64,000 nucleotides of DNA, taken from the NCBI RefSeq assembly GCF_963853765.1, contig NC_088857.1, forward strand, positions 38,068,001-38,132,000, written 5' to 3'. Positions within the stretch are counted from its first letter, which is position 1, and the number at the start of each line of letters is the position of its first letter. Below are positions 1 to 64,000 of the stretch, in pieces. A program made the position numbers and the translations under genes. The notes under the pieces are model-generated. The model was not told the origin of the DNA. It was given only the letters and a program-made list of their open reading frames with translations, and made no database searches. This DNA comes from Magallana gigas (Eukaryota).

Positions 1-17
1 TGCCTTTTGTTTTGTAG

Positions 18-266
18 TGATGCAGACTTGGAAGAATTGATAGATTTCCAGATAACAACTTTAAAGAAAAAGATCTTGTGTCATTTGGTAAATGAATACA
101 AAACTAACTTTTTTAAAAACACTGATTGACAATTTGCATAGTTTATTTTATTCATTCTTATACCTCTGACAATTTAAACTAAAATGAAAAGAGGTTTATG
201 TTACTTTAAAATGTTAAAAAAAGGAAGAAGAGGAGTTATGACTCCTTCTTATGAAAAAGGCGTAAT

Positions 267-315
<49 letters not shown>

Positions 316-380
316 AGTTTGTCCGTCATCCGTCTGTCTGTAAACTTTTCACATTTTAAACTTCTTCTCTATAACCAAAT

Positions 381-416
<36 letters not shown>

Positions 417-3400
417 ATGGAAAGGTGATTATAAAATGCAGAAATGAAAGACTGATCTTTATTTAAAACGGAGAAAACCTCGAAACTGTAGAAAAAGGGG
501 GGTGGATTTTAAAAAATCTTTTTCTCAAGAACTACTGAGTCAAATTCAACGTAATTAAGCATAAATAATCCTTATGGAAAGGAAAATATTAATTGCAAAA
601 ATTATGGGCTAATTCTGTTTCAATTTGAGTAATTAACGAAAATAAAAATAAAGAGATAATCGCTGTCAATCAGTATATAACTTCGGGTTCAGTATTCCAT
701 ATCGAAAACGAAAGTTCTTTGTTTGAAGCAGCCATGTTTGAATGTTGACGCATGACAAACGGGTCAAACTGACAAAGATGAATTTGCTTGTTGAGCAACA
801 GTTCGAAGGGATACTTGAAACATACAAAATATATTTGTGCTGATTTCGTGAAGTAAATTGAGGTTAAAACTTTCAATGCGTTTACATTTTCACTTGTGAC
901 GGTGGTTTTAGATTGTTTTGATTTTCGTTTCATTTTCGTAAATCATGCTTTGTAACTTGAGGAGAACTATCCCCTGTATTTTGGAATTTTTACGTATCGA
1001 ATCAAACATAGACTTCGGTCAATAAGACAGCTGATTGTTTACCTGCACAAAATAAGCAAAATCTGATGCACTAACAACATTTTATATTATAAATACTGTT
1101 ACATATTCGCCCTAGCACTATAACACATGGATCACAACAGAGGCTGCCATCTTGGAACTACTTTATTATTATGTATTAATGCGCATGACATAAACAACAT
1201 ATAGAACCGAGCATGTAAACATTCCGGATATAACATCTTCTCCCTCCTTAAGAATGATGTACATACATGTTTCATTTGTTGTTGCATGTGCAGTATTTCT
1301 ATACGCCAACAAGAAATTTGCCAGTTTTCTTTCAATGCTCCCTGCATCATTCTTACTGCATTTCATGGCTTGCTTGAAAGTTTGGACAAAACGCTCTGCA
1401 AGTCCATTACTAGATGGGTGGTACGGTGATGTCTTGATGTGCTTTATGCCGTTAGCATTCAAGAACTCTTCAAATTCTCTTGAGGTAAATTGTGGGCCAT
1501 TGTCACTCACAATTGTTACTGGAAGTCCATTTCTGGAGAAAATGGTTCTCAGAACATCAATAGTACGGGTTGATGTGGTTTTGCTAACTCTCCATCTTTG
1601 TCAGTAGAAGTCCAATCACTGTTAATGCACGACATGACACGACCTAGAACTACGTCATTACGAGTTTCGTTTTGAATGTTTTTGCTAAAAACTGGTAGAG
1701 TTTCAATCTGTCCAAGATAAAAAGCGTCCACCATATCTATGGTTACATCAGACTCTGTGCTTTTCAGTGGTAAGCGTGACATGGAATCTGCATTCGCATG
1801 CTTAGAAGTTTTACGGAATCCAATTTCGTAGTCATAAGCAGACAAGAAGAGAGAATAGCGCTGTAATCTTGAAGATGCTGTAACTGGGACTCCTCTCTGA
1901 GGACTGAAAATGTGTATCAAGGGCTGATGGTCGGTGATCAACTTGAATTTCCTACCAAACAAGTACGAATGGAATTTCTTGATCCCCCATATGATTCCCA
2001 AGGCTTCTTTATCAATCTGAGAATAGTTTTTCTCCGCTGGTGCTAATGTGCAAGAGGCGAATGCGATTGGTCTCTCTGTTCCATCAGGTAGCTCATGAGA
2101 AATAACTGCACCGAGTCCATAAGGTGATGCATCACATGCCAGGGAAATAGGCAAGTCAGGGCTATAATGTGTAAGTACCAGATCTGATGCTACTAAGTCC
2201 TTCACCTTGTTGAATGATTCTTCACAGGATTCTGTCCAATTCCAATGGCTGTCTTTTCGCAACAAGTTATGCAACGGTCCAAGTACTGTTGCCAGGTCAG
2301 GTAAGAATTTACCATAATAGTTCACTAAACCTAAGAACGATCTTAGTTGAGAGACATTACATGGGGAAGGTGCTTTAACTATGGCATCAATCTTCTCTGG
2401 TGTCTTGTGTAGACCATTTCTATCAATCACATGTCCACAAAAGGTAATGCTTTCCTTGAAGAATTCGCACTTCTCTAGATTTGCTCTCAGTCCATATTGG
2501 CTCAATCGCTTCAGTACCATGTCCAAATTCCTGAGATGTTCTTCATTATTCTTGCCGGTTATAACCATGTCGTCTAACATGCACTGAGTTCCAGGGACTC
2601 CTTGTAATACTTGCTCAAGGGTCCTCTGCCAAATAGCAGGCGCTGACGCTATGCCAAAGGCCATGCGATTATAACGATATAATCCCTTATGTGTGCTAAT
2701 GGTAAGTAGCTCCTTGCACGATTCATCCACTGGAAGTTGCAAGTATGCTTGCTTCAAATCGATCTTGGAGAAATGCGTTTCACCATTTAGGTTGGCGAAG
2801 ATGTCATTGAACTTCATTTTTCCTGTCGTTTCCTCTGGAACGTCTATTCTTCACATGCAGTCTGTTCACGGCTCCTGTATCTGTCCGATTCCTAGCCTGT
2901 ACTAATTCTGTTGCATCCTTAGCTGCCGCCTCCATTGCCACACTGATCTCCATAGCTTTTTCAAATGTCAAGTCTTTCTCTGACAGCAAGCGCTTTTGAA
3001 TGTGAGGGTGTCTTATACCACATACCACTCTATCCCTCAACTTTTCATTTAGCGAAGCATTAAAATCACAATAAATCTAGAGTTTCTTTAACTGAGCTAC
3101 ATACTCCGTTATTGTTTCTCCTTCCTTCTGGTCTCTTTTATCGAAACGGAAGCGTTCTGCTGTTTTGATGGGCTTAGGGGACAAATGCCTGTTGAGTAAT
3201 GTCACCAAGTCCTGATAAGTCTTCTCAGCTGGTTTATCAGGAAAAGTCAAATCCCGCAGGAGAGAATATAATCGTCCACCGATGAGACATAATAAAGACG
3301 GTACCTTTTTTCCAGGATCTATCTCATTCACCGTGAAGTACTGCTCAAATCGTTCGACGTAAGATTCCCACGGTTCGATAGTCTCGTCAAATGGGTCAAT

Positions 3401-6400
3401 CTTTCCAATTAAACCAAATGCCGCCATTACCACAGATCCAAAATATAATGGGACGGGTTAGAAACAGACAATTTGGAATAATTTGAGGTTACCGGAGTTT
3501 ATCCTCGTCGCCAATATGTTACATATTCGCCCTAGCACTATAACACATGGATCACAACAGAGGCTGCCATCTTGGAACTACTTTATTATTATGTATTAAT
3601 GCGCATGACATAAACAACATATAGAACCGAGCATGTAAACATTCTGGATATAACAAATACTATACATTCTTTTGATAATTCGGTACGATCTATATGTAAT
3701 GGTTAATGAATACAACATGTTTTGTTAAGATGCTTGGCATTTTCAGTTTAAACGGATATTGTTTTCGCTGCTAGAAATATATAGGTATATATATATATAT
3801 ATTATGAAAAATAAATTGTGCTCTTTCTTTGTTTTAGTGCATGTTTGTTCTGTTTTAATTGTTTAAAATTTCTCTTTACTAACCATATTTGAGTGTCAAG
3901 TTTCGAATTATAAGCAAGATACATAGCTTTGCTCACAGAACTGAGGCCATGCTTTTGTTCAATTACATTTTAAATGCTGAATCGGAAACACCAAATTTAA
4001 AAATCTTAAGTTGAATGTAATAAACTCTTCTGAACAAAAAATTGACTCAAACCTAGCAGAAATTCGAGCTCTGTATCTCTTCTTATAATTCTACGATTGA
4101 CGCTGAAATTTTGATTGATCACTATAAATGTCTCGCTAAACGTTAAATACCTGTACAGATATATTAAAAGGATGATATGCTGTAACTACTTTGTGGGGCC
4201 CCCTCCTTATACGATGAATTATATGAAATCTACACCAACATTGATGGTTTTTCAGACACAATTAAATAAAAACGACTCGCTATTCTTAGAAAATTTTACA
4301 GCGGAATATCATCTTGATTTGTAGCTGAGTGGGGGGGGGGGGGGGCTAAACTTTATTAGAAATCTTGACAAGCAAAAAAAAAGGATTTTGAGTACTGCAA
4401 TGTCTAACTTTGCAAAAAAGGGGAGGGGGGCACCCCCGGCTCCGACACATTGATTATAATAGCTCTTTAGCGTATAACATTACAGCATTTTTCATTCGAG
4501 TGTATTCATCAATTATAAGTGAGTAAGGTTATAAAATGTCACACGAGTTCACGCCTGGTAAACAACAGTGGTTTATAATGCGGAAGACCAATTAAATTTT
4601 TGAATGTTTTTGATTTTAGCGCATTGAAGTACAATTTTCTTCTTTCACATATAGGAATTTTTTAAATAAAATACAATAACTAGCTAGTAGTTGAAGACTA
4701 AAATGTACCTAAATGCATGCTCTCATATATAATTTGAGCGCTTTATAAAGTTAGGGGACAGAACTAAAATAAAGGGAATTGGAAGTTAACGATGTAACCC
4801 TACCAAAAATTTTGTTTTATATCTTGTATAGGATGTTGTTTTTGAAAACAATGGTATTTCATAAAGGTACAATGCCAAAGATTAAGTGTAGCAAAATAAG
4901 TGTAAAATTTAGATACTTTATGGTATTCTTTTTTGTTTTTCTACTGATGGGCCATATGGCACAATATCCTTTGGACACCCATATAAAGCCATTCGTGCTC
5001 AGGTGAGCGATGTGGCCCCATGGGCCTCTTGTTGTAAGTCAGTATGTAAGTTGCCAGACCATTGTGGTAGCTACAGTATTTGAGTCAGCTTGCCGCTCAT
5101 CAAACACCATACTCAAGATAAACATTACAAGAAAGTTCCTAGTTGATTTCCATTAATGTCAAATCCATGTTAGATATTGTCCGTCTAATGTATAGAATAA
5201 GGGGACATATATATTTTGAAGAACAGATATTGTTCAATCCTTTATAAAAATGAGTAGGTTCTTTCTGATGTCTGTTTTAAAGTTAGATTTATTCATTTAA
5301 TTTCAGGAAAAAATACGAGAGTTTGAAAAGAAACTGGATTCTGGAGAAATTCTGACTGAAGTACCATGTTTTGAATCCATTGTCACAAGTAACAGCAAAG
5401 TTAGCAAATTAGTGAACAAAAAGGTAAATCTTTATATGGGAATTCTGGTATGAAAATAATTATGATAGCATGTATAGGAATTAAAGCTATGAATTGCAAA
5501 GTACATGTATGAAATATGAGGTCACTCTGCCTTGCTGATTTTTGTGTACAGATATTAACATTTTTTTTATGTGATGCAACAAAACCTTTAACAATGTCCT
5601 AGAGTAATGATATAAGAAATTTTTCAGAACTCAGAGTTTGCATTAGTATGATGTAATTTTTGGTACCTTCATGATACAATTTATGCAATTGTTAAGCATC
5701 CGTAGTACATTTGCTTTCAATGAGATAATGAAACAAAGCTGAGAAATTTTCCCCACAATCAATGATATATTTTTCTTTTTAGAAAATGAATAGTCTTCAG
5801 AAATTCAGTCAAGAGCTTAGCCATAATTCTATTAAAAAGACAGCCACTGCCTCCAGCATTGCTGACAATGACAGTGTAGTTGGATTAGTGGCAGAAAATA
5901 GGAGTGTGTCAAATTCACCTACAGATGAGATGATGAATCCAAATCCAACCAAGACTGTAAGTGATAGTCAAATGGCAAAAAAGAAAACTAAAGACAAGAC
6001 AAAGAAGAAGGGAGTAAAGTCTGGAGGGAAGAGTCAGGTCAAGGAAGGGCAAAGTAAGCTCAAGGACAGTGGAGAGGTCAAGGCTGAAAAGAGAGACAAG
6101 CATACGGCAGAACAAACTCAACAGCAGGTACATGTACATTGTGTATATCCTATATATTTTCCTTGGATAAAGTGATGTGTATCTCTCTTCATATGCACTT
6201 GCAGCCTTTTGGTTTTTACTGTTGTAAATAAAACTTATAGTACAAAGTTGTCTTTGGAAAACCTTGAGGTATTTTTCTTCGAAATGTCACAAATTGATGT
6301 TTATTTTAGATCTAAATAATGTAAAATGTTATCTTTTGTAGGCCACTGTTAATAATGGTAATCTATCTACACCAGAAGAAGTGGCACAATTTTTACAACA

Positions 6401-9400
6401 TGAATGGGAAATGTCTCAAAAACAAGGTGTTGTTGATGATACAGTACTAGTGAGCAGCAATATGGAGAATCCTACAGGGGCAGATAATTTACAATGCCCT
6501 CGGAGGGATGAAAAAATGGAAAGGAAGGAAACTCAAACGGACTCTGTATCAAAATCTAGTTTGAAAAGTGAAGTTTTGTATTCATCTAGTCACACTGTCA
6601 ATTCCTTAGATGTCAAGTCAAATTCAGTAGTAAAGCAGAAAAATGATGAGTCATCTGCAGATTTCAATTGTTCACCTTACATGACAAACAATTCAACTGA
6701 GGTTTTGTGTGAATCAAATGATGGAAATTTTTCCCCCACTGAACAAACTGTTGTATGCAATGTGCAGATTTCTTCTACTAATTTGGAAACAAATGAATTT
6801 GATATGAAACATTTAAAAAAAAATGAAATGCAAGTGAATGATCAAGAAAATGTGAATGGTGTTCCACTTGGTCAAACAAAACAAGCCATGCAGAATTTGT
6901 CAAATGAAGAAATGCCTCCTGCATCTGCAGTTCATGACATGATGGGTTCAAATCTAGAATCTCAAGTTTCCAACTCAACTGCTACTCAACAACAGACATT
7001 ACCAGAATCTGGTGTAACTGTGGATCCCATATTGTTTGAAGCAGTGAAGGCTCAAATTGCTCAGGTGTACCCAGCATTTGCAGCAGATCCAAGTGTGTTG
7101 AACTCGATTGCCCTCCAACAGACTATGGTGTTACAGGCGTGTGTTGCATCAGGGGGTAATCTGGGCATCAGTGGGGCACAGCCTGTTGTGGGCAGTGAAA
7201 AAGTGGATACAGAGCCAAAATTAAGTCTACAAATTCCTTCAGAAAATTCAGCATGCAAGCAAGAAAAAGATACTTCCAGCTGTGTTCAACCTCAACCTCA
7301 TCAACAAAAAGAGACCACTGACTTTTCTTTGGAAACTTCCATCCCAACGTCAGCAAGTGGGGCCATTCCAAAACGTGTAAGTTCATACCAGAATTCTGGA
7401 ATTATGGCAAATCCTTTACCAAATAGGAAGGAATTTGACTCTCAATTGGAGCAGATTCAAGACATTGCACCCCCACCCGGTCTTAGTGGAACATCTATTG
7501 CAAGCAACAGTAGTGGATCCAAACCTTTTAAGTTTGATGCAGAAAATAAAGCTTGTGATCCCTATAATATGCCTAGTGTACAGTCAGGTATTGGAGCTTC
7601 AATAAATCTGGATCATGTTAATCAGCCTGACCCAGCAACGCTAAACACACAGTCGGCGTATATACCACCTCTCATCCCTAAATCATTTGACACAAACTTT
7701 GAGCATCAAGCTCCAGAGGTGTCAGAAGGTTTCATGAAGTCAAGTGTTGATTACTTTGGAAACCAAAATAAAACAGAACAATTATTAACCATTGGTCAGA
7801 AATCTTCAGCTTTTCCTTCAAACCCAAGCCTCATCAGCAAAAGAGAGTTTGCACAACCAAGTATTGCACCAAAGGAGATGTCAAATCAGAAACAGTTGGA
7901 GAACAGTTTGGATTCCATAAGTGACAAAATCAGCAGTATTAATCTCTCAGCTGGGATAGTAGGGGGTTCACCTAACATCTTAAGGAAAGAACATTTCCCT
8001 CAGAAGGGTGATTCAAAAATGGAATCCCTCAACCTGGATGAGATTGATGATGATGAGGAGGAGGAGGAGGAGGAAGATGAGAAAGATTTTGCAATTAAAT
8101 CTAAGGAATCTCAAGATCTGTTCAATCAGTGGCAGAAACCATCCTTAACAAAGAGAGAGAACACCCCTCCTCCAGAGGAGACTAAGTCCAACCAGCTTGG
8201 GATGCAGAAACTGGGCAGTGTGATGCACACACGTCGCACTCAGCTGGAGAAAGGTTCACTGAGGGACTGGATGAAGAAAGACACAGAGGGTAAAACAACT
8301 GGTGGATTTTTATTTATAATAAATGTCCATTAATTTATTGCTTCATGAGTAGATTTAAAGTGGGATTTATTGCTCAAGGTGCAGTTACCTAATATGTAAG
8401 TCATGTTAAATAATGGTGAAAGGTAATGATGTTTAAAGCAATATGAGGTGTATTTTTAGAATTTTATTTTGCTGCATAAATTTGCTAGTATGATAAGTCT
8501 GCATGTAGATTAAAATCTTATGACAAATAAAATTTTAAAGAATCGTTAATTTTCGTCAGAAGAAAAATTTCTCTTCTAAGGAATATATAGCAGACCAATT
8601 TTTTTACAGGCCGACAATAATTCAATTTTGCTTCATTTAAGGCTTCTTTACGGCTTTTCCAATAAAAATATGGCTAACAGAACTTTAAAAACAGTGATAT
8701 TTTTGTCATTTTAGTAGAAAATAACATTTTTTGTAAAAAAAAAAAAATTTCAGCACGAAAATTGCAGCTCATATTGCTTTAAAGATCTTTTCATAGAGTG
8801 AGAACCTATTCAAATTGAAGAACTTGTGTTCAAACCTATTGTATATTACCGGTATTTACATAACGAAATATCTTCAAACCATTTCTTGATTTTAGTGGAA
8901 GTGGGCCGTGCTGTAGATCAGTTGGATCAAATTTCTTATGGTTCTGACACACAACAGCAACTTGATGTCCAGGCACAACCTCAAGGACAGCCTAGATTAA
9001 TCAAAGAAACAACACCAGAAGAAGAAGAGAGCTGGACTCAAGTAAGCATAGCAGGTTTTTAAAAAAATATCAAAATCTGTGCCTATACAACTGTCCTCAC
9101 AGGTTGAAAAGTTCTGAAAACATTTTGATTTAGTTTAAAAAAAAAAGAATTTCTATTTAAAATGTGTTAGGTCACCAAGAAAGGGAAGAAGAAAGAGATG
9201 ACCCAGCCTCTTCCACCCTTGAATCCACAGCCTTCCATAAATCCACCACCTAAATTGTCTGCGACATCAAGACCATCTTCTGAAAAGAGCAACAACTTTG
9301 AGAGACTTGTTCAGAGACTTGGTGAAATCTTTGCAGGATTAAGCAGGTTTGTTGACTTATATGGCACTAAAACTGAATAAATAAAATTATTTGTAGCAGC

Positions 9401-11582
9401 TAAATTTAGGTAGTACATGTACCTTTACTATTACAGTTTTAGTTCTGTAGGATTTGATAACCCTAATGATGTAGTCAAGGTTTTCGATAAAAATGTTCTT
9501 TGTTAAAAAAATAAATATAAATAAATGGATTTATTACTTTTATTTTTACCTGTCCATGAAAATGTAAAATGGTTTAGAATGCTGAATGTCTTAAGATAGT
9601 GACTTTAAAATGGTGTTTTTATACTTCATTTATAAATGTTGAATTCTGCAGTGTGATTATCAGTACCGGTAGTCATAATCTCTTGTCCTTACAGAGAGGA
9701 ACTGATCAGTGTGATAACGTCGGTCAGGAAACAGAGAGGGGGCCTCAGTGGTTTAACGGTCAAGGACATTGTGGCTGATGCTAGGGTGTTTGCTACACGG
9801 CTCATGAAAAACAAGGTAAAACTGCAAGTGTTCAACACCCAATAGTTGCAGAACTTCAAATTGTATAGAACTGGGTTTCTTATAGAACATATATAGCATG
9901 TATAGCTCAAGCTGTAGCTCTACTGGAAATTTTTGGTTGATGGGACCTGGCTTTAAGACCATAAATTGAAATTAGACTACAGGTAGTCAAATATTTTCAT
10001 AAGTTCCAACTTTTGAAAACTTTCAACAATTAAATAGAATTTTCATAATAGTTTTGTATGGCTATAGTTGGCATTAACTCACTTTCAGATTGATAACAAT
10101 AATTTTAAAAAAAATGGCAAGTGCAGTGCCAAATTGTGATGAAATGTCATTACAGTAGACTTAATTATATTGTAGAAGCAGATATATTCGTGGAGGATTT
10201 AATTTCATTATTTTCGTTGGCAGTGTATATCAATGAAATTAAATCCATGACGAATTTTTAACCCAAGTATTAATAAATACAGAGTTGGTACACAATACAT
10301 TTTAGTGTATATATTAGATTGTGTTGAAATGCAATAATAGCTGGGTAATTAAGGCATTATAGGCGGGGGAATTCCCCGCCTCCCTGATCTTGGAGACAAC
10401 CCTGATAAATAGTATTTTAACACCTTTCCAATATCAGTTTTATCCACTTGTCGTTAGGTGTGATACCTACCCTGGAACGTATCTGTCAGAAGTCATGAAA
10501 TTTACTTGACTTGCATTAATTTACAAAATGAACTGTTGGACATGAAAGGTTCATGCATTTTATAAGGTACCATCATATTGTAAAGGAAAATGACATGTCT
10601 ATGTATATGATACTGTTGATAGTTTATAAACGAGTTCATTATTTGAATTTGCAGAATAAACTGGTGACTCAAACTTTCTGCGACTTTTCCATGCCATTCC
10701 AAAAGAACCAAGAGAGACCGGTGAGTGTCTACCTACATGCATATCAAATACTTTGTTCTTTACAAGAACTATCTGTTGCTGTTTCAAAATGTATCAGCAT
10801 AATCTTGCATTTGAAGTTGCATTCAATTCTGAAATAAACATAAAGGAAAGTTATTCAGAAGTTTTAAATGAAGGATTTGATGCTATTTTATTTTGAATAT
10901 TAGAATTTAATTCCTTTGAGTTTAAAAGCTTATATGGTAGAAGTTAATTGTCTTATTATTAAATTGTGTTTTGTGTGTTTGTTATTAAGTCTCTGAAAAG
11001 GCAAGGCTTAAAATTTGAGATATTTTATGAATTTTGTTTTAATCTAAACAGCCACCAAGGGATGATGAAGAGATATGCATCATTTGCCATGATGGCTTGA
11101 GTTGTGAAGAAGTCAAGAGTTTGGAATGTGGACATGTTTTTCATGCAGGGGTATGTATGTTGTAATATTTGCTCTGTTGTGCAATTATTGTAAATTCCTT
11201 ATATTATGCAAACACTTAATTCCGCCAATCATCCGTTTTGCATCAAATTGTGAGAATATGAAACCGCAAACACAGAATTTTTGTCATAGTTTCATTTATT
11301 TTACATCTGACAGAAAAAAGGAAGCGAGATTTAAAAATCTGCGAGATGTGCATTTCGCGATTTCACGAGGAAATTAATCCCTAGCGTTTTTAAATTAGGA
11401 ATCTACAGCATTTATTTGAAGACCATAGGTAATATGAAATCCGAAGTCTGCTCTGTGGTTACATGACTTGTTGTGCTTCCTTTCAGTGCATCAAACAATG
11501 GGTGTATGGCAGAGAAATGACTTGTCCCACATGTAGAAGACTGGTGCTGTTTCCTGAGGAATTTCCCAAACTGGGAAAGTAG
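18..11582 (+). CDS. TTC3: TTC3/DZIP3-like RING-H2 E3 ubiquitin ligase, 3' portion (5' exons lie upstream of the window)
   Basis: Phase-consistent GT-AG exons: 18-87, 5307-5423, 5783-6127, 6342-8289, 8896-9041, 9171-9346, 9695-9815, 11052-11150, 11487-11582 (TAG). The last two exons give the RING-H2 CIICHDGLSCEEVKSLECGHVFHAG|CIKQWVYGREMTCPTCRRLVLFPEEFPKLGK*. The CPTCR..L.PEEFP terminus and the preceding NNFERLVQRLGEIF...VRKQRGGLSGLTVKDIV helical block match TTC3/DZIP3 as I recall them; TTC3 versus DZIP3 orthology cannot be settled here. Confidence 0.8.
1097..1235 (-). repeat. 3' LTR (139 bp)
   Basis: Preceded on the minus strand by the purine tract AAGGAGGGAGAGAAGA; differs from the other LTR at one site (C1225 vs T3645). 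Confidence 0.95.
1255..1582 (-). pseudogene. Partial integrase core
   Basis: TTSTRTIDVLRTIFSRNGLPVTIVSDNGPQF...TSPYHPSSNGLAERFVQTFK. The HHCC domain, the first catalytic Asp and the C-terminus are deleted. Confidence 0.88.
1549..2817 (-). pseudogene. Partial reverse transcriptase + RNase H
   Basis: FSKIDLKQAYLQ, YRYNRMAFGIASAPAIWQ, MLDD, CDASPYGLGAV, ERPIAFAS, NYSQIDKEALGI and TDH motifs are present; the RT N-terminus is missing. Confidence 0.9.
2804..3433 (-). pseudogene. Truncated gag with an in-frame TAG
   Basis: MAAFGLIGKIDPFDETIEPWESYVERFEQYF...EYVAQLKKL*IYCDFNASLNEKLRDRVVCGIRHPHIQKRLLSEKDLTFEKA. The ORFs 3077-3433 and 2804-3040 are in the same frame, separated by the stop at 3077-3079. 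The zinc knuckle and protease are absent. Confidence 0.85.
3501..3513 (-). other. Primer-binding site TGGCGACGAGGAT
   Basis: Starts 3 nt inside the 5' LTR. Complementary to ...ATCCTCGTCG-CCA, which I recall as the 3' end of tRNA-Ser(GCU), a primer typical of Mag-clade elements. Confidence 0.75.
3517..3655 (-). repeat. 5' LTR (139 bp)
   Basis: Direct repeat of 1097-1235; TG...CA ends; adjacent to the PBS. Confidence 0.95.
11188..11408. mobile_element. Degenerate Tc1/mariner-type MITE in the intron that splits the RING domain
   Basis: Imperfect terminal inverted repeats TTGTAAATTCCT / AGGAATCTACAG; TA on the left flank. Confidence 0.4.
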
Positions 11583-14500
11583 TTTTGGACCTTTAATTTT
11601 CCTCCTCTGACATTGTGGGGTTATATCGTACCAGTACTTAAAGATTTGTCTTGCAAAGAACTGTAAACTATGCATTGTTTTATATTTGTTTTGCATTACA
11701 TAGGGAATGTATATCAAAATAAGCAATTTTGTTGTAGTAATGACTTTTTCTAGAAAATGAAATGTTAAATTGATGTGTGTTTGTGTTAGTATTTTACTTA
11801 TGGGAAACAGATTGTATGCTATAAAGTTTGGATGTTCAAATTGATATTTTTATTATTTGATTATTCTCTAGCATATTTTGATCAATATTCAAAAGATATT
11901 CCTTTGCAAGGAATGTTTATACCAGCTTAGTTGCCTAGCAAAAATTTAGAGTTATCTTTTGTTTTAGGTTTGAGCAAAAATATCACAGGTTCTAGCACAT
12001 GGGATAATCTGGTAGGATATGTTTAAACATCTGTACTGCTTGAATTTTTTTAAAGAAAAAATTAAAAGATTTTAAATAATTCTAAAAACAAAAGTACTTG
12101 CAGTACAAGTCTTCAAACTCTTGTTATTGGGGGTCAGTAGTCTGATGCTGTATCCACTGAGCTAAGTCCAGGTTATAAATGATAATTATACAATTCATTT
12201 CAATGACAATGTTGTAATGAACTGTCATAAAAAGTATTAAGGGATGTAGAGACCTTAACGCCATGATATCTTATCTGCGCTTATTGCATGCGCGGATTCA
12301 GAAATTATAACCAGGGGTTGGGGGATTTTTTGCTTGCCAGGTGTCCAAGACCTTCGAATAAATTTTCCAGGGGAAGTGGGCATTAACCTCACCAATCCTA
12401 TTATATCTGCCCATGCATTGAGGTTTATATTTTTTAAGTGGGAATGTAAACTAAAGAGGGTCTCCTCTCATTCCAAAAAGTATTCGTTTCGACATTTAAA
12501 AAAAAATGACTGCATATATTAATTAAAAGAAATGTATGCATCTACATCCAAATAAGGTGCAAAAATCGCATGAAACTTCATGTAAATCCTGCTTTGAAAC
12601 AATTTTATGAAAAAATCCTAATATTATAAATTCGTTGAAACATCTTCCTTTCGATTCATATTTTTATTTGCTTTGAACCAATTATTTTCTGAAGGAAAAA
12701 AATCCTTTTATCTAATCCAATTACAATTGGACCTTTCATCACTCTCTCCGTTTATCTATAGTCTTGCGCAATAAAGAAAGTTGAAATGGATTCTATTTGT
12801 CAACTCTTTGTGAATTATTACAAATACACGTAGATATTAACGAAGAGCGGGATTTAATGAAAAAGTTTTTTTTTATCACGCGGAAAAATTGAAAAATAAC
12901 TTGAGTTTCAATACAACAATACGTTCTTTCAGCTTGCCGTTTGTTCATGTATGAATATTTAAAATTTATTGCTGCTCGAACATATTAACACACTCTCATT
13001 CTTTTACTTGTCTTTCCCAGACAAGTTATATACATATGAACGGTAGGGGAGAAATACATGTATTTTATGGAAAACACGAAGCATGACTTGTATAGACTAT
13101 TTCAAAGCGTTTAAATTCAATACAGTAATGAAAGAAATAAGGTACCGACCACCCTTTGTATCCATACTATTATCATTCCCTCAGCTGACTGAAGCATCGT
13201 GTGGTAGTTTCCTGTTTTTTATTTATCATTGCGGTAATAATTTGGTTATGATTGTAATTTATTGATTACTTAAAAAAAAAAAACATTGTCTAAGCTCTTC
13301 ATCTACTCAAAATCGATTTTGTCTAGAGAGCATAGAGTTATCTCCCGTAGTAAGTAATGACGCTTCAGGTGTAAACAGGTAATACACGAGGGGGTAAGGT
13401 AAGGCCATGTTTACATCATTTTATCCATAGATTTTACGCAGCGATACAAATATCAAATAATATTCATGAACATATCTTTGAAAATCTGCAAAATATTTGT
13501 AAAATATTGATATACACTCGGGATTTTAGGACGATTTCGATCTGCATACCTGGGTAATTGGATTTTGTCACTGGCGAAGTATGTAGCACACTAAGGATTT
13601 ACAGTATGAGCAATGTAAACACTTCATGGCTCACTGCTTATCCTCAATGGTTTTGTGATGAATAACGGTTTAATTATTGATAATGACCAAACATGTGCTC
13701 GTTCATCAAAAAGCTTGGGTCGGATTCAAAATTATTGCTGTGTTTATTTTTTTTACCCACCCCTTTGCAAAACGTTAGTGTAAGTAGTTCATGAAGTAAA
13801 CGAAAAAGTGATAGAGTATGGTCTAAACAGAGTGGATTGGTTTTCATTGTCAATGCTAATGAATGGATGCTCAATTCTATATGCCACGGTGATTAAGAAC
13901 AACGCACTCGCTGCCCCCCCCCCCCCCCCCCGGTTGCCGTGAAACTTATAATGTAAGACACCCTAACGTTTACCGTTAGAGAAACATTGCAGTACTGTTG
14001 ACATAGCGTTTATAATGTGGAGCTGTAAATGTTATATCATGTACTCATAACACTAATATACATATATCAAACTACCAGTGGGGTAAAATGTACAGGTATT
14101 TGAATGAAATCATTATCTCTATGTTAATCTATTTTAAATATTTCCTTTTTATAGGAAAAAAATTAACCACAAAGCATTTTGGTGTGTACTTTAAAGTTCA
14201 TGCTATTGTACATGTGATAATTTTCTGATTGTCAGGCGGACGGACTGAGTCATTCCTATTGAATTATTCGTGGGAATCTAATTTTTTTCATTTTTTGAAG
14301 ATTAGTTAAATTTTTTATTTGAACTATAGGTATGAAAAATGTAGGAAAATATCGTGCATACCCCGTCCCCTTTTATTTAACACGTACATATGGTACATGC
14401 AAGCCTAATGGACCGCAACAAACGTTATTACTACCATCTGCAATAGAAATTTGTTAAATGATTTTGATCGCTTTTTGAAATGTATATAACGTATTTAAGT

Positions 14501-14663
14501 TTTAACAATTCAAGCACTTCAAAGACTTTATCGGATATAAAATGTTTCGATTAAACTAAAGCGAGAGCCCCCACCCAAGAAAAAAACCATACCTTTTTAG
14601 AGATGTGCCTCCTTTGGGTTTAATATCAACGACGTCTTGTACTTTTATGTTTTTATAGAAGAG

Positions 14664-16085
14664 ATGGAAGGAAGTGATGAGGAAAAAACAACTAATAAAA
14701 CTGACGAAAAACAGGAGGATGCTGAAAAGGACTTTGAGGACATCCAACTCGATATCGACACAGACGTAGCCAAATACAGCCACGAAAAAGAGAGTCCTAG
14801 ACCGAGAGAAAACGGAAAACATCCAGAAAATGTTATCACCGACCAGCCCATTGACGCAACGCCTCCGCCATCTTACGCCAATGACGTCACAGTTCATGGC
14901 CTTGACCCTCCTGTGGTCCGACAAGGACCCTTGAAACCAAAGCCGAAGGACTTTGTGGTGACGTCATGTTTTGTCATTCTTTGCTGCAATTTTATATTCG
15001 GGCTTTTAGGATATCATTTTGGAGGTAAATATTATTGGGCCTTCAGATATACAAATGCTAGACATTTGGATCATTTCGTCTTTTCGTTGCTTATTCTAGG
15101 AAATGTTTAAAAGTGATCCGAACGGTCCGTATGCGAAAATACCGTATAAATTCGAAATTATATTTCAAAACATGTAGCCTTTTATCTCCTGCAAAAATTG
15201 ACAAATATTAGTGCCCATGGTGATCACGATTATAATATATATTGATATTCGTGCCATCCAACATGTACATAATTGTGTCGTAGCCATGAATTCAATATCA
15301 AACATTTCCTATAAAATCTTTGTCACGCCGGTCGCTACGTCCTTATTGCGATAATGTCGCGTCCTTAAATATCGTAAAACGCCAAGGTACACGCAGTAGA
15401 GTCCTACAGCGCCGCAACAACGCAGCGGCATCATCTTCTTCATCTTTTCATTTTTCTGCGTTCACACAGCGACTCCACGGTATTTCTAGTGCGTTGTCAG
15501 CCAGACCTTAAAAAACTTGAACAATCGATGACTGTTTTCAAAACTTGTTGTGGACAACTATGTAAAAAGTAGCATTTGCAAATGTTTCAGGACCTATTTG
15601 AGGGCGTAGATGAAATTCATGCCATTTTGTTCTGATGTTATTAGCTCTTCTATGTTTTCTAACATCAAACAACAGTTATTCTTTGTAGACCTGACTACTA
15701 AGATTGTTGTCTTTCACAAATTCTTTGGATTATTTCAATTACAAACTTGGTGTGACAGGGCCTTAAGCATCCTTATATCAAATTTTCATACAGGAGAAAC
15801 GTGCCACCTTTTTACATTTTATGTACATGATTTATTTTTGCAAAACATGTACAGTATTATATAAGTTGTTTAAAAAAATAGCTTTTTATTGCAGTCAAAG
15901 CTAATCACGCATGGCAGTTGGGAGACGAGCATTCCTCACGAAAACGTGCCAAAGTTGCTATGATCTTCGTGATCTTGGGTATCATCGCGGGAATTTCCAC
16001 GTACGTGTTAGCGCTCACGCTGTACTTCACGCTGAATAAGGATGAACCCGTGAGCTACCATCACTCAAACACGCAAGCAGGATGA
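14664..16085 (+). CDS. CD225/dispanin-family membrane protein (PRRT/SynDIG/IFITM-like), about 183 aa
   Basis: Exons 14664-15024 and 15895-16085 (phase 1, TGA). Acidic/Pro-rich N-terminus with PPSY, then PKDFVVTSCFVILCCNFIFGLLGYHFG|VKANHAWQLGDEHSSRKRAKVAMIFVILGIIAGISTYVL, i.e. two hydrophobic segments with CC and a basic linker typical of CD225. An additional upstream exon is possible (acceptor at 14658). Confidence 0.8.
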
Positions 16086-18324
16086 TTGTTTCTCATAACG
16101 TACATATATTCATACACCATTGTTGAATGATGAAAAAGCAGAATCAGGTCTACATACATGTATATGAAGAAATAAGAGAGAGAGTAGAGTGGACTCCCTC
16201 AATCTGGTCAAAAGAAGGGGCATTCTAACATTATTAATTACACAAGCGAGTCGCTTTGTTGAACAATAATTTTAAATTTTGATTTAGATCTAATTCATTT
16301 TATCCAAGACTGTCACGTTGGACTGTTCGTGTCTGACAGCAGTTTGATGTGGCATGTTTTCCATTGTTAACAACATTGCTTTGGTTATAAATTAGTGAAC
16401 ATTTCATTTAAGACCAGTGTTGATTTCCATTTGTTTTGGTGCGTGAACTAGATTGCTATATCACATCAAAAGTATTGTTTAAACCTTTCTATTAGGGAAC
16501 CAAAAACATGTACACGTATCTAGAGGGAAGTGTGTGTGCATGTTTTATATAATTGTCATCGAAGTTTGAAAATGCATTGGAGTATTTTTGAGAAATTTCA
16601 TGAATTTTAACACAGGTTTTCTAAAGAAGATTTGAATTTTTAATAAGTTGGAATTGTAATACATCATTTGTTTTTGGATTTTTTAAGCATCATTCGTCTT
16701 TACCAGCATTTTTCTATAAGTGATTTGTATAATGTCTATTTCATACATAAATTCGTCATTTTTGTCATATGTTTAAATTGTGTATCATTGTATGTAATTC
16801 ATATAAGGTATGTTATGATATTTATATATTGTTCAAGAAGTCTTTGTGTAGAACCATTCAACCATTCCAGCAAATCTACAATTTATTTTTATTACGTATC
16901 AATTTTAGATGATTTTACTAATGTTTGTTTTAAAATTTTAACGCTTTTATTTACACGTATATTGTACACTGTCTTAAGAGGAGAAGGTAGGGTTCTCTTT
17001 GTTCGTTCATGCGTCTCTGTGCTTGTCCATTACACGTATGACTTAAAAATTCCTTGTTCCAAACTTTCTGGATTAAGCATGTATGTACCTCTTACCCATC
17101 TTATTTAAATAAAATATCTTCCAAAGGGCTGGGGGGTGAACAAATTAACCCTCAGATCCATAGAATTTTTAGAAATGATGTTTTGAGCTACAATGTATAA
17201 ACTTAACTTTTATTTTGTAAAGTAAAAATTCTATTTATATATGAGCTTTAAAAAAAGTTTTTTCCAAAATCATACATAGAGCTCTTCTTCCTTAGGAGAT
17301 CAATATAGTCTCAGAATGGCCACGACTATCGATTGGATTGAAATTTGACTTGTTTGCTATCTAGCACTTCCAAAGTGTCGTGATCTTTATTCTAGGTCAT
17401 ATCTGAAAGATTAAGGTCAAGGGTCAAACTGTCCAGTTACTACTCGATATCTTTTGTACAATTTAGGGTCCTAATTTATACCATATTGTTTGGGTAGTAC
17501 TTCTTTACAGCTTGCTTTCGTTTGAATGTTACATGGAATGGTTGTATGACCCTATGACCTATCACCTGTAAGATGACGATTGTGTTTCATTGTGCTTGAA
17601 GGTTATAGCCTATATTGAAGGTCAAAGTCACTGATGTCATTCACAAGGGAAATAGCTTGCCTTGTACAAATCATAAAAATCATGTATAAGCAATAAAGCA
17701 TAATCTACCGTGTCAACGAACAACGGTGTTTTTAATCTGTCATTTCAATATAAAGATAAATTTTAAAAACATTTCTAGCCTCTGTATTTTCATTTGAATT
17801 CTGTTTATAAAGTTTCGGCATGTGTCATATGTTATTTTTGTATTTCATTTTAATATGGTTGGCGATATTATATAGTGCATATTCACCAAGTTAAGTGTTG
17901 AACAAATAAAAAAAAATCCTTTAAATATCTTTCTTTTTTGATTTTTATTTACAATGTCTAGAATGTTTTCTTTCGGTACTAATTTTACAATTTCTGCATA
18001 ATAATCTAAATTGTATATTTGATTTACAACCAAAAATTATATCACGTCTTTATTTAATACACTTTAAAGCACAAAAGCATAACATTGAATCCAAAACAAA
18101 TTCAAATGGGAAAAAAATTCTCAGTATAAAATAAACAGATAAATTACAGACTAGCATTTGTATATTCATATATTTACATTTTCAACTGTCTTTGTCTGTG
18201 ATAACATTAGGAATAAAATTTGAAGCTTTCATAAAAGATGAACGGCACAAAATGGGCGTGTGCTACATGAAAAAATATTGTTGTTTTAAAAAGTTTAGAA
18301 ATTGGAAATAATGTGAATATAAGT

Positions 18325-18469
18325 AATAAGGAATCATTCTTTGAATATTATGTGGTGATAATTTTGGTCGGAGCGTGGGAAAATCTATCATAAAGCCCAT
18401 GGATTAGACCACGCCCCGACCAAAATTATCACCTCATAATGCTAAAGAATGATCTTATTCCCTAAATAA
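18325..18469. repeat. Palindromic repeat, copy A (family with 3 copies in the window)
   Basis: The arm AATAAGGAATCATTCTTTGAATATTATGTGGTGATAATTTTGGTCGG and its reverse complement; related to 52610-52727 and 58700-58816. Confidence 0.8.
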
Positions 18470-18920
18470 TCTTATAACGTCTTAATCAAGTAGGGTGCTT
18501 GTTTTTAGGAGGTATGGGGCATATTTCGGCGTATCTTTATTTTCCAAATGCTGTAACATGAACTATACATGTAATCTCATTGGTGTTTTTTTTTCATTAA
18601 TTTTTCCACAATCTCAGTTTTACTTGGTAGTGCACAAGCTAGATCAAAGCGTCAGGTACTGATTTGCAAATCACAAAGGCTTGTTGCAATTGTTACCCTT
18701 ATAAGACTGAGTATTGGTCAAATATTGAACAGTTTGAAACTTTTAGAACAGTGATTGTGTTTTGGTTTTAAAATAGCTTTCACTTATCCCGGGTCCATTA
18801 ATTTCGTAAGGTGTCTCATACCACCTTAAATTGCAAGATACAGTGTACTTAATTCTTTACGAGGTACATGTTGTAATGCGAACAAAGAAAGTTCACTCTT
18901 CGGCATTTACTCCGAAATCC

Positions 18921-20381
18921 TCATTTGGGTATGTCGGAAGGATCTATACACAATCCGGAGACATCATCAAAACAGACTTTTGTGGAGTTCAGTGGACTGG
19001 TTCGACAAATGTTCGACTGGAGAGTGGGTTCTACATTAGCAGACAACTTGGCGGCAAGGTAAGCAAACAGGAGAATCTCTAAAACAAGAACAATAAATGT
19101 CACGATCATGCATAATCTCTCAATTAAGAGAGCGACCCGTTTCCACGTCACTTCCGTCAAAATCGCGTTCGAACTTTTGATGGCGTCATCTTTAGACATG
19201 CGTTGATCCTCGACCGACGACTCGTCTATTTTGTTGTTTTTTGCGACATTTCTTTTGTAATTGTTGGCAATTTTACGAGAACATGGGTTGAAGAAAAAAG
19301 TTACGATTCGTTTGATAAGGAATGGAATCGGTGCTGTTTCTTCCCGCTGGTTCAGCATCGCCGTCAGAAAGCTTGAACATGTGATGAAGGCACTGAGAAG
19401 AAACTGAAAAACCAGGAAATATATGATAAGCGGAACCGGATTGGAGGTTTCTGGGATTAACCCCGCCACGTAGATGAGATAAACCGTGAAAGACAGAAGA
19501 AGAGCAACGCAAAACGACAATCGATCCTCGGGTACCGCCGGGATGAAATAAACAACGGTGTTTAGCATACTGAGCACGAATAATGGAACAGCAATGTTCA
19601 GGAATAGGTAGGCCGGTCTTCGAATCAACTTAATTGGAAAGACGAGGACTCGGCGTTCGTTATTGTGTTCCTGGCCATAGCGACTAGGCGCAAGGTCCAG
19701 ATCACATGGCTGCATAGGAAAATAAATCCATTTCGCGTTATCGTAGAACACTTGAGTCTTTTCAGGCATGTTGGCTATCACCGTCGAAGTAACCACGAAC
19801 TGAACGGAGCATTCATGTTCATCGAACGGAAAGTTCTCCAGATTTGGCTGACAATATGTATCTGTTTTCACCAAGCCATCATAAAAGAGAACGCCAATGT
19901 AACCAAGAACCGCAGCTTCATTTCCTTTATCCTTAAAAATATCCATTTCACCCAGTGGGTTAAACAAACGTATACCTGGTCTCCAGATTTCTCCTAGTTT
20001 CATTGGTAAGTACGAGATGGTGTAATTAATGACCGTCTTTTCTTGTAGTATTGCTATGGTATCGGTATCCCACTTCAAGCGCTTGTCGCTCCATAACATG
20101 AATATAGAAGAAAGAAGTTTCAACTCTCCGTTGATTTCGTCAAACCTTTCTAATCTGGATACGTCAAACCGTAATCCAACTCTTGTAAGAGGTTCATCCG
20201 AAACCTTATATCCACCGTTCTGACTAAAAAGTTGGTTTCGTAGGTTAGACGAAGCGTTTAAAAGTTGAACCTTTTCATTTTCTTCGAAATTGAATTTTTC
20301 CGACAGATAATCCACAGAGATACCGTAAGAAAATCTCAATGACGCACAATATAGAAACAGTACATATTTTAGCGTCTTCAT
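18921..20381 (-). CDS. Intronless Cys-loop ligand-gated ion channel subunit (divergent nAChR-like, non-alpha), 486 aa
   Basis: Signal peptide; WSDKRLKW; IWRPGIRLFN; Cys-loop C-QPNLENFPFDEHE-C (13-residue spacing); RRP before M1; four hydrophobic helices; M2 DRLSFCVALLLSFTVYL. Single uninterrupted ORF. Confidence 0.92.
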   Translation of the reverse strand: MKTLKYVLFLYCASLRFSYGISVDYLSEKFNFEENEKVQLLNASSNLRNQLFSQNGGYKVSDEPLTRVGLRFDVSRLERFDEINGELKLLSSIFMLWSDKRLKWDTDTIAILQEKTVINYTISYLPMKLGEIWRPGIRLFNPLGEMDIFKDKGNEAAVLGYIGVLFYDGLVKTDTYCQPNLENFPFDEHECSVQFVVTSTVIANMPEKTQVFYDNAKWIYFPMQPCDLDLAPSRYGQEHNNERRVLVFPIKLIRRPAYLFLNIAVPLFVLSMLNTVVYFIPAVPEDRLSFCVALLLSFTVYLIYVAGLIPETSNPVPLIIYFLVFQFLLSAFITCSSFLTAMLNQREETAPIPFLIKRIVTFFFNPCSRKIANNYKRNVAKNNKIDESSVEDQRMSKDDAIKSSNAILTEVTWKRVALLIERLCMIVTFIVLVLEILLFAYLAAKLSANVEPTLQSNICRTSPLNSTKVCFDDVSGLCIDPSDIPK

Positions 20382-21687
20382 TTTGAGACCTGATTTGCGT
20401 CTTTTTAGAGATCAGCTGCCACCAGTACCGTTGAAATTGGAGAGCTTTCGTTCGTCACACTACAAGTACCGGTCAGCTTCAGGTTGAATTTGTCTTGAAA
20501 ATGGAATACAATTCATCATAATTTAAAGTTTAATACCACAGTGTAAGATAAATAATTAATAGACCACTAAGGCTCAAGAGAGTATTACACAAACGTAATT
20601 TTGAGGTAAAATAAAAACATTTTCAGTAAAAATTGATTTACTTCTAGTAAATGAAGCAAGTATAATTAGAGGGGAAAACGAAAAATGGACAAACAACAGG
20701 CTCGATCGAGCGTACTGTGGTGCATATCAATAGTTTCCTGCATTGTATTTATTCTGTGCAGTGAATGAGGTATCCCATGGGATTTGCCCCTGGTGACACA
20801 TGACCTGCACTGATACGATTCTATGTTGTTATATCAATTGAATGTCATAATTTCTATATTCGTGGTAAAGTGTGATACAAAGCACCATTAATGTAATGAT
20901 TATTTACCTAAACCGACAGATCAGACAATATAACGAGTCTGTACGAAAAGCCTTGCATCTTCGTCTTTTCAGAAATGCATTTGACAGCATGGTTACGTTG
21001 TATACAGTCGAATTATTTTTCTATAACAGAAAAATATGTTGCAGGTTTTTGAATCTGAATGTAAAATGTTTTAAAACGCTCCCCCCCCCCCAAAAAAAAA
21101 AACACATTAAAAATGAATGTTAAATGAAACGAAAAAAACAATATTTTGTTTTCCAGGTTACCGTTTCTATCAAAATTTGTCGATTTCTTGATAAATAAAC
21201 ATACCTGTCAATGAAAACAATTGAAATCAATGAATGATTTCATTCTTAAGATTTCCTCTTTCACACCTCCCCTCTTCATACCCGGAGAAATTAACAGGAA
21301 CGAAAATACCTTTATCCCGGGGATTTATGATGGTAAAATCTGCAGGTAGTTTTTTTTATATTCATTCCGAAACAGGACACCTCAAACAATTTTTCAATAT
21401 GATCATCCGGGTACTTTTTATGTCGTTTGCAATTTCAAATCCCCACAGACTTATTTTTATTTGTGGCTGTGTATTGAAACTTAAAAAGATAGAGAAGGCA
21501 TTTCAAAACGGAGAAAAACTTGAATTGATTTTGAAGCAAAGGCATTTATGATTATCGAAATATTTAGCGAAAAGTAGTTGAAGCAGAAACTTGAAAAAGA
21601 AAACAGTAGTACTTTGTAATTTTTAATCAGCCACAGCAAGATATCAGTATGTCAAAGATATGAATAGACCACCTCTTTTCAATTCTA

Positions 21688-23148
21688 TCAACGAATGAGG
21701 TCAAGGGATATACACTCGGTTACGTTATCGATACAAAAATGTGACGTCATCTCTTTCATTGGGTTGGTCCGACAAATGTCGGACTCCAAGGCAGGATCCA
21801 CTGACGAATTAAGGAGAGAGGCGAGGTACGCAAACAGCAGAATTTCTAGGAAGAGAATGATGGTGGTTATGGTGAAAAACATTCTGTCCACGACCGTCGA
21901 GATATTGTTCCAAGTGATATTACTGGAAAGAGTTTCATCCGATGACGTGTTTACATCATATTTACTCTTTAAGTCACACTCGTCCGTATTAGTAAGTTTT
22001 GCGTCATTAGTGTTGTCCAGCTCTACATCTCGAACACGCTTTCTTTGAAATCGTTGGAATGCTCGAAGGATTACACGGGGAATCTCTTTCTTCCCTTGTT
22101 TTTGATTAAGCATGGCTGTCACGAAGCTGGAACAGGTTATGAAGGCACTGAGCAGAAACTGGAACAAAAGAAAGTATATTATCATCGGAACAGGGTTTGA
22201 AGTTTCCGGAATAAGTTCCGCCACGTAAATGAGGTACACTGTAAAGGAAAGCAGCAGGGCAATAGAGAAGGAAAGCCTGTCTTGTGGAACAGCGGGGATG
22301 AAGAAGACGACTGTATTCAGGATGCTGAGCATGAACAGAGGAACGGCTATATTGACGAAAAGGAACGAGGATCTCCGGATGATCTTGATCGGGAAAACAA
22401 GAACTCTTCGTTCTTTATTGTTTTGCCTTCCGTATCGACTTGGTGCTAAATTCAGATCACAAGGTGTTTGTGGGTAATATATCCACTTCGCGTTATCGTT
22501 GAATAGCTTTGTTTTCTTGAGTGAATTGGTAATAACTGTTGAAGTTGCTACAAATTGAACGGAGCATTCGTGTTCGTCAAATGGGAAATATTTCAAATTT
22601 GGTTGGCAGACTGTTTCCGTTTTCAGTAAACCGTCAAAAAAGACAAACCCTTCTTCGTGCACGACGGCTTTCTCATTTTCTGTCCCTTTGAATATGTCGT
22701 CTAACGGATTGAACAAACTGATATCTGGTTTCCACAATGACTTTAACTTGACATCTATGTATGCTACAGTCAAAGACAGTTTTGTCTTCTCTTGGTATAT
22801 GGACATACTGTAGGGATTCCAAGACAGTCGAAGATCGCTCCAGAATATAAAAACAGAAGATATTAGCTTTAAATTCCCTGCAACTTCATCGAACTCCTGC
22901 AATCTGGAAACTTCAAAATTGAAACCCACCCGTGTTATTGGATCATCGTCATCCTTGTACCCAGATTCGGGGCCCATGATAGAGTCCCGGATGTAGGCAG
23001 TGTAATTCAAAAGTTGGCGCTTTTCTTCCCAATTGAAATTGAATTTCCATTTCTGATAATCCTCGTACTGGCACATGGAAACGCACACTTCGTTAACAAA
23101 TATGAAAAATAAACCTAATCCAACTTTGTTTCCCATTTTTTTTAACAT
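21688..23148 (-). CDS. Intronless Cys-loop ligand-gated ion channel subunit, tandem paralog, 486 aa
   Basis: WSDLRLSW; LWKPDISLFN; Cys-loop C-QPNLKYFPFDEHE-C; M2 DRLSFSIALLLSFTVYL. Collinear with 18921-20381 throughout. Confidence 0.92.
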   Translation of the reverse strand: MLKKMGNKVGLGLFFIFVNEVCVSMCQYEDYQKWKFNFNWEEKRQLLNYTAYIRDSIMGPESGYKDDDDPITRVGFNFEVSRLQEFDEVAGNLKLISSVFIFWSDLRLSWNPYSMSIYQEKTKLSLTVAYIDVKLKSLWKPDISLFNPLDDIFKGTENEKAVVHEEGFVFFDGLLKTETVCQPNLKYFPFDEHECSVQFVATSTVITNSLKKTKLFNDNAKWIYYPQTPCDLNLAPSRYGRQNNKERRVLVFPIKIIRRSSFLFVNIAVPLFMLSILNTVVFFIPAVPQDRLSFSIALLLSFTVYLIYVAELIPETSNPVPMIIYFLLFQFLLSAFITCSSFVTAMLNQKQGKKEIPRVILRAFQRFQRKRVRDVELDNTNDAKLTNTDECDLKSKYDVNTSSDETLSSNITWNNISTVVDRMFFTITTIILFLEILLFAYLASLLNSSVDPALESDICRTNPMKEMTSHFCIDNVTECISLDLIR

Positions 23149-24335
23149 TAAATCTCGTGAATTTTATTCGTGTTAAAATGATTTTGTAAAAATTTCTCAC
23201 CACATAATTTCGTCCTTTTAAGCACCCTTAGAAAGGAGACATCCAATTTCAATATTTGATCGGGTTTTCAGCGGTGCATTAGACTAAATTAAAAGGAGAG
23301 ACGCTGCTCATCATTTAATCATAATAAACAGAAATTGCTGGGTCGTAAATTTCAACAACCATTAAGGACATCAGCAGTACACAACAGTCGCCGTCCATTA
23401 CACATATAGTAACTAGGTCTGCTCAGTCAGAAAGGGTGGTGAACTTTATTTAGTCGCAAAATTCACGGCATTTATTTTCATTTTTATGATAAACATTTGA
23501 TCGCAAATAACACGTACTGCTTGAGGGCTTCTTCCATCTTCGCTAGCCGAGGAGTTTCCGATACAGTTCAATCACCACAAACAATCTAACTGTATAAAAA
23601 AAAACGTTGAGTTTTACCCCAAACCAATGGCTACAACGTGTTAAGCATTTGGTATTGAGGTCAGTAAACCACCTTCTCCTGCGCAAATTGATTACCTGAT
23701 CCAATTGACTAGTATCCACTTTTATTAACACGGTTTGCAATGTGCTTTGATTCTTCAAACTATCGTCGCTGCTGCATCCATTTTACTTTCATTCCTAAAA
23801 ATCAGTGTTTCCTTCAAAGGATTTCTTTGCTACGCTACTTAAAATGGGCCCTTAAACGTTATTTGTTGTATAATCCGTTAGGATGTTTTTCCGTTAAAGT
23901 GGAAATAAAATTGTGACCAGTAGCTTTCATATTAATTTCAAAGTTATAGTATTTTTCTTTTTTCTTATGGAGGTTTCCTATATTCTAATGTAGCCACCCC
24001 TCACCCCCCCCCCCCCAACTTGTGTCCTCTCTTTCTCTGTTACTTAGTTAATATGGTATAACTTTAAATTTACAGCGATGTAACGTCTTCTCCCTATTTT
24101 TCTTTTTAGCAACAGGCACATACAAACATTGAACCCTATTTGATGGCCAGTTTTCATTCTCTTTGCATGAAGTATACTAGTACTTTTAAAGGGGTTTCTA
24201 TTTTAAAAAAATATGAATTCCAATTTGAGCATCTTAAATTTCCGACTTCCATAATTTAACAACCTTACCATAATTATAAAAAAAGCTTTTTACTGACTAC
24301 TAGTATTTTGTTCCGGGAAAAAAAACATATTTTAA

Positions 24336-25110
24336 AGCTATACACGCTATAACTTGCGTCAATTTTGAATAAAGGGGAAAATGTATGTGTTTGATTACTA
24401 ATAAAAGTTAGCTTCATGCTGTTAATTATAATGCTCAATTCGATCACGTAACAAATATATCAAATATTAAACAATAAAAAGTATTTATTTTCCTGCCAGG
24501 AAAGTAATGCCTCCTCGTGAATATCAATCTATCACGTGATATCGACAGCTAAATTTAGTCTATCATACCACAACTGGTGAAGGGTCAACATCTTCATAAT
24601 TGTGATAGTTTCACAAAGGAAGGGATATTTTCAGTAAAGCATAAATTTGACCGATATACGAGTACAAACAAAAGAAAAAAATACTTTAAAAAAATGACGT
24701 AGACCTGTGTTTTTCCCCTATGTGCTATTTATAGATCCAATAAGTGTTTATGCAGAAGTAAGGGTATCGTGAATGACAAACGTATTTTACTCATTATACA
24801 TGTATGTATTTCAAATTAACAACTGTTAAGCATATTAAAAATCAAGTTGGATATTTAATTAGGCAAACAATAACGACCACCTAGTTCTCCGCGGACATGC
24901 GCAATGAGGTCGGTTTCGCTCTTCCTTCATCAATATTCATGAAAAGGTCTATTTTCCTGGCATGAAAATAAACAATTAAAAATCTATATCTTTGTAACTA
25001 GATGGAATTCACCATTGTAATTTACAGATTAAGGATAACTTTTATTAGTAGACAACCACATGCGTTTTCACTGTGATTCAAAATTGACGTAAATTATAGC
25101 GTGTATAGCT
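24336..25110. mobile_element. TTAA-flanked MITE (Kolobok-like), 775 bp
   Basis: 35-bp TIRs AGCTATACACGCTATAACTTGCGTCAATTTTGAAT (24336-24370) and 25076-25110 with 2 mismatches; TTAA on both sides (24332-24335, 25111-25114). Purine-purine termini fit Kolobok better than piggyBac. Confidence 0.75.
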
Positions 25111-27313
25111 TTAAATACCCTAGCTCATTTCCATTAATTTCCTAATTATTTCCCATAAAATGTAGCTTTCATTTTAACAAACCTGAAAGCCCATTACTAA
25201 AAGATGTACATGCTTTGTATTAAGTATGGCTGAAAAGGCCATGTGGTTTCGGGTAAATGAAGATAATGTGAAAATTAATGTGGAAATAAACTCCAAGAGA
25301 CGCGAGTCAATTTTTTTTTTCACCAGAGAAGCTCATTTAGGCATTCAGTTCAGGTTTAATAAAAATGAAATGGAAAAACTATTTCATCATGAAAAATGAT
25401 CAAACAATTTGATCTAAGTTATCTAAATTAAAATTACAATTTAGTTTAAATATATACCGGTATTTATACCGATATTCAAACAAAAAGCAGAGCAGTATAC
25501 AGTTTATCCCGCTGACAATAAGTTTTCAGATACAAACAAAACAATTGGATTTTGTAAAACTTTATTAACGCAGCTTTAATGATAAAATGATTTTCATTCA
25601 ATATAATTCACAAACTTACATATATTGACACAATATCTTCAAAATCCAACAAACTGGACGGAACTTAGAAAAATCACATAAACGGAAAAAAAGATTATGA
25701 AGAATCTTGTAAAAAAAACAAAACAAAGGGGAGATCAGGTTGAATCATCATGTATCTGTTTTATGTTGTACCTAATACTCCCTTGTTTTCGTTGAAACAA
25801 TACACCGTAGTACTTAATATCTTCAATAATAATCATTTTGATTTTTGTATCACATTGATATCACATATATCTTTTATTTATAGTCTGTAATTGCAAGAAA
25901 TGTAGCACACTGATTAAAAGAAAACCTGTAAAAATGTAATCTAAAATGTTATTCAATATTTAAAAATACTAATAAACAACTACCAGGTATAATGACCTTT
26001 GGCAAGAGTAACCCTTTCTGAGTAATAAATAAAACAAGTCAAGTCACTCACCCTTTATTTTTTTTTTTCAAAAATCCTAAATTCTGTGCTTGAATCTTTA
26101 AATATATCTATAAGAAGTATTGACTCATTTTGTTACAAAAAATTACAAATATTAGTAAAAAAAAAAAGAGAAAACATGAATGATAAAATCGTAATAAAAA
26201 TCAAATATGCATAACTCCTCATTAATTCAGGTTTCTCACTATGAGAAAACTGTACATTTACATTATGTTCTTCATTCACACACTATCAACCAGTGTTTTG
26301 CGACACATATATTAATCTAGTAAGAGCATGGATACTGATCCTATTGGATACCCTTTACCTAATCCACCCCCTTCATACTTCTTGTCCTTCAATTAACAAA
26401 AAAAAAAATACCTCCACATCTTTTTATAAACAGGTACACTTTCTGAATTTCTTTATTTTTTTTTAGCACCACAAGACAAGTTTATGAGAGTACATTATAA
26501 TTTTTCCCCTTTACTATCATTTTCCTTTTGTATTAGTCACTTGGTGTTTGCTTTCTAAACAGAAACAGAGATGGGTTATTTTCTAGGCAGCTTGAGTTAA
26601 AGCTGAAAGAATACACACATTTTAATTGTTTAAATCAATCATTCATGAATATACATGGCTAGACAAGTGCAGATCAATACTATTATTGAAATAGACCCAG
26701 CAGTCAAGAACACAAGAAGTGACAGATCATATAGACAATTAGACATTGCTTTAAAATGGTTAAGACAGTCTGAAAAAATGCTAAATTAAAAAAAAGTGTT
26801 TAATCATCTTGAGGTTTTAATTAAATGCACAATATTGCACTTGCATCACATATATGTACATACATGTATACTGTATGTTTATGTATGGTGTTGTACTTGT
26901 GTAAAGTGCCATCTTTTATTACATAGAAAAAAATTCTATGTTACTTTCTGTTCCTGTTAATGCACACTATATTTGTAATGCTAAGGTACATGTTTTATGG
27001 GGATATATTTCAGAAAATTTTAAATTGTAGAAGTAAGATATGTACCTATGTATTAAAAAAGAATAGCTACAACGATATTTTTCATTTGCTGATAATTTTG
27101 CAAGCCTTTTCTTATTGTAGATTGTAGATGTTTTTAACTTTTAACCAAACAAACATTTTCAATGTTACAGTATTTGGTTTTCTTTTCAGGTGGAAATTTT
27201 GAAAAATATATTTTTGATATCAACCTTTGAATTTTAAGTGTTGAAGAACTAAAGTATGCTATTTATTTAAGTTAGACAAAATGTTCTAACAACTAGTAAC
27301 TTTTTCATACAAA

Positions 27314-29943
27314 TTATGGGTCACTGTGTAGCATTTTTTGCGTGGCACTGTTTACAATCTCCAAACTGTCTTTGTCCAGCTCCCGAATTAGAATGAGCAC
27401 TGCTTGTAACACATGGGCATTCTGAAAGACAAAAGTTTCAACAAAAATATTCACATAAAGATAAAGTTTTGTTTAATTGTTAAGAACATGTACACACAAA
27501 ATATTTCAATACAGCTTAAATAATAGAAAATGCTTTTGCCATAATTCAACATATGTGTATCTCTTTAAAAAAAAACCAAACCTGTTCTTTCATGCATCAT
27601 ACTTTATATAAGATAGTGGTAGTAGATTTGAAGAAACCAGGAAAAACTTACCCGTGACTTTTCAGTGGGCTTTTGAACAGGTTTAGAAGTGGTAATCTTC
27701 TCAAATGGCAGTGGTTTCAATCCCAGCTCTTCTCTGATTTTGCTGGGGAAAAAATGTTCACATAAATTGTCTGACAATTCTTAGGATGCTTTACAAATAA
27801 TATAATAAGGTACTGACATTTTGACATATCCATTTGACCATCATATTTGATGAGAATCACAACTGTACATGCATTACATATAGAAAAGATAGGAATAATA
27901 TATTTAAGAAAAAACATCCTCACCCTTTTATATTATTTAGAAATACTTGCATAAAGTACATTACATTTAATTCAACTATTCATCTATTGATCAGAAATAT
28001 TGTTTCATCAAACTAACTTTGTTTCCTCCCAGCTTAGAGTCACAGGGTCTAATAAGGATTGCTTGGGTTTCACAGGAGGTGGTTTAGGTTTGGTTTCTGG
28101 AGTTTTCTTTACTGTACCATCATCTGTCTGTTTGTCTTCACCTGTAGCATTTTCATTCGTCTCATTTTCAATTTCCTCTTGGTCCCTTCCATTTTCAGTA
28201 AATTGTTCTTCATCATTTAGTACTTCTTCTAAATCTTCAGGGGGAGGTAACTGATCACCATTTTCCTCAGCTTCTTTTCTTTCCTCTTCCGATACCACTG
28301 AAAAGGGATCAATTTTTTAAAAAAATATTTTATAAGCATCAATAACAATGAAATGTTGCATTACTGTAATGAAAATTTTTCTTGTAATTTACAAAAAAGA
28401 GCTCCGATTCCATAATATTAACATTATTAATCACTTTTACCTTTTATTTCAATTTTTTTCAACATCTTCTCAATAATGTATTATATCATAAAGCTAAAAA
28501 AAATCTCGTTTAAAAAAAAAAAAAAAAAAAATCACTACTAATAAATCAATTGCACTTTCATACAGTGTAAACTAATCAGCTGGTCATAGTGTAGTTGCAA
28601 ATTTATGGTCCTCCAAGCACAAATACTTTGATCTCGGCAACCCTACAGAAAAGAATCACATACCGACATTGTCAAGTTTCTGTAGATTTGGAAGAGTGCG
28701 TAGAACTGTAGCTCTGTAATTCTTTCCTTCAGCACAAGGGTTATCAGCTAGCCATAGATTCCGCAAGCGTGTCAGGTTCTTTAAATAATGTATTTCTGAG
28801 AGATTTTCAATTTTATTTTTCCTGATGTATAGTTCTGTTAGCTGTTTACATCGTGCAAAATCCTTCAAAGTTGAGATGCTGTTTACACTGTATAAATAAT
28901 TAAATGGTACGGTAAACACAAGATTACCAAATCATACTGATGTAGCATTCTTTTATTGCTAAACTCTTTAAGCACTACTGAAAAATTTAAAAAATATGTT
29001 TCCATGCAGTCCAAAAATTATCCCATATAGAATTAACAAAAAAAAAAACCTTTTTTTTTTACATAGGCATTTACTTGTTAGAAAAGACATGTATTACTGA
29101 TGAATGAAAGATTGTAGCTACCATGATACACAGCTACAGCTAGTTAATTAACCAATAGCTTCAACACATACAGTAACACTGACCTGACACTACAGACTTC
29201 TAAATTTGGCATACTCCTTACAACACTTATATCACTGATTTCTGATCCCCTGAAATTGTAAAACAAAGGAGTTTTCTCAATACAACAGTTGCTTCATGAT
29301 ATTCAGGATGCATGATGTTTAGTAATACATACATTCCAAAAACTCGGTAAGTTTTTAGTTTTGTACATACATGTATTGTGTTGACCTCAGACAAAATCCT
29401 AAAAATTTTGAATCTCTGTATGATGTTTGTTTTCGTTCCTGTGACATTTTCCAGATAAAAACAGATGATGTATCAATGAAGACATCTTGGATTTTTCTGT
29501 CCATTTTTCAATTTGAATTGTACTTTTTTGACAAGTAAGTCTATTTTAATTTCAAATCACCGAAAAGTGATGGAATTCTAGCAAAAACTTGGGCAGATTG
29601 TACTTTATATTTTTAGCATTCTTTCGAGCAAAAATTAAAGCATTTGACCGTAGTGAGTAAAGTAAGTCCTTAAAGGAAAAAAACCGGAACATTAATGGAA
29701 AAGAAATGTTACTGGAAGTGGAATGCATTTTCTCTTGTTGAATCATGTTTAAAACGGTTTTCATGACTTAGAAACAGTATTCAATTACCATATAAATCAC
29801 TTTCAATTGCGTAAATCATCATTTAGTGACTAGGCTTTCATAAAAACATACCAAAAATTTAGCTTTGTAACACCATCTAGATCGACAGCTCTAGTTCTTG
29901 CCAATACAAGACCCTCTGTCAACTTTTCTTCCTCGTATTCCAT
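27314..29943 (-). CDS. CFAP410: Cilia- and flagella-associated protein 410 (C21orf2), LRR protein, about 286 aa
   Basis: Exons 29943-29852, 29249-29184, 28887-28664, 28297-28018, 27742-27652, 27421-27314, all phase-consistent. [60 protein letters not shown]...LWLADNPC...[12 protein letters not shown] and the C-terminal [23 protein letters not shown] match CFAP410. Confidence 0.92.
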
Positions 29944-31501
29944 TCTGTTGTTTTTACCGGAAGTGATGTTTGTATAGTTAACTCGTACGAAATTATTTCT
30001 AGTGAATATAAAAATAGCTTGTCAAATAATAACAGTTACTTCATGATGTGATGCTCAGCTCCTACCCTTAAAAAAGATATACACCCCACAAAACATAAAA
30101 AACAACAGCAACAATAATAAAGCAGGTAAAAACCCAAACAACCACAACCACACACCCCTCCCGCCAAGAAAAACAAACAAACTGAAGTAACAAACAGATA
30201 AAAAAGTTTACTATATCTCCGACCCAAGGAGTTTTTATTATTATCATTTTTTATTTTGCTTTTTTTCTAATTTTTTACTAACAAGAGCCTAAGTAAAAAA
30301 AAATTAAAAATCAACTGTTTTCTAGATAAAGAAGAATTCGATGGGTAGATAAATTGTCCAAAATGCCCACATATCAAAAGACGGATAAGATGCTGATAAA
30401 AAGAAAACGAATTTACTATGTATCAACAAATCTGATTATTTAAGAATAGATTAAATATATGTATTTCTTAACATTATATCGGTTTGTAACGGTAACCATC
30501 AAATATGTTTAATACTTGGAATATGTTTATGCGTGTAAATATAAAAACCTCAAAATAGTGTAGGCCTGCTTTTTGAGGGTAGAGAATGATTCCTTTTTCC
30601 TTGAAAACATAACCACAAAGAAGTAATATCGTTGAAATATAGATTTAAGTAGTCGTAGGAATATAGTGCATATGGTCGGCATGGGCAAATTTATACATAT
30701 CTTGGTGTTTTTGTTCATGATAAATTCAAGTTGCATTAATTTCTATAACACAATTGGGCATACCGGTATTTTAATCAGTTTAAGAATAACAGAAACATGA
30801 AACACATTAACAGAATTTAGCATGTTTGGGAAAACAAACACAATGAATTAATTATATAAAGGTGGGGAGCGGAAAATAACAATTAATAGCAATCCAATTG
30901 ACACCTTATTTCATAACATTCAATTTGATAGGATTTGAGCCAAGAATTATTAAATTTAATGATATAATCTACCAAAGAAAATACATTTACATCTAACTGG
31001 TTAATGCTTAATTCATAATGCTTATTGTGTTAAGTTGAAACAATCCGGTGTTTTCAATACGTTCAATGCTTAACTGTAAATAAAAGAGGGTTTTTAGGGG
31101 GGGAGGTGGTGGATTACGAAGTATTTGCCAGAGCGTGCAACTAGACACCAGAACCCCAACCCCCCCCCCCAATCAAATTAGACAACGAATCCTTGTTTAT
31201 TATTTAAGTAAATGTATTTAAACACCAACGCAGAAACGTAATTGAAGACTTAATTATTACAATTTATTAGGACCCTACACCCTTGTTCAAGTGTGTGGCC
31301 AACACGGTCGTAGAGTTTTTCTGTTGTATTTTTATAACGCACGTTATACTGGTAAAATAGTGTGAACATGCCTTATCTAGAAACACCTTGATCTAAACTG
31401 TAATAATCTAAAATGTAAAGTGTAAATCGCCTTTGTTTTTTCAATTTTGCGTTTGTTATTTATTAGAACATGTATATCTTTTTTAATGTGTAATGTCAGG
31501 G

Positions 31502-32078
31502 TAGCTGCAGGTCTGTAGCTCCCGGTCTGAAAAAATTCGGATGGACGACCTGGGAGCTACAGTGCCTCCCATAGTAAAAAACTGCAATTTACGGCGCACA
31601 AAAAATTGCGCTAGTTTTGGACTGATTAATATCATTTCCGAACATATTCTGTACAAATATTTGATTCCAAAAAATTCGTCGGACAATTTACTACAGATAT
31701 CGTCACTTTACTTGCCCCTGATATTCTTTTAGACACGATCACCAGCCCTGTAAAGCGAAGTGGTGCAGTTTGTTTACATGTAAAAAATGGCGACTCTCGA
31801 TCTCGACGTGAATTAATATACTTTATTTCCGAGGTCGGTTAGCATGTTTCAAAGAAAGTCTGACGCAAATAAAGTAACAATATCAGTAGTAAATTGACTG
31901 AAGAATTTAATGGTACTAATTGTTTTCACAGAATTTGTGTGAAAATAAGGTTAATCAGTCCAAAACTAGCGCAATTTTTTGTGCGCCGTAAATTGCAGTT
32001 TTTTACTATGGGAGGCACTGTAGCTCCCAGGTCGTCCATCCGAATTTTTTCAGACCGGGAGCTACAGACCTGCAGCTA
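31502..32078. mobile_element. Mutator-like MITE, 577 bp
   Basis: Perfect 128-bp TIRs (31502-31629, 31951-32078); 9-bp TSD ATGTCAGGG (31493-31501, 32079-32087). Confidence 0.9.
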
Positions 32079-32580
32079 ATGTCAGGGTACAAAGTCTTAT
32101 CAACGCTCGGAAAGATTGAATTTCCTGTGAACTGAACACACAATCGTCGCAGCCTTAAAAAAGAGAATTGCAAACTATTTATAAAAAACGTTACATAATC
32201 AATTGATTTCCTTCCGATAGGGAGAACATATGCACCTAGAGGTGGGATTTTGAAAATTCAAAGCATTGGAGATCTGGATGGTCGTGGTTAAATTTAGATC
32301 ATACTTACAGTGTATTTCTTTCAGATAAAAAAAACTCTCTACATGCATAATTTAAATAAACAAAATATAGACTTTTTAGGCAAATCTGATAGGTAATTGG
32401 TTGACCACCCAGGCTCCTTAACTTTTTATAACCTATATCACCAACTAATGTCTATAGGTCTATAGGTGTGGCAATAAAGAAGAAATACAAACGTAATTTG
32501 AATATTGCATACACAGGCATCTCTCATTTCTCAAACCGCGGACATGTAATTACTACGGTATACCACATCAAACACCGCAA

Positions 32581-32583
<3 letters not shown>

Positions 32584-32656
<73 letters not shown>
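32584..32656. repeat. (CT)n microsatellite
   Basis: Uninterrupted dinucleotide run. Confidence 0.98.
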
Positions 32657-32659
<3 letters not shown>

Positions 32660-32812
32660 ACGCTTGGCAATATTGTTGTGTTGGATTAAATTAATTAATA
32701 CATTTGTACAAACTTGTTGTTTTTCATTTGAATCTCGACAAAGGGAACAACGGTCGCATGAAAAATTTAGTTTTAAAATCATACCTACATTTTAATTTAT
32801 AAATTTGACGCT

Positions 32813-33555
32813 TGTTGCTAGGTAACAATGTTACAAACAAGGTGAGAAAAAAAAGAAGAAAAAAAACCTTAGTGATTCTGGAAATAGAAATATTCATTTA
32901 AAACGTATTACCATACTTTGTTTTTGTTTGTGTAAAACAGGCTTAATTTTTTTAACAATTTTATTGAAGAGTAATTCAGCAGCATAAAAATGTCGTTGCT
33001 AAGGAAATATAACTTCTGTTTAAAAAAAAAAACTCATTCAGGAATTCTTACCTTTTGAGAACGTCATTCTGTTTGCTAAAATGCAGCTTAGACTGACGTT
33101 GCATGTAAGCCGAAGAAATGTTTGGTCATCCAATTCATTTATGTGTTACGAAAATTATTTTAAAATTTTCAAAATTACCTCAAAATATTGAAATTTTCAT
33201 AATTTAATTCATTTTCGTTCCCAAAGCAACGGTATTGAATTTTGATAAATAATGCCTCATTGCATAGCCACCAAAAAGAATCCAAAATTTCCATTAGAAA
33301 TAACTAGTACAAATATTTAATTATATGTTTAACAAAAACTAAAAAATATACACTGTACATTATTTTTTAAGTGTTGTTTGCCATTGCAAAATTTTATAAC
33401 ATTAATTTGCACTAGAATAGTTCTGTAATTTGAGATTTCACAATATTTCTATAAGATTTTTTTGTTATCTTGAATATCTGAATTTATTGCAATTACTCAC
33501 AAATTGTTCAAAATCGCTTAAAATGGTCATTAAAAAATTTTGCTACCATGGTAAC
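32813..33555. promoter_or_regulatory. Cluster of RFX X-box-like motifs
   Basis: GTTGCTAGGTAAC (32813-32825), GTTGCTAAGGAAAT (32995-33008), GCTACCATGGTAAC (33542-33555), upstream of the ciliary gene CFAP410. Confidence 0.4.
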
Positions 33556-36146
33556 CGGCCACTATCACAATGCATTGTCTCGCATCTTTTTATGTACAAA
33601 ATTTTTATTACGTTAATTGGTACCTATGCATGGCGACAGCATTTTGATATTAACACGGAATTGATCTTAATCATTTTATTCAGTCGTTTAAAAAAAGACA
33701 GTAAAACTAAATAAAATTTTATGTAACTGCTGCCGGAAAATTGTTTATTTCCTGTAATACCCTTATATGACTATATTTGAGTTGTCTAAACTGACATTGG
33801 TTGCTAGAAAATTTGAATTTTCAAATTAAAATAAACTCAAAAATAAATGACAAATATTTGTTGTTACGCAGTGAGTGTGGGGCCTTTATGATTGTACCAG
33901 TAATGATATATGGCCTAAAAAAGTCTTGAACACAATTGCGCATATTTTTTTTTCTGTTTTTATTTAGGCTTTGTTACAATGTACATGAAACTTTTACGTT
34001 TCAAATAATTGAATTTTCTTTTTAAAATTATATTTGATTTGGCTGTTTCAAAGAAGAAAATATTACAAGATACTAGAATATATAATTACCTATTCAGCTG
34101 ATGAAGATATTGCAAGTTAACTTTATAACATGTATTTTCACGTAATACTCAATACACGCCAGCTAAAATAAAACTTATTCAGCGTTTTTCATAATCAGAA
34201 TGTTTTATACCGTTAGCTTGACTTTAAACCATTTTGAAACCTTAGCAGTCTTCCACAATCCGTTTACTTTTTATTACGGTACTTCACAACAGTCTTGTGA
34301 AATGCAAATCTGTATAGCTCTGACAAACATCGAAACAGTACTGTGCGTGTGTACGTGCATGCATGTGTGCGTTTGCCCGTGCATGCGTGCATATATATAC
34401 ATGTATATATATCTCAAAATTTTATAAGCTTTCGCCGCCTTGTTTTTTTAATAACAGATATTATAACCAAAATATGTCGTATATAGTTTGGATTATTTCT
34501 TTTTAATCCGATTAAATAAGGACAGTTCACGTAAATATGTTGAAATAATTTTTTTGTTCAGTTGTTTTTATTTAAATAAATGATATAACAAGAACATGGT
34601 TCAAATAAACGACCTGCAGCTAAACTGATATTTTGTTTAAGTGTGCATTTATACATGTACTTAATATTTGTAATATGAGATAAAACAGTGGTACGATTAC
34701 GTAATAAAAGTGCACGACTATTGTTTGGCTAACACAAAACGCCGTATCTCGGATTCGTAGGAATGATTTTGCTAATATTTATGGTTACAGCTTTGCATTG
34801 TACAATTTTATTATAATTTCAGTCATATTACCTAACTTGGTATTTTATTGGCACCAATGCCTTTGCCTGCACAATGCATCACATCGTGACGACAGACTCC
34901 ATGTAGAGGCGATGTAAATGGGGTATTGAATTTAATATTATATAAAAAGAACCAAGGATCAAATTAGTTATCGTTTTATTCTTTGAGATTATAAGGATAC
35001 ATGTATAACAGGAGCAAATCGTTTATAATAGGCCTAATACATGTATTTCTATCGGGTCGCTTTCGGCCTTAGCAAGATGGATGGGTAAGGCGTGTAAAAT
35101 GCCTATATAAGGACGGGTAAGATACTAAATAATTACAACAGAATCAAATCTTATAATTCTTTTAAAACATCAATCATTTAATATTTATTCATTTGATGAG
35201 ATATCGGCGCTTCTGATTGGTCGAAAAATTTCTTTGATACCTGCATCAATAAAATTTTTGCCGGATCTACTTTTCTCAACTGTTCTGATCTAACACTATT
35301 TATAGAACGGGAATTTCCAAGATAAACACTGTCAAGAAAATGTAAAGTTGTGTCTGTTTTATTGTCAGCAAACAAAATGCAACCTTGTGAATATAAAAAA
35401 TTGAAAGTTTAACCTTCAAAAATAAACAAAACACATTATTTGATTCACGAAATAGAAAATTAAGCGTCTTCTCACGATTTCGTCTGCTTGAGATCAATCA
35501 ACATTTACAGCGAGGCTGGCTGTTCCTTTTCCAGGAATATTATAACGAACATATAGGCCTATACACTTTCACGGTAACACTGCTGTTCAAATTTGGTAAA
35601 GATAATTTTAAAATTTACACACGTACATGATCGGTCATCAGAATAAGCGTCGTAAAGAAAAGCTATGAGTGATGCATCAACTCCTTCTGCGCATTCCAAG
35701 CGGCTGATATACCATTTTAGTACATCACTGGCTATCTAGTTACCACAACGTTTACAAAAGTCGCTTATACATACTATTCTCTGTCAACATATCAGCTATT
35801 TTCATCCACGATCGCCTTTCCTTGGATGGTTATGTCCAGTTGCATATTCCAGCGATCTCGAATGAAAACTAGTTTTATTACGAGTTTTTCTGCACAGTGA
35901 ATAATATCACAAGCTATCGCATGTATTTTCCTTTCGTTTTCAATTCAGCCGGTTCAGATTTTAACTCACTATTTGTGTTTAATCCTTTAATTCAGCTCAA
36001 TAGCTCTGCATCAGCTGAGGCGCATCCATTTTGAATATTGTTGCTGTTGTTGTTTTGTATTCATACGCGCCGCTTCATTTACATTATTTACATTTTTGAT
36101 CAATGACACATCACATTTTTTTATTTGAAAATGTTTTATTAAATGA

Positions 36147-36306
36147 TAAGAAATGAAGATAATAATTTTTCTATTGATCGACGTATCAAAGAAAAAATTG
36201 ACCGGAAAACTTTTTCATCAATGCGCTACGCGCATTGATGAAGTTTTCCGGTCAATTTTTTCTTTGATACGTCGATCAATAGAAAAATTATTATCTTCAT
36301 TTCTTA
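36147..36306. repeat. Near-perfect 160-bp palindrome
   Basis: 77-bp arms, a 3-nt loop (TAC) and one 3-nt T bulge in the left arm. Confidence 0.92.
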
Positions 36307-37290
36307 ATTCAAAACAATGTGTATTTTACATAACATCGATTTGCAACCCTTCAAATTTAGGATATGTTGATATAAATTGGAGTATGCTTATAAAAAAAAA
36401 CCCCAAATAGTATCCCTTTTTTTATAACTTCAATACCTTTTCTTTTATAGATTGGATCTGTGCTCCATGTTTGTCATGGTCTTAATAAGGTATAGTGGGA
36501 AAAGAACCAATTTCAATCAACAAAAAACGTGATGAGATGGCCCAATATACATTAAAAATATCATTTAATTTGTATCCCAACAATTTTAGAAAAATATTAT
36601 CCGTAAATACGTAGCTAAAGTCTGATAGAGCATTAAACAACTAATTTTGCTGTGACAGAAAGGGATCAGCGGTTAGAGCACGGGCATTAGGGAACCTTAA
36701 ATAACTAGGCTTTTTAAGTTATGGGTTCGATATATCCAAAACGTACGGCAATTTTCTTTCTTATCGTTTGCTAAAATATTCAATACTATACATAATTGGA
36801 AATTGTGCTTTTGCAAACTTGAATTATAACATTATCAAATACTAATATATTTAATTGGGAAAAAAAAATTGAAATTGTATTTTACGACTAAACCAAATTA
36901 TAAGCATTTGCACCATCTTTTCCCCCATCTTATTTTGATTTTAAGAGTCTAAATATTTGTAAATGACAATTGACTCATTTTGTGACATATCTTTTTTGTT
37001 TGGACAACAACCTTTCTCTGTTAATACATACTAACCAATATTAAAATTTTCGACTAACAGGCAATGAATGACTCCAAATAGACCAATAATGGCATATGAA
37101 TGTGTATTTCTACCATGTTGTGGAAAAGACATCTTGGACGCTTACATTATAACAAGACACGTCTATAATTACATCATGAAGTTGCTAGTACGTGCTTTGA
37201 AAACCAGACGAGTAGCATTGTTTTCAAATGTGTGTGCGTGTGTGTTGAAAGGGGAAAGGGGTGAAGATCTACCCTAATATCTTGGCAAGG

Positions 37291-38100
37291 AAACAAAAAC
37301 ATAGCCCACAGGCCTTGACGGTTACCTGAGTACCATAGCCCTTAGATTGCCATGTCAGAGATTCTCATGTTTGCATTTCAAGCTTCTTTTTTTTTAAAGT
37401 CTAAACCCTAATCTGAGACTCATACATGTGTGTGTGTGTGTGTTGGGGGGGGGGGGGGTCAAAAGTCGAAAGAATATTGGATGGTCTACATTGATGTTCA
37501 ATATAAAGCCATATTTATCACCCTTTCACCCCATGGCTAAGGTGGTGAATTTTACAATTTAGATTAGGACATTATGAACATACCAACAACTTAATCGCTC
37601 ACGATTGTGAAAGTGCAGAAGAAAATATTATCAAACCAATACATTTTCACTATGTTGCCATATTGAACCCATCCTAGGACCTGAACCCCCCTGTCTCAGG
37701 GACCATGAAGTAGAGGGCTTCATGGGCATCAAACTTACCAAACATTTAGTTTTCCTCAAATAATTATTTGAGCAGAGAAAAAATATGGTCATGACCCCAG
37801 ACCTGAATTCCTCTCCCAGGGGTCATGGATTTCACAATATAGATAGAGAACTTCTTGGACATCATGACCATGCATTTGATTTTCTCAAATGTATACTGGA
37901 GTAAAGAAGAGGATGTAGTACATTTTACTATATAATCTACTATAACCGTATAATTGTTTACCCACATGTGTGTGAGTAGAAAAAAGGAATTAAGTAAATT
38001 TGGCCTTTTTTGCATATTTAGCCTCGCCTATTAGGCCTCAGGTGTGGTAAAGCCATAAATTCCCCTAACCATTAAGATTCTTTACACTAAAAATGGTAAC
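37291..38100 (-). mobile_element. Degenerate HINE-like remnant in reverse orientation
   Basis: AAACAAAAACATAGCCCACAGGCCTTGACGGTTACCTGAGT resembles the reverse complement of the HINE 3' end; downstream degenerate CCCAGGGGTCATG-type satellite-like motifs. The far boundary is uncertain. Confidence 0.35.
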
Positions 38101-38931
38101 GTTTGGCCTTTTAGTTTTCAAAAAGAAATTAAACAAAACATTTTGGGTGGCATTGCGTTCCAATAAAGGATACATACAATAGCGAATAAGCTTTCCCCAT
38201 ACTTTTTTAAAGACTGTCCCCAAAAAATTGCGGAAAGGGGTCGTTAAAAATGTTGTTTTTACAAGTAAAAAAAACGCCGGTTTCAAAATACTTTTAAACT
38301 TCAGCTAAAAAGGTGTGAGCATTTGATTAAATTCAGTCTTATATGGCATTGTTCCTTTCGCATATTGGTAATGATTATTGGGTCTATTTTCTGGCACAAC
38401 AGTTTTTTTATCACCTAGCTCAAAACATCTCGTTTAATGGCTGTGTATCTATTATTCATATATATCCTGAAAACATGCTGTTATTCATATCCTGACTATT
38501 AAGAGCGATAGTTTTGAATTCAAAACAATGGTAGTTAGATACGTCATTCAGATTAACAGATAATGGTTGAAAACTCTTTCCATCACTTACTAACGAGTTC
38601 ATATTCATTATATATCAGTAAAAATTATCTTTTAGAATTAGTTCTATTTTTTTTTTAACGTAAGTTTTACAACGTAAACTTGAAAAAATCGATATCCGAA
38701 GACCAATGACTAAATGGTGATAATAAAATGTTTGAGAAAATATATAAAATATTACACGTACACACAAAGTTGATCACACCAGATATCAAAATTGTAATGA
38801 TTGAAAAAAGCCCAAGTCTGATCCAATTAAATAAAAAATAACTTTATTGGCCACTGTAACATGAGATCAAATACATTTTCGATAAAACATATTCCTTCGC
38901 TTTCAATTTTATGAACATGTATCTTCATTCT

Positions 38932-39171
38932 TCACTTCCGAATGGCATCTGCGCATGCTCGTCTGATCTTACGGTCACACATGCAGCAATATTCAAAAGA
39001 AGGTCCATACATTTCCCCACACGGTCCACACACTGGATTCAAAAGCTTAAACTGTATCAACGGAATCTCATCTTGGTCGCAAGGTTCACAAGGTAGCTTT
39101 CCTTTTACATCAACTATGTATTTGGCACTGCAGATTACAGTAAAGGCAGCAAGAACAATCAAAGACTTCAT
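38932..39171 (-). CDS. Small secreted cysteine-rich peptide, 79 aa (8 Cys in the predicted mature part)
   Basis: Signal peptide MKSLIVLAAFTVICSA; framework C-x2-C-x16-C-x2-C-x10-CC-x-C-x7-C; splice acceptor at 39188-39189, 16 nt upstream of the ATG; upstream non-coding exon and TATA box. Confidence 0.8.
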   Translation of the reverse strand: MKSLIVLAAFTVICSAKYIVDVKGKLPCEPCDQDEIPLIQFKLLNPVCGPCGEMYGPSFEYCCMCDRKIRRACADAIRK

Positions 39172-39995
39172 TCTAGCTCTTAGCGACCTTCAAGTTTGAG
39201 AAAAAGAGAATATTTCATTAAAAAATTGATTCAAACCAGGAATAGATTACTTCTATTGAAACAAAGATCTACCAAGTACGATTTCTGTCAATTTTTTTCC
39301 AGGTAAGTACAGTATACTTATATATAAAATGTGCCTTTCCGATGCACGAATTACAGGTACATGTATTTATATTTTTCTTTATTTTTATAAACGACTTTTG
39401 TTAATTATGTTTTTGTATAGATATAACTTTCAATGGACTTATGATAAAATTGATTACCATTTATGGAATATCATGTCTGCATAGCACGCTTTTTCGCAAT
39501 AAATATCACCGTGAAGAAAGTAATAATAATGCATCGTGTTTTTTTTTCCATTGCTATGGAACACAATTACACCTGAAAACCCGACATACGTGTGTTATGT
39601 CGGCGTGAAAAGCTAGATATATACGAAGATTATTTTTTAGTCCAATAACCCTAATTTGTGCGATCGATTTAATACACAATGTGACATGCACATATCACAG
39701 AATGAGAAACGGTGTTATACTTATGCATGACATTCTAACTTTTGTTTCTGCGTTTTAAAAACTGTTACATTTCTTCAGGCATGTTTAAGTAAAATTTAAC
39801 ACGTTTGCCCCCAAATTTCTCGAAAAGTCAAAGGAAAAAGAGCTTTCTTTAAATTAAACTGTTCAATAGATATCCTGTCTGAAATCCTTAAAAGTATGAA
39901 ATAAAAAATAGATTTACAAAACAAATAAAACCCCTTAAGTAGTCAACAACCCACATAAGCGTAAGAGTGACTTAAAACTGAACAAAACTACTTAC

Positions 39996-40090
39996 TTTCG
40001 TTCAAACGTTCTTTGATTGTTGTTCTAGGAATCTGGACGCGAAACACACTACGGTCTCTCTGCTTATATAGCTAACGACCTTCTGATTGG
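39996..40090 (-). promoter_or_regulatory. Core promoter and non-coding first exon of the Cys-rich peptide gene
   Basis: Minus strand: CCAAT (40086-40090), TATATAA (40064-40070), a short exon of about 40 nt and the donor GTAAGT at 39995-39990. Confidence 0.55.
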
Positions 40091-40592
40091 CTTATCCATC
40101 ACGTAGAACCGATGGCATGAAAGCTCCTAAGTGCGCGCCTCTTAAAGGGGAGTTGCTGATGAATCGGGGAATAATTCTAGATCCAACCGTCTTGTCACAG
40201 GCAGGTGACTTGCACATAGCAACATAACAGCCAATCTATCGTTATTGGAAGGAAATTAAAATCGTAAGTGTCTGCTTCAAGAGGTGATGACAAAGTATCT
40301 AACATGGCGCTCTGACGCGAGATTGCTTTAACTTCTCGGTCATAAACTGTCGTTTTTCCCCTTTATTTTTTAACAGGCTAAAACATCGGGTAACTGACCG
40401 ACCGGATTGTGTCAAGTTGACCCAAAATCTACGCACATTTTTGAAAAGAAGTATCGTCCGCTTCATTTAAACACTTACAACTTCCTGACCTTTTTCTTAA
40501 ATCTTTTGTCAAAAGCAAATGATACTGTTATACTATATACATGTACACAGCAAAATAATGCAAAATAACGACTCAAGCAACAATAGAATGTC

Positions 40593-40595
<3 letters not shown>

Positions 40596-40655
<60 letters not shown>
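40596..40655. repeat. (AG)n microsatellite
   Basis: Uninterrupted run. Confidence 0.98.
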
Positions 40656-40657
<2 letters not shown>

Positions 40658-41349
40658 GTATTTTCGACCTACAAAGATAAAAATATATTTAAGCTATAAA
40701 CTAATCTCATGTGAAAATCACACTTAAAATAAGGCAGGCATTTTAATTCTATTTAATTTGTCAGTTCACTATTTTTCACTTTGGAATATTGAAACCTGTA
40801 CGAAAATTGTGTTTCCACGTTTACAGCACGCCTTGAGATTATAAAAATACAACCTAGCGAAAGATTCTTTCACGCAAAAAGAGCCAGATTATAAATAAGA
40901 TTTATTCACATCCAGCTGCTTTGGTAAAGGAAGTGTTCAATAAAACAAAGATAGGAACAGCCCTTTAAAGAAAATAATCTTTCTAAAATAAAAATAATAA
41001 TAAAAGTGGTCATACCCTAAAAATTGGAGATTATAATTTGTGCAATGAAAAAACCCTAAGGTGTTTGTGTGTTCAACTTATCGTAACGATCTACAATGTA
41101 GAATGCATATTTTCCCAAGGACCAGTAAAGTGAAGGTGAATCTACATATTTTGCATATGTAAAAATAATAGATGAAAGTTCAAGTGAATCATTTGCAAGA
41201 GACACAATTAGGCTAAATATGCAACAAAAAAATCTTTTGAAAATTTGTCTCAATTCAACAGGAATTCGAAAAGATATGAAAATAAAGCACTGATAACGTT
41301 ATTATTTACATCAAATAATTATTTGAATTTATAGACATTACACTGTTTT

Positions 41350-42065
41350 GAAGTTAAATTGGGTCAAAGGTAGATATTATAAGTCAAGTAAGCGATAATT
41401 GTTTATCTATTGGGATTATGAGTAAATACCACATTCCCAATTAAAATACAAAATTCAAGTCTTGAAATGGCATTGTGTTAAATAGCCGGGGTCGTAAATC
41501 AAAATTGCTCGTAAAGTAGTTAATGTTTTTTTTTTCACAAGACAATTTGATTTCGATAACAGTTGAAAATAATAAACTTTCAGGGGGGGGGGGGGGGGGG
41601 CAATAAAACCAAAACGTAAGTACAGCTTTAACATTAGAAGATTATCTAATACAATAAAGATAACATAGTATGGTACTGCAAAACACTTATTGGCATTTTA
41701 TAAAATTCTTAAATTGTTAAAATAAACCCTTTAAAATGGGTGTGCACTAAATTAATTTTTTTTGTCATAATTACCCCCATTTTTCTTTTTCTATGATTCT
41801 GTTAAACAATAGGCAGATTTTGAGCCCCAGTGCAAATAGTTGCATGTATTCTCAACGGAGGAAGCAATACGTGTGAAAATCAAAGGAATAGAAAACTAAA
41901 AAAGAAGCAGACGAGGAATGATTCGTTGAAGAAGAGAGCAAATACAATAATAGATGACGATGAATGACGTCATTGTAATTATCATAAGTACCATGTTTGA
42001 TTCCATTTCATATCCGTTTTCTTAAATGTATACTTTTAAAGAAACACTTCCCTACAAACTGTTTA
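41350..42065 (+). pseudogene. Decayed partial tandem duplicate of the C-type lectin locus
   Basis: Collinear matches to about 42510-43610: CCGGGGTCGTAAATCAAA (41486 vs 42679), ATAAACTTTCAGGG, CTATGATTCTGTTA plus an exon-2-like GCAGATTTTGAGCCCCAGTGCAAATAG (ADFEPQCK*, in-frame stop), and TTCCCTACAAACTGTT. No exon-1 equivalent. Confidence 0.65.
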
Positions 42066-42983
42066 ATTCTTTTTTGGCGATAGATTTATTGTTTACCTAC
42101 GAAAGTGAGCTCAAGAGGCTTTCGTACGAAAACAAAAGATGGGCCAGCTCGCTAAAGAAAGTAATATTTCGAAAGAAAATGTCGGCTTTTATCTATGAAA
42201 ATGATATCAAAGTAGTCTTATGTTAGAAAATGGAGGCTACAATTTGTGAGATGCAAAATAACAAAGGGTTTGTATGTCCAATTTATCTTGAAACGATCAT
42301 TACGGTAGGATGCATATTTTCCCGAGGACCAAAAAAAGGGCTACAAAGAGAATCCATATATTTTTTTACATGATATAAAAATACATTTAAATTTGATTTA
42401 ATTGCATTTTTTAAACAAGTATCAGAACAAATAATGAAAATAAACCATTGATAAGTCAATTTGTGTGTAAATGTTGGTTTGAATTTAGGCATGACGTTGT
42501 AATTAGCAAAGAACTTTAGTCAAAGGTAAATATTAGTCAAAGTGGAGTCAAGTGAGCAACGTTGTGTATTGATGAAATGTATAAGCTAATATCTGAGCTG
42601 ATTCAGGATCACTATCAACCTAAAGTAGAAACGTGGTCAATTCAATTGAGCCTTGAAAAAACGAAGTGTTTAAAAAATCCGGGGTCGTAAATCAAATAAA
42701 TATACCCAGTATTGCTTACATACCAAGACATGTTTTTTTTTAAACAAGGAAAGTTCATTTTCGATGGCAGTGGTGGAAATATAAACTTTCAGGGAACAAT
42801 AAAAGCCAATTGAAAAAAAACCCGCAAGTACAGCTCAAACATTAAAAGACGATTTATGGCCCCTGCTTAAGGTACCAGCTTGTAGTCAACACATATCCAC
42901 GTGTCAAATTTCTATAAAAACCGCTCGAAAACAGTGTAATTCACAGATGTACTAGGGTACATGGTAAGTAGAATTTATGAACG

Positions 42984-44415
42984 ATGGCATCCTGTATCCT
43001 CATTGTCATGGCTGTCATAGTCCTTGATGGTAGCTTTGCTCAAAACGAAGAAAAGACTTTGAAGAAAGAATTGTCTGATCTCCATTACAAGCTCTTTAAG
43101 ACACTTCAGAACCAGACCAATATGATTAAGGTAAGATACTAATACCAGTAATCTAACATGCTGCATTGCAAATACCTTTTTAAAAAGTGAGCACTTTTTT
43201 AAAATATTTGTAAGAGTGTCGCACCGCATCGCATGTTGTCTGCTATAATTTTGCATTTTAAATTTAATTAATTCAGATTGAGCAACGAAAAGTGAAAAAC
43301 GAGAATTTGAATCGTGACTTTATTCATCTTCTATGATTCTGTTATACAGATGGCAGTTTTTGAAACCCAGTGCAACGTAAATGGTTGTACCTTCAACGGA
43401 TGTGGCGGCCGAGAAAACAACACATGTGAAAATGAAGTATTCAAAAAACTAAACCAGATTCAAAGTAGTGTTGATTCGTTGAAAAACAGCGTAACATCAA
43501 TTAAAGGTTGATAATTCCAATTATCAGTAGTTTTTAATTGTTTCCTTTCCTTTTCGTTTTCTACTTATAAAAAATATATATTTTTAAAGACTACTTCCCT
43601 ACAAACTGTTGAGTCTCCAATCTTTAGGTTGCAAACAAGGCTGGAAATCGTTCAAAGGTCACTGCTACTTGCTAATAAAAATACCAGTGAATTGGTTCGA
43701 GGGACAGGTTGGTGCAGTACTACATAAATTGTTTTCATAAAGACAACTATTTTCTTATTTCTTTTTTTTTTTTATAACCAATATATCTTTTTCAATTTCT
43801 TGTTTAGATGAAGTGTAGAGAATACGGAGCAACATTAGTTCAAATTGACACTGCACAGGAAAATAACTGGATCTTGAAAAACTTTCCAAAGGGTACAGTA
43901 GAAAAAAAATACATTTTTCTACTTTATATTGAACGATCAGTGTATTTTCTTCCGAATGACAAAAAAAAATATTCATTTTGTTTTTTAAAAAAATGTATGA
44001 AGCTGTTACAAACCCAATACATTTAATGAAAGAATCTAATGACTACAACAGTCCGTTTCTGGCTCGATCATACTGATGTGGGCAAAGAGGGTAGATGGAA
44101 AATGTTCTCGACTGGAAAGTCCCCAACCTTTTCTTTCTGGTCTCCAGGACAACCTGATAACCACAGAGGTTCACAAAACTGTGGTTATTCTTACTTCAAC
44201 AAGAACACGGGAGCGTGGGATGACGGTGGTTGCTCCGCGAGGTTTTGGATAATTTGTGAAATTTCAGGTAAATGAAATATCAGTGACAATTTGTAAGATA
44301 TAAGTGAAAATATTAATGTAGTTAACGTGATTTTTTTCAATAATGCTAATAAAAAGGGATATAATGCAATCAATGAATACCTTCGATATTAATTTCTTTC
44401 TTTTTTTCAGGCTGA
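42984..44415 (+). CDS. Secreted C-type lectin (QPD/WDD), about 229 aa
   Basis: Exons 42984-43130, 43350-43506, 43628-43707, 43808-43892, 44052-44267, 44411-44415 (TGA), phase-consistent. Signal peptide, helical/4-Cys neck, long-form CTLD CKQGWKSFKGHCY...FWLDHTDVGKEGRW...WSPGQPDN...QNC...WDDGGC...ICE. Confidence 0.9.
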
Positions 44416-46280
44416 ATGCTGGAAGAGAAATGAAGTATATTAAGTAAAAAATTATACAGAGTGAATATGCTTTTAATGTAATTAACCTTTTAAAAAGAGA
44501 ATGAAATATACATGTTTGTCCCTTAAAATGCACGGCTTCTTACTTGCATTCTTGTTTTCTAATCCTACTGCACATAGGATTAGAAAACTATAATTTCCAA
44601 GCAATATTAATACACCGAAACAAAATCTTAAAACATAAATAATTTGTTAAAAGAAATTAATAATCTGTTATAAAACATTGACAACTTGTTATAAAAATAT
44701 TAATTGTAACAGATTACTAATTTGTTATAACAAATTCAGAATTGAAACAAATCAACTTCGACTGAATTCATGAAACAGACTTAAGTTAGTTGTAATTGGA
44801 GATGTTGTTGTAATGGCTAAATCCTGTGTTTGGTCAATATGTTAGCCCATTCTTTAAGAATTCAACACCATGTATTTTAATCAACCTGTATAAATAATTC
44901 AATATCTGTGCATAAAGACCATGACTTACCGAAGAAGGAACATAAGAAGCATATGCAAGATATAAGATGATTTGCCAATGTGACTGGCAATGTGCTTTCT
45001 AGTGTAATTGTAATGTAAGTTATGAGATGATGTTGTTACTGATATATCGCTATAGAGATTCGAATTAGTGATGTAAACAAAACAGGACCTGATCTTTAAT
45101 TACATAACAAAAAATTCTGAGCTTTGTATCTCACTTAAAACTCGACAACTCAAAACTCAGATGTTGGTTGACTCCAGATTCCTCCTTATGAAGGGCTAGT
45201 AAGAAAAAATTTGCATTTGTGTCGTGTTAGTTTCAGTTTTGGAAAATTACTTTTAACTGTCGTTTAAAGAAGAAATTTCATATTGGTCGTTGTCATAACT
45301 TGTGTATAGATTGGTTTCAATAGTTCTTCTTTTACATAGGTTTATTGCAACCAAAATTGTACGAAAATTTTTAGCTTTCTTAGTAAAACTGCACTTCGTT
45401 TAGGTTTTTGCCGTTCTTCTGTGATGAAATAAGATATTTATGTCTTTCAACTCAAAATTCTCTTTTAGTTAATTAAAAACAAGTACTAATATCTTTCAAA
45501 CTGTGAATTTTGTATTGGATGATACACATGTGTGAAGAGTGTATGATTGTGTTACCTCAAAATATGATAATAATCATTTGTCTCGCCAATGATTATCAGT
45601 TTCATCCTAGTAGGTTGAGATAATTAAAATTGTTAAATAAAATTAGTTTCTGTCTATCACTTTCACACGCTTTATGAGAGGGTTTTAAACCTTTTCCAAG
45701 TTTGACGCAGTAAACATGTTCACATACAAGTGCGGTTTTAATTTTTTTTCCCCGAGGAATATTCATGTTTGCCAGGGGGGATAGCTAGGGGATCCGATGG
45801 ATATACATATACGTTTTCTGGGGGAAGGGGTCGGGCATATTTTGGTAACTATATAAATTTAATCTATCAAAGGGGGGGGGGGGGGGAGGGGTTACTAATT
45901 CATAATCACAATTATCTTGTCACATTTAGCAATAATTATATTAATAAGCTTCTTTGCTTTAGAAAGAAAAGGGTATTAGCATAAAGCTTAATATGTCATC
46001 CAAGCCTTGATTCTCGAAGACTGTATCTTCAATATATTTAAATACTTTTATAAATGTTATCGGGTTTTTTTTCTAAATGGTGTGTAGATTTTACGATAAA
46101 TTCTACTTTTTTATATAACATGTAAGTACGTTAAAGTTTAGATATGTTGATATCATTTGTCGGAATGATTTCAGTTTATTAGCACATCAGTTTTATTTTA
46201 CCAGTTTTGTTTTATATACGTTAACTGTGAACTGACGTTTGCAGAATGTTTATCGAGCTCTTTTTCTATGTTTTTGTTGT

Positions 46281-47925
46281 TTTTTAGCTCACCTGAGCCG
46301 AAAGCTTAAGTGAGCTATTCTGTCACATTTTGTCTGTCGTCCGTCTGTCCGTACGTCTTCCCGTAAACTTTTCACATTTTTAACATCTTCTTCAGAAACG
46401 CTGGACCAATTTTAACCAAACTTGGCACAATGCACTCTTAGGCAAAGGGAATTCAAAGTTGTGAAATGAAGGACCACACCCTTTTACAAGGAGAGATAAT
46501 TAGGAATAATTGAAATTTTTGAGAAATCTTTAAAAATCTTCTCAAGAACCATTTGGCCAGGAAAGCTGAAACTTTTGTGGAAGCATCCTCAGGTTGTGTA
46601 GATTCAAAGTTGTGAAAAGTATGACCCCCAGGGGTAGGGTGGGGCCACAATTGAGGATCGAATTTTACACAGGAATATATAGAGTAAATCTTTAAAAATC
46701 TTCTTCTCATGATCCATTTTGCCAGGAAATCTTAAAACTTGTGTGGAAGAATCATCAGGTAGTGTAGATTCAAAATTGTGAAAATCGTGACCCCAAGGGG
46801 TAGGGTGGGGCCACAATGCGGGGGGAGGTGTTTGGAATTTTTACATACGAATAATTAGAGTAAATCTTTAAAATCTTCTTTTCAGAAACCAATCAGTCAA
46901 GAAAGCTGAAACTTATGTGGAAGCATCTTCAGGTGTTGTTGATTCAAAGTTGTGAAAAATCATGACTCCCAGGGCTAGGATGGGACCACAATGGGGGGGG
47001 GGGGGGTGTCGAATTTTACAAAGGAATAAATATAGTAAATCTTTAAAAATCTTCTCCTCATGAACTATTTCGCCAGGAAAGCTGAAACTTATGTGGAAGC
47101 ATCCTCAGGTAGTGTTGATTCAAATTTGTGAAAATCATGACACCCGGGGGTAGGATGGGATCACAATGGGGGGGGGGGATGGGGTGGGGTCGAATTTTAA
47201 CGTAGGAGTATATAGTGAACAGTCTGTAAAAATCTTTTTCTCAGAAACTAATCAACTATGAAAGCTTATACTTGTGTGGAAGCATCGTCAGGTTGTGTAG
47301 ATTCAAGTTTATTCAAATCATGATCCACGGGGGTAGGATGGGGAAATCTTTACGTAGGAATATATAAATAAAATCTTCTAAAAACCATGTGCCTAAAAAA
47401 GCTGTTACTTAGGTGAAAGCAACTTCAGATAGTGTGGATTCAAATTTGTTAAAATCAAAATTTTGAGTAGTAGGGTGGGGCTACATTGGGGATCTAGTTG
47501 TACAAAGGAAAACATTTTAAATGTTCATTAAAACTGAAATGTTATCATGTATGATTTTACTTATATACAAGAGCATTTTGACATATTGCTGATTCTTTAA
47601 AATTGATTAGACATTAGTCCCTGGACGATTCAAGGGGTTCAGAATATGATGTAGGTTTATATCCCGTTTATAAACAATTGTTTAAAATCTTTTTGAGATC
47701 TGCAATGCTCAACGTGTGATATGACTATACAATCATCTGGGACTGGATCATAAACACATGAATATCCGGAGGGAAGGGGGGAATAGTCTTTAATTTATAC
47801 AGGATCTACATGTAATATACTAGTACCACACTGTCCACATATTTTTTTATTATGACTCCATTAAGCTGATTTAATCATGCAATTTGTTGTTCAGGTGAGC
47901 GATGTGGCCCATGGGCGTCTTGTTT
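46281..47925 (+). mobile_element. HINE (non-autonomous Helentron) with an internal Cg170-like satellite array
   Basis: 5' TTTTTAGCTCACCTGAGCCGAAAGCTTAAGTGAGC plus TCCG/TCTG microsatellite; 3' TCAGGTGAGCGATGTGGCCCATGGGCGTCTTGTTT; central tandem repeats. Confidence 0.88.
46451..47460 (+). repeat. Tandem satellite monomers of about 166-180 bp (Cg170-like)
   Basis: The anchor GATTCAAA(G/A/T)TTGTGAAAA recurs at 46601, 46767, 46941, 47117, 47300 and 47437 (periods 166, 174, 176, 183, 137), with a partial first unit at 46451. Confidence 0.85.
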
Positions 47926-50900
47926 ATTAATTGTGGTTAAATGAGCACTAGAAATACTTGCTGAAAACATTATAATGGTGTTTTACAAAGTTATATTTAT
48001 TTGATTAATATCACACCCTATCTGTTTATGTGGGCGAGTCACGTTTTCAATCCAAAACAAAGCACGTGTGCCATCCTGGCGTGACAAGACATCGGTTTAT
48101 TAGATTTTATTTAAATCGTGATATCCAACTTCTAATATATTTCCATCCTTGATAAATGCTGTCTATCACTTACGTGTTGTGAGTCATCAATTATAAAGTA
48201 TTCTAATTGAATTTTTGAAGGTAACCAATGTTAGATAGTCCATTACGTTTACAAGTTTCACCATTTGCCACCAACCATTCTATTACAACTCTGGGGCTTT
48301 TTAAATTACTTTGCACACATGTCTCTTTCTAATTGAACTATCGACAAAGTCTAGCTCAATGTCACTACCTTGGTTTTAAAGTTTATGAATCTAGAAATTA
48401 CATGTATATTCTAACATAATTGTAAAATCTCAACCTGTTCTGATTTTGATAGTCAACTAATAAGAATCATAAACTTTAAGTTTAATATTTTTCATTTGGT
48501 AATGTTTAAATTGGACACGCAAAATATACTATTATAACAAGTGTCAAACACTTATCAGTATGGTATACATGTATCTACAATATAATTTTAGTTTATTTAT
48601 CTGTTTTTTAATATAATTTTGGCGGCTCTATGGTTCAGACAATTCTATATGTGACAATTATTTTTTTTTAAAATGTATAGAGCCTCAGTGAGTGTATAAA
48701 TGTGTTTTACTTATTCGTAAGTTTTTATCCGACTGTTACATCTGAACTACTAGTAAACGATAAGGATGGTCATACGGGATTGGATTGTTATCACTTCACA
48801 TTGACCTTATTACGATAGACCTAATTTTGATTTCAGTAAGGGAATATTTTAGTTACTAGTAGATCATATTTAGGCCATGCCATTCAATTCTGATTCGTAA
48901 GAGATTAATTTGTTTTTGCTTAATTACTGTTGTCTTTCATACTTTGACATACTAAGTTAAGTAATTCTTATTACTAGATAAAGCATTTCATTATCATCGA
49001 TATATTAAGGTAGTTTATGTTTGTTCCAGTGATAAAAAAAATTCCTTACACCTAAAGGCCTCGGTTTCACAATATACTATAACTTTTAACTAAAACTTTA
49101 TTTTTTAAAACTGTTTCCAAGAGATATTCTTAAAAGTAACTATGCTGTGTCTAAAGCATTTGAGCAAACATGACTGCCCGCAATTTTTCATGACGTGTGT
49201 TTGTTCTTAACGCATACCTTGAATATAGTTTTTGTTTGAAAACCGGTATAATATTGTACATATTTGCACAAGCGGCCAAAATCTTGACCATTAATGATAA
49301 AATCATTATCAAACTACCCTAGCTGTTCATTAATGATGCAATTTGAAAACTATATCAAGGGTACGTTTTCTACAGGTTACGTTTTATCCAGAGATGTATT
49401 TGTTTGCTACAACTAAAACTGGTCCAGGATATCTTCAGCATCTACTTGCTATTTGGCAAGTAGAAAAGGGATCTACCGGAGATCTCCATATTGAGAGGCA
49501 AATTATGATTACGTTTGCAGTTCTCCAATCGACCAAACGAATACAGCCCATGATACGATTTTTGCTGATATCTCTTTTATCCCTACCTAGCGTCAATTCA
49601 TTGTATGACTGTTGGTTTTGCATCGCTGATCGTTTGTTTTGCATTTGTGTCTGCTGATTTTGCAAAAGAGGCTGCTGTTTTTGTTTTAAGCTAGACTAAG
49701 TCCGTTTTGTATTTTAGCATGTTTTTAAAAATTAGTCGTTCGATTTGCACTAATGTCTTTTTTTATCCCTTCTGTCGCCCATTTAGGCGCATACATGTAC
49801 ATAACAATGATGGAGCAATCGCATTCGAACGTAAATACAAAATTGTCATCATTTAATACATCTATTGAGAGTATATTGGGTTCTGGGTGTGAACTATGAG
49901 GACAACGCCTAGGAAGTGATTTAGAACGTATATATTTAGATTTCTTTATCAGGTGTTAAGAAAATGTAACATCTTTGATAGTTTATTTTGAATTGAGACG
50001 TAAACAATTACAATTGAACATAAAATACAATATGCTGAAATATTTATTGAAATAAAGAGTTTTGAGAATTGTATCTAAGACAATTTCTACCAAGATATGT
50101 TAAATGTATGTGAAACTAAGATAGTTTCTACTTGTTGGCTGTCTTATATAAAAGATTTATTAATTATTTGGGTTTTGGATACATATGGAACTGTAAAGAA
50201 TTTAATGAACATTAGTGTTTATGAGTACTTATTTAAACAATATTTTATTATGCACTTTGCGAGTACTTAAAGTGAAACAGAGGTTGACCAATATATTTAT
50301 GCAAGAAGAATAAAGCTTTGGGTAACACCGTTAGATTTTAAGTTTATTCAATGAAACAAGAGATTTTGTAAATTATGTTCACTATCACAGATTCAAGATG
50401 ATTTTTATTTTATTTAAATCTGTCCATTTTATAGAGATATTATGTCAACAAATATTATTATGAAACCCTTCTGCCTTAAACCTGTTTAATTATTGTCAAC
50501 ACAGAAGATTAAAGTTATGCAATTTGGGCAAATACCTGTACTAGTGCTTAAAATTATGATAGAAAAATATATAATTTTTGTTTTGTTTTGAGAATATCCT
50601 TGGCATTATCATGCTTACTAAAACAAATATAATATATGTTATGCCCATGCATTTTATCATTGTCGTTATAATACATTACCATTCAACAGACTAATTTAGA
50701 ATTGTTTTAATTTACATCCTGTTTACTATATGTATTACAATTATTATTTCCATTTTATCATTGTCGTTATAATACTTTATTATCCTGCAGATTAATTTTT
50801 TCATTATTGGTAAAACTCAACCCACTATACTGAACCACCAATCACAAAGCATAATGCAGTATAAGACCATCCACAAAATAATGCAATAATACATGTGTCA

Positions 50901-51293
50901 CCAGGGGTCAACGATATCCTTATTTTGCGTTTTTATTTTTTATACCATTAGTGGAAGTAAATTTTCAAATTTGACCATTAGTGATATGTTTTAAATGGTA
51001 TCGTTAATGGACGGCTCTTAATTTTGTTAATGATAAATTAATATCATTGATGGGAAAGATTCTCTCACTATTGCAACTATGTCATATTAGTTGATACAGT
51101 GTCGTTTGGGGTTACTACAGTGGTACATCGTAAATGCATGGGGAGCTATTTAGTGATTTTATTTAGATGAACTGAATCATAAATTATGACAGTTAACATT
51201 TACCTATTTTTACATTCAATGTATATTTCCCATTATGTTTGCATTGGAAATCTGTGATATTCAATTTTCTATGAATACACATTGCCAATGCAT

Positions 51294-52068
51294 GCGCCAT
51301 GGGCACAAATATAAACGTCTTCACTTGTTTTGAGTATATTTATTTATGTAAGATTAAATGAAACTTTGAATCTTACAGAACCAATTTGATGTGTACTTTT
51401 GAAAAACAATCATTAATTTATATTTACTCTTGAATAAAAAAGTGTTTTCTCCACAAAGTTTTTGGCACTATATGTTTTGTCGCAGAAGCTATCTAAAAAC
51501 ATGTTAATATGGCTGTTCCATGTATGTTTCATATCCCTGACTAAGAGCGTAAATAATGGCTTTATAGCGGCGATACATAATATATTATACAAGTAGACAT
51601 CAGTATGAAAATATTATCTAAAATATAAGCGTTATATGCATAGATGAAAACACTTTGCTAATTCCTGCGCCAAAAGCACAAATATAAACGTCACCATGTG
51701 TTTTGAGTATATTTGTTTTTGTAAGATTAAATGAAATTTTGAATCTTACATAACCAATTTGATATGTACTTTTGAAAAACAATCATTAAATTATATCTAC
51801 TCCTTAAATAAAAAGATTTTTTATATGAAATATATGTGTATCGTCGCTGTAAAGCCATTATGAACTCTCAGTCTGGGGTATGAAACATACATGGAACAGC
51901 CATATTAATATATTATTTAGTACACTTCCACAGCTAAAAATATAGTACCAGAAACTTTTGAGAGTCTGGGGTAAGCGAGACTAAATAGGAATCGGACCAG
52001 ACTCTCGCACGAGGCAAGTCTCGAGAGCGAGAGTCTGGGGTAAGCGAGACTACTGGTACTATATTTTT
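51294..52068. repeat. Complex direct + inverted duplication
   Basis: A 51294-51441 / A' 51667-51815 direct; B 51455-51585 / B' 51830-51959 inverted; 23-bp direct repeat 51961-51983 / 52030-52052; 16-bp inverted repeat 51936-51951 / 52053-52068. Confidence 0.8.
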
Positions 52069-52123
52069 TTTTTAAAGTTTATATTTGGATTTAAATGAAA
52101 GCGTGTCATATATATATAAGGGG

Positions 52124-52124
<1 letters not shown>

Positions 52125-52194
<70 letters not shown>
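52125..52194. repeat. (TA)n microsatellite inside a 16-bp inverted repeat
   Basis: Flanked by ATTTAAATGAAAGCGT (52089-52104) and ACGCTTTCATTTAAAT (52197-52212). Confidence 0.92.
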
Positions 52195-52197
<3 letters not shown>

Positions 52198-52442
52198 CGC
52201 TTTCATTTAAATACAACTAAGTACTGATTTGTTTTCGTAGCAATATCACCATCTTCATCTTTTTGGGTCCATGTAAAAACTATTAATCATGTTAATTATT
52301 CAAATTATTAGCTTTTTCCTTAATCGGTTTTGTTCTTTTTCTTTATTTAACTTCCACTAGACTTTGACCAGTCCGTGCACGGGTTGACGTTGCATTTCTG
52401 ACATTTACGAAATAGGTACATCGACACACCGTATTATTGACA

Positions 52443-52733
52443 TATATTTACATTTTCCAGTGTCTTTGCCTGCGATAACACTACGTATCGATTTTGTACT
52501 ATATAACCCATAATACAAATGACGCCAAATTGAGGCGCCAGCGGGGTTTACTTATTTAAAAAAATAAATATTTAATCGTAAGATGGCTTAAAATTATATA
52601 AATATAAGTAATAAGGAATCATTCTTTGAATATTATGTGGTGATAATTTCGGTCGGGGCTTTATTGGATTTGATCACGCCCCGACCGAAATTATCACCTC
52701 ATAATACTCAAAGAATGATTCCTTATTCCTTAT
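52443..52733. mobile_element. Dispersed repeat ending in a long palindrome, copy B
   Basis: 52443-52609 matches 58541-58699; palindrome at 52610-52727; CCTTAT duplicated at the end. Superfamily not assignable. Confidence 0.75.
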
Positions 52734-53097
52734 TGACATAACAAAGCTATATTTACCAAGCATAATTTCCTCTGTTTCTTACGGAAACTTATAGTTAATT
52801 CATAGCTCTATTGAAACAGCCAGACTGAAATCTACACACCCTATTTATCTACAGCGGCTGAAAGTGACAGGACTGAAATTGACACGCCCTGTTTATCGAT
52901 TGGTCTGAACCTACAGCGACCTTAGTAAAATCCCGGACTGCATGAAATAATCATGACGATGCCAGACTCAAAGTCTCACAGGAGACGATTTGGCTGTTTC
53001 TTTTAGCTAACGTACTTTTGTACATTAACAGTAATTTAGTGAATTTTACTAACTTTTCATAATCAGCTTATTAATAGGTAAAGAAAGATGTTAATAT

Positions 53098-53240
53098 AAA
53101 CAATAAAATGCTTTCTTTGATGATTCATGCGGGTTATGAAGGTAGCGACCATTGCAGGCTAACGCGGGTTATGTATTTTTCCTGCAACTTCGCTACCTTC
53201 ATATCCCGAATGAATCACCAAAGAAAGCATTTTATTGTTT
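53098..53240. repeat. Second palindromic/foldback element
   Basis: About 50-bp arms AAACAATAAAATGCTTTCTTTG(A/G)TGATTCAT(G/T)CGGG(T/A)TATGAAGGTAGCGA, 3 mismatches. Confidence 0.85.
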
Positions 53241-54663
53241 AAATAAGCCTAGAATAATGCTATTAATTTCACTACACTTTCCTTAGTTTGAATAATCTAA
53301 CCGTGTCTCGGGAAAGGCCCTCACCACAGTTAGAATGCCTCCCAAATACCCGTAATGTAGCAGAAAATTTCAAAATCGCTCAGGAACGATTTTGGAGAAA
53401 ATTAATGAAGTTGCATTGAAAAAAAAATCAGGCAAATTCATCATAATAAACCTTTTTGATATTGTAAATACCTTTCATATAAAAATTTTAATCCATATAA
53501 TGGAAGAATTTAACAACTTTTCATCAACGTACACGTATTTTTCTTTGCTAAAGAGACAATACACGGAACGCATTCTATCGTAAAACTGGGTCTGTAGGAC
53601 ATAATTCATTTTACGATAAAACATATTCTATCTTCACTCTCCTAAGAAATATAATGTGATTTTTTTTGCATGTAATCAAATATATTTTGTCATCACGATA
53701 ACAAAAGTAAGTATATGAATTGTACTTAGTTGAAAAGTATTTTGTTATTTTATACTTTTATACTCTCATAAGAAATCATTAATATAGATGAACAGAATAT
53801 AATAGAAAATTTCCCATGAAAATTTACCCGTAACGGTATTTGTATTTTCATTTCTGAGTTTATTCATGCAAATATGATATTGTGGAAACATAAACTAAAG
53901 ATCTTGTTAGCGTGAAAGAATTGCGCAAGCGCAAAATTGTAAAATCCAAAAAATCCTGATGATTTCCGGGATTTTTTGAGGAATTTTCGTTGATTATTAA
54001 TTAGCGAAGCTTAACTGAGAAAAAATAAAAACAAATTGGTAATCTTCTAGTACCAATGATGTTTAAAATATATAAAACAAAAGACAGTATTCTTCCGATT
54101 TATCGGTATTAAAGACCAAAAATTCGAGTCTATTATTTTAATATAGAAGTATAGATTAGTTTTTACATTCATGATTATTTATGTGGCCTTTTACAGGGCC
54201 AATCTTCCCTACAAACTTCACTACGAATTATCTTACTAGTACAACTTAATTAACAGCAACCCCCAATTAGCAAGTTAATTCGTTCGCGTTATCTTTCAGC
54301 AATTCTTTACAGACCGTCCGCTGCGTCGGACGTGATTTTTCTTTTTCTTTTTCGGGCTCGAAATCTTAAATACAAAGATGAAGCTGCCACGTTTTGATCC
54401 GGTGTCTATACATTATCTAGTTTTGATATATTATTTAGTTTGTAGCTTAGTGCTAGTTTTGTAGATGTTTTTCTTCTTTCTTATGTAGTTTTTATTTTGT
54501 GTTGTCCTGAAGAAGGGACGGGTTGTCCCGAAAATTTGACAATATTTTACTTTATTGTTCGTGTCGTTGGTTATTTTTAGTGCTTTTTTATATCTCATCT
54601 TATAACCGTGTATCTTTTGATCCGACACTTTAGATAACGAGTGTTGTTGGTTTGCTAGTGCTT

Positions 54664-54665
<2 letters not shown>

Positions 54666-54752
<87 letters not shown>
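54666..54752. repeat. (TA)n microsatellite
   Basis: Uninterrupted run. Confidence 0.98.
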
Positions 54753-54755
<3 letters not shown>

Positions 54756-57700
54756 CAACTTTTTTTTTTTTAAAGTTACTCAAAACTGCAGATTATGTAC
54801 AAGTATATTGTTTCAACGCATACCTAAATAGATCATTTTCCTAGTCTATTTCGTATTATTCATCGTAAATTATAAATAAGAATGGTTGACAGTGCTAATT
54901 ATTATAAAAACAATCTGATATTCTCAAAAGGCAAGTTATCTCTCTTTCTTTGATCACAGTTCGTATGATAGTATGTGTAAAAATACATTAAAAATCTAGA
55001 TATGATTTTTTTATTCAAAAATGGTCGAATTATAGAAGCTAAAACAATTGTACCATAGAATATTTGCAGTTCTTTAACCTTTCATAAATTGCCACACTGC
55101 TTGATTTGGTTTTCAAAACTAAACGTTTAAACCAAATTGAATATTTTTTTTTTAAATGATAACATTTAAATGATAACGTTTAATGTTGTCGTGATTCTGT
55201 GATAAGAACTTGTGCCTTAATTACGAGACAATAGTCATAATAAAGATTTTTTATCGTGCTTTTTTATTAATTATGTTATATCGTAATTACGATTTTCTTT
55301 TCTTTTCTTTTTTTTTTTTTTTGGGGGGGGGGGGGTCTGTAGTTACAAAATAGTAAAAACAGTCTCGTTTCTAGTTATGAAGAGATATTTTTTGCGTATG
55401 TTTTTTTTCTTTTCTTCTTAATCCATCAACACTAATTTAGGCTTTGAATATGACCAAATTCATATTTGCTCATACTATACGATGTCCTCCTTCCATTATG
55501 TTCTCCTTTGTTTATGCTGATAGTTGGTCTCATGCTCATACTGTAATATATATTACATTACTTTGACATTTTTATGATGATGAGTTGTCATTATATATAT
55601 GTATATTATTAATATTATTAATAAGACGATGTATCAGCGCAAAATGGAGAAGTATGAACATAACACTTGGTGTACACCTAAAATGACAAGGCATAAACAT
55701 GTAAAGGCGAACTTAAACACTAAAAATTAAAAAAAAGGTTCATGGATGAAATCCTTATACCTGTCATGCTAATTTACATTTTAATGTTATGGCCTTCAAA
55801 TGGGAGGTTCTGTAGAGTCAGTTCAAAATAGTAAAATAGTGTTAAAGTGTAATTATATATACAGTTTAAAAATCTCTCTTAAATTCTGACAGATTATAAT
55901 GTCAAAGTTAAATAAGATTTTTTTCTCCTCCTTCGCCCCCCAGCAGCAGTTTTACTGTCTAGTTTTGCTCATTTATACATTCTCTTTCAAAAAACAATTT
56001 TTTAATCAATATTTAATATTTGTACTCAAAATAAACAGCTGTGACAACACAATGATTCAGTTACAGCATGTATATTAATCCTATAGGGCCCAACAGACGT
56101 CAAATCATGAGAAAATGTTACTCTTTCTTTAGGGCTCATACAGATACATTTATCATATGAAACTTAGACAAAATAATTTATTTCGTGTTGATGTAGCATA
56201 ATTATGACCATGATTGATTATTATTCATTTCCCCGAATCTAGTGTTTTTATATAATTTATTGCAAAGAACAACCAATTTACCTGTTTGAAAAAACCCCCA
56301 CCAAACAAGTCATGAAATGCACAGAAACCCAAGGTTTGTGTTTTAATTACTATAATAGTTTGATTGACTGAACATTATTTATTCTAAAACTGTTATTAAA
56401 CAAATTCTACAACTTATCGTAATATGTGTCTTTTTTTTATTATTGATCTTGTCCATTCAGGGACAGAAAAGACCGGACATAACCTTTTTCAATACTTTTG
56501 CAGTCCTGCTAATATAAGATATTTTGGATGAGGCGGATCTTATAACTTCATGAGAACATCAGGAAAAATATATTGAACTGGTCATGACCGTGACAAAAAT
56601 ATGTTGTTGACAATACCTGTGCAGTATGGTCATGAACACGACCTAAATTATCAGATAAACTTATCTTGTATGTGTATAGTAAAATGAAAATACACAGGCG
56701 AGATCTTGACATTTGTTTTTTACTTCTCGCTGCAACGTTTACTGTTGCAGTGAACTACTTTCTTCTTCCCAGCTGTTACACCTGTATCGGTGTAATTAAG
56801 CGTCATCTAGTAACAGGTAAGTAATCGTTGTTGTTTTATTTTCCGAGGACGTTGGATATTTTTAAGCCATCCTGTATTTATTTATTTACACCTTTATCAT
56901 TTTCCGGAATTCCCTTATGTCAAAGCTGATGATGGGCAACAAATGCTGGTAAGGGTTTCATTAGCTATGTGTACGTACGCCATAGAGACGTACGTCTCTA
57001 AGTGGAGTTAATAGGTATTTGCCAATAATAGGTAGTTTAGTCACTAATTAGGGCCGAGAAACTATGGTTTACCTTTGATTTTATAAAATTATTAATTTGA
57101 ATACGATCAATTGAGGCCACCTGTTTCAGTTAGGTTAGTTTATTATACTTACGGAAGTTGAGTTGGGATTGTTTTAGATATGGTGTGATTCTGTTGTAGA
57201 TATCAATGTATGATAACACAACTTAGGCCTATTCACATAAGTTGGCGCTCGTGAGCATGAATTTTGCAAGAGATATATTCTGTTTGATCCCTTTATCATA
57301 ACGCACTGGACCTTTATGATATAGTAGTTGAGTCATTATAACATCCTTTTCCTCAAAATACGATAGTTTTAAATTTCCTTTGCAGTAAATCGTCTATAAG
57401 CAATTTAGGACATTTCCTTAAACTTTGGAAACACTATTCTCTTTTGAGAACTGGACAAGCAAAGCCTTTGTAGTCTTGGATGAAGGCTATGGATGAAGGC
57501 TATGCCTGACCACTTCTCAAAAGAGAATATAAAAACCCTGTGTTAGGTCTCATGTTTTCTTTTTCTCACGTTAATTTCGTCATATTTATTATGACGACTT
57601 AATTATTTAATGGTAATTTCCATTATCATAAAGAGTATGGAACCTTCACAAATCCTGTTTTTATTTTTGAAGATATAATTAAAAGACAAAAGGACATCAT

Positions 57701-58540
57701 GGAGATGATAAAAAGGCAATGACTTTTAAAGTTATTTTATGATGTTTCATATGCATGTTTGACATGACAAAAATTGTTTATGAATTGAGTCTTATCATGA
57801 AATTCAAAACAATTTTTAATTCAAACTTGATATATGTTTTAAACAAAATCTCTACAGTGCAACGCGTTTGAAATAGCATAAAGCATTTTGGTTTATTAAG
57901 CTTGGGTCATCTTTAGCGCCAAGTTGTGTCATATCTAAGGTTGGTGCAATGGGAACTTTCTATTTCAACCTTTAAACTTCCCTAAGACTTCCTGGAGTTT
58001 CAATTTAAGCCACCACCACCCCCCCCCCCCCCCGATTGAGTTTGCATCTGACTGTGATTAACAGAATGACAGATTAAAAGTGCAAATCTATACTCAAAGG
58101 GCTAATTCTAGCTTATTGAAGAAAACGAAATGACATAGGCCTGTTGTTTAAATCATTTTGAACCAGCAAAATCAAAAGAAATACATCCTTTCAAAAATAA
58201 CACAAGGACTTTCGTGAACTTAAGGCGATAACAATAACAAAAACAGCTTATACGTGTACATGTATATATAGACATTGAATAATAAATTACGCCATCAAGC
58301 TAAACAAAACTACATTGTTTGATGTTAAAAAGCAGGAAGCTGTAAAATATCTGTCAGCTTGTCTGAAAGACTCGCCAAGTAAATGATCTACTTTGAAAAG
58401 AAGGCATAACAAATATTCTGTTCCGTACCAAACTCCCTTATTATTTGAAACCAACCGTTTATCATTAAGTTTAATGTTTATTGCATCGAGATCGGCCAAT
58501 CTTTATGCTTGCATTTTAATATTAAATGTACCTATACGAG

Positions 58541-58822
58541 TATATTTACATTTTCCAGTGTCTTTGCCTGTGATAACACTACATATCGATTTTGTACTAT
58601 ATAGCTCATAAAGCCAAATTGAGGCGCCAGCGGGGTTTGCTTATTTATATTTAAATATTCAATCGTACGATGGTTTTATTAAATTGTATAAATATAAGTA
58701 ATAAGGAATCATTCTTTGAATATTATGAGGTGATAATTTCGGTCGGGGCGTGATCAAATCTATCATAAAGCCCTTTGAAATGATCACTCATAATACTCAA
58801 AGAATGATTCCTTATTCCTTAT
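58541..58822. mobile_element. Dispersed repeat ending in a long palindrome, copy C
   Basis: Same orientation and sequence as 52443-52733; palindrome at 58700-58816. Confidence 0.75.
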
Positions 58823-59793
58823 ATACAAACTGAATAAACGAAATCTAGAATTTTTGATTTTTCAAGAAGTTGACAAAACAAAACACACAAATTGCATGTC
58901 TTAACATCGCATACATGTACATGGTGCAATGGCTCTTGGAGTGATCACGTGACAAAATAACGTTTCAAAAGACTAGTTCAATAAGTTCGAAAGCTTTAAA
59001 TTGGTGCCCCAAAAAACTAAAAGTCTTAATTTGTGAATTTTGTGTCGTTTCCTTTTAAACTGATTAGATTTGCTGTTAGTTTTTATGTGTGGAAATAACA
59101 AAGAGAAACGAAGAGGATTCCCCTAACACAAATTTGCTTGATGGGAATTAAAGTCTCGAGGTTGAGTTGCAACGATCGAGTTTGCGAGCGTTTCTAAGAT
59201 TAAGCGTATTGAATGATTTCATCATCAGAGTGATTTTTGAAAAGTCGGACAGACTTTGTGTATATCGTAAGTTAAAATCATTGATTTGGTACGCTTGAAA
59301 TTCATTCTGAATGATATTCCTGTACAAGAGAACCGTTGTCTACAAACGATATTGGTTAATGGCAAGAATGAACTCCGGGGGTGAATCTGTGCAATCATAT
59401 CAACAAATTGTTATATTTATAGGTCATTTATTAATCATTTTATTTGCTGGTGTCATCTAACTGTTTGATTAGATAAGAACTATTTAATCCAAGATGAAAT
59501 AGAACAAGTAATAGATAAAAACAATGTGCGTGTATAATATGATTAAAATACTCCATTATGGAACAGTTCAATATTTGTTCAGCAAGTGTTGAATCCTCGA
59601 GAGTATACACGTGCATATTTATTTATACAAGAATTAATATCTGTTCCGGTTTCTGGGGTTCGGGTGGAAAGAAGAACAGTGCGAATACTAGCAGTCTAAA
59701 ATTGGCAGAGCTCAACTAGTGTGTGGCTTTTATATATCACGAGTTTCCGATGAACCAAGTCAAGGGACTATAGAATTTTTTTATCCTTATTGA

Positions 59794-59828
59794 TATAAAA
59801 AGTGTTATTATTCAGTACATTTCATTAC
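59794..59828 (+). promoter_or_regulatory. Putative TATA box and initiator for the EF-hand gene
   Basis: TATAAAA at 59794-59800; Inr-like TCATT with its A at 59824 (30 nt downstream); ATG at 59845. Confidence 0.4.
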
Positions 59829-59844
59829 TCTCTTTCGGTACAAG

Positions 59845-62800
59845 ATGGCGAGCAGGCAACAAGCTTCCTTGACGTACGTAGCAGTTTCATAAATTTAATT
59901 GCTCTTTCTTTTTTATGCGTTGCATTCCTGATAATGTTTATCATTTTTTAGAAGGTTCGAAAAGGTTAATTTGACGATTTCCCATATTTTCATGAACAGT
60001 TGTTGTCTTATTACCTCAATATGTTATTTGATTGGAATGCATTTGCATTTTAAAAACATGCAGAAATATCTTATATATAAATGAAAATAAATTTATAGGT
60101 GATTAATATTCCAGAGACAAAAAATGTAAAATATTTCGTTGAAAAAAAAAATGCTGCAGAAGTTTAACAATAAGGTTTTTAGTTCAGTTTTCCTAGCAAA
60201 AAGAATTATTTCTTATTGTAAAAAGAATTGTAAGTCAAACGTGTGGGGGGGGGGGGATTCAATTCTTGCAGCTCGTCGTATACAGCTATAAATAATATGC
60301 CGACTTGGTAATGCACAAGCTGTCGTCAAATTATATACCGATATTGATTAAACATACAAATAGACAAGTTTAACGCTGTTACTATAGAAATTCGGTGGTT
60401 GTCTTTAAACAGTGAGATTTAATCTCACTATACCTTTTTTCATCAGTTCAACATTGCTACTCAGTATTATGTAGCGAGAAAAAAAATCGTTAATATCTAT
60501 TATTTATGAATCAAACTGTCTGCATGATAAAGATGTCTGGTTGAATACAACAGCCTCCATGCATGACGAATATTTTTTATTAATATGTGATACATTTTAA
60601 AACGTAATCCGATGAGAGAGGGTGTCTCTTAGGGAGAAAGCACTTTATGAGTGAAACAATTAATTCATACACGAGTTCTGAATTGCTGCATGGCTTTCGG
60701 ATACAGCCACAGCGCACAAAGACCTTTCACCAAATGATGTGTGATGCGAGGCATAGCGAGAGCCCGAATACAGCGAGCTTACGGGAGAGAGACCGAGGTA
60801 GCATCTGCTGAGCTTTGTAGTCAAACCTATAGGGGGACTGTTACCAATGGGAGGAAAGAAATCTAAGTATCAAAATATTGAGGGGTAGGTACACGTACTA
60901 TGTTCGGGGAAAGGGGGCGTGCAATTTTCCTCCCGCGTGCATTTTTACAAAATATCATCATTTTTGCTAAAAACCTATAACGGTAGATGTTTTGTCTATT
61001 AGACCGTACAAAGGTTTAATATGTTAACACTACTACTTGTTATGTATAATGGCATAAATATTAATGCTTGCACGAAGGGTTTTATCTTTTTCTTATAACA
61101 AAAAAGGCAGAAATATTTCGTGAAATTTTGCAGACAATAGTAAAATAATGTTGCTTTGTTATGCATATGCATCATGCATAAAAGGAGAAATCGATGTTTG
61201 CGATGAATATTACGTCTGCATCGCGAATAATAAATCCACGTTCCAATCTTTTTGGTGCAATTTGATCGAGTAGCTTAACAGATTATTAATTACCAAGGGC
61301 AGGACATAAGTTGACTTTAACGTATTGCATATAGCTGCAGGTGGAAAGCAGGTCTTGAGTTTAACATTGAATTGACGCTTTGATGTTTAATTATACATGT
61401 ATTAGAAATCTCCATAGACCTGTCGTACAATTGAAATGCGTTGCATTTTTATATACAACAAAAACATTATCATCTAAAAAATTAGGCCCATTACTTCAGT
61501 TATAGTTTTCATTATAAATGATATATCTTTAACGATTTTGAAGGGGGGGGGGGGTTATACGAAGGACACTGGTGCTTGTTAACAGGACACCCAAGCCCCC
61601 CCCCCTTTTTACCTCATAAAACAGAAGACCCATTGGGGTCTGTCTAATAGAATTATATTTAAAAACATATCAAATTATTTTTGTTTAAATTACATTAAAT
61701 TTAAAAAAAAAAAAAAACCCGTTTCCTTTTGCACATAATTGGGTTGGGGTGGGGGTGGGGGAGGGGGTGAGTCCTGTCAAGAAGCACCTTTGGGATAAGA
61801 ATTTATAGTACACCTAGGTACTAAGATCATGATATTGCGGAAATAATTTTTTGTGGGACCTCTCTCTCTCTCTCTTTTTCGTCACGAGATACGTATCCTT
61901 GAAATAAATTTTTTTACGCATTGTGTTGATCGGCGGAAGTATTAGTGAAACCAGTTACCTATATTGTATACATAGAGACCTTCACCGAAGAGATTTTATA
62001 CCAGGGATGGCATTAAAATTTTTCAATTATTTTAATGACAGTAAATGCACGTCAGACAAAGATGAAGCTTACCAAAAGAAGGGAGGGGAACCTAACCCTG
62101 ACGACTACGAGAAGTTGTACTTTAAGGCGGAGTTTACGGCGATGGACAAGGAGAACCGAGGGAAACTGACCACCTCTGAGTTCGTCAAACTCATGATGTT
62201 CCTGGGGTACGGAGAACGATGGAAAGTAGATGTAAGTAGATGTAAGTAGGCATGGTCATTCATGCGTACGTATGGTCTAATGATTTTTTTTCAAGTACTA
62301 GTATGTACATGTATAGAGTATAATTACTCTTGATGGGTTTTTTTTCTATATGTGAATTTTTTAAAAAAGGCCTACCGCTTTATATGTTTTAAATCCCCTA
62401 TATAACCTTCTCCACCTGACCCACAATACCAACTTTAAAGATCATATCTATATTAAAAATTTTTTGGTTTGTATTGTAGGTTCGGTGAATGGGGATTGTT
62501 AAGGGGGTTTAAAAACTTTTTTTAAGCAATATGCATTTCTCTCGAATTCACTTGTAGATGAAATATCATGTAAACTATTTGAGACAGTGGTGCTGTTAGC
62601 ACCAGTTAGGAATTTAATATTGGGGGGGGGGGGGGGGGGGGGTTGCTTGTCAAAATATTTCCAAACCGATACAATCAAATGTGCCTTAAACGAATCCAAC
62701 CAATCTACGTGTCGCGATCTTTACGAAATAACTCTATATTATTTCATGTTTTTTAAAAGTACAACCGACTAGACTTTGACATAAATAAATTAACTCTACT

Positions 62801-63908
62801 GATTTTATAGGCCTATATGATATATGTGCGTTCTAACAATGCACATTACAAAATATATTCCTCATGCTCATAATATGATGAAGTCAGGAAAAGGATTTTA
62901 AGATTTTACCGCATACTTTTTTTGGGGGGAGGGGGGGGGGGGGGTCGGTTATACAGAAAAGTTCAATGTATCTACAAAATTAATGTAAATTGTACATATA
63001 CCCGGTAATGCAATCTGCGAAACAATACTTTTTCAGAATCCAATTGCAAAAACTACTTCAATATAAAACGTTCAAAGCAAATTAAACTTAGTTAACATAA
63101 AATATGAATAGTATGCAGGTAGGTTATATATATATCGACTCTGATATTTACTTCTAATTAAGTGGGGGGGGGGGGTGTCAGTGCAGATTAAATTGAAGAC
63201 AATCTTTAGTGTGTCCGTTTTCATCCACCAAAGTCACAATTTGAGCTAAAAATAATGGAAATTAAAACTGGGAAAAAGATCCCACAATTCTTTGTTGTGT
63301 ATACAAGACTCGTGCCATGGTAGTTACATAGCCTGTGCATACTGGTAAAACAGGTTTTACTAATGATATTGTTCAATATTCCAGTTAATTATTTAAACTT
63401 TTTCTATTATTTGTTACTCCAAAGTATGTACTTTTTCATGCTTTTTTCTGCCCAGCAACCTTTATGTAAAAAAACCAAAAACGCAACATAAACATAAATA
63501 TTGTATAACAAAGGATTAACTCTGTATCTCACGTATATCTCAACTTTAGCTGACCATTCGAAATATCTTGTTTTAGCATTGTACACTGCGCATATACCGT
63601 ATATCAGGTTTTTTCCGCGTGTATCCAATTTCAGCATTGTTCGCGACAATTTCTGAATTGCGGAAATTATATCTTGTTTTAGCATTGTACAATGCGCATA
63701 TACCGGTATATGCATATTTTGAACATATTCGGGAGTGTGCCCCTTTTACTAGCTAATAATTAGGATTTTGAATGTCAATTTTCATCGCATTACTGCATGT
63801 ATTTCCCGTTTTGCAGGAGCTGTTGAAAGCTGTTAATCCAGAAGGAGATGGGTATATTACCATTGATGAGTTCTACTCCGCTATGAAACGTCCTGGAGTC
63901 ACAGAAGG
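59845..63908 (+). CDS. EF-hand (calmodulin-like) calcium-binding protein, 5' part; continues past the window
   Basis: Exons 62042-62231 and 63817-63908 give helix-loop-helix EF-hands FKAEFTAM-DKENRGKLTTSE-FVKLM and LLKAV-NPEGDGYITIDE-FYSAM. The candidate first exon 59845-59873 (MASRQQASL-T, phase 2) is phase-compatible but less certain. Confidence 0.75.
61571..61788. mobile_element. Possible small MITE
   Basis: 18-bp imperfect TIRs GGTGCTTGTTAACAGGAC / GTCCTGTCAAGAAGCACC (2 mismatches); no clear TSD. Confidence 0.35.
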
Positions 63909-64000
63909 GTAGTTTTAGTACATTATACTTCATACGAATGTCTGCATGCAAAGTTTTTTGCTCACCCATGCATAAAGCTGGTGAGTATGGTGTTCTGATG

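What the first reader, a model, noticed from the sequence alone, without database searches (positions are those of the whole stretch)
18921..23148. Tandem intronless Cys-loop channels that have lost the acetylcholine-binding aromatic box: candidate orphan chemoreceptor pair
Seen: two single-exon ORFs with a Cys-loop and M1-M4. Aligned by eye to recalled alpha7 nAChR, both show loop D W55->S (SSIFMLWSD / SSVFIFWSD), loop A Y93->F (RLFN / SLFN), loop B W149->T (CSVQFVVTS / CSVQFVATS), no vicinal Cys in loop C, and Y195->R (RYGQEHNNERR / RYGRQNNKERR). The segment after the Cys-loop is also about 5 residues shorter. Established: bivalves have large expansions of largely intronless nAChR-like genes, and cephalopod chemotactile receptors arose from nAChRs by losing these residues. 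Inference: these subunits do not bind acetylcholine and may be a bivalve-specific sensory receptor lineage gated by environmental ligands, protons or ions.
Basis: partly seen in the sequence, partly recalled or inferred. Interest (0 to 1): 0.82.

Follow-up and report, generated by a model that had tools for sequence, protein, structure and literature searches.

The report
Oyster orphan nicotinic-like channel gene pair
Two neighbouring intron-free oyster genes encode working-looking ion-channel subunits related to nicotinic receptors that have lost most of the acetylcholine-binding residues, but this is the normal state in a very large, already described bivalve gene expansion, so the pair is a fairly ordinary member with an unknown ligand.

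Summary
Two intact 486-aa single-exon ORFs lie on the minus strand (18921-20381 and 21688-23148) and are 55% identical. Each has a Cys-loop, M1-M4 and a cation-type pore.

Profile alignment to solved nAChRs confirms loop D Trp->Ser, loop B Trp->Thr, second loop C Tyr->Arg, and no Cys-Cys. Three details need correcting:
- The first loop C Tyr is kept.
- Loop A Tyr->Phe is conservative.
- The stretch after the Cys-loop is net 1 residue shorter, not about 5.

The genes are functional. dN/dS is 0.13-0.25, and loops B and C are the best-conserved ECD parts after the Cys-loop. orfB has an RNA contig ending 10 nt past an ATTAAA signal.

The pair belongs to an oyster-only subfamily on a long stem branch, at a syntenic locus where copy number varies. 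However, nearly all of the 150 nearest relatives (the named ones are bivalves) also lack the aromatic box, and the loop B Trp was lost before oysters arose. The pair shows no special affinity to cephalopod chemotactile receptors.

The expansion, its intronless tandem arrays and its divergent binding sites are published (Jiao 2019; MolluscaGenes 2026). The scan noted a similar pair elsewhere in this genome (s1-382461).

A small, conserved family argues against a diversified chemoreceptor repertoire. Nothing tests a sensory role. Verdict: new member of a known kind.

The parts
21688..23148 (-). orfB: single-exon CDS, 486 aa, nAChR-like Cys-loop cation-channel subunit. The true start may be Met5, as in ortholog P0001.
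   Evidence: ORF. Pfam LBD 78 bits and TM 59 bits. AF2 model pLDDT 85.7. Foldseek top hits are nAChR delta, beta and alpha7. dN/dS 0.135 against the ortholog CDS in L001.
18921..20381 (-). orfA: single-exon CDS, 486 aa, paralogous nAChR-like subunit, 55% identical to orfB.
   Evidence: ORF. Pfam. BLASTP 55% identity. dN/dS 0.25 against L002. Its lineage includes C. virginica P0010.
22564..22608 (-). orfB Cys-loop, C181-x13-C195, with FPFD.
   Evidence: Sequence. Invariant in the clade.
22531..22563 (-). orfB loop B (S196-I206). Thr202 replaces the cation-pi Trp. TST is invariant.
   Evidence: HMMER alignments to alpha7, beta2 and alpha6. Entropy 0.32 against 0.92 for the rest of the ECD, p=0.004.
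22393..22464 (-). orfB loop C region (P229-F252): extra Cys230, retained Tyr239, no Cys-Cys, invariant Arg247-Arg248 at and next to the alpha7 Y195 position.
   Evidence: Profile alignment to alpha6. Conservation p=0.009. Basic composition.
22855..22857 (-). orfB Ser98, at the position of the loop D Trp (alpha7 W55).
   Evidence: Ungapped profile alignment. Invariant Ser in 14 oyster sequences.
22765..22800 (-). orfB clade-specific insertion of about 10 residues after the WxP motif (about residues 117-128). Predicted as an extra beta-hairpin.
   Evidence: Gaps in every PDB alignment and in Pinctada P0015. Strands 116-119 and 124-127 at pLDDT about 93.
22213..22287 (-). orfB M2 pore helix: -1' Asp, 0' Arg, 9' Leu, 13' Val, 20' Glu. 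This is a cation-type signature with an intact hydrophobic gate.
   Evidence: Alignment to alpha7 M2. Clade table.
21691..21810 (-). orfB extracellular tail after M4 (residues 447-486) with three invariant Cys (459, 472, 479).
   Evidence: Model confidence here is only about 68-70.
21612..21687 (-). orfB 3'UTR, with an ATTAAA poly-A signal at 21622-21627.
   Evidence: Sequence. The RNA-run contig ends at 21612, 10 nt past the signal.
23149..23600 (-). Upstream flank of orfB covered contiguously by the RNA-run contig. Probable 5'UTR of at least 450 nt; the start site was not mapped.
   Evidence: X1 depth about 44, contiguous with the CDS.
19809..19853 (-). orfA Cys-loop (C177-x13-C191).
20382..21611 (.). 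Spacer between the two genes. No RNA-run depth in X1 from 19966 to 21531.

Best explanation
orfA and orfB are two old tandem paralogs of an oyster-specific (Ostreidae) subfamily. The subfamily lies within the large, mostly intronless, bivalve-expanded radiation of non-alpha nicotinic-receptor-like genes.

SHOWN
- Each encodes a complete pentameric-channel subunit: signal peptide, beta-sandwich ECD with Cys-loop, M1-M4, a cation-type pore (-1' Asp/Glu, 9' Leu) and a short intracellular loop.
- Both are under purifying selection.
- orfB is transcribed and polyadenylated.
- The canonical acetylcholine site is dismantled on both faces: loop B Trp->Thr and loop C Tyr->Arg with no Cys-Cys on the principal face, and loop D Trp->Ser on the complementary face.

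INFERRED
- They form cation channels that acetylcholine does not gate at the classical site.
- The rebuilt loops B and C are the most conserved ECD segments after the Cys-loop, and they are identical across paralogs and genera. So the inter-subunit pocket is still used, and it binds one conserved, non-cholinergic ligand. The invariant Arg pair makes a ligand carrying a negative charge more plausible than a quaternary amine.
- This is not a diversified panel of environmental chemicals.
- Whether the ligand is endogenous or external, and which cells express the genes, remains unknown.
For: - Intact ORFs and domains.
- Confident full-length nAChR-type model, pLDDT 85.7, with nAChR subunits as best fold matches.
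- Best sequence matches are nAChR alpha6 and beta at 134-136 bits, against 5-HT3A at 106.
- Pore residues are invariant in the clade.
- dN/dS is 0.135 overall, 0.105 in the ECD and zero replacements in M1-M3 for orfB. It is 0.25 for orfA. Paralog dS is saturated.
- S98, T202, Y239, R247 and R248 are invariant in 14 sequences from Crassostrea, Saccostrea and Ostrea. Loops B and C are more conserved than the rest of the ECD, p=0.004 and 0.009.
- The oyster clade is monophyletic (SH-aLRT 100) on a stem of 1.69 substitutions per site with a compact crown.
- The nearest relatives are all bivalve where named: Pinctada, Tegillarca, Mactra, Mizuhopecten, C. gigas paralog, Argopecten, Mercenaria.
- Synteny is conserved, with LRR_9/HIND, CD225 and RING/TTC3-like neighbours, and copy number varies.
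- The RNA contig covers orfB but not the spacer and ends 10 nt after ATTAAA.
- The intronless tandem expansion is already described (PMC6896357).
Against: - There are no functional data of any kind. Ligand, stoichiometry and ion selectivity are inferred from sequence.
- Loops B and C border core beta strands, so part of their conservation could be structural.
- Loop C and the C-tail are the least confident parts of the model (pLDDT about 67-72). No coordinates or pentamer model were available, so what actually lines the pocket was not seen.
- RNA evidence rests on one run's contigs, and that tool warns that holes in contig cover prove nothing. One of those contigs is chimeric.
- orfA has almost no RNA support.
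- Two poly-A runs gave no reads at about 1% sampling.
- One loop C Tyr and the loop A aromatic remain, so a weak or atypical amine site is not excluded.
Confidence: 0.5

Rival explanations
1. They are accessory (structural) subunits. orfA and orfB do not form a ligand site themselves. Instead they occupy non-binding positions in heteropentamers with canonical alpha-type oyster nAChR subunits, as vertebrate beta1, beta3 and alpha5 do, and tune conductance, trafficking or desensitisation of a channel that is still gated by ACh.
For: - The best PDB sequence and fold matches are non-alpha muscle beta and delta subunits.
- There is no Cys-Cys.
- The transmembrane core and pore are extremely conserved.
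- Oysters keep 33 alpha-type subunits that could act as partners (PMC6896357).
Against: - An accessory subunit should be relaxed at former binding loops. Here loops B and C are the most constrained ECD segments after the Cys-loop, with replacement residues invariant across genera.
- Vertebrate accessory subunits keep an aromatic residue in loop B (Trp in beta2, Tyr in Torpedo beta). This clade has Thr.
- The long stem branch followed by stasis looks like a change of function, not loss of one.
Confidence: 0.23
2. They are an oyster sensory chemoreceptor lineage, analogous to cephalopod chemotactile receptors. They would be expressed in sensory epithelia (mantle edge, palps, gill, osphradium, larval organs) and gated by environmental chemicals, protons or ions.
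For: - They share features with CRs: intronless, nAChR-derived, canonical box largely lost.
- CRs set a precedent (cited in PMC10338036 and PMC13174522).
- The oyster osphradium senses L-amino acids at micromolar levels through unknown receptors (PMC10102104).
- Low or restricted expression would be compatible with a rare sensory cell type.
Against: - They are not related to CRs beyond the shared superfamily.
- The family has only 2-3 members per species and an invariant pocket, unlike expanding, diversifying chemoreceptor repertoires.
- The traits cited are shared by many bivalve nAChR-like genes, so they carry little specific information.
- There is no tissue evidence.
Confidence: 0.12
3. 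They are still cholinergic. The receptor binds ACh or choline through a non-canonical arrangement that uses the retained loop C Tyr239, loop A Phe146 and the Phe two residues after the loop D position.
For: - Two aromatic box positions survive, and a conserved Phe sits at loop D +2, on the same face of the strand.
- NCBI pipelines name the orthologs as nAChR subunits, though this is by similarity only.
Against: - The loop B Trp that makes the cation-pi contact is Thr.
- An invariant Arg pair sits where Tyr195 should be, which would repel a quaternary ammonium (the roles of these residues are established nAChR knowledge).
Confidence: 0.08
4. They are decaying retrocopies with no function, whose open reading frames survive by chance.
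For: - Jiao 2019 notes that more intron-poor nAChR genes have low or no expression.
- Disrupted copies exist at the same locus in S. echinata.
- RNA evidence for orfA is weak.
Against: - Both ORFs are intact at 486 aa.
- dN/dS is 0.13-0.25, with zero replacements in M1-M3.
- Orthologs are intact in at least three genera.
- orfB is transcribed with a poly-A signal.
Confidence: 0.03

Closest known systems
Bivalve-expanded intronless, tandemly arrayed nAChR genes (Jiao et al. 2019, BMC Genomics 20:937, PMC6896357)
   Same: - Single-exon genes in a two-gene tandem array.
- An oyster genome.
- A highly diverged LBD without alpha-type Cys-Cys and without conserved principal-site residues.
- The nearest relatives are all bivalve where named.
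   Different: - This particular subfamily is restricted to oysters and sits on an unusually long stem.
- It has its own fixed signature: loop B TST, SRYG...ERR in loop C, a 10-residue hairpin insert, Cys230 and a 3-Cys C-tail.
- That paper did not single the subfamily out or characterise it, as far as the text I read shows.
Cephalopod chemotactile receptors (octopus CRT1, squid CRB1, PDB 8eiz)
   Same: - Derived from nAChRs.
- Intronless.
- Lack the canonical ACh-binding motifs.
- Cation-channel architecture.
   Different: - They are not close relatives. CRB1 scores lower than vertebrate nAChRs and is absent from the best profile and fold hits.
- CRs form a large, diversified cephalopod family expressed in suckers. 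This family is small and conserved, and its expression site is unknown.
Alpo4, orphan nAChR-like receptor of the annelid Alvinella pompejana (PDB 8bx5, eLife 2023, PMC10338036)
   Same: - A lophotrochozoan orphan nAChR-like subunit.
- No loop C Cys-Cys.
- Phe in loop A.
- Not gated by ACh or serotonin in tests.
- Similar sequence distance (79-105 bits).
   Different: Alpo4 keeps the full aromatic cage: loop B Trp159, loop D Trp65 and both loop C Tyr. The oyster proteins have Thr, Ser and Arg at three of these positions.
Vertebrate non-alpha or accessory nAChR subunits (muscle beta1 and delta, neuronal beta2)
   Same: - Best sequence and fold matches.
- No Cys-Cys.
- The same pore motifs (acidic -1', 9' Leu).
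   Different: - The vertebrate subunits keep an aromatic loop B residue, and those that form a complementary face keep the loop D Trp.
- They are multi-exon genes.
- They lack the C-tail cysteines and the hairpin insert.

Membership tests
Cys-loop pentameric ligand-gated ion channel superfamily | Extracellular beta-sandwich with a 13-residue disulfide loop (C-x13-C) carrying the F/YPFD motif. | tested here: met
   C181-x13-C195 with FPFD in orfB and C177-C191 in orfA. Pfam PF02931 above cutoff. Invariant in the clade.
Cys-loop pentameric ligand-gated ion channel superfamily | Four transmembrane helices M1-M4, with M2 lining the pore. | tested here: met
   PF02932. Hydrophobic stretches. Helices 260-283, 288-312, 322-349 and 413-447 in a model with pLDDT 85.7.
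Cys-loop pentameric ligand-gated ion channel superfamily | Assembly into pentamers. | not testable with these tools
   Only a monomer model without coordinates was available.
Nicotinic acetylcholine receptor family (cationic branch) | Closer to nAChR subunits than to 5-HT3, ZAC or anionic receptors. | tested here: met
   In the profile search against PDB, alpha6 scores 136 bits, muscle beta 134.7 and 5-HT3A 106.5. The Foldseek top 50 are all nAChR chains.
Nicotinic acetylcholine receptor family (cationic branch) | Cation-selectivity signature: acidic -1' residue and no Pro-Ala-Arg motif. | tested here: met
   -1' is Asp or Glu in 14 of 14 sequences, with 0' Arg and 9' Leu.
Nicotinic acetylcholine receptor family (cationic branch) | Aromatic box for ACh: loop A Tyr, loop B Trp, two loop C Tyr, loop D Trp. 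| tested here: not met
   Phe, Thr, Tyr (kept), Arg and Ser respectively.
Nicotinic acetylcholine receptor family (cationic branch) | Gating by acetylcholine. | not testable with these tools
   Needs electrophysiology.
Alpha-type nAChR subunit | Vicinal Cys-Cys at the tip of loop C. | tested here: not met
   No CC anywhere in the loop C region of either ORF or of any clade member.
Cephalopod chemotactile receptors | Membership of the CR clade, with CRs as the nearest characterised relatives. | tested here: not met
   CRB1 (8eiz) scores 68.6 bits, against 84-90 for vertebrate beta and alpha7. CRs are absent from the top 60 profile hits and the top 50 fold hits. The nearest relatives are bivalve proteins. 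No explicit tree with CR sequences could be built, because no CR sequence was available by id.
Cephalopod chemotactile receptors | Intronless gene. | tested here: met
   Uninterrupted ORFs here and in Saccostrea and Ostrea genomic loci.
Cephalopod chemotactile receptors | Expression in contact-chemosensory cells and gating by poorly soluble environmental molecules. | not tested
   The runs available carry coded labels and no tissue information. Poly-A runs gave no reads.
Bivalve-expanded intronless nAChR-like genes (Jiao 2019) | Intron-poor gene in a tandem array, with nearest relatives confined to bivalves or molluscs. | tested here: met
   The two ORFs are separated by a spacer of about 1.3 kb. 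Tandem copies occur at the syntenic locus in S. echinata. Named relatives are all bivalves.

The most novel reading that the evidence does not exclude
After a burst of change on its stem, the oyster subfamily rebuilt the orthosteric pocket. The new pocket is polar and basic, with invariant Thr-Ser-Thr in loop B and an Arg-Arg pair in loop C. It would suit an anionic or zwitterionic ligand such as an amino acid or an acidic metabolite. The M4 C-tail would be tied covalently to the ECD through the four invariant extra cysteines (Cys230 plus three in the tail). The result would be a new pharmacological class of cationic Cys-loop receptor, possibly the unknown receptor behind oyster amino-acid sensing.
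Probability: 0.1. Interest if true: 0.65.

Novelty: new member of a known kind. Interest (0 to 1): 0.3.

Why it matters
If the conserved rebuilt pocket binds a defined non-cholinergic ligand, this small and tractable pair would be a convenient entry point for de-orphanising the hundreds of bivalve nicotinic-like channels whose ligands are unknown. It has only two genes, no introns and clear orthologs in farmed oysters. It would also show how a cationic Cys-loop receptor can swap an aromatic cage for a polar, basic site.

As it stands, the finding mainly adds one well-described subfamily to an expansion that is already documented. It does not by itself give evidence for a bivalve chemosensory system.

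Tried and rejected
1. First AF2 model from the 16-sequence clade alignment. It had pLDDT 58.6 and was unusable. I replaced it with a 62-sequence alignment.
2. Single-sequence HMMER alignment for loop D. It gave Phe opposite W55 by way of two compensating gaps. I rejected it in favour of the ungapped profile alignment.
3. More copies in the window. tblastn found none.
4. Raw-read evidence of expression and strand. The two poly-A runs gave no reads over either gene at about 1% sampling. The only read pile-up, at 18400-18440, is a short repeat.
5. An explicit tree with cephalopod CRs, 5-HT3 and ZAC. This was not possible, because PDB chains carry no protein ids and I did not paste sequences. I used bit-score and fold rankings instead.
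6. Pocket geometry and Cys-Cys distances. These were not obtainable, because the tools return no coordinates and no multimer model.
7. Tandem repeats or retroposition hallmarks around the genes. None was found, and none would be expected given the saturated dS.
8. The 650-aa ORF at 6381-8333. It has no Pfam or Atlas match and is unrelated to the finding.
9. dS-based dating of the A/B duplication. dS is saturated, and the branching order of the five oyster sublineages is unresolved.

Full report
**What is there**

The window holds two uninterrupted 486-codon ORFs on the minus strand, at exactly the coordinates given: orfA at 18921-20381 and orfB at 21688-23148. They are 55% identical over almost their whole length. 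tblastn finds no further copy in the 64 kb.

Both match Pfam Neur_chan_LBD and Neur_chan_memb above threshold, but weakly for this family. The LBD scores are 60 and 78 bits, and the profile is matched only to about position 145 of 216. So the second half of the ligand-binding domain is strongly diverged.

Each protein has the following features:
- an N-terminal hydrophobic signal-like segment;
- a C-x13-C Cys-loop with FPFD;
- four hydrophobic transmembrane stretches;
- a short, variable intracellular loop of about 60 residues;
- an extracellular tail of about 40 residues after M4.

With a 62-sequence alignment, AlphaFold2 gives a confident full-length model (mean pLDDT 85.7, pTM 0.76). Its best Foldseek matches are all nAChR chains: muscle delta and beta, and alpha7.

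**The aromatic-box claim**

I tested this by alignment to solved receptors, not from memory.

| Position | Canonical residue | In this clade |
|---|---|---|
| Loop A | Tyr93 | Phe146 |
| Loop B | Trp149 (cation-pi) | Thr202 |
| Loop D | Trp55 | Ser98 |
| Loop C, first Tyr | Tyr188 | Tyr239 (retained) |
| Loop C tip | Cys-Cys | absent |
| Loop C, second Tyr | Tyr195 | Arg247 |

- For loop D, single-sequence HMMER put Phe opposite Trp55 by opening two compensating two-residue gaps.
- The first loop C Tyr is the Tyr of SRYG.
- Alpo4 carries Phe at loop A inside an intact cage (PMC10338036). So the loop A change is conservative.
- Overall, three of the five box residues and the Cys-Cys are gone.
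- The claim that the segment after the Cys-loop is about 5 residues shorter does not hold as a net figure. The span from the second Cys-loop Cys to the beta10 Phe is 57 residues, against 58 in alpha7. Loop C is 4 shorter and the loop B-F region is 3 longer.
It is absent from every solved nAChR and from the Pinctada relative, and it folds as an extra beta-hairpin at pLDDT about 93.

**Are the genes functional?**

Yes, on three lines of evidence.

*Selection.*
- orfB against its closest ortholog CDS (L001, 94% amino-acid identity): dN/dS is 0.135 overall and 0.105 in the ECD, with no replacement at all in M1-M3.
- orfA against L002: dN/dS is 0.25.
- dS between the two paralogs is saturated, so the duplication is old.

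*Pore.* The pore keeps an acidic -1' residue, 0' Arg, 9' Leu and 13' Val in all 14 oyster sequences. This is a cation-type pore with an intact hydrophobic gate.

*Transcription.*
- An RNA-seq run (X1) has contigs covering orfB from 21612 to beyond 23600 at an even depth of about 44. Depth is zero across the spacer and most of orfA.
- The contig's 3' end lies 10 nt past an ATTAAA hexamer at 21622-21627. That spacing is what an mRNA 3' end looks like.
- This supports transcription of orfB. The tool warns that holes in contig cover prove nothing, and one X1 contig is chimeric.
- For orfA, only one on-record RNA run holds 19% of its sampled words.
- Two poly-A raw-read runs sampled at about 1% gave no reads on either gene. 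Expression is therefore low or restricted.

**Where the pair belongs**

The word-based search found close relatives only in oysters (Saccostrea, Crassostrea virginica, Ostrea edulis and unnamed assemblies), plus a 31%-identical Pinctada protein.

The exhaustive profile search of 1.84 billion representatives gave 9564 hits at E<=0.001 and 577 at E<=1e-30, with a gradient of scores:
- the oyster clade at 845 bits;
- then Pinctada (419), Tegillarca (389), Mactra (358), Mizuhopecten (313) and another C. gigas paralog (280);
- then a long plateau at about 160-200 bits.

The named plateau members are also bivalves: Argopecten and Mercenaria.

In a maximum-likelihood tree:
- The 14 oyster sequences form one clade (SH-aLRT 100). 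It sits on a very long stem of 1.69 substitutions per site and has a compact crown.
- That clade is nested in a 29-sequence clade (support 100) together with the Pinctada, Argopecten and C. gigas paralogs.
- The orfA lineage includes C. virginica.
- The order of the five oyster sublineages is unresolved.

**Why this lowers the finding**

I tabulated the pocket positions over all single-domain hits.
- Almost none of the 150 nearest relatives has the loop D Trp, the loop A Tyr or a loop C Cys-Cys. The only one with Cys-Cys is a horseshoe-crab alpha9-like protein.
- No member of the 29-sequence clade has a loop B Trp. They carry Tyr, Phe, Leu, His or Met. So the Trp was lost before oysters arose, and only the step to a non-aromatic Thr belongs to the oyster stem.

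The loss of the acetylcholine box is therefore the normal state of a very large bivalve radiation. It is not a peculiarity of this pair.

That radiation is already published:
- Jiao et al. 2019 report 99-217 nAChR genes per bivalve, mostly intronless and in tandem arrays, with 16 two-gene arrays in C. gigas. Of its 132 nAChRs, only 33 are alpha-type and only 13 of those keep intact principal sites. The authors suggest that LBD diversity may support binding to diverse ligands (PMC6896357).
- The 2026 MolluscaGenes preprint reports divergent clades with substitutions at agonist-coordinating positions, and a 'CR-like' clade that includes bivalves (PMC13174522).
- The scan itself recorded a very similar pair on another piece of this genome (s1-382461).

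**Relation to cephalopod chemotactile receptors**

Squid CRB1 scores 68.6 bits, below Torpedo beta (90), beta2 (85), alpha7 (84) and 5-HT3A (73). CRs do not appear among the 60 best profile hits or the 50 best fold hits. Any resemblance is therefore parallel, not shared descent. I could not build an explicit tree with CR sequences, because none was available by id.

**What is specific to the oyster subfamily**

In 14 sequences from three genera, the following residues are invariant: Ser98, Thr202-Ser203-Thr204, Trp222, Tyr224, Cys230, Tyr239, Arg247-Arg248, and the three tail cysteines 459, 472 and 479.

Loops B and C are significantly more conserved than the rest of the ECD. Mean entropy is 0.32 and 0.55 against 0.92, with Mann-Whitney p=0.004 and 0.009. 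Part of this may be structural. Even so, a former binding site that had simply fallen out of use should drift, and this one has not.

Together with the long stem and compact crown, this suggests a single change of function followed by stasis. The invariant Arg pair at and next to the Tyr195 position makes a quaternary amine an unlikely ligand and a negatively charged group more plausible. That last point is inference only.

There are four extra extracellular cysteines, an even number. They could tie the post-M4 tail to the ECD, but I could not measure distances.

**Genomic context**

The locus is syntenic across oysters. In Saccostrea the receptor is flanked by three genes, and the same genes are found in this window:

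| Neighbour | Position in this window |
|---|---|
| LRR_9/HIND gene (upstream) | about 27270-28376 |
| CD225 gene (downstream, opposite strand) | 14742-16082 |
| RING/TTC3-like gene | 11481-11579 |

Copy number at the locus varies:
- S. cucullata has one copy.
- S. echinata has an intact gene, a second copy 2.7 kb downstream that is split over two reading frames in the intracellular loop, and a degenerate fragment.
- O. edulis has one intact gene and an N-terminal fragment.
- This window has two intact genes.

This is ordinary tandem birth-and-death evolution. All genomic orthologs are single-exon.

**Mechanism and rivals**

My best reading (about 0.5) is that these are orphan, non-alpha, cation-selective Cys-loop subunits. 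Their rebuilt inter-subunit pocket binds one conserved non-cholinergic ligand, and the source of that ligand is unknown.

- **Accessory subunits (0.23).** They serve in heteromers gated by ACh through alpha partners. The best matches to beta and delta subunits favour this. The constraint on the rebuilt loops and the non-aromatic loop B count against it.
This is not excluded, but nothing specific supports it. The family is small and invariant, whereas chemoreceptor repertoires usually expand and diversify. There are no tissue data.
- **Residual cholinergic binding (0.08).**
- **Non-functional retrocopies (0.03).**

**Verdict**

The inference that these subunits do not bind acetylcholine canonically is well supported. 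The claim that this makes them a candidate sensory lineage is not supported beyond analogy. The pair is a new, nicely delimited member of a known and published expansion.

Noticed in passing
window 21691-21810 and 22459-22461 (orfB Cys459/472/479 and Cys230); orfA equivalents Cys226, 459, 470, 478: Four extra extracellular cysteines are invariant in all 14 oyster sequences: one at the start of the loop C hairpin and three in the tail after M4. This is an even number, so there may be two extra disulfides, perhaps tying the M4 tail to the ECD. The Pinctada relative keeps Cys230 and the first tail Cys, but not the last two. Another scan note (s1-403254) covers this.
   Followed up: partly
window 19539-19799 joined to 22448-23600 in run X1: One 1433-nt contig of the RNA run joins the orfB 5' part and upstream flank to a 261-nt piece of orfA on the opposite strand. 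The window does not have this arrangement. It is probably an assembly chimera between the paralogs, but a structural variant is not excluded.
   Followed up: no
window 18400-18443: A short stretch just downstream of orfA attracts many RNA reads in both poly-A runs. About 95% of them continue into unlike sequence on both sides. This looks like a repeat of about 40 nt shared with abundant transcripts elsewhere (a mobile-element or UTR motif), not expression of this locus.
   Followed up: no
window 1549-2817 (-): A 422-aa ORF with reverse transcriptase and RNase H domains (RVT_1, RT_RNaseH, RT_RNaseH_2). This is a fragment of an LTR-type retroelement pol gene.
   Followed up: partly
window 6381-8333 (+): A 650-aa open frame rich in Ser, Gln and Asn, with an acidic run. 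It has no Pfam hit and no usable Atlas neighbour. It is probably one large disordered exon of a nuclear or scaffold protein, or a chance ORF.
   Followed up: partly
window 14742-16082 (+), 11481-11579, 27270-28376 (-): Exons matching the Saccostrea neighbours of the receptor gene: a CD225-family protein (73-75% identity), a RING/TTC3-like protein (100% over 33 aa) and an LRR_9/HIND protein (up to 97% identity). They show conserved synteny of the locus across oysters.
   Followed up: partly
L003 14135-15563 and 7738-8691 (Saccostrea echinata): These are uncalled extra copies beside the annotated ortholog. One is near full length and 66% identical to orfA, but split over two reading frames near residues 385-392 (a frameshift or an assembly error). 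The other is a degenerate partial copy.
   Followed up: partly

What the first reader, a model, noticed from the sequence alone, without database searches (positions are those of the whole stretch)
18921..21800. Conserved 3-Cys extracellular C-terminal tail plus an extra Cys near beta9 in both channel subunits
Seen: after M4 both proteins continue about 37-40 aa with three aligned cysteines (NICRTSPLNSTKVCFDDVSGLCIDP; DICRTNPMKEMTSHFCIDNVTECISL), and both carry one extra Cys in the extracellular domain (PMQPCDLDLAP; PQTPCDLNLAP). That makes four non-canonical extracellular Cys, conserved while surrounding residues diverge. Established: canonical pLGIC subunits end a few residues after M4. Inference: two extra disulfides, one possibly stapling the tail to the extracellular domain near loop C (within or between subunits), forming an undescribed gating or ligand-access module.
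Basis: partly seen in the sequence, partly recalled or inferred. Interest (0 to 1): 0.72.

Follow-up and report, generated by a model that had tools for sequence, protein, structure and literature searches.

The report
Oyster channel tail stapled by cysteines
Two neighbouring oyster genes encode nicotinic-receptor-like channel subunits whose unusually long outer tail very probably is tied by a disulfide bond to the ligand-binding domain, a covalent "tail staple" so far seen only (in a different form) in the human zinc-activated channel.

Summary
Two intronless 486-aa Cys-loop receptor genes (minus strand, 18921-20381 and 21688-23148) each carry one extra Cys in strand beta9 (C226/C230, the position of muscle alpha1 Trp184) and a 40-aa post-M4 tail with three Cys.

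Homologues turn this into a nested pattern. A single clade of oyster and pearl-oyster subunits (27 sequences examined) always has both the beta9 Cys and a tail Cys, the latter 22-26 residues after an invariant M4 Glu in the 25 aligned. About 130 nearest outgroup domains and 26 own-genome paralogues have neither. Members with a short tail have only that one tail Cys. The subclade holding the two window genes added two more Cys, a longer tail and an 8-residue longer loop C.

This implies C226-C459 (tail to beta9) plus a local C470-C478 hairpin. AlphaFold2 models the tail as ordered (pLDDT 77-87), with a hairpin bracketed by C470 and C478. RNA-library contigs are colinear through both tails.

No S-S distance could be measured, so the staple is inferred, not shown. 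A functionally analogous C-tail disulfide (to the M2-M3 loop) is published for human ZAC, so this is a new variant of a known kind. The scan's index held no such note from other DNA.

The parts
18921..20381 (-). Gene 1 (type A): intronless 486-aa nAChR-like pLGIC subunit, stop codon included
   Evidence: ORF; Pfam LBD+TM domains; best solved relatives are nAChR alpha6/alpha1, E~1e-20; AF2 pLDDT 85 with nAChR fold, Z 25.7 to 9gu1
18924..19043 (-). Gene 1 post-M4 extracellular tail, residues 447-486, with an N-glycosylation sequon at N465
   Evidence: Translation check; AF2 M4 helix 413-446, tail pLDDT 80/87/78/77/68 per 10-residue block, hairpin strands 469-471 and 477-479; no solved pLGIC chain aligns beyond about residue 451
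19005..19007 (-). Gene 1 tail Cys459, proposed partner of the beta9 Cys
   Evidence: Invariant in 25/25 clade members and the only invariant column after the M4 Glu; always 22-26 residues after that Glu
18972..18974 (-). Gene 1 tail Cys470, proposed partner of Cys478
   Evidence: Present in 13/13 A/B members and absent from the short-tailed C and D types, apart from the C-terminal Cys of P0051 that the alignment places in this column; lies in AF2 strand 469-471
18948..18950 (-). Gene 1 tail Cys478
   Evidence: 13/13 A/B members; lies in AF2 strand 477-479 facing strand 469-471
19704..19706 (-). Gene 1 beta9 Cys226, aligned with muscle alpha1 Trp184, nine residues before the residue aligned with alpha1 Tyr190 (six in alpha1's own numbering, the oyster protein having three extra residues there)
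   Evidence: HMMER alignment to human alpha1; invariant in the clade; absent from about 130 outgroup domains and 26 own-genome paralogues
19620..19706 (-). Gene 1 beta9-loop C-beta10 hairpin, residues 226-254; 8 residues longer than in short-tailed relatives
   Evidence: The beta9 Cys to pre-M1 Arg distance is 28 aa in A/B types (30 in one) and 20 aa in all C/D types
19809..19853 (-). Gene 1 canonical Cys-loop, C177 to C191
   Evidence: invariant
19044..19145 (-). Gene 1 M4 helix, residues 413-446, with invariant Glu435
   Evidence: AF2 secondary structure; E435 invariant
21688..23148 (-). Gene 2 (type B): intronless 486-aa paralogue, 55% identical to gene 1
21691..21810 (-). Gene 2 post-M4 tail, residues 447-486, with Cys459 (21772-21774), Cys472 (21733-21735), Cys479 (21712-21714) and a sequon at N475 inside the Cys472-Cys479 loop
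   Evidence: contig of RNA-Seq run X2 spanning 21612-22322 is colinear through tail and stop codon
22459..22461 (-).

Best explanation
Genes 1 and 2 are the A and B members of a small clade of orphan nicotinic-receptor-like pLGIC subunits. Its named members come from true oysters and the pearl oyster Pinctada imbricata; several come from unnamed assemblies. In this clade the extracellular post-M4 C-terminus is covalently tied to strand beta9, at the base of loop C, by a disulfide (C226-C459 in gene 1, C230-C459 in gene 2). In the oyster A/B subclade the tail was lengthened by about 21 residues. The addition forms a small beta-hairpin closed by a second disulfide (C470-C478; C472-C479 in gene 2), and loop C grew by 8 residues in the same subclade. 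Shown here: the sequence pattern, its phylogenetic nesting, the fixed M4-to-Cys spacing, an ordered AF2 tail, and colinear contigs from RNA libraries. Inferred: the disulfide connectivity. Also inferred, by analogy with human ZAC: the staple links the peripheral M4 helix mechanically to the loop C hairpin, restrains loop C and ECD-TMD motion (a brake or set-point on gating), and places the glycosylated tail hairpin beside or in a degenerate orthosteric pocket.
For: (1) Co-occurrence. Among the top 150 hits of a profile search of 1.84 billion representatives plus 29 own-genome paralogues, every clade sequence with a Cys at the beta9 column also has a tail Cys (A, B and C types; P0022, P0044, P0046, P0048, P0049, P0051; later P0193 and P0194). 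About 130 other domains have neither and end 0-10 aa after M4. (2) One clade. The 21 carriers placed on the tree form one group (SH-aLRT 98, and 97 with the trait columns removed). The 3-Cys A/B types are a nested clade at 100. (3) Parity. Short-tailed members keep only the beta9 Cys and one tail Cys 1-10 residues from the C-terminus (mostly 2-5), so these two are the ancestral pair and the other two Cys arrived together. (4) Ruler. The tail Cys lies 22-26 aa after the invariant M4 Glu in 25/25 although the spacer sequence is not conserved. (5) AF2. The gene 1 tail has pLDDT 77-87, against 47-64 for the intracellular loop, and its strands 469-471 and 477-479 carry C470 and C478. The L003 (type C) tail has pLDDT 78-85. 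(6) No Cys in the M2-M3 loop and no other conserved free extracellular Cys. (7) Tail sequons are conserved within each type (NxT at 465 in A, NVT in B), which fits a lumenal, exposed tail. (8) Contigs from RNA libraries run colinearly through both tails while the intergenic bins are empty. (9) Precedent: the hZAC Cys289-Cys394 C-tail disulfide, whose loss gives constitutive activity.
Against: No coordinates were available, so the Cys226-Cys459 and Cys470-Cys478 distances were not measured. AF2 was run on monomers only. The co-occurrence traces to a single evolutionary origin, so it counts as one event plus long joint retention, not repeated correlated gains. Oyster C-type subunits carry an extra lineage-specific ECD Cys in beta2, and P0022 and P0051 have a second Cys at the end of M4, so Cys counts are odd in some members. 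Side-chain orientation of the beta9 Cys is unknown. No functional data exist for any clade member, and the ligand is unknown.
Confidence: 0.6

Rival explanations
1. The same Cys pair forms an inter-subunit bond: the tail of one subunit bonds to beta9 of its neighbour, so the disulfide cross-links the pentamer and acts as an assembly or stoichiometry lock, possibly between A and B subunits.
For: In hZAC the C-tail runs in the interface between two protomers. A and B genes are tandem neighbours and both types occur in oysters. The sequence evidence does not distinguish intra- from inter-subunit bonding.
Against: From general knowledge of pLGIC architecture, M4 sits beneath its own subunit's loop C side, and the hZAC tail disulfide is intramolecular. 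The AF2 monomer models already give an ordered tail without a neighbour.
Confidence: 0.15
2. A different connectivity in the A/B types: for example C459-C470 forms a local loop and C478 (or C470) bonds to the beta9 Cys.
For: Three tail Cys allow three pairings, and none was measured.
Against: Short-tailed relatives have only the C459-equivalent, at a conserved distance from M4. AF2 places C470 and C478 on facing strands of one hairpin. C470 and C478 appear together on the tree.
Confidence: 0.08
3. The extra Cys are not disulfide-bonded to each other. They are free thiols serving metal coordination or redox sensing, or the tail Cys links receptors to each other or to another protein, as in the disulfide-linked Torpedo receptor dimers.
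For: Torpedo nAChR pentamers are disulfide-linked and need DTT to separate; that this goes through a C-terminal delta-subunit Cys is from my own knowledge. Some clade members have odd Cys counts.
Against: An inter-receptor link would not need a co-conserved beta9 Cys or a fixed M4-to-Cys spacing. Free paired Cys in the oxidising ER lumen are unusual (general knowledge).
Confidence: 0.07
4. The tail is an annotation or read-through artefact, or is spliced out, and is not part of the mature protein.
For: None found.
Against: The tail and its Cys are conserved in the homologues from named species (Crassostrea, Saccostrea, Ostrea, Pinctada) and in many Logan assemblies. Contigs from RNA libraries are colinear across both tails and no joint was reported within either tail-coding stretch.
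Confidence: 0.02

Closest known systems
Human zinc-activated channel (ZAC) C-tail with the Cys289-Cys394 disulfide (PMC11707272; PMC13036004)
   Same: Both are pLGICs with a post-M4 extracellular tail that carries a conserved Cys paired with a second non-canonical extracellular Cys. In ZAC the tail runs up to loop C. Both have a degenerate orthosteric site. ZAC therefore gives a tested functional precedent: auto-inhibition, with constitutive activity when the bond or the tail is removed.
   Different: [quoted passage not shown] Here the M2-M3 loop has no Cys, the partner is in beta9, and the tail Cys is about 13 residues beyond M4. The A/B types add a second disulfide-closed hairpin. The oyster proteins are nAChR-like by sequence and fold, so the feature evolved independently. 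No function has been tested for them.
Expanded intronless nAChR-like genes of bivalves (Jiao et al. 2019, PMC6896357)
   Same: Intronless, tandemly arranged, divergent nAChR-family genes in an oyster. These two genes are ordinary members of that expansion in gene structure and arrangement.
   Different: That paper does not mention C-terminal tails or extra disulfides. Only 3 of the at least 88 paralogous matches in this genome carry the feature.
Post-M4 segments of vertebrate nAChR and 5-HT3 subunits (PMC9260303)
   Same: Extracellular extensions after M4 that may contact the ECD. Lengths of up to about 24 aa occur in muscle delta and epsilon subunits.
   Different: In muscle nAChR they are dispensable for folding and function, and none of the papers read here reports one disulfide-bonded to the ECD. 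They have no conserved Cys pair with beta9. No solved chain among the listed matches aligns with model residues beyond about 451.
Disulfide-linked Torpedo nAChR dimers
   Same: A Cys in the extracellular C-terminal tail of a pLGIC subunit forms a disulfide.
   Different: That bond is between receptors (delta to delta) and needs no ECD partner. The residue assignment is from my own knowledge; only the existence of the DTT-sensitive link is confirmed here.
Cephalopod chemotactile receptors CRT1/CRB1
   Same: Mollusc-specific nAChR-derived orphan or sensory pLGICs with remodelled binding sites. They appear among the sequence matches (8eiz, 9e6b, 8eis).
   Different: Only about E 1e-14 to 1e-15, no closer than the vertebrate nAChRs. 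No tail staple is known for them (own knowledge, not tested here).

Membership tests
Pentameric ligand-gated ion channel (Cys-loop receptor) superfamily | N-terminal ligand-binding beta-sandwich domain plus a four-helix transmembrane domain | tested here: met
   Pfam PF02931 and PF02932 above cut-off in both proteins; AF2 model with helices M1-M4 and Z 25.7, rmsd 2.5 A over 323 residues to human muscle nAChR
Pentameric ligand-gated ion channel (Cys-loop receptor) superfamily | Cys-loop: two Cys separated by 13 residues, with the FPFD motif | tested here: met
   C177-x13-C191 in gene 1 and C181-x13-C195 in gene 2, with FPFDEHEC
nAChR alpha-type, acetylcholine-binding subunit | Vicinal Cys-Cys at the tip of loop C | tested here: not met
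   The positions aligned with alpha1 C192/C193 are Q and E in gene 1 (alignment)
nAChR alpha-type, acetylcholine-binding subunit | Loop B tryptophan (alpha1 Trp149) of the aromatic box | tested here: not met
   The alpha1 'GTW' segment faces a 3-residue gap in gene 1 in the HMMER alignment; only a pairwise alignment, not examined further
ZAC-type C-tail disulfide module | Extracellular post-M4 tail carrying a conserved Cys | tested here: met
   Tail Cys invariant in 25/25 clade members
ZAC-type C-tail disulfide module | Partner Cys in the M2-M3 loop | tested here: not met
   The M2-M3 loop (residues 309-317, IPETSNPVP) has no Cys; the only spare conserved extracellular Cys is in beta9
ZAC-type C-tail disulfide module | The disulfide is physically formed and restrains gating | not testable with these tools
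   Needs coordinates, biochemistry or electrophysiology; structure prediction returns no coordinates
Bivalve intronless nAChR expansion (Jiao et al. 2019) | Intronless, tandemly arrayed nAChR-family genes in a bivalve genome | tested here: met
   Single uninterrupted ORFs 1.3 kb apart; at least 88 paralogous matches, mostly single open frames, in the same genome; description of the expansion

The most novel reading that the evidence does not exclude
The disulfide-closed, glycosylated tail hairpin of the A/B subunits is a tethered pseudo-ligand. It would sit under the co-evolved, 8-residue longer loop C in a pocket that has lost the acetylcholine-binding Trp. The channel would then be gated or primed by displacement, reduction or cleavage of its own tail rather than by a classical free transmitter. 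That would make it a covalently auto-regulated pLGIC that arose independently of ZAC.
Probability: 0.12. Interest if true: 0.8.

Novelty: new variant of a known kind. Interest (0 to 1): 0.5.

Why it matters
The 2025 hZAC structure paper states that a C-tail disulfide had not been seen in any other pLGIC. A second, independently evolved tail staple, anchored not to the M2-M3 loop but to the loop C hairpin, would show that covalent coupling of M4 to the ligand-binding domain is a recurrent way of setting gating in this superfamily. The case comes with natural variants for dissecting it: short tails with one Cys and long tails with three. It also marks 3 of the more than 88 oyster nAChR-like genes as a structurally distinct orphan group worth expressing. 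The bond is not yet demonstrated, the receptors are orphans of unknown ligand, and the phylogenetic range is narrow, so the interest is moderate.

Tried and rejected
1. Structure prediction returns only pLDDT and secondary structure, no model file appears in /data, and no multimer prediction is offered.

2. Foldseek and VIA-align against the PDB confirm the nAChR fold. All listed alignments stop at model residues 436-451, so they say nothing about the tail. ZAC was not among the listed rows.

3. Jiao et al. 2019 was searched for C-terminal, cysteine and disulfide; nothing relevant was found.

4. Two further full-text searches for a described tail disulfide in Cys-loop receptors or molluscs returned only the ZAC papers as relevant.

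5. The raw-read RNA run X20 gave one read, so it was uninformative. Expression evidence therefore rests on Logan contigs of RNA libraries, which cannot show strand or transcript ends.

6. The source organisms of the unnamed D-type proteins could not be established. The ENA contig had no DNA available and the Logan run is unnamed.

7. High-ranking multi-domain hits (P0042, P0043, P0045) were checked as possible clade members and rejected. They are fused tandem gene models without the beta9 Cys.

8. The TAG at the end of the L003 match was checked as a possible premature stop. It is the normal stop, shared by orthologues that end at the same place.
Full report
**What is there.** The minus strand carries two uninterrupted 486-codon ORFs, 18921-20381 (gene 1) and 21688-23148 (gene 2).
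- Both have the Pfam ligand-binding and transmembrane domains of neurotransmitter-gated channels and are 55% identical to each other.
- Their closest solved relatives by sequence are nicotinic receptor subunits, at about E 1e-20.
- An AlphaFold2 model of gene 1 (mean pLDDT 85, pTM 0.77) superposes on human muscle nAChR with Z 25.7 and 2.5 A over 323 residues.
- The window lies on contig C5 of a 564-Mb genome. The homologues with species names are oyster proteins: Crassostrea virginica 73%, Saccostrea and Ostrea about 60%.
- The genes belong to the known expansion of intronless, tandem nAChR-like genes in bivalves (PMC6896357). This genome shows at least 88 paralogous matches.

Cys positions were verified codon by codon.
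- Gene 1 has the Cys-loop pair C177/C191, one further ECD Cys at 226, and three Cys at 459, 470 and 478 in the segment after M4.
- Gene 2 has C181/C195, C230, and C459, C472 and C479.
- The remaining Cys lie in the signal peptide, the membrane helices or the intracellular loop and are not conserved.
- AF2 ends the M4 helix at residue 446, so the tail is 40 residues long.
- In the HMMER alignment to human alpha1, C226 aligns with alpha1 Trp184 in strand beta9. That is nine residues before the residue aligned with Tyr190 (six in alpha1's own numbering).
- The stated range covers gene 1 and only the tail of gene 2. Gene 2's beta9 Cys lies at 22459-22461.

**Distribution in relatives.** This is the key result. 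I ran three word-based searches and one exhaustive profile search of 1.84 billion representative proteins (11,754 hits, top 150 returned). I then aligned every returned domain and 29 own-genome paralogue ORFs to the clade profile. A Cys at the beta9 column, in the context KW-Y----PC, occurs only in the following groups:
- **Types A and B.** These are the orthologue groups of gene 1 and gene 2, found in Crassostrea, Saccostrea and Ostrea. All have three tail Cys.
- **Type C.** This is a third oyster gene (L003 in this genome, on contig C7, 34% identical) and its orthologues. Their tail is 17-20 residues long with a single Cys 4-5 residues from the end.
- **Type D.** These come from the pearl oyster Pinctada imbricata and from unnamed assemblies (P0022, P0044, P0046, P0048/P0190, P0049/P0191, P0051, P0193, P0194). 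Again the tail is short, with one conserved Cys near the end.
- **One exception.** A flatworm protein outside the clade also has a Cys at this column (see the passing notes below).

About 130 other domains, including the nearest outgroups, and 26 own-genome paralogues lack the beta9 Cys. They end 0-10 residues after M4 and have no Cys at the corresponding place. No sequence was found with one of the two Cys but not the other, apart from obviously truncated or frameshifted models (P0012, P0014).

**Phylogeny.**
- On a maximum-likelihood tree of 70 subunits, the 21 carriers form one group (SH-aLRT 98).
- A plus B form a nested clade (100) on a long stem.
- Removing the beta9 column and everything after M4 from the alignment leaves this unchanged, at 97 and 100.
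- The beta9 Cys and the first tail Cys therefore map to one change at the base of the clade. The two further tail Cys map to one change at the base of A/B.
- A search of the own genome with a D-type protein finds L003 as the best match, so this oyster has just three clade members.

**What the pattern implies.**
- In 25 clade members whose pairwise identity drops to about 26-30%, only four Cys columns are invariant: the Cys-loop pair, C226 and C459. C459 is the only invariant column after the M4 Glu.
- The short-tailed C and D types have exactly the beta9 Cys and one conserved tail Cys. These two are therefore the ancestral partners.
- C470 and C478 arrived together and are best read as a second, local pair.
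- The tail Cys lies 22-26 residues after the invariant M4 Glu in all 25 sequences, although the intervening sequence is not conserved. This is what one expects of a tether that spans a fixed distance.
- By the alpha1 alignment, C226 sits eight residues up strand beta9 from the invariant Trp218 at the foot of the ECD. By my own estimate that is roughly 25-30 A above the membrane interface. The 13 non-helical residues between the M4 end and C459, or the longer M4 helix that AF2 builds for L003, can cover that distance. This is a geometric plausibility argument, not a measurement.
- The distance from the beta9 Cys to the pre-M1 Arg is 20 residues in every C and D member and 28 (once 30) in every A and B member. 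The longer loop C and the longer, 3-Cys tail thus appeared in the same subclade, which suggests that they contact each other.

**Structure prediction.**
- AF2 gives the gene 1 tail pLDDT of 80, 87, 78, 77 and 68 per 10-residue block. The intracellular loop scores 47-64 and the tip of loop C scores 59.
- AF2 builds a hairpin with strands 469-471 and 477-479, so C470 and C478 sit on facing strands.
- For L003 it extends the M4 helix to residue 443 and adds a short helix around the tail Cys, with pLDDT 85 and 78.
- These results fit an ordered, docked tail and the C470-C478 pairing.
- The tool returns no coordinates and predicts monomers only. The decisive S-S distances, and the choice between an intra- and an inter-subunit bond, remain open.

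**Is the tail expressed?**
- Contigs from an RNA-Seq library (X2) run without a joint from 21612 to 22322, across gene 2's stop codon, tail and M4.
- A contig of X1 (a probable RNA library) covers 18942-19143, across gene 1's tail.
- The intergenic bins are empty, and no joint was reported within either tail-coding stretch.
- The same C-termini occur in many independent Logan assemblies and in NCBI gene models of other oysters.
- The variants seen in those contigs do not touch the Cys codons. For example, 18997 C>T changes residue 462 from Ser to Asn, as in P0001.
- Contigs cannot prove strand or transcript ends. Still, the refutation "the tail is spliced out" is not supported.

**Comparison with what is known.**
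In human muscle nAChR, post-M4 deletions of up to 24 residues were made in the delta and epsilon subunits, and the segment is dispensable there (PMC9260303).
- More importantly, a covalently tethered C-tail has been described. In human ZAC, Cys394, just after M4, is bonded to Cys289 in the M2-M3 loop.
- The ZAC tail then runs through the subunit interface to loop C and fills the degenerate orthosteric site. Deleting the tail or mutating either Cys makes the channel constitutively active (PMC11707272, PMC13036004).
- The first of these papers states that such a bond had not been seen in any other pLGIC.
- The oyster feature works on the same principle but differs in anchor: beta9 rather than the M2-M3 loop, which has no Cys here.
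- It also differs in the position of the tail Cys, in the extra disulfide-closed hairpin, and in lineage (nAChR-like by sequence and fold).
- I therefore class it as a new variant of a known kind that probably evolved independently.
- The bivalve nAChR expansion paper does not mention it, and further full-text searches found no description.

**Most likely mechanism.** Confidence is 0.6 for the connectivity and lower for the function.
- An intramolecular C226-C459 disulfide staples the post-M4 tail to the base of the loop C hairpin.
- In A/B subunits a C470-C478 hairpin, N-glycosylated in or next to it (sequons conserved within each type), packs against the lengthened loop C.
- By analogy with ZAC, this would restrain loop C and ECD-TMD movement and set the resting-to-active equilibrium. 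It could also occlude or reshape a pocket that has already lost the loop C Cys pair and the loop B Trp.

**Rivals.** These are an inter-subunit version of the same bond (0.15), another pairing among the A/B Cys (0.08), free thiols or an inter-receptor link as in Torpedo (0.07), and an annotation artefact (0.02).

**Limits.**
- One evolutionary origin means the co-occurrence is a single event followed by long joint retention.
- Some members have an odd number of extracellular Cys: a beta2 Cys in oyster C types, and a Cys at the M4 end in P0022 and P0051 that is Ser in P0193.
- The organisms behind several D-type proteins are unknown.

**Earlier notes of the scan.**
- The same stretch was also flagged for loss of the acetylcholine aromatic box (s1-403200). 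The pairwise alignment agrees in part.
- A follow-up on another piece of the genome called similar pairs catalogued members of the bivalve expansion (s1-394936). That agrees with the family placement here.

Noticed in passing
P0067 (Macrostomum lignano, UniRef100_A0A1I8JJA1), domains 288-524 and 714-1045: A flatworm pLGIC gene model has a Cys at the same beta9 profile column in two tandem domains, and a tail Cys about 7 residues after M4. This may be an independent occurrence of a beta9 plus tail Cys pair.
   Followed up: no
window 19620-19706 (gene 1 residues 226-254) and the corresponding part of gene 2: Loop C is 8 residues longer in all A/B-type subunits than in all short-tailed C/D relatives. 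The gain coincides with the extra 21-residue, 2-Cys tail extension.
   Followed up: partly
window 19770-19810 (gene 1, just after the Cys-loop): In the alignment to human alpha1, the loop B 'GTW' segment (Trp149) faces a 3-residue gap and the loop C Cys-Cys positions are Q and E. The classical acetylcholine site looks degenerate, as another first-stage note on this stretch proposed.
   Followed up: partly
L003:1363-2724 (G000 contig C7, about 18991773-18993134): This is the third clade member in the genome (type C, 453 aa). It has a lineage-specific extra Cys in beta2 (RFEC), conserved in 5/5 oyster orthologues but absent from all other clade members. It lies in a cluster with two paralogues (L005, L010) that lack the staple Cys.
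   Followed up: partly
window 18924-19043 and 21691-21810: N-glycosylation sequons are conserved within each tail type but at different places. In type A the sequon NxT lies between Cys459 and Cys470. In type B the sequon NVT lies inside the Cys472-Cys479 loop.
   Followed up: partly
window 19539-19799 joined to 22448-23300 in a contig of run X2: One 1433-nt Logan contig joins gene 1 and gene 2 sequence on opposite strands (table 5). It is probably an assembly chimera through the conserved transmembrane-coding region of the paralogues.
   Followed up: no
window 1549-2817, minus strand: A 422-aa ORF with reverse-transcriptase and RNase H domains (Pfam RVT_1, RT_RNaseH), so a retroelement fragment.
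   Followed up: partly
window 6381-8333, plus strand: A 650-aa ORF (GTG start in the mechanical ORF list) with no Pfam match at E<=0.001. Its nature is unknown.
   Followed up: no

What the first reader, a model, noticed from the sequence alone, without database searches (positions are those of the whole stretch)
38932..39171. Secreted 8-Cys peptide with a CHH/ITP-like core in a mollusc
Seen: signal peptide plus a mature peptide of about 63 aa, KYIVDVKGKLPCEPCDQDEIPLIQFKLLNPVCGPCGEMYGPSFEYCCMCDRKIRRACADAIRK. The segment FKLLNPVCGPCGEMY aligns without gaps to the recalled CHH/ITP signature F-x2-L-x2-V-C-x2-C-x3-Y (e.g. FSKLDRVCDDCYNLY), and the tail C-x7-C-ADAI parallels the CHH C-x8-C-hydrophobic helix. 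Differences: 16 rather than 15 residues before VC, a CC-x-C block, and 8 instead of 6 Cys. Established: the CHH/MIH/ITP superfamily is classically ecdysozoan and all-helical. Inference: a divergent lophotrochozoan member or convergent helical hormone, pheromone or defence peptide. I cannot tell whether this family is already annotated.
Basis: partly seen in the sequence, partly recalled or inferred. Interest (0 to 1): 0.75.

Follow-up and report, generated by a model that had tools for sequence, protein, structure and literature searches.

The report
Oyster eight-cysteine CHH-like secreted peptide gene
A small, intron-free oyster gene that is transcribed and strongly conserved encodes a secreted 63-residue helical peptide; it belongs to an undescribed eight-cysteine sister branch of the mollusc and annelid "CHH-like" peptides reported in 2023, so it adds a second, more crustacean-hormone-like lineage to that family.

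Summary
A 79-aa ORF (38932-39171, minus strand) encodes a signal peptide and the quoted 63-aa, 8-Cys peptide.

**It is a real gene.**
- Stranded polyA RNA covers only this ORF and its short UTRs, with no splice joints.
- dN/dS against two orthologues is 0.04-0.08.

**It belongs to a wider family.** An exhaustive profile search found 41 cluster representatives, of two types:
- An 8-Cys type with a single-exon CDS, which includes the window gene. It occurs in bivalves, gastropods and an annelid, and every entry is labelled "hypothetical".
- A 4-Cys type with two exons and a phase-2 intron. This type is the "CHH DREP" family of Koch et al. 2023, the first reported spiralian CHH-family peptides.

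Independent profiles of the two types match (hhalign 97%, E 1.2e-10).

**The fold looks like CHH.**
- AlphaFold2 gives a three-helix model (pLDDT 80).
- The best ESM Atlas match is an arthropod CHH cluster (TM 0.56).
- Pfam's CHH and eclosion-hormone models do not match.

It is not shown at sequence level, and spiralian CHH-like peptides are no longer new. What appears new is this 8-Cys subfamily, whose Cys15-x16-Cys32-x2-Cys35 spacing equals that of MIH. Its function is untested.

The parts
38932..39171 (-). Complete intronless coding sequence, 79 codons plus a TGA stop.
   Evidence: ORF listing and sequence. No splice joints in the RNA reads. dN/dS is 0.04-0.08.
39124..39171 (-). Signal peptide, residues 1-16 (MKSLIVLAAFTVICSA). 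Cleavage after Ala16 is predicted.
   Evidence: Read from the sequence: a hydrophobic core followed by C-S-A at -3..-1. Orthologues have equivalent N-termini. No signal-peptide predictor was run.
38935..39123 (-). Mature 63-aa peptide with 8 invariant Cys. Predicted helices at residues 22-39, 41-49 and 51-60. The C-terminal Arg-Lys is probably trimmed.
   Evidence: Alignments A3 and A4 show 8 invariant Cys plus Ala60. AlphaFold2 model with pLDDT 79.7. Fold matches to the CHH superfamily.
38843..38848 (-). Polyadenylation signal AATAAA, 84 nt after the stop codon.
   Evidence: Sequence. The RNA contig of X10 ends at 38822, about 21 nt downstream, and polyA-library coverage stops in the same bin.
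38822..39191 (-). Minimal extent of the unspliced mRNA, about 370 nt. The 5' UTR is at least 20 nt and the 3' UTR about 110 nt.
   Evidence: RNA-library contigs span 38822-39117 (X10) and 38855-39191 (X2). Stranded polyA reads of X22 are confined to 38837-39170, with a tail into 39171-39337 at depth 0.94.

Best explanation
The locus is an expressed, intronless gene for a secreted, disulfide-rich, three-helix peptide. It belongs to an ancient lophotrochozoan eight-cysteine subfamily (here 'type A'). That subfamily is the sister of the four-cysteine spiralian 'CHH DREP' peptides and shares the core fold of the ecdysozoan CHH/MIH/ITP hormones.

Proposed mechanism, step by step:
1. **Shown:** a polyadenylated mRNA of about 370 nt is made from the minus strand. 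Its level differs sharply between samples.
2. **Inferred from sequence:** the 16-residue signal peptide is removed. The mature peptide follows it directly, as in type-II CHH-family precursors.
3. **Inferred from the model, spacing and Cys co-loss:** the peptide folds into helices 22-39, 41-49 and 51-60, locked by four disulfides. Three would correspond to the CHH signature C1-C5, C2-C4 and C3-C6, namely C15-C49, C32-C47 and C35-C57. A fourth, C12-C46, would add a second staple between the N-terminal tail and helix 2.
4. **Inferred:** the conserved C-terminal basic pair (Arg-Lys) is trimmed by a carboxypeptidase. Relatives that carry C-terminal extensions have a basic pair at or near this position (RK, RKR, KRR), which would act there as a dibasic cleavage site.
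5. **By analogy only:** the peptide acts as an extracellular signal (hormone or neuropeptide) on a GPCR or a membrane guanylyl cyclase, the receptor classes discussed for ITP/CHH.
For: **The gene is real and expressed**
- Searches cover the ORF, the stranded polyA coverage, the absence of joints and dN/dS of 0.04-0.08.
- X21, from the same study and read to the same depth, shows zero coverage against about 13x in X22.

**Family**
- The exhaustive HMM search found 41 representatives at E<=1e-3.
- The 29 type-A domains share 8 invariant Cys, G36 and A60.
- Named members are Dreissena, Solemya, Elysia (two genes), Bulinus and Candidula, plus the annelid Lamellibrachia. All are labelled hypothetical or uncharacterised.
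- The type-A CDS is single-exon in the oyster, Lamellibrachia, Elysia and Dreissena.

**Link to the CHH DREPs**
- Type-B hits include OWF53087.1 and the Octopus and Dreissena entries printed in Koch et al.'s supplementary FASTA.
- hhalign of the type-A-only profile against the type-B-only profile gives 97% probability, E 1.2e-10, over 47 columns.
- The oyster type-B gene has the same phase-2 intron after 'VRR'.

**Fold**
- AlphaFold2 gives pLDDT 79.7 and an all-helical model.
- The top ESM Atlas hit is a PF01147 cluster, with TM 0.56 and rmsd 2.8 over 47 residues. All other hits are at TM<=0.46.
- Koch et al. obtained the same PDB neighbours for the Aplysia CHH DREP.

**Disulfide logic**
- The CHH signature Cys7-Cys43/44, Cys23/24-Cys39/40 and Cys26/27-Cys52/53 is taken from PMC8541221.
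- The window peptide has C15-x16-C32-x2-C35-x11-C47-x1-C49-x7-C57.
- Type B lacks exactly C12, C15, C46 and C49, and keeps C32, C35, C47 and C57.
Against: - No sequence-level match to Pfam Crust_neurohorm (PF01147) for any of the 39 family members at E<=10. The genome-wide scan with that model does not hit this locus either.
- Foldseek against the PDB finds nothing (best E 6.7).
- The loops after C35 are 1-2 residues shorter than in CHH, and the gene lacks the phase-2 intron that Koch et al. used as evidence of homology.
- The disulfide pairing comes from spacing and co-loss, not from coordinates or chemistry.
- The tissue of expression is unknown, and no peptide has been detected.
- The first AlphaFold2 run, with 6 sequences, was unreliable (pLDDT 49).
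Confidence: 0.6

Rival explanations
1. The fold is the same, but the peptide is not a hormone. It would be a secreted effector such as a defence or antimicrobial peptide, a pheromone or gamete-recognition peptide, or a toxin-like molecule. The CHH scaffold is only a stable framework in this reading.
For: - The closest solved structures are venom toxins (kappa-Ssm1a, Ssm6a, Ta1a), not hormones.
- The CHH scaffold has been recruited repeatedly for non-hormonal roles (PMC7560641; PMC10501145).
- Expression is on/off between two samples of one study, as expected for an inducible or tissue-restricted effector.
- The mature peptide follows the signal peptide directly, with no pro-region.
- The oyster visceral-ganglia neuropeptide catalogue does not contain its sequence motifs in the searchable supplements.
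Against: - Strong purifying selection (dN/dS 0.04-0.08) and conservation from bivalves to an annelid with one copy, or a few, per genome fit a signalling ligand better than fast-evolving, expanded immune or venom families.
- The conserved C-terminal basic pair resembles prohormone processing.
- The sister family is expressed in ganglia of Aplysia and squid.
Confidence: 0.25
2. The resemblance to ecdysozoan CHH/ITP is convergent. The spiralian family (types A and B) would be an independent invention of a disulfide-stapled three-helix peptide, with no common ancestry with CHH/ITP.
For: - No sequence-profile signal to PF01147.
- Different numbers of cysteines (8 or 4, against 6).
- Shorter inter-Cys loops.
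- Type A has an intronless CDS.
Against: - Out of 48,161 chains, the four best all come from the small group of CHH/MIH/HAND/centipede-toxin structures. An independent library of predicted models also puts a PF01147 cluster first.
- The spacing C-x16-C-x2-C is identical to MIH.
- The four Cys absent from type B are exactly those predicted to form the C1-C5 bond and its neighbour.
- Koch et al. report a matching phase-2 intron for type B.
Confidence: 0.3
3. The peptide is a divergent eclosion-hormone (EH) relative rather than a CHH/ITP relative.
For: - The core motif C-x2-C-G-E-M-[YF]-G resembles the EH core as I recall it.
- The only neuropeptide Pfam model touched by any family member is Eclosion (PF04736). 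The oyster type-B exon L002 hits it at E 0.064, 13.4 bits, profile positions 9-26.
- Two papers note that EH shows relatedness to ITP/CHH (PMC8398477).
Against: - The hit is below threshold (cut-off 25 bits), occurs in 1 of 39 members and is not the window protein.
- Oysters already have a described EH precursor, Cragi-EH (LOC105340619). Separately, EH-like exons were seen at C10 loci.
- The EH spacing of C-x3-C-x2-C (recalled, not tool-derived) is absent. Here the upstream Cys lies 16 residues before the C-x2-C, as in MIH.
- Structure searches return CHH-family entries, not EH clusters.
Confidence: 0.08
4. The C-x2-C ... C-x2-C-G arrangement is a zinc-binding ribbon or GATA-like finger. On this reading the protein is not a disulfide-bonded secreted peptide.
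For: - The family profile pulls GATA zinc fingers from PDB sequences (summed E 7.7e-4, per-domain about 0.36-5) and ribosomal zinc ribbons.
- Several members hit zinc-ribbon Pfam models weakly.
Against: - Full-length members carry hydrophobic N-terminal signal-like sequences.
- Type B lacks the first C-x2-C yet keeps the fold-defining C32, C35, C47 and C57.
- AlphaFold2 predicts helices, not a beta-hairpin ribbon.
- The matches rest on Cys spacing alone and are at or near noise level for single domains.
Confidence: 0.03

Closest known systems
Spiralian 'CHH DREP' peptides (Koch et al. 2023, Front Mol Neurosci 16:1176662, PMC10501145)
   Same: - Homologous by independent profiles (hhalign 97%, E 1.2e-10).
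- Shared core ...[IV]-C-x2-C-G-E-[MF]-[YF]-G...C...C-x2-A.
- Three predicted helices.
- The same PDB neighbours: kappa-Ssm1a, Ta1a and CHH/MIH.
- Found in molluscs and annelids.
- The oyster has two such genes on the same chromosome as the window gene.
   Different: - The window peptide has 8 Cys (4 predicted disulfides) instead of 4 Cys (2 disulfides).
- It keeps a structured N-terminal tail with C-x2-C, where CHH DREPs have a pro-region usually ending at a basic site (RR in bivalves and octopus).
- Its CDS is single-exon, whereas CHH DREP genes have two exons with a phase-2 intron.
- Motifs specific to the 8-Cys type are absent from all 14 supplementary files of that paper.
Ecdysozoan CHH/MIH/ITP superfamily (Pfam PF01147 Crust_neurohorm; structures 1J0T, 5XS1, 5B5I)
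   Same: - A helical core tied by disulfides between the N-terminal tail, helix 1 and helices 2 and 3.
- Best structural matches in the PDB and the ESM Atlas.
- The spacing C15-x16-C32-x2-C35 is identical to MIH C7-x16-C24-x2-C27.
- The mature peptide follows the signal peptide directly, as in type-II members.
- The size is about 60-75 residues.
   Different: - No Pfam match.
- Eight Cys rather than six.
- The loops C3-C4, C4-C5 and C5-C6 are 1-2 residues shorter.
- No C-terminal helix alpha5.
- No intron.
- The host is a lophotrochozoan.
- Function and receptor are unknown.
HAND toxins Ta1a (6URP/2KSL) and Ssm6a (2MZ4), and the centipede toxin kappa-Ssm1a (2M35)
   Same: - Like them, the peptide lacks the C-terminal alpha5 helix of MIH (PMC8541221).
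   Different: - Those are arthropod venom components.
- Sequence identity is only 16-21%.
- The oyster gene is under strong purifying selection and is single-copy, and it has no venom context.
Eclosion hormone (Pfam PF04736; oyster Cragi-EH)
   Same: - A six-Cys helical protostome or bilaterian hormone that is reported to resemble ITP/CHH.
- A weak Pfam hit of one paralogue to the C-x2-C-x2-M-x-G region.
   Different: - The hit is below threshold and is not in the window protein.
- The N-terminal Cys spacing is different.
- The oyster has a separate, described EH precursor.

Membership tests
CHH/MIH/ITP superfamily (PF01147) | Sequence match to the family profile (Pfam gathering score 25 bits). 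| tested here: not met
   - hmmscan of the window protein finds no family at E<=10.
- None of the 39 family members hits PF01147.
- The genome-wide scan with PF01147 does not hit this locus or its paralogues.
- The family profile against PDB sequences does not retrieve 1J0T, 5XS1 or 6URP.
CHH/MIH/ITP superfamily (PF01147) | Six invariant Cys forming C1-C5, C2-C4 and C3-C6 (Cys7-43/44, 23/24-39/40, 26/27-52/53; PMC8541221 and PMC7560641). | tested here: inconclusive
   - There are eight invariant Cys.
- Six of them can be mapped: C15, C32, C35, C47, C49 and C57. The C1-C2-C3 spacing is identical to MIH, and the later loops are 1-2 residues shorter.
- Co-absence of C12, C15, C46 and C49 in the 4-Cys paralogues fits the CHH connectivity.
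- No coordinates or chemistry were available to verify the pairing.
CHH/MIH/ITP superfamily (PF01147) | Common helical core (alpha2, alpha3, alpha4) with an N-terminal tail stapled to it. | tested here: met
   - AlphaFold2 gives pLDDT 79.7 and helices 22-39, 41-49 and 51-60.
- The top ESM Atlas hit is a PF01147 cluster with TM 0.56.
- The absolute scores are modest.
CHH/MIH/ITP superfamily (PF01147) | Gene structure with a conserved phase-2 intron (as cited by Koch et al. from Montagne et al. 2010). | tested here: not met
   - There are no joints in the RNA reads, and the ORF is contiguous.
- The CDS is also single-exon in Lamellibrachia, Elysia and Dreissena.
CHH/MIH/ITP superfamily (PF01147) | Neuroendocrine hormone activity through a GPCR or a membrane guanylyl cyclase. 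| not testable with these tools
   Only bulk RNA presence or absence could be seen. No tissue labels, peptide data or receptor data were available.
Spiralian CHH DREP family (Koch et al. 2023) | Detectable homology to the published members. | tested here: met
   - hhalign of type-A against type-B profiles gives 97% probability, E 1.2e-10.
- The type-B set contains OWF53087.1 and Octopus and Dreissena entries identical or near-identical to those printed in the paper's supplementary file 8.
Spiralian CHH DREP family (Koch et al. 2023) | [quoted passage not shown] In several members (bivalves, octopus) a basic pair (RR) precedes the mature peptide. | tested here: not met
   - The window peptide has 8 Cys, no intron and no pro-region.
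- The oyster's own type-B gene (L002) does show the GTGAGT donor after 'VRR' at codon position 2.
Eclosion hormone (PF04736) | Profile match and the EH cysteine pattern. | tested here: not met
   - The window protein has no hit.
- Only the paralogue L002 reaches E 0.064 and 13.4 bits, against a cut-off of 25.
- The genome scan with PF04736 hits other loci.
Zinc ribbon / GATA-type finger | A four-Cys metal site in an intracellular beta-hairpin fold. | tested here: not met
   - The matches rest on Cys spacing only.
- Signal-like N-termini are present.
- The model is helical.
- The paralogues lack half of the would-be ligands.
- Metal content itself is not testable here.

The most novel reading that the evidence does not exclude
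The eight-cysteine, intronless 'type A' peptides would be the true lophotrochozoan counterparts of ecdysozoan CHH/MIH/ITP. They keep all three ancestral disulfides plus one extra, and they have the exact MIH-type C1-x16-C2-x2-C3 spacing. The published two-disulfide CHH DREPs would then be a derived sister branch. That would place a three-disulfide ITP/CHH-type hormone in the protostome ancestor. It would also provide a compact ligand for finding the still-disputed ancestral receptor (GPCR or guanylyl cyclase) in a non-moulting animal.
Probability: 0.3. Interest if true: 0.75.

Novelty: new variant of a known kind. Interest (0 to 1): 0.55.

Why it matters
CHH/MIH/ITP hormones control metabolism, moulting, reproduction and ion balance in arthropods. 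They were thought to be restricted to ecdysozoans until two-disulfide relatives were reported in molluscs and annelids in 2023.

This locus shows that lophotrochozoans carry a second, older-looking branch.
- It has eight invariant cysteines.
- Its CDS is single-exon in every species checked.
- It is conserved from oysters to a tubeworm and is under strong purifying selection.
- It contains positions equivalent to the third CHH disulfide, which the published spiralian peptides lack.

If the pairing is confirmed, the case for deep homology would rest on more than fold similarity, and it would give a new orphan ligand for receptor deorphanisation in a commercially important bivalve. If the peptide is instead a defence or pheromone molecule, it would be one more recruitment of this scaffold. 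Either way the gene family is at present labelled only 'hypothetical protein' in public records.

Tried and rejected
- **Pfam scan, window protein and 6-member set:** nothing useful.
- **Language-model look-alike search (ESM Atlas features):** gave Kazal inhibitors at 0.84, which is below the tool's own reliability line. No Pfam Kazal hit supports it and the model is helical, so I rejected it.
- **First AlphaFold2 run with 6 sequences:** pLDDT 49, unusable.
- **Foldseek against the PDB, and its VIA re-look:** no match.
- **Family profile against PDB sequences:** returned only zinc-ribbon and GATA fingers through Cys spacing. I judged this coincidental.
- **Genome-wide scans of the oyster with PF01147 and PF04736:** only noise-level hits elsewhere. 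A repeat-protein ORF passed PF01147 by summed score but is unrelated.
- **Looking for a signal-peptide exon within 1.5 kb of the paralogues:** failed. It was found further upstream and confirmed by UniRef A0A8W8N405 and the splice sites.
- **Literature searches for the peptide's own motifs:** no hits in the paper library. There were also no hits in the supplements of the oyster ganglia catalogue, the mollusc prohormone survey or the spiralian neuropeptidomics paper. Some of those files were truncated and the figures are images, so absence is weak evidence.
- **PXRX/LXRX four-Cys family (PMC6425005):** considered and rejected, because its P[FM]R[WY] motif is absent.
- **Final word-index search with the 39-sequence profile:** added no new phyla.
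- **Not attempted:** a direct profile-profile comparison with an arthropod CHH or EH alignment. No tool supplied those sequences by reference, and I did not type long sequences from memory.
- **Not available:** model coordinates, so Cys-Cys distances in the AlphaFold2 model could not be measured.
Full report
**1. The observation**

The minus strand of the window carries an ORF at 38932-39171 of 79 codons. It starts with a typical signal sequence (MKSLIVLAAFTVICSA). A 63-residue mature part follows, with eight cysteines at mature positions 12, 15, 32, 35, 46, 47, 49 and 57.

ORF length alone proves nothing here. The DNA is 32% GC, and junk ORFs of 83-87 aa lie nearby, including one antisense to this ORF. 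No ORF of 110 aa or more exists anywhere in 28000-52000, so the gene stands alone in about 24 kb of AT-rich DNA.

**2. It is a real, expressed, constrained gene**

- *Relatives.* A word-index protein search found three relatives at 97%, 82% and 51-53% identity, and all eight Cys are invariant in them. The 97% relative lies on a 1.8-kb contig that is colinear with the window. Against that contig the CDS is 94.2% identical in DNA, and the 5' flank is 87.1% identical.
- *Selection.* Nei-Gojobori estimates give dN/dS = 0.0108/0.287 (0.04) and 0.108/1.357 (0.08) against the two closer orthologues.
- *RNA runs.* RNA libraries hold about half of the words of a 581-nt probe, which is what a short transcript would give.
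- *Laid reads.* Over 5 kb, stranded polyA raw reads of run X22 cover only 38837-39170 at depth 12-15. All first mates are on the + strand, so the RNA is from the minus strand. There are no joints.
- *Transcript ends.* RNA contigs span 38822-39117 and 38855-39191. An AATAAA signal sits at 38848-38843, about 21 nt before the contig end. The mRNA is therefore unspliced and about 370 nt long.
- *Regulation.* A sister run of the same study (X21), read to the same depth, shows no coverage at all. Expression is therefore condition- or tissue-specific.

**3. What family it belongs to**

Pfam finds nothing. In its own genome (an oyster, 564 Mb; window = chromosome-scale contig C5:38.07 Mb) the protein has only two weak relatives. 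They are 11 kb apart at C5:8.54 Mb and share the motif C-E-A-C-G-E-M-[YF]-G. With the family profile these two score E 5e-11 and 6e-10, and they remain the only other members in the genome.

An exhaustive HMM search of 1.84 billion representatives, using a six-sequence profile, returned 41 proteins at E<=1e-3. Read by eye, they form two types.

*Type A* includes the window gene.
- Architecture: signal peptide, then C-x2-C, 13-17 residues, C-x2-C-G-x-[ML]-[YF]-G-x3-E-[HYN]-C-C-x-C-x7-C-x2-A, usually ending in a basic pair.
- All eight Cys plus Ala60 are invariant in 29 domains.

*Type B* includes the two C5:8.54 Mb genes.
- Architecture: signal peptide, then a short pro-region ending in RR, then a peptide of about 48 residues.
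- It keeps only C32, C35, C47 and C57.

Named members of type A come from these species, all labelled hypothetical or uncharacterised:
- the bivalves Dreissena polymorpha and Solemya velum;
- the gastropods Elysia crispata (two genes on one contig), Bulinus truncatus and Candidula unifasciata;
- the annelid Lamellibrachia satsuma.

Type B members come from Octopus, Mizuhopecten, Pinctada, Potamilus, Dreissena and Magallana gigas (UniRef A0A8W8N405).

**4. Link to the literature**

Their supplementary FASTA prints OWF53087.1 (my P0030), the Octopus bimaculoides entry and Dreissena KAH3886336.1 (my P0065). My type B is therefore their family. The oyster type-B gene has a GTGAGT donor after the second base of the codon following 'VR' and a ttttgtag|A acceptor. 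That is the same phase-2 intron, about 1.46 kb long.

None of the type-A motifs (EHCC, EYCC, CGEMYG) occurs in any of the paper's 14 supplementary files. They are also absent from the paper library as a whole. The only later paper citing CHH DREPs is a 2026 review, which adds nothing on an 8-Cys form.

Independent profiles built from type A only and from type B only match with 97% probability, E 1.2e-10, over 47 columns. The window gene is thus a homologue of the CHH DREPs, but in a separate subfamily that appears to be undescribed.

**5. Fold**

- With six sequences, AlphaFold2 failed (pLDDT 49).
- With the 39-sequence alignment it gave pLDDT 79.7 and pTM 0.59. All five models scored 74-80, with helices at 22-39, 41-49 and 51-60 and a non-helical N-terminal tail.
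- Foldseek found nothing in the PDB.
- The Foldseek-independent aligner, run against 48,161 representative chains, ranked four chains on top:

|---|---|---|---|
| 1 | kappa-Ssm1a (2M35) | 4.0 | 47 |
| 2 | mu-SLPTX-Ssm6a (2MZ4) | 3.9 | 44 |
| 3 | molt-inhibiting hormone (1J0T) | 3.6 | 52 (model 9-63 on chain 0-59) |
| 4 | Ta1a (6URP) | 3.2 | 42 |

- Ta1a and Ssm6a are the 'HAND toxins' derived from CHH/ITP (PMC8541221; PMC7560641).
- The Z-values are small, as they must be for about 50 residues. The tool warns that such values can reflect common arrangements. Even so, four of four top ranks fall in one tiny structural group, the same neighbours that Koch et al. found for type B.
- A separate search of ESM Atlas models put an arthropod 'crustacean hyperglycemic hormone' cluster first (100% PF01147; TM 0.56, rmsd 2.8 A over residues 17-63). 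All other hits were at TM<=0.46 and unrelated.

**6. Cysteine logic**

The CHH signature is six Cys bonded C1-C5, C2-C4 and C3-C6. These are Cys7-Cys43/44, Cys23/24-Cys39/40 and Cys26/27-Cys52/53. They tie the N-terminal tail to helix 4, helix 2 to the loop before helix 4, and helix 2 to helix 4.

| Peptide | Cys spacing |
|---|---|
| Window peptide | C12-x2-C15-x16-C32-x2-C35-x10-C46-C47-x1-C49-x7-C57 |
| MIH | C7-x16-C24-x2-C27-x12-C40-x3-C44-x8-C53 |

- The first three canonical positions have identical spacing. The later loops are 1-2 residues shorter.
- The structural alignment range agrees with C15~C1, C32~C2, C35~C3, C47~C4, C49~C5 and C57~C6.
- Type B lacks exactly C12, C15, C46 and C49. 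These are the predicted C1-C5 pair and a neighbouring extra pair with matching x2 spacing on both sides. Type B keeps the predicted C2-C4 and C3-C6 pairs.
- This fits Koch et al.'s remark that their peptides share only two of the three CHH disulfide loops. It suggests that type A retains the third.
- This pairing is an inference. I had no access to model coordinates and there is no chemistry.

**7. What does not fit CHH membership**

- No member of the family hits PF01147, even at E<=10. The model does not find the locus in the genome.
- The CDS is single-exon in the oyster. It is also single-exon in Lamellibrachia, Elysia and Dreissena, where an annotated upstream exon adds a non-signal N-terminus and the whole prepropeptide lies in one exon. 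This contrasts with type B and with the intron pattern cited for CHH genes.
- The only neuropeptide Pfam model touched is eclosion hormone, by one paralogue at E 0.064. Oysters already have a described EH precursor, Cragi-EH (LOC105340619), whose authors noted EH-ITP/CHH resemblance. Separately, EH-like exons were seen at C10 loci.
- Profile searches against PDB sequences retrieve GATA fingers and zinc ribbons through the C-x2-C...C-x2-C-G spacing. I regard this as coincidental, given the signal peptides, the helical model and the type-B pattern.

**8. Most likely mechanism**

The chain is the five steps given under Best explanation. The mRNA (step 1) is shown. Signal-peptide removal and C-terminal trimming are inferred from sequence. 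Folding into a four-disulfide, three-helix CHH-like core is inferred from the model, the spacing and the Cys co-loss pattern. Action on a receptor is by analogy only: ITP/CHH are discussed as signalling through GPCRs or membrane guanylyl cyclases with cAMP or cGMP.

My estimates are:
- about 0.9 that the gene belongs with the spiralian CHH-DREP clade;
- about 0.6 that this clade is truly homologous to ecdysozoan CHH/ITP;
- about 0.55 that the peptide is a signalling molecule rather than a defence, pheromone or toxin-like effector.

**9. Novelty and verdict**

Its CHH/ITP-like interpretation passes the structural tests it proposed, though not the sequence-profile test.

The general idea of CHH-like peptides outside Ecdysozoa was published in 2023, so the finding is not categorically new. 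What is new, as far as the searched literature and databases show, is the eight-cysteine, single-exon subfamily. It is conserved across molluscs and at least one annelid. It carries the positions of the third CHH disulfide. I class it as a new variant of a known kind, of moderate to good interest.

Noticed in passing
G000:C5:8542348-8542494 (L002/L031) and C5:8553262-8553405 (L003/L030): Two tandem oyster genes of the published 4-Cys 'CHH DREP' type lie 11 kb apart on the same chromosome as the window gene, 29.5 Mb away. The first matches UniRef A0A8W8N405, apart from one signal-peptide residue, and has a phase-2 intron of about 1.46 kb after 'VRR'. No oyster entry appears in the part of Koch et al.'s FASTA that I read (part 1 of 3).
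   Followed up: partly
window 37167-38168: A dispersed, transcribed repeat. RNA reads and contigs lie on it only in part, at 90-95% likeness, with many loose ends and inconsistent 'joints'. It is not connected to the peptide gene.
   Followed up: no
window 40596-40655: A perfect (AG)30 microsatellite about 1.4 kb upstream of the peptide gene.
   Followed up: no
G000:C10:36111265-36111333 (L007) and C10:33367832-33367891 (L010): Two exons encode I-C-V-K-N-C-x-x-C-x-T-L-L. They are weak hits to Pfam Eclosion (E 0.38 and 3.3). I did not check whether they correspond to the published Cragi-EH precursor, which carries two EH ligands.
   Followed up: no
P0016 (ENA metagenome contig); L034 (Elysia crispata contig JAWDGP010007658.1): One relative carries two tandem 8-Cys domains in a single precursor. 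Elysia crispata has two 8-Cys genes (RRG08_019378 and RRG08_019381) on one 119-kb contig. Local duplication of the domain or gene therefore occurs in some lineages.
   Followed up: no
Family profile A4 against PDB sequences: The spacing C-x2-C-x16/17-C-x2-C-G-x-[YF] mimics GATA-type zinc fingers closely enough to give a summed E of 7.7e-4. This is a possible source of mis-annotation for these secreted peptides.
   Followed up: partly
window 39087 (codon 29 of the ORF): All 18 polyA reads of run X22 read G instead of C on the + strand, which is Glu29 to Gln in the P-C-E-P-C motif. The 97% relative P0001 and P0002 carry the same residue, so it is a polymorphism or a between-lineage difference at a non-Cys position. 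Several other differences at 30-60% of reads (38896, 38964, 38972, 39052, 39061, 39115) were not checked for coding effect.
   Followed up: partly
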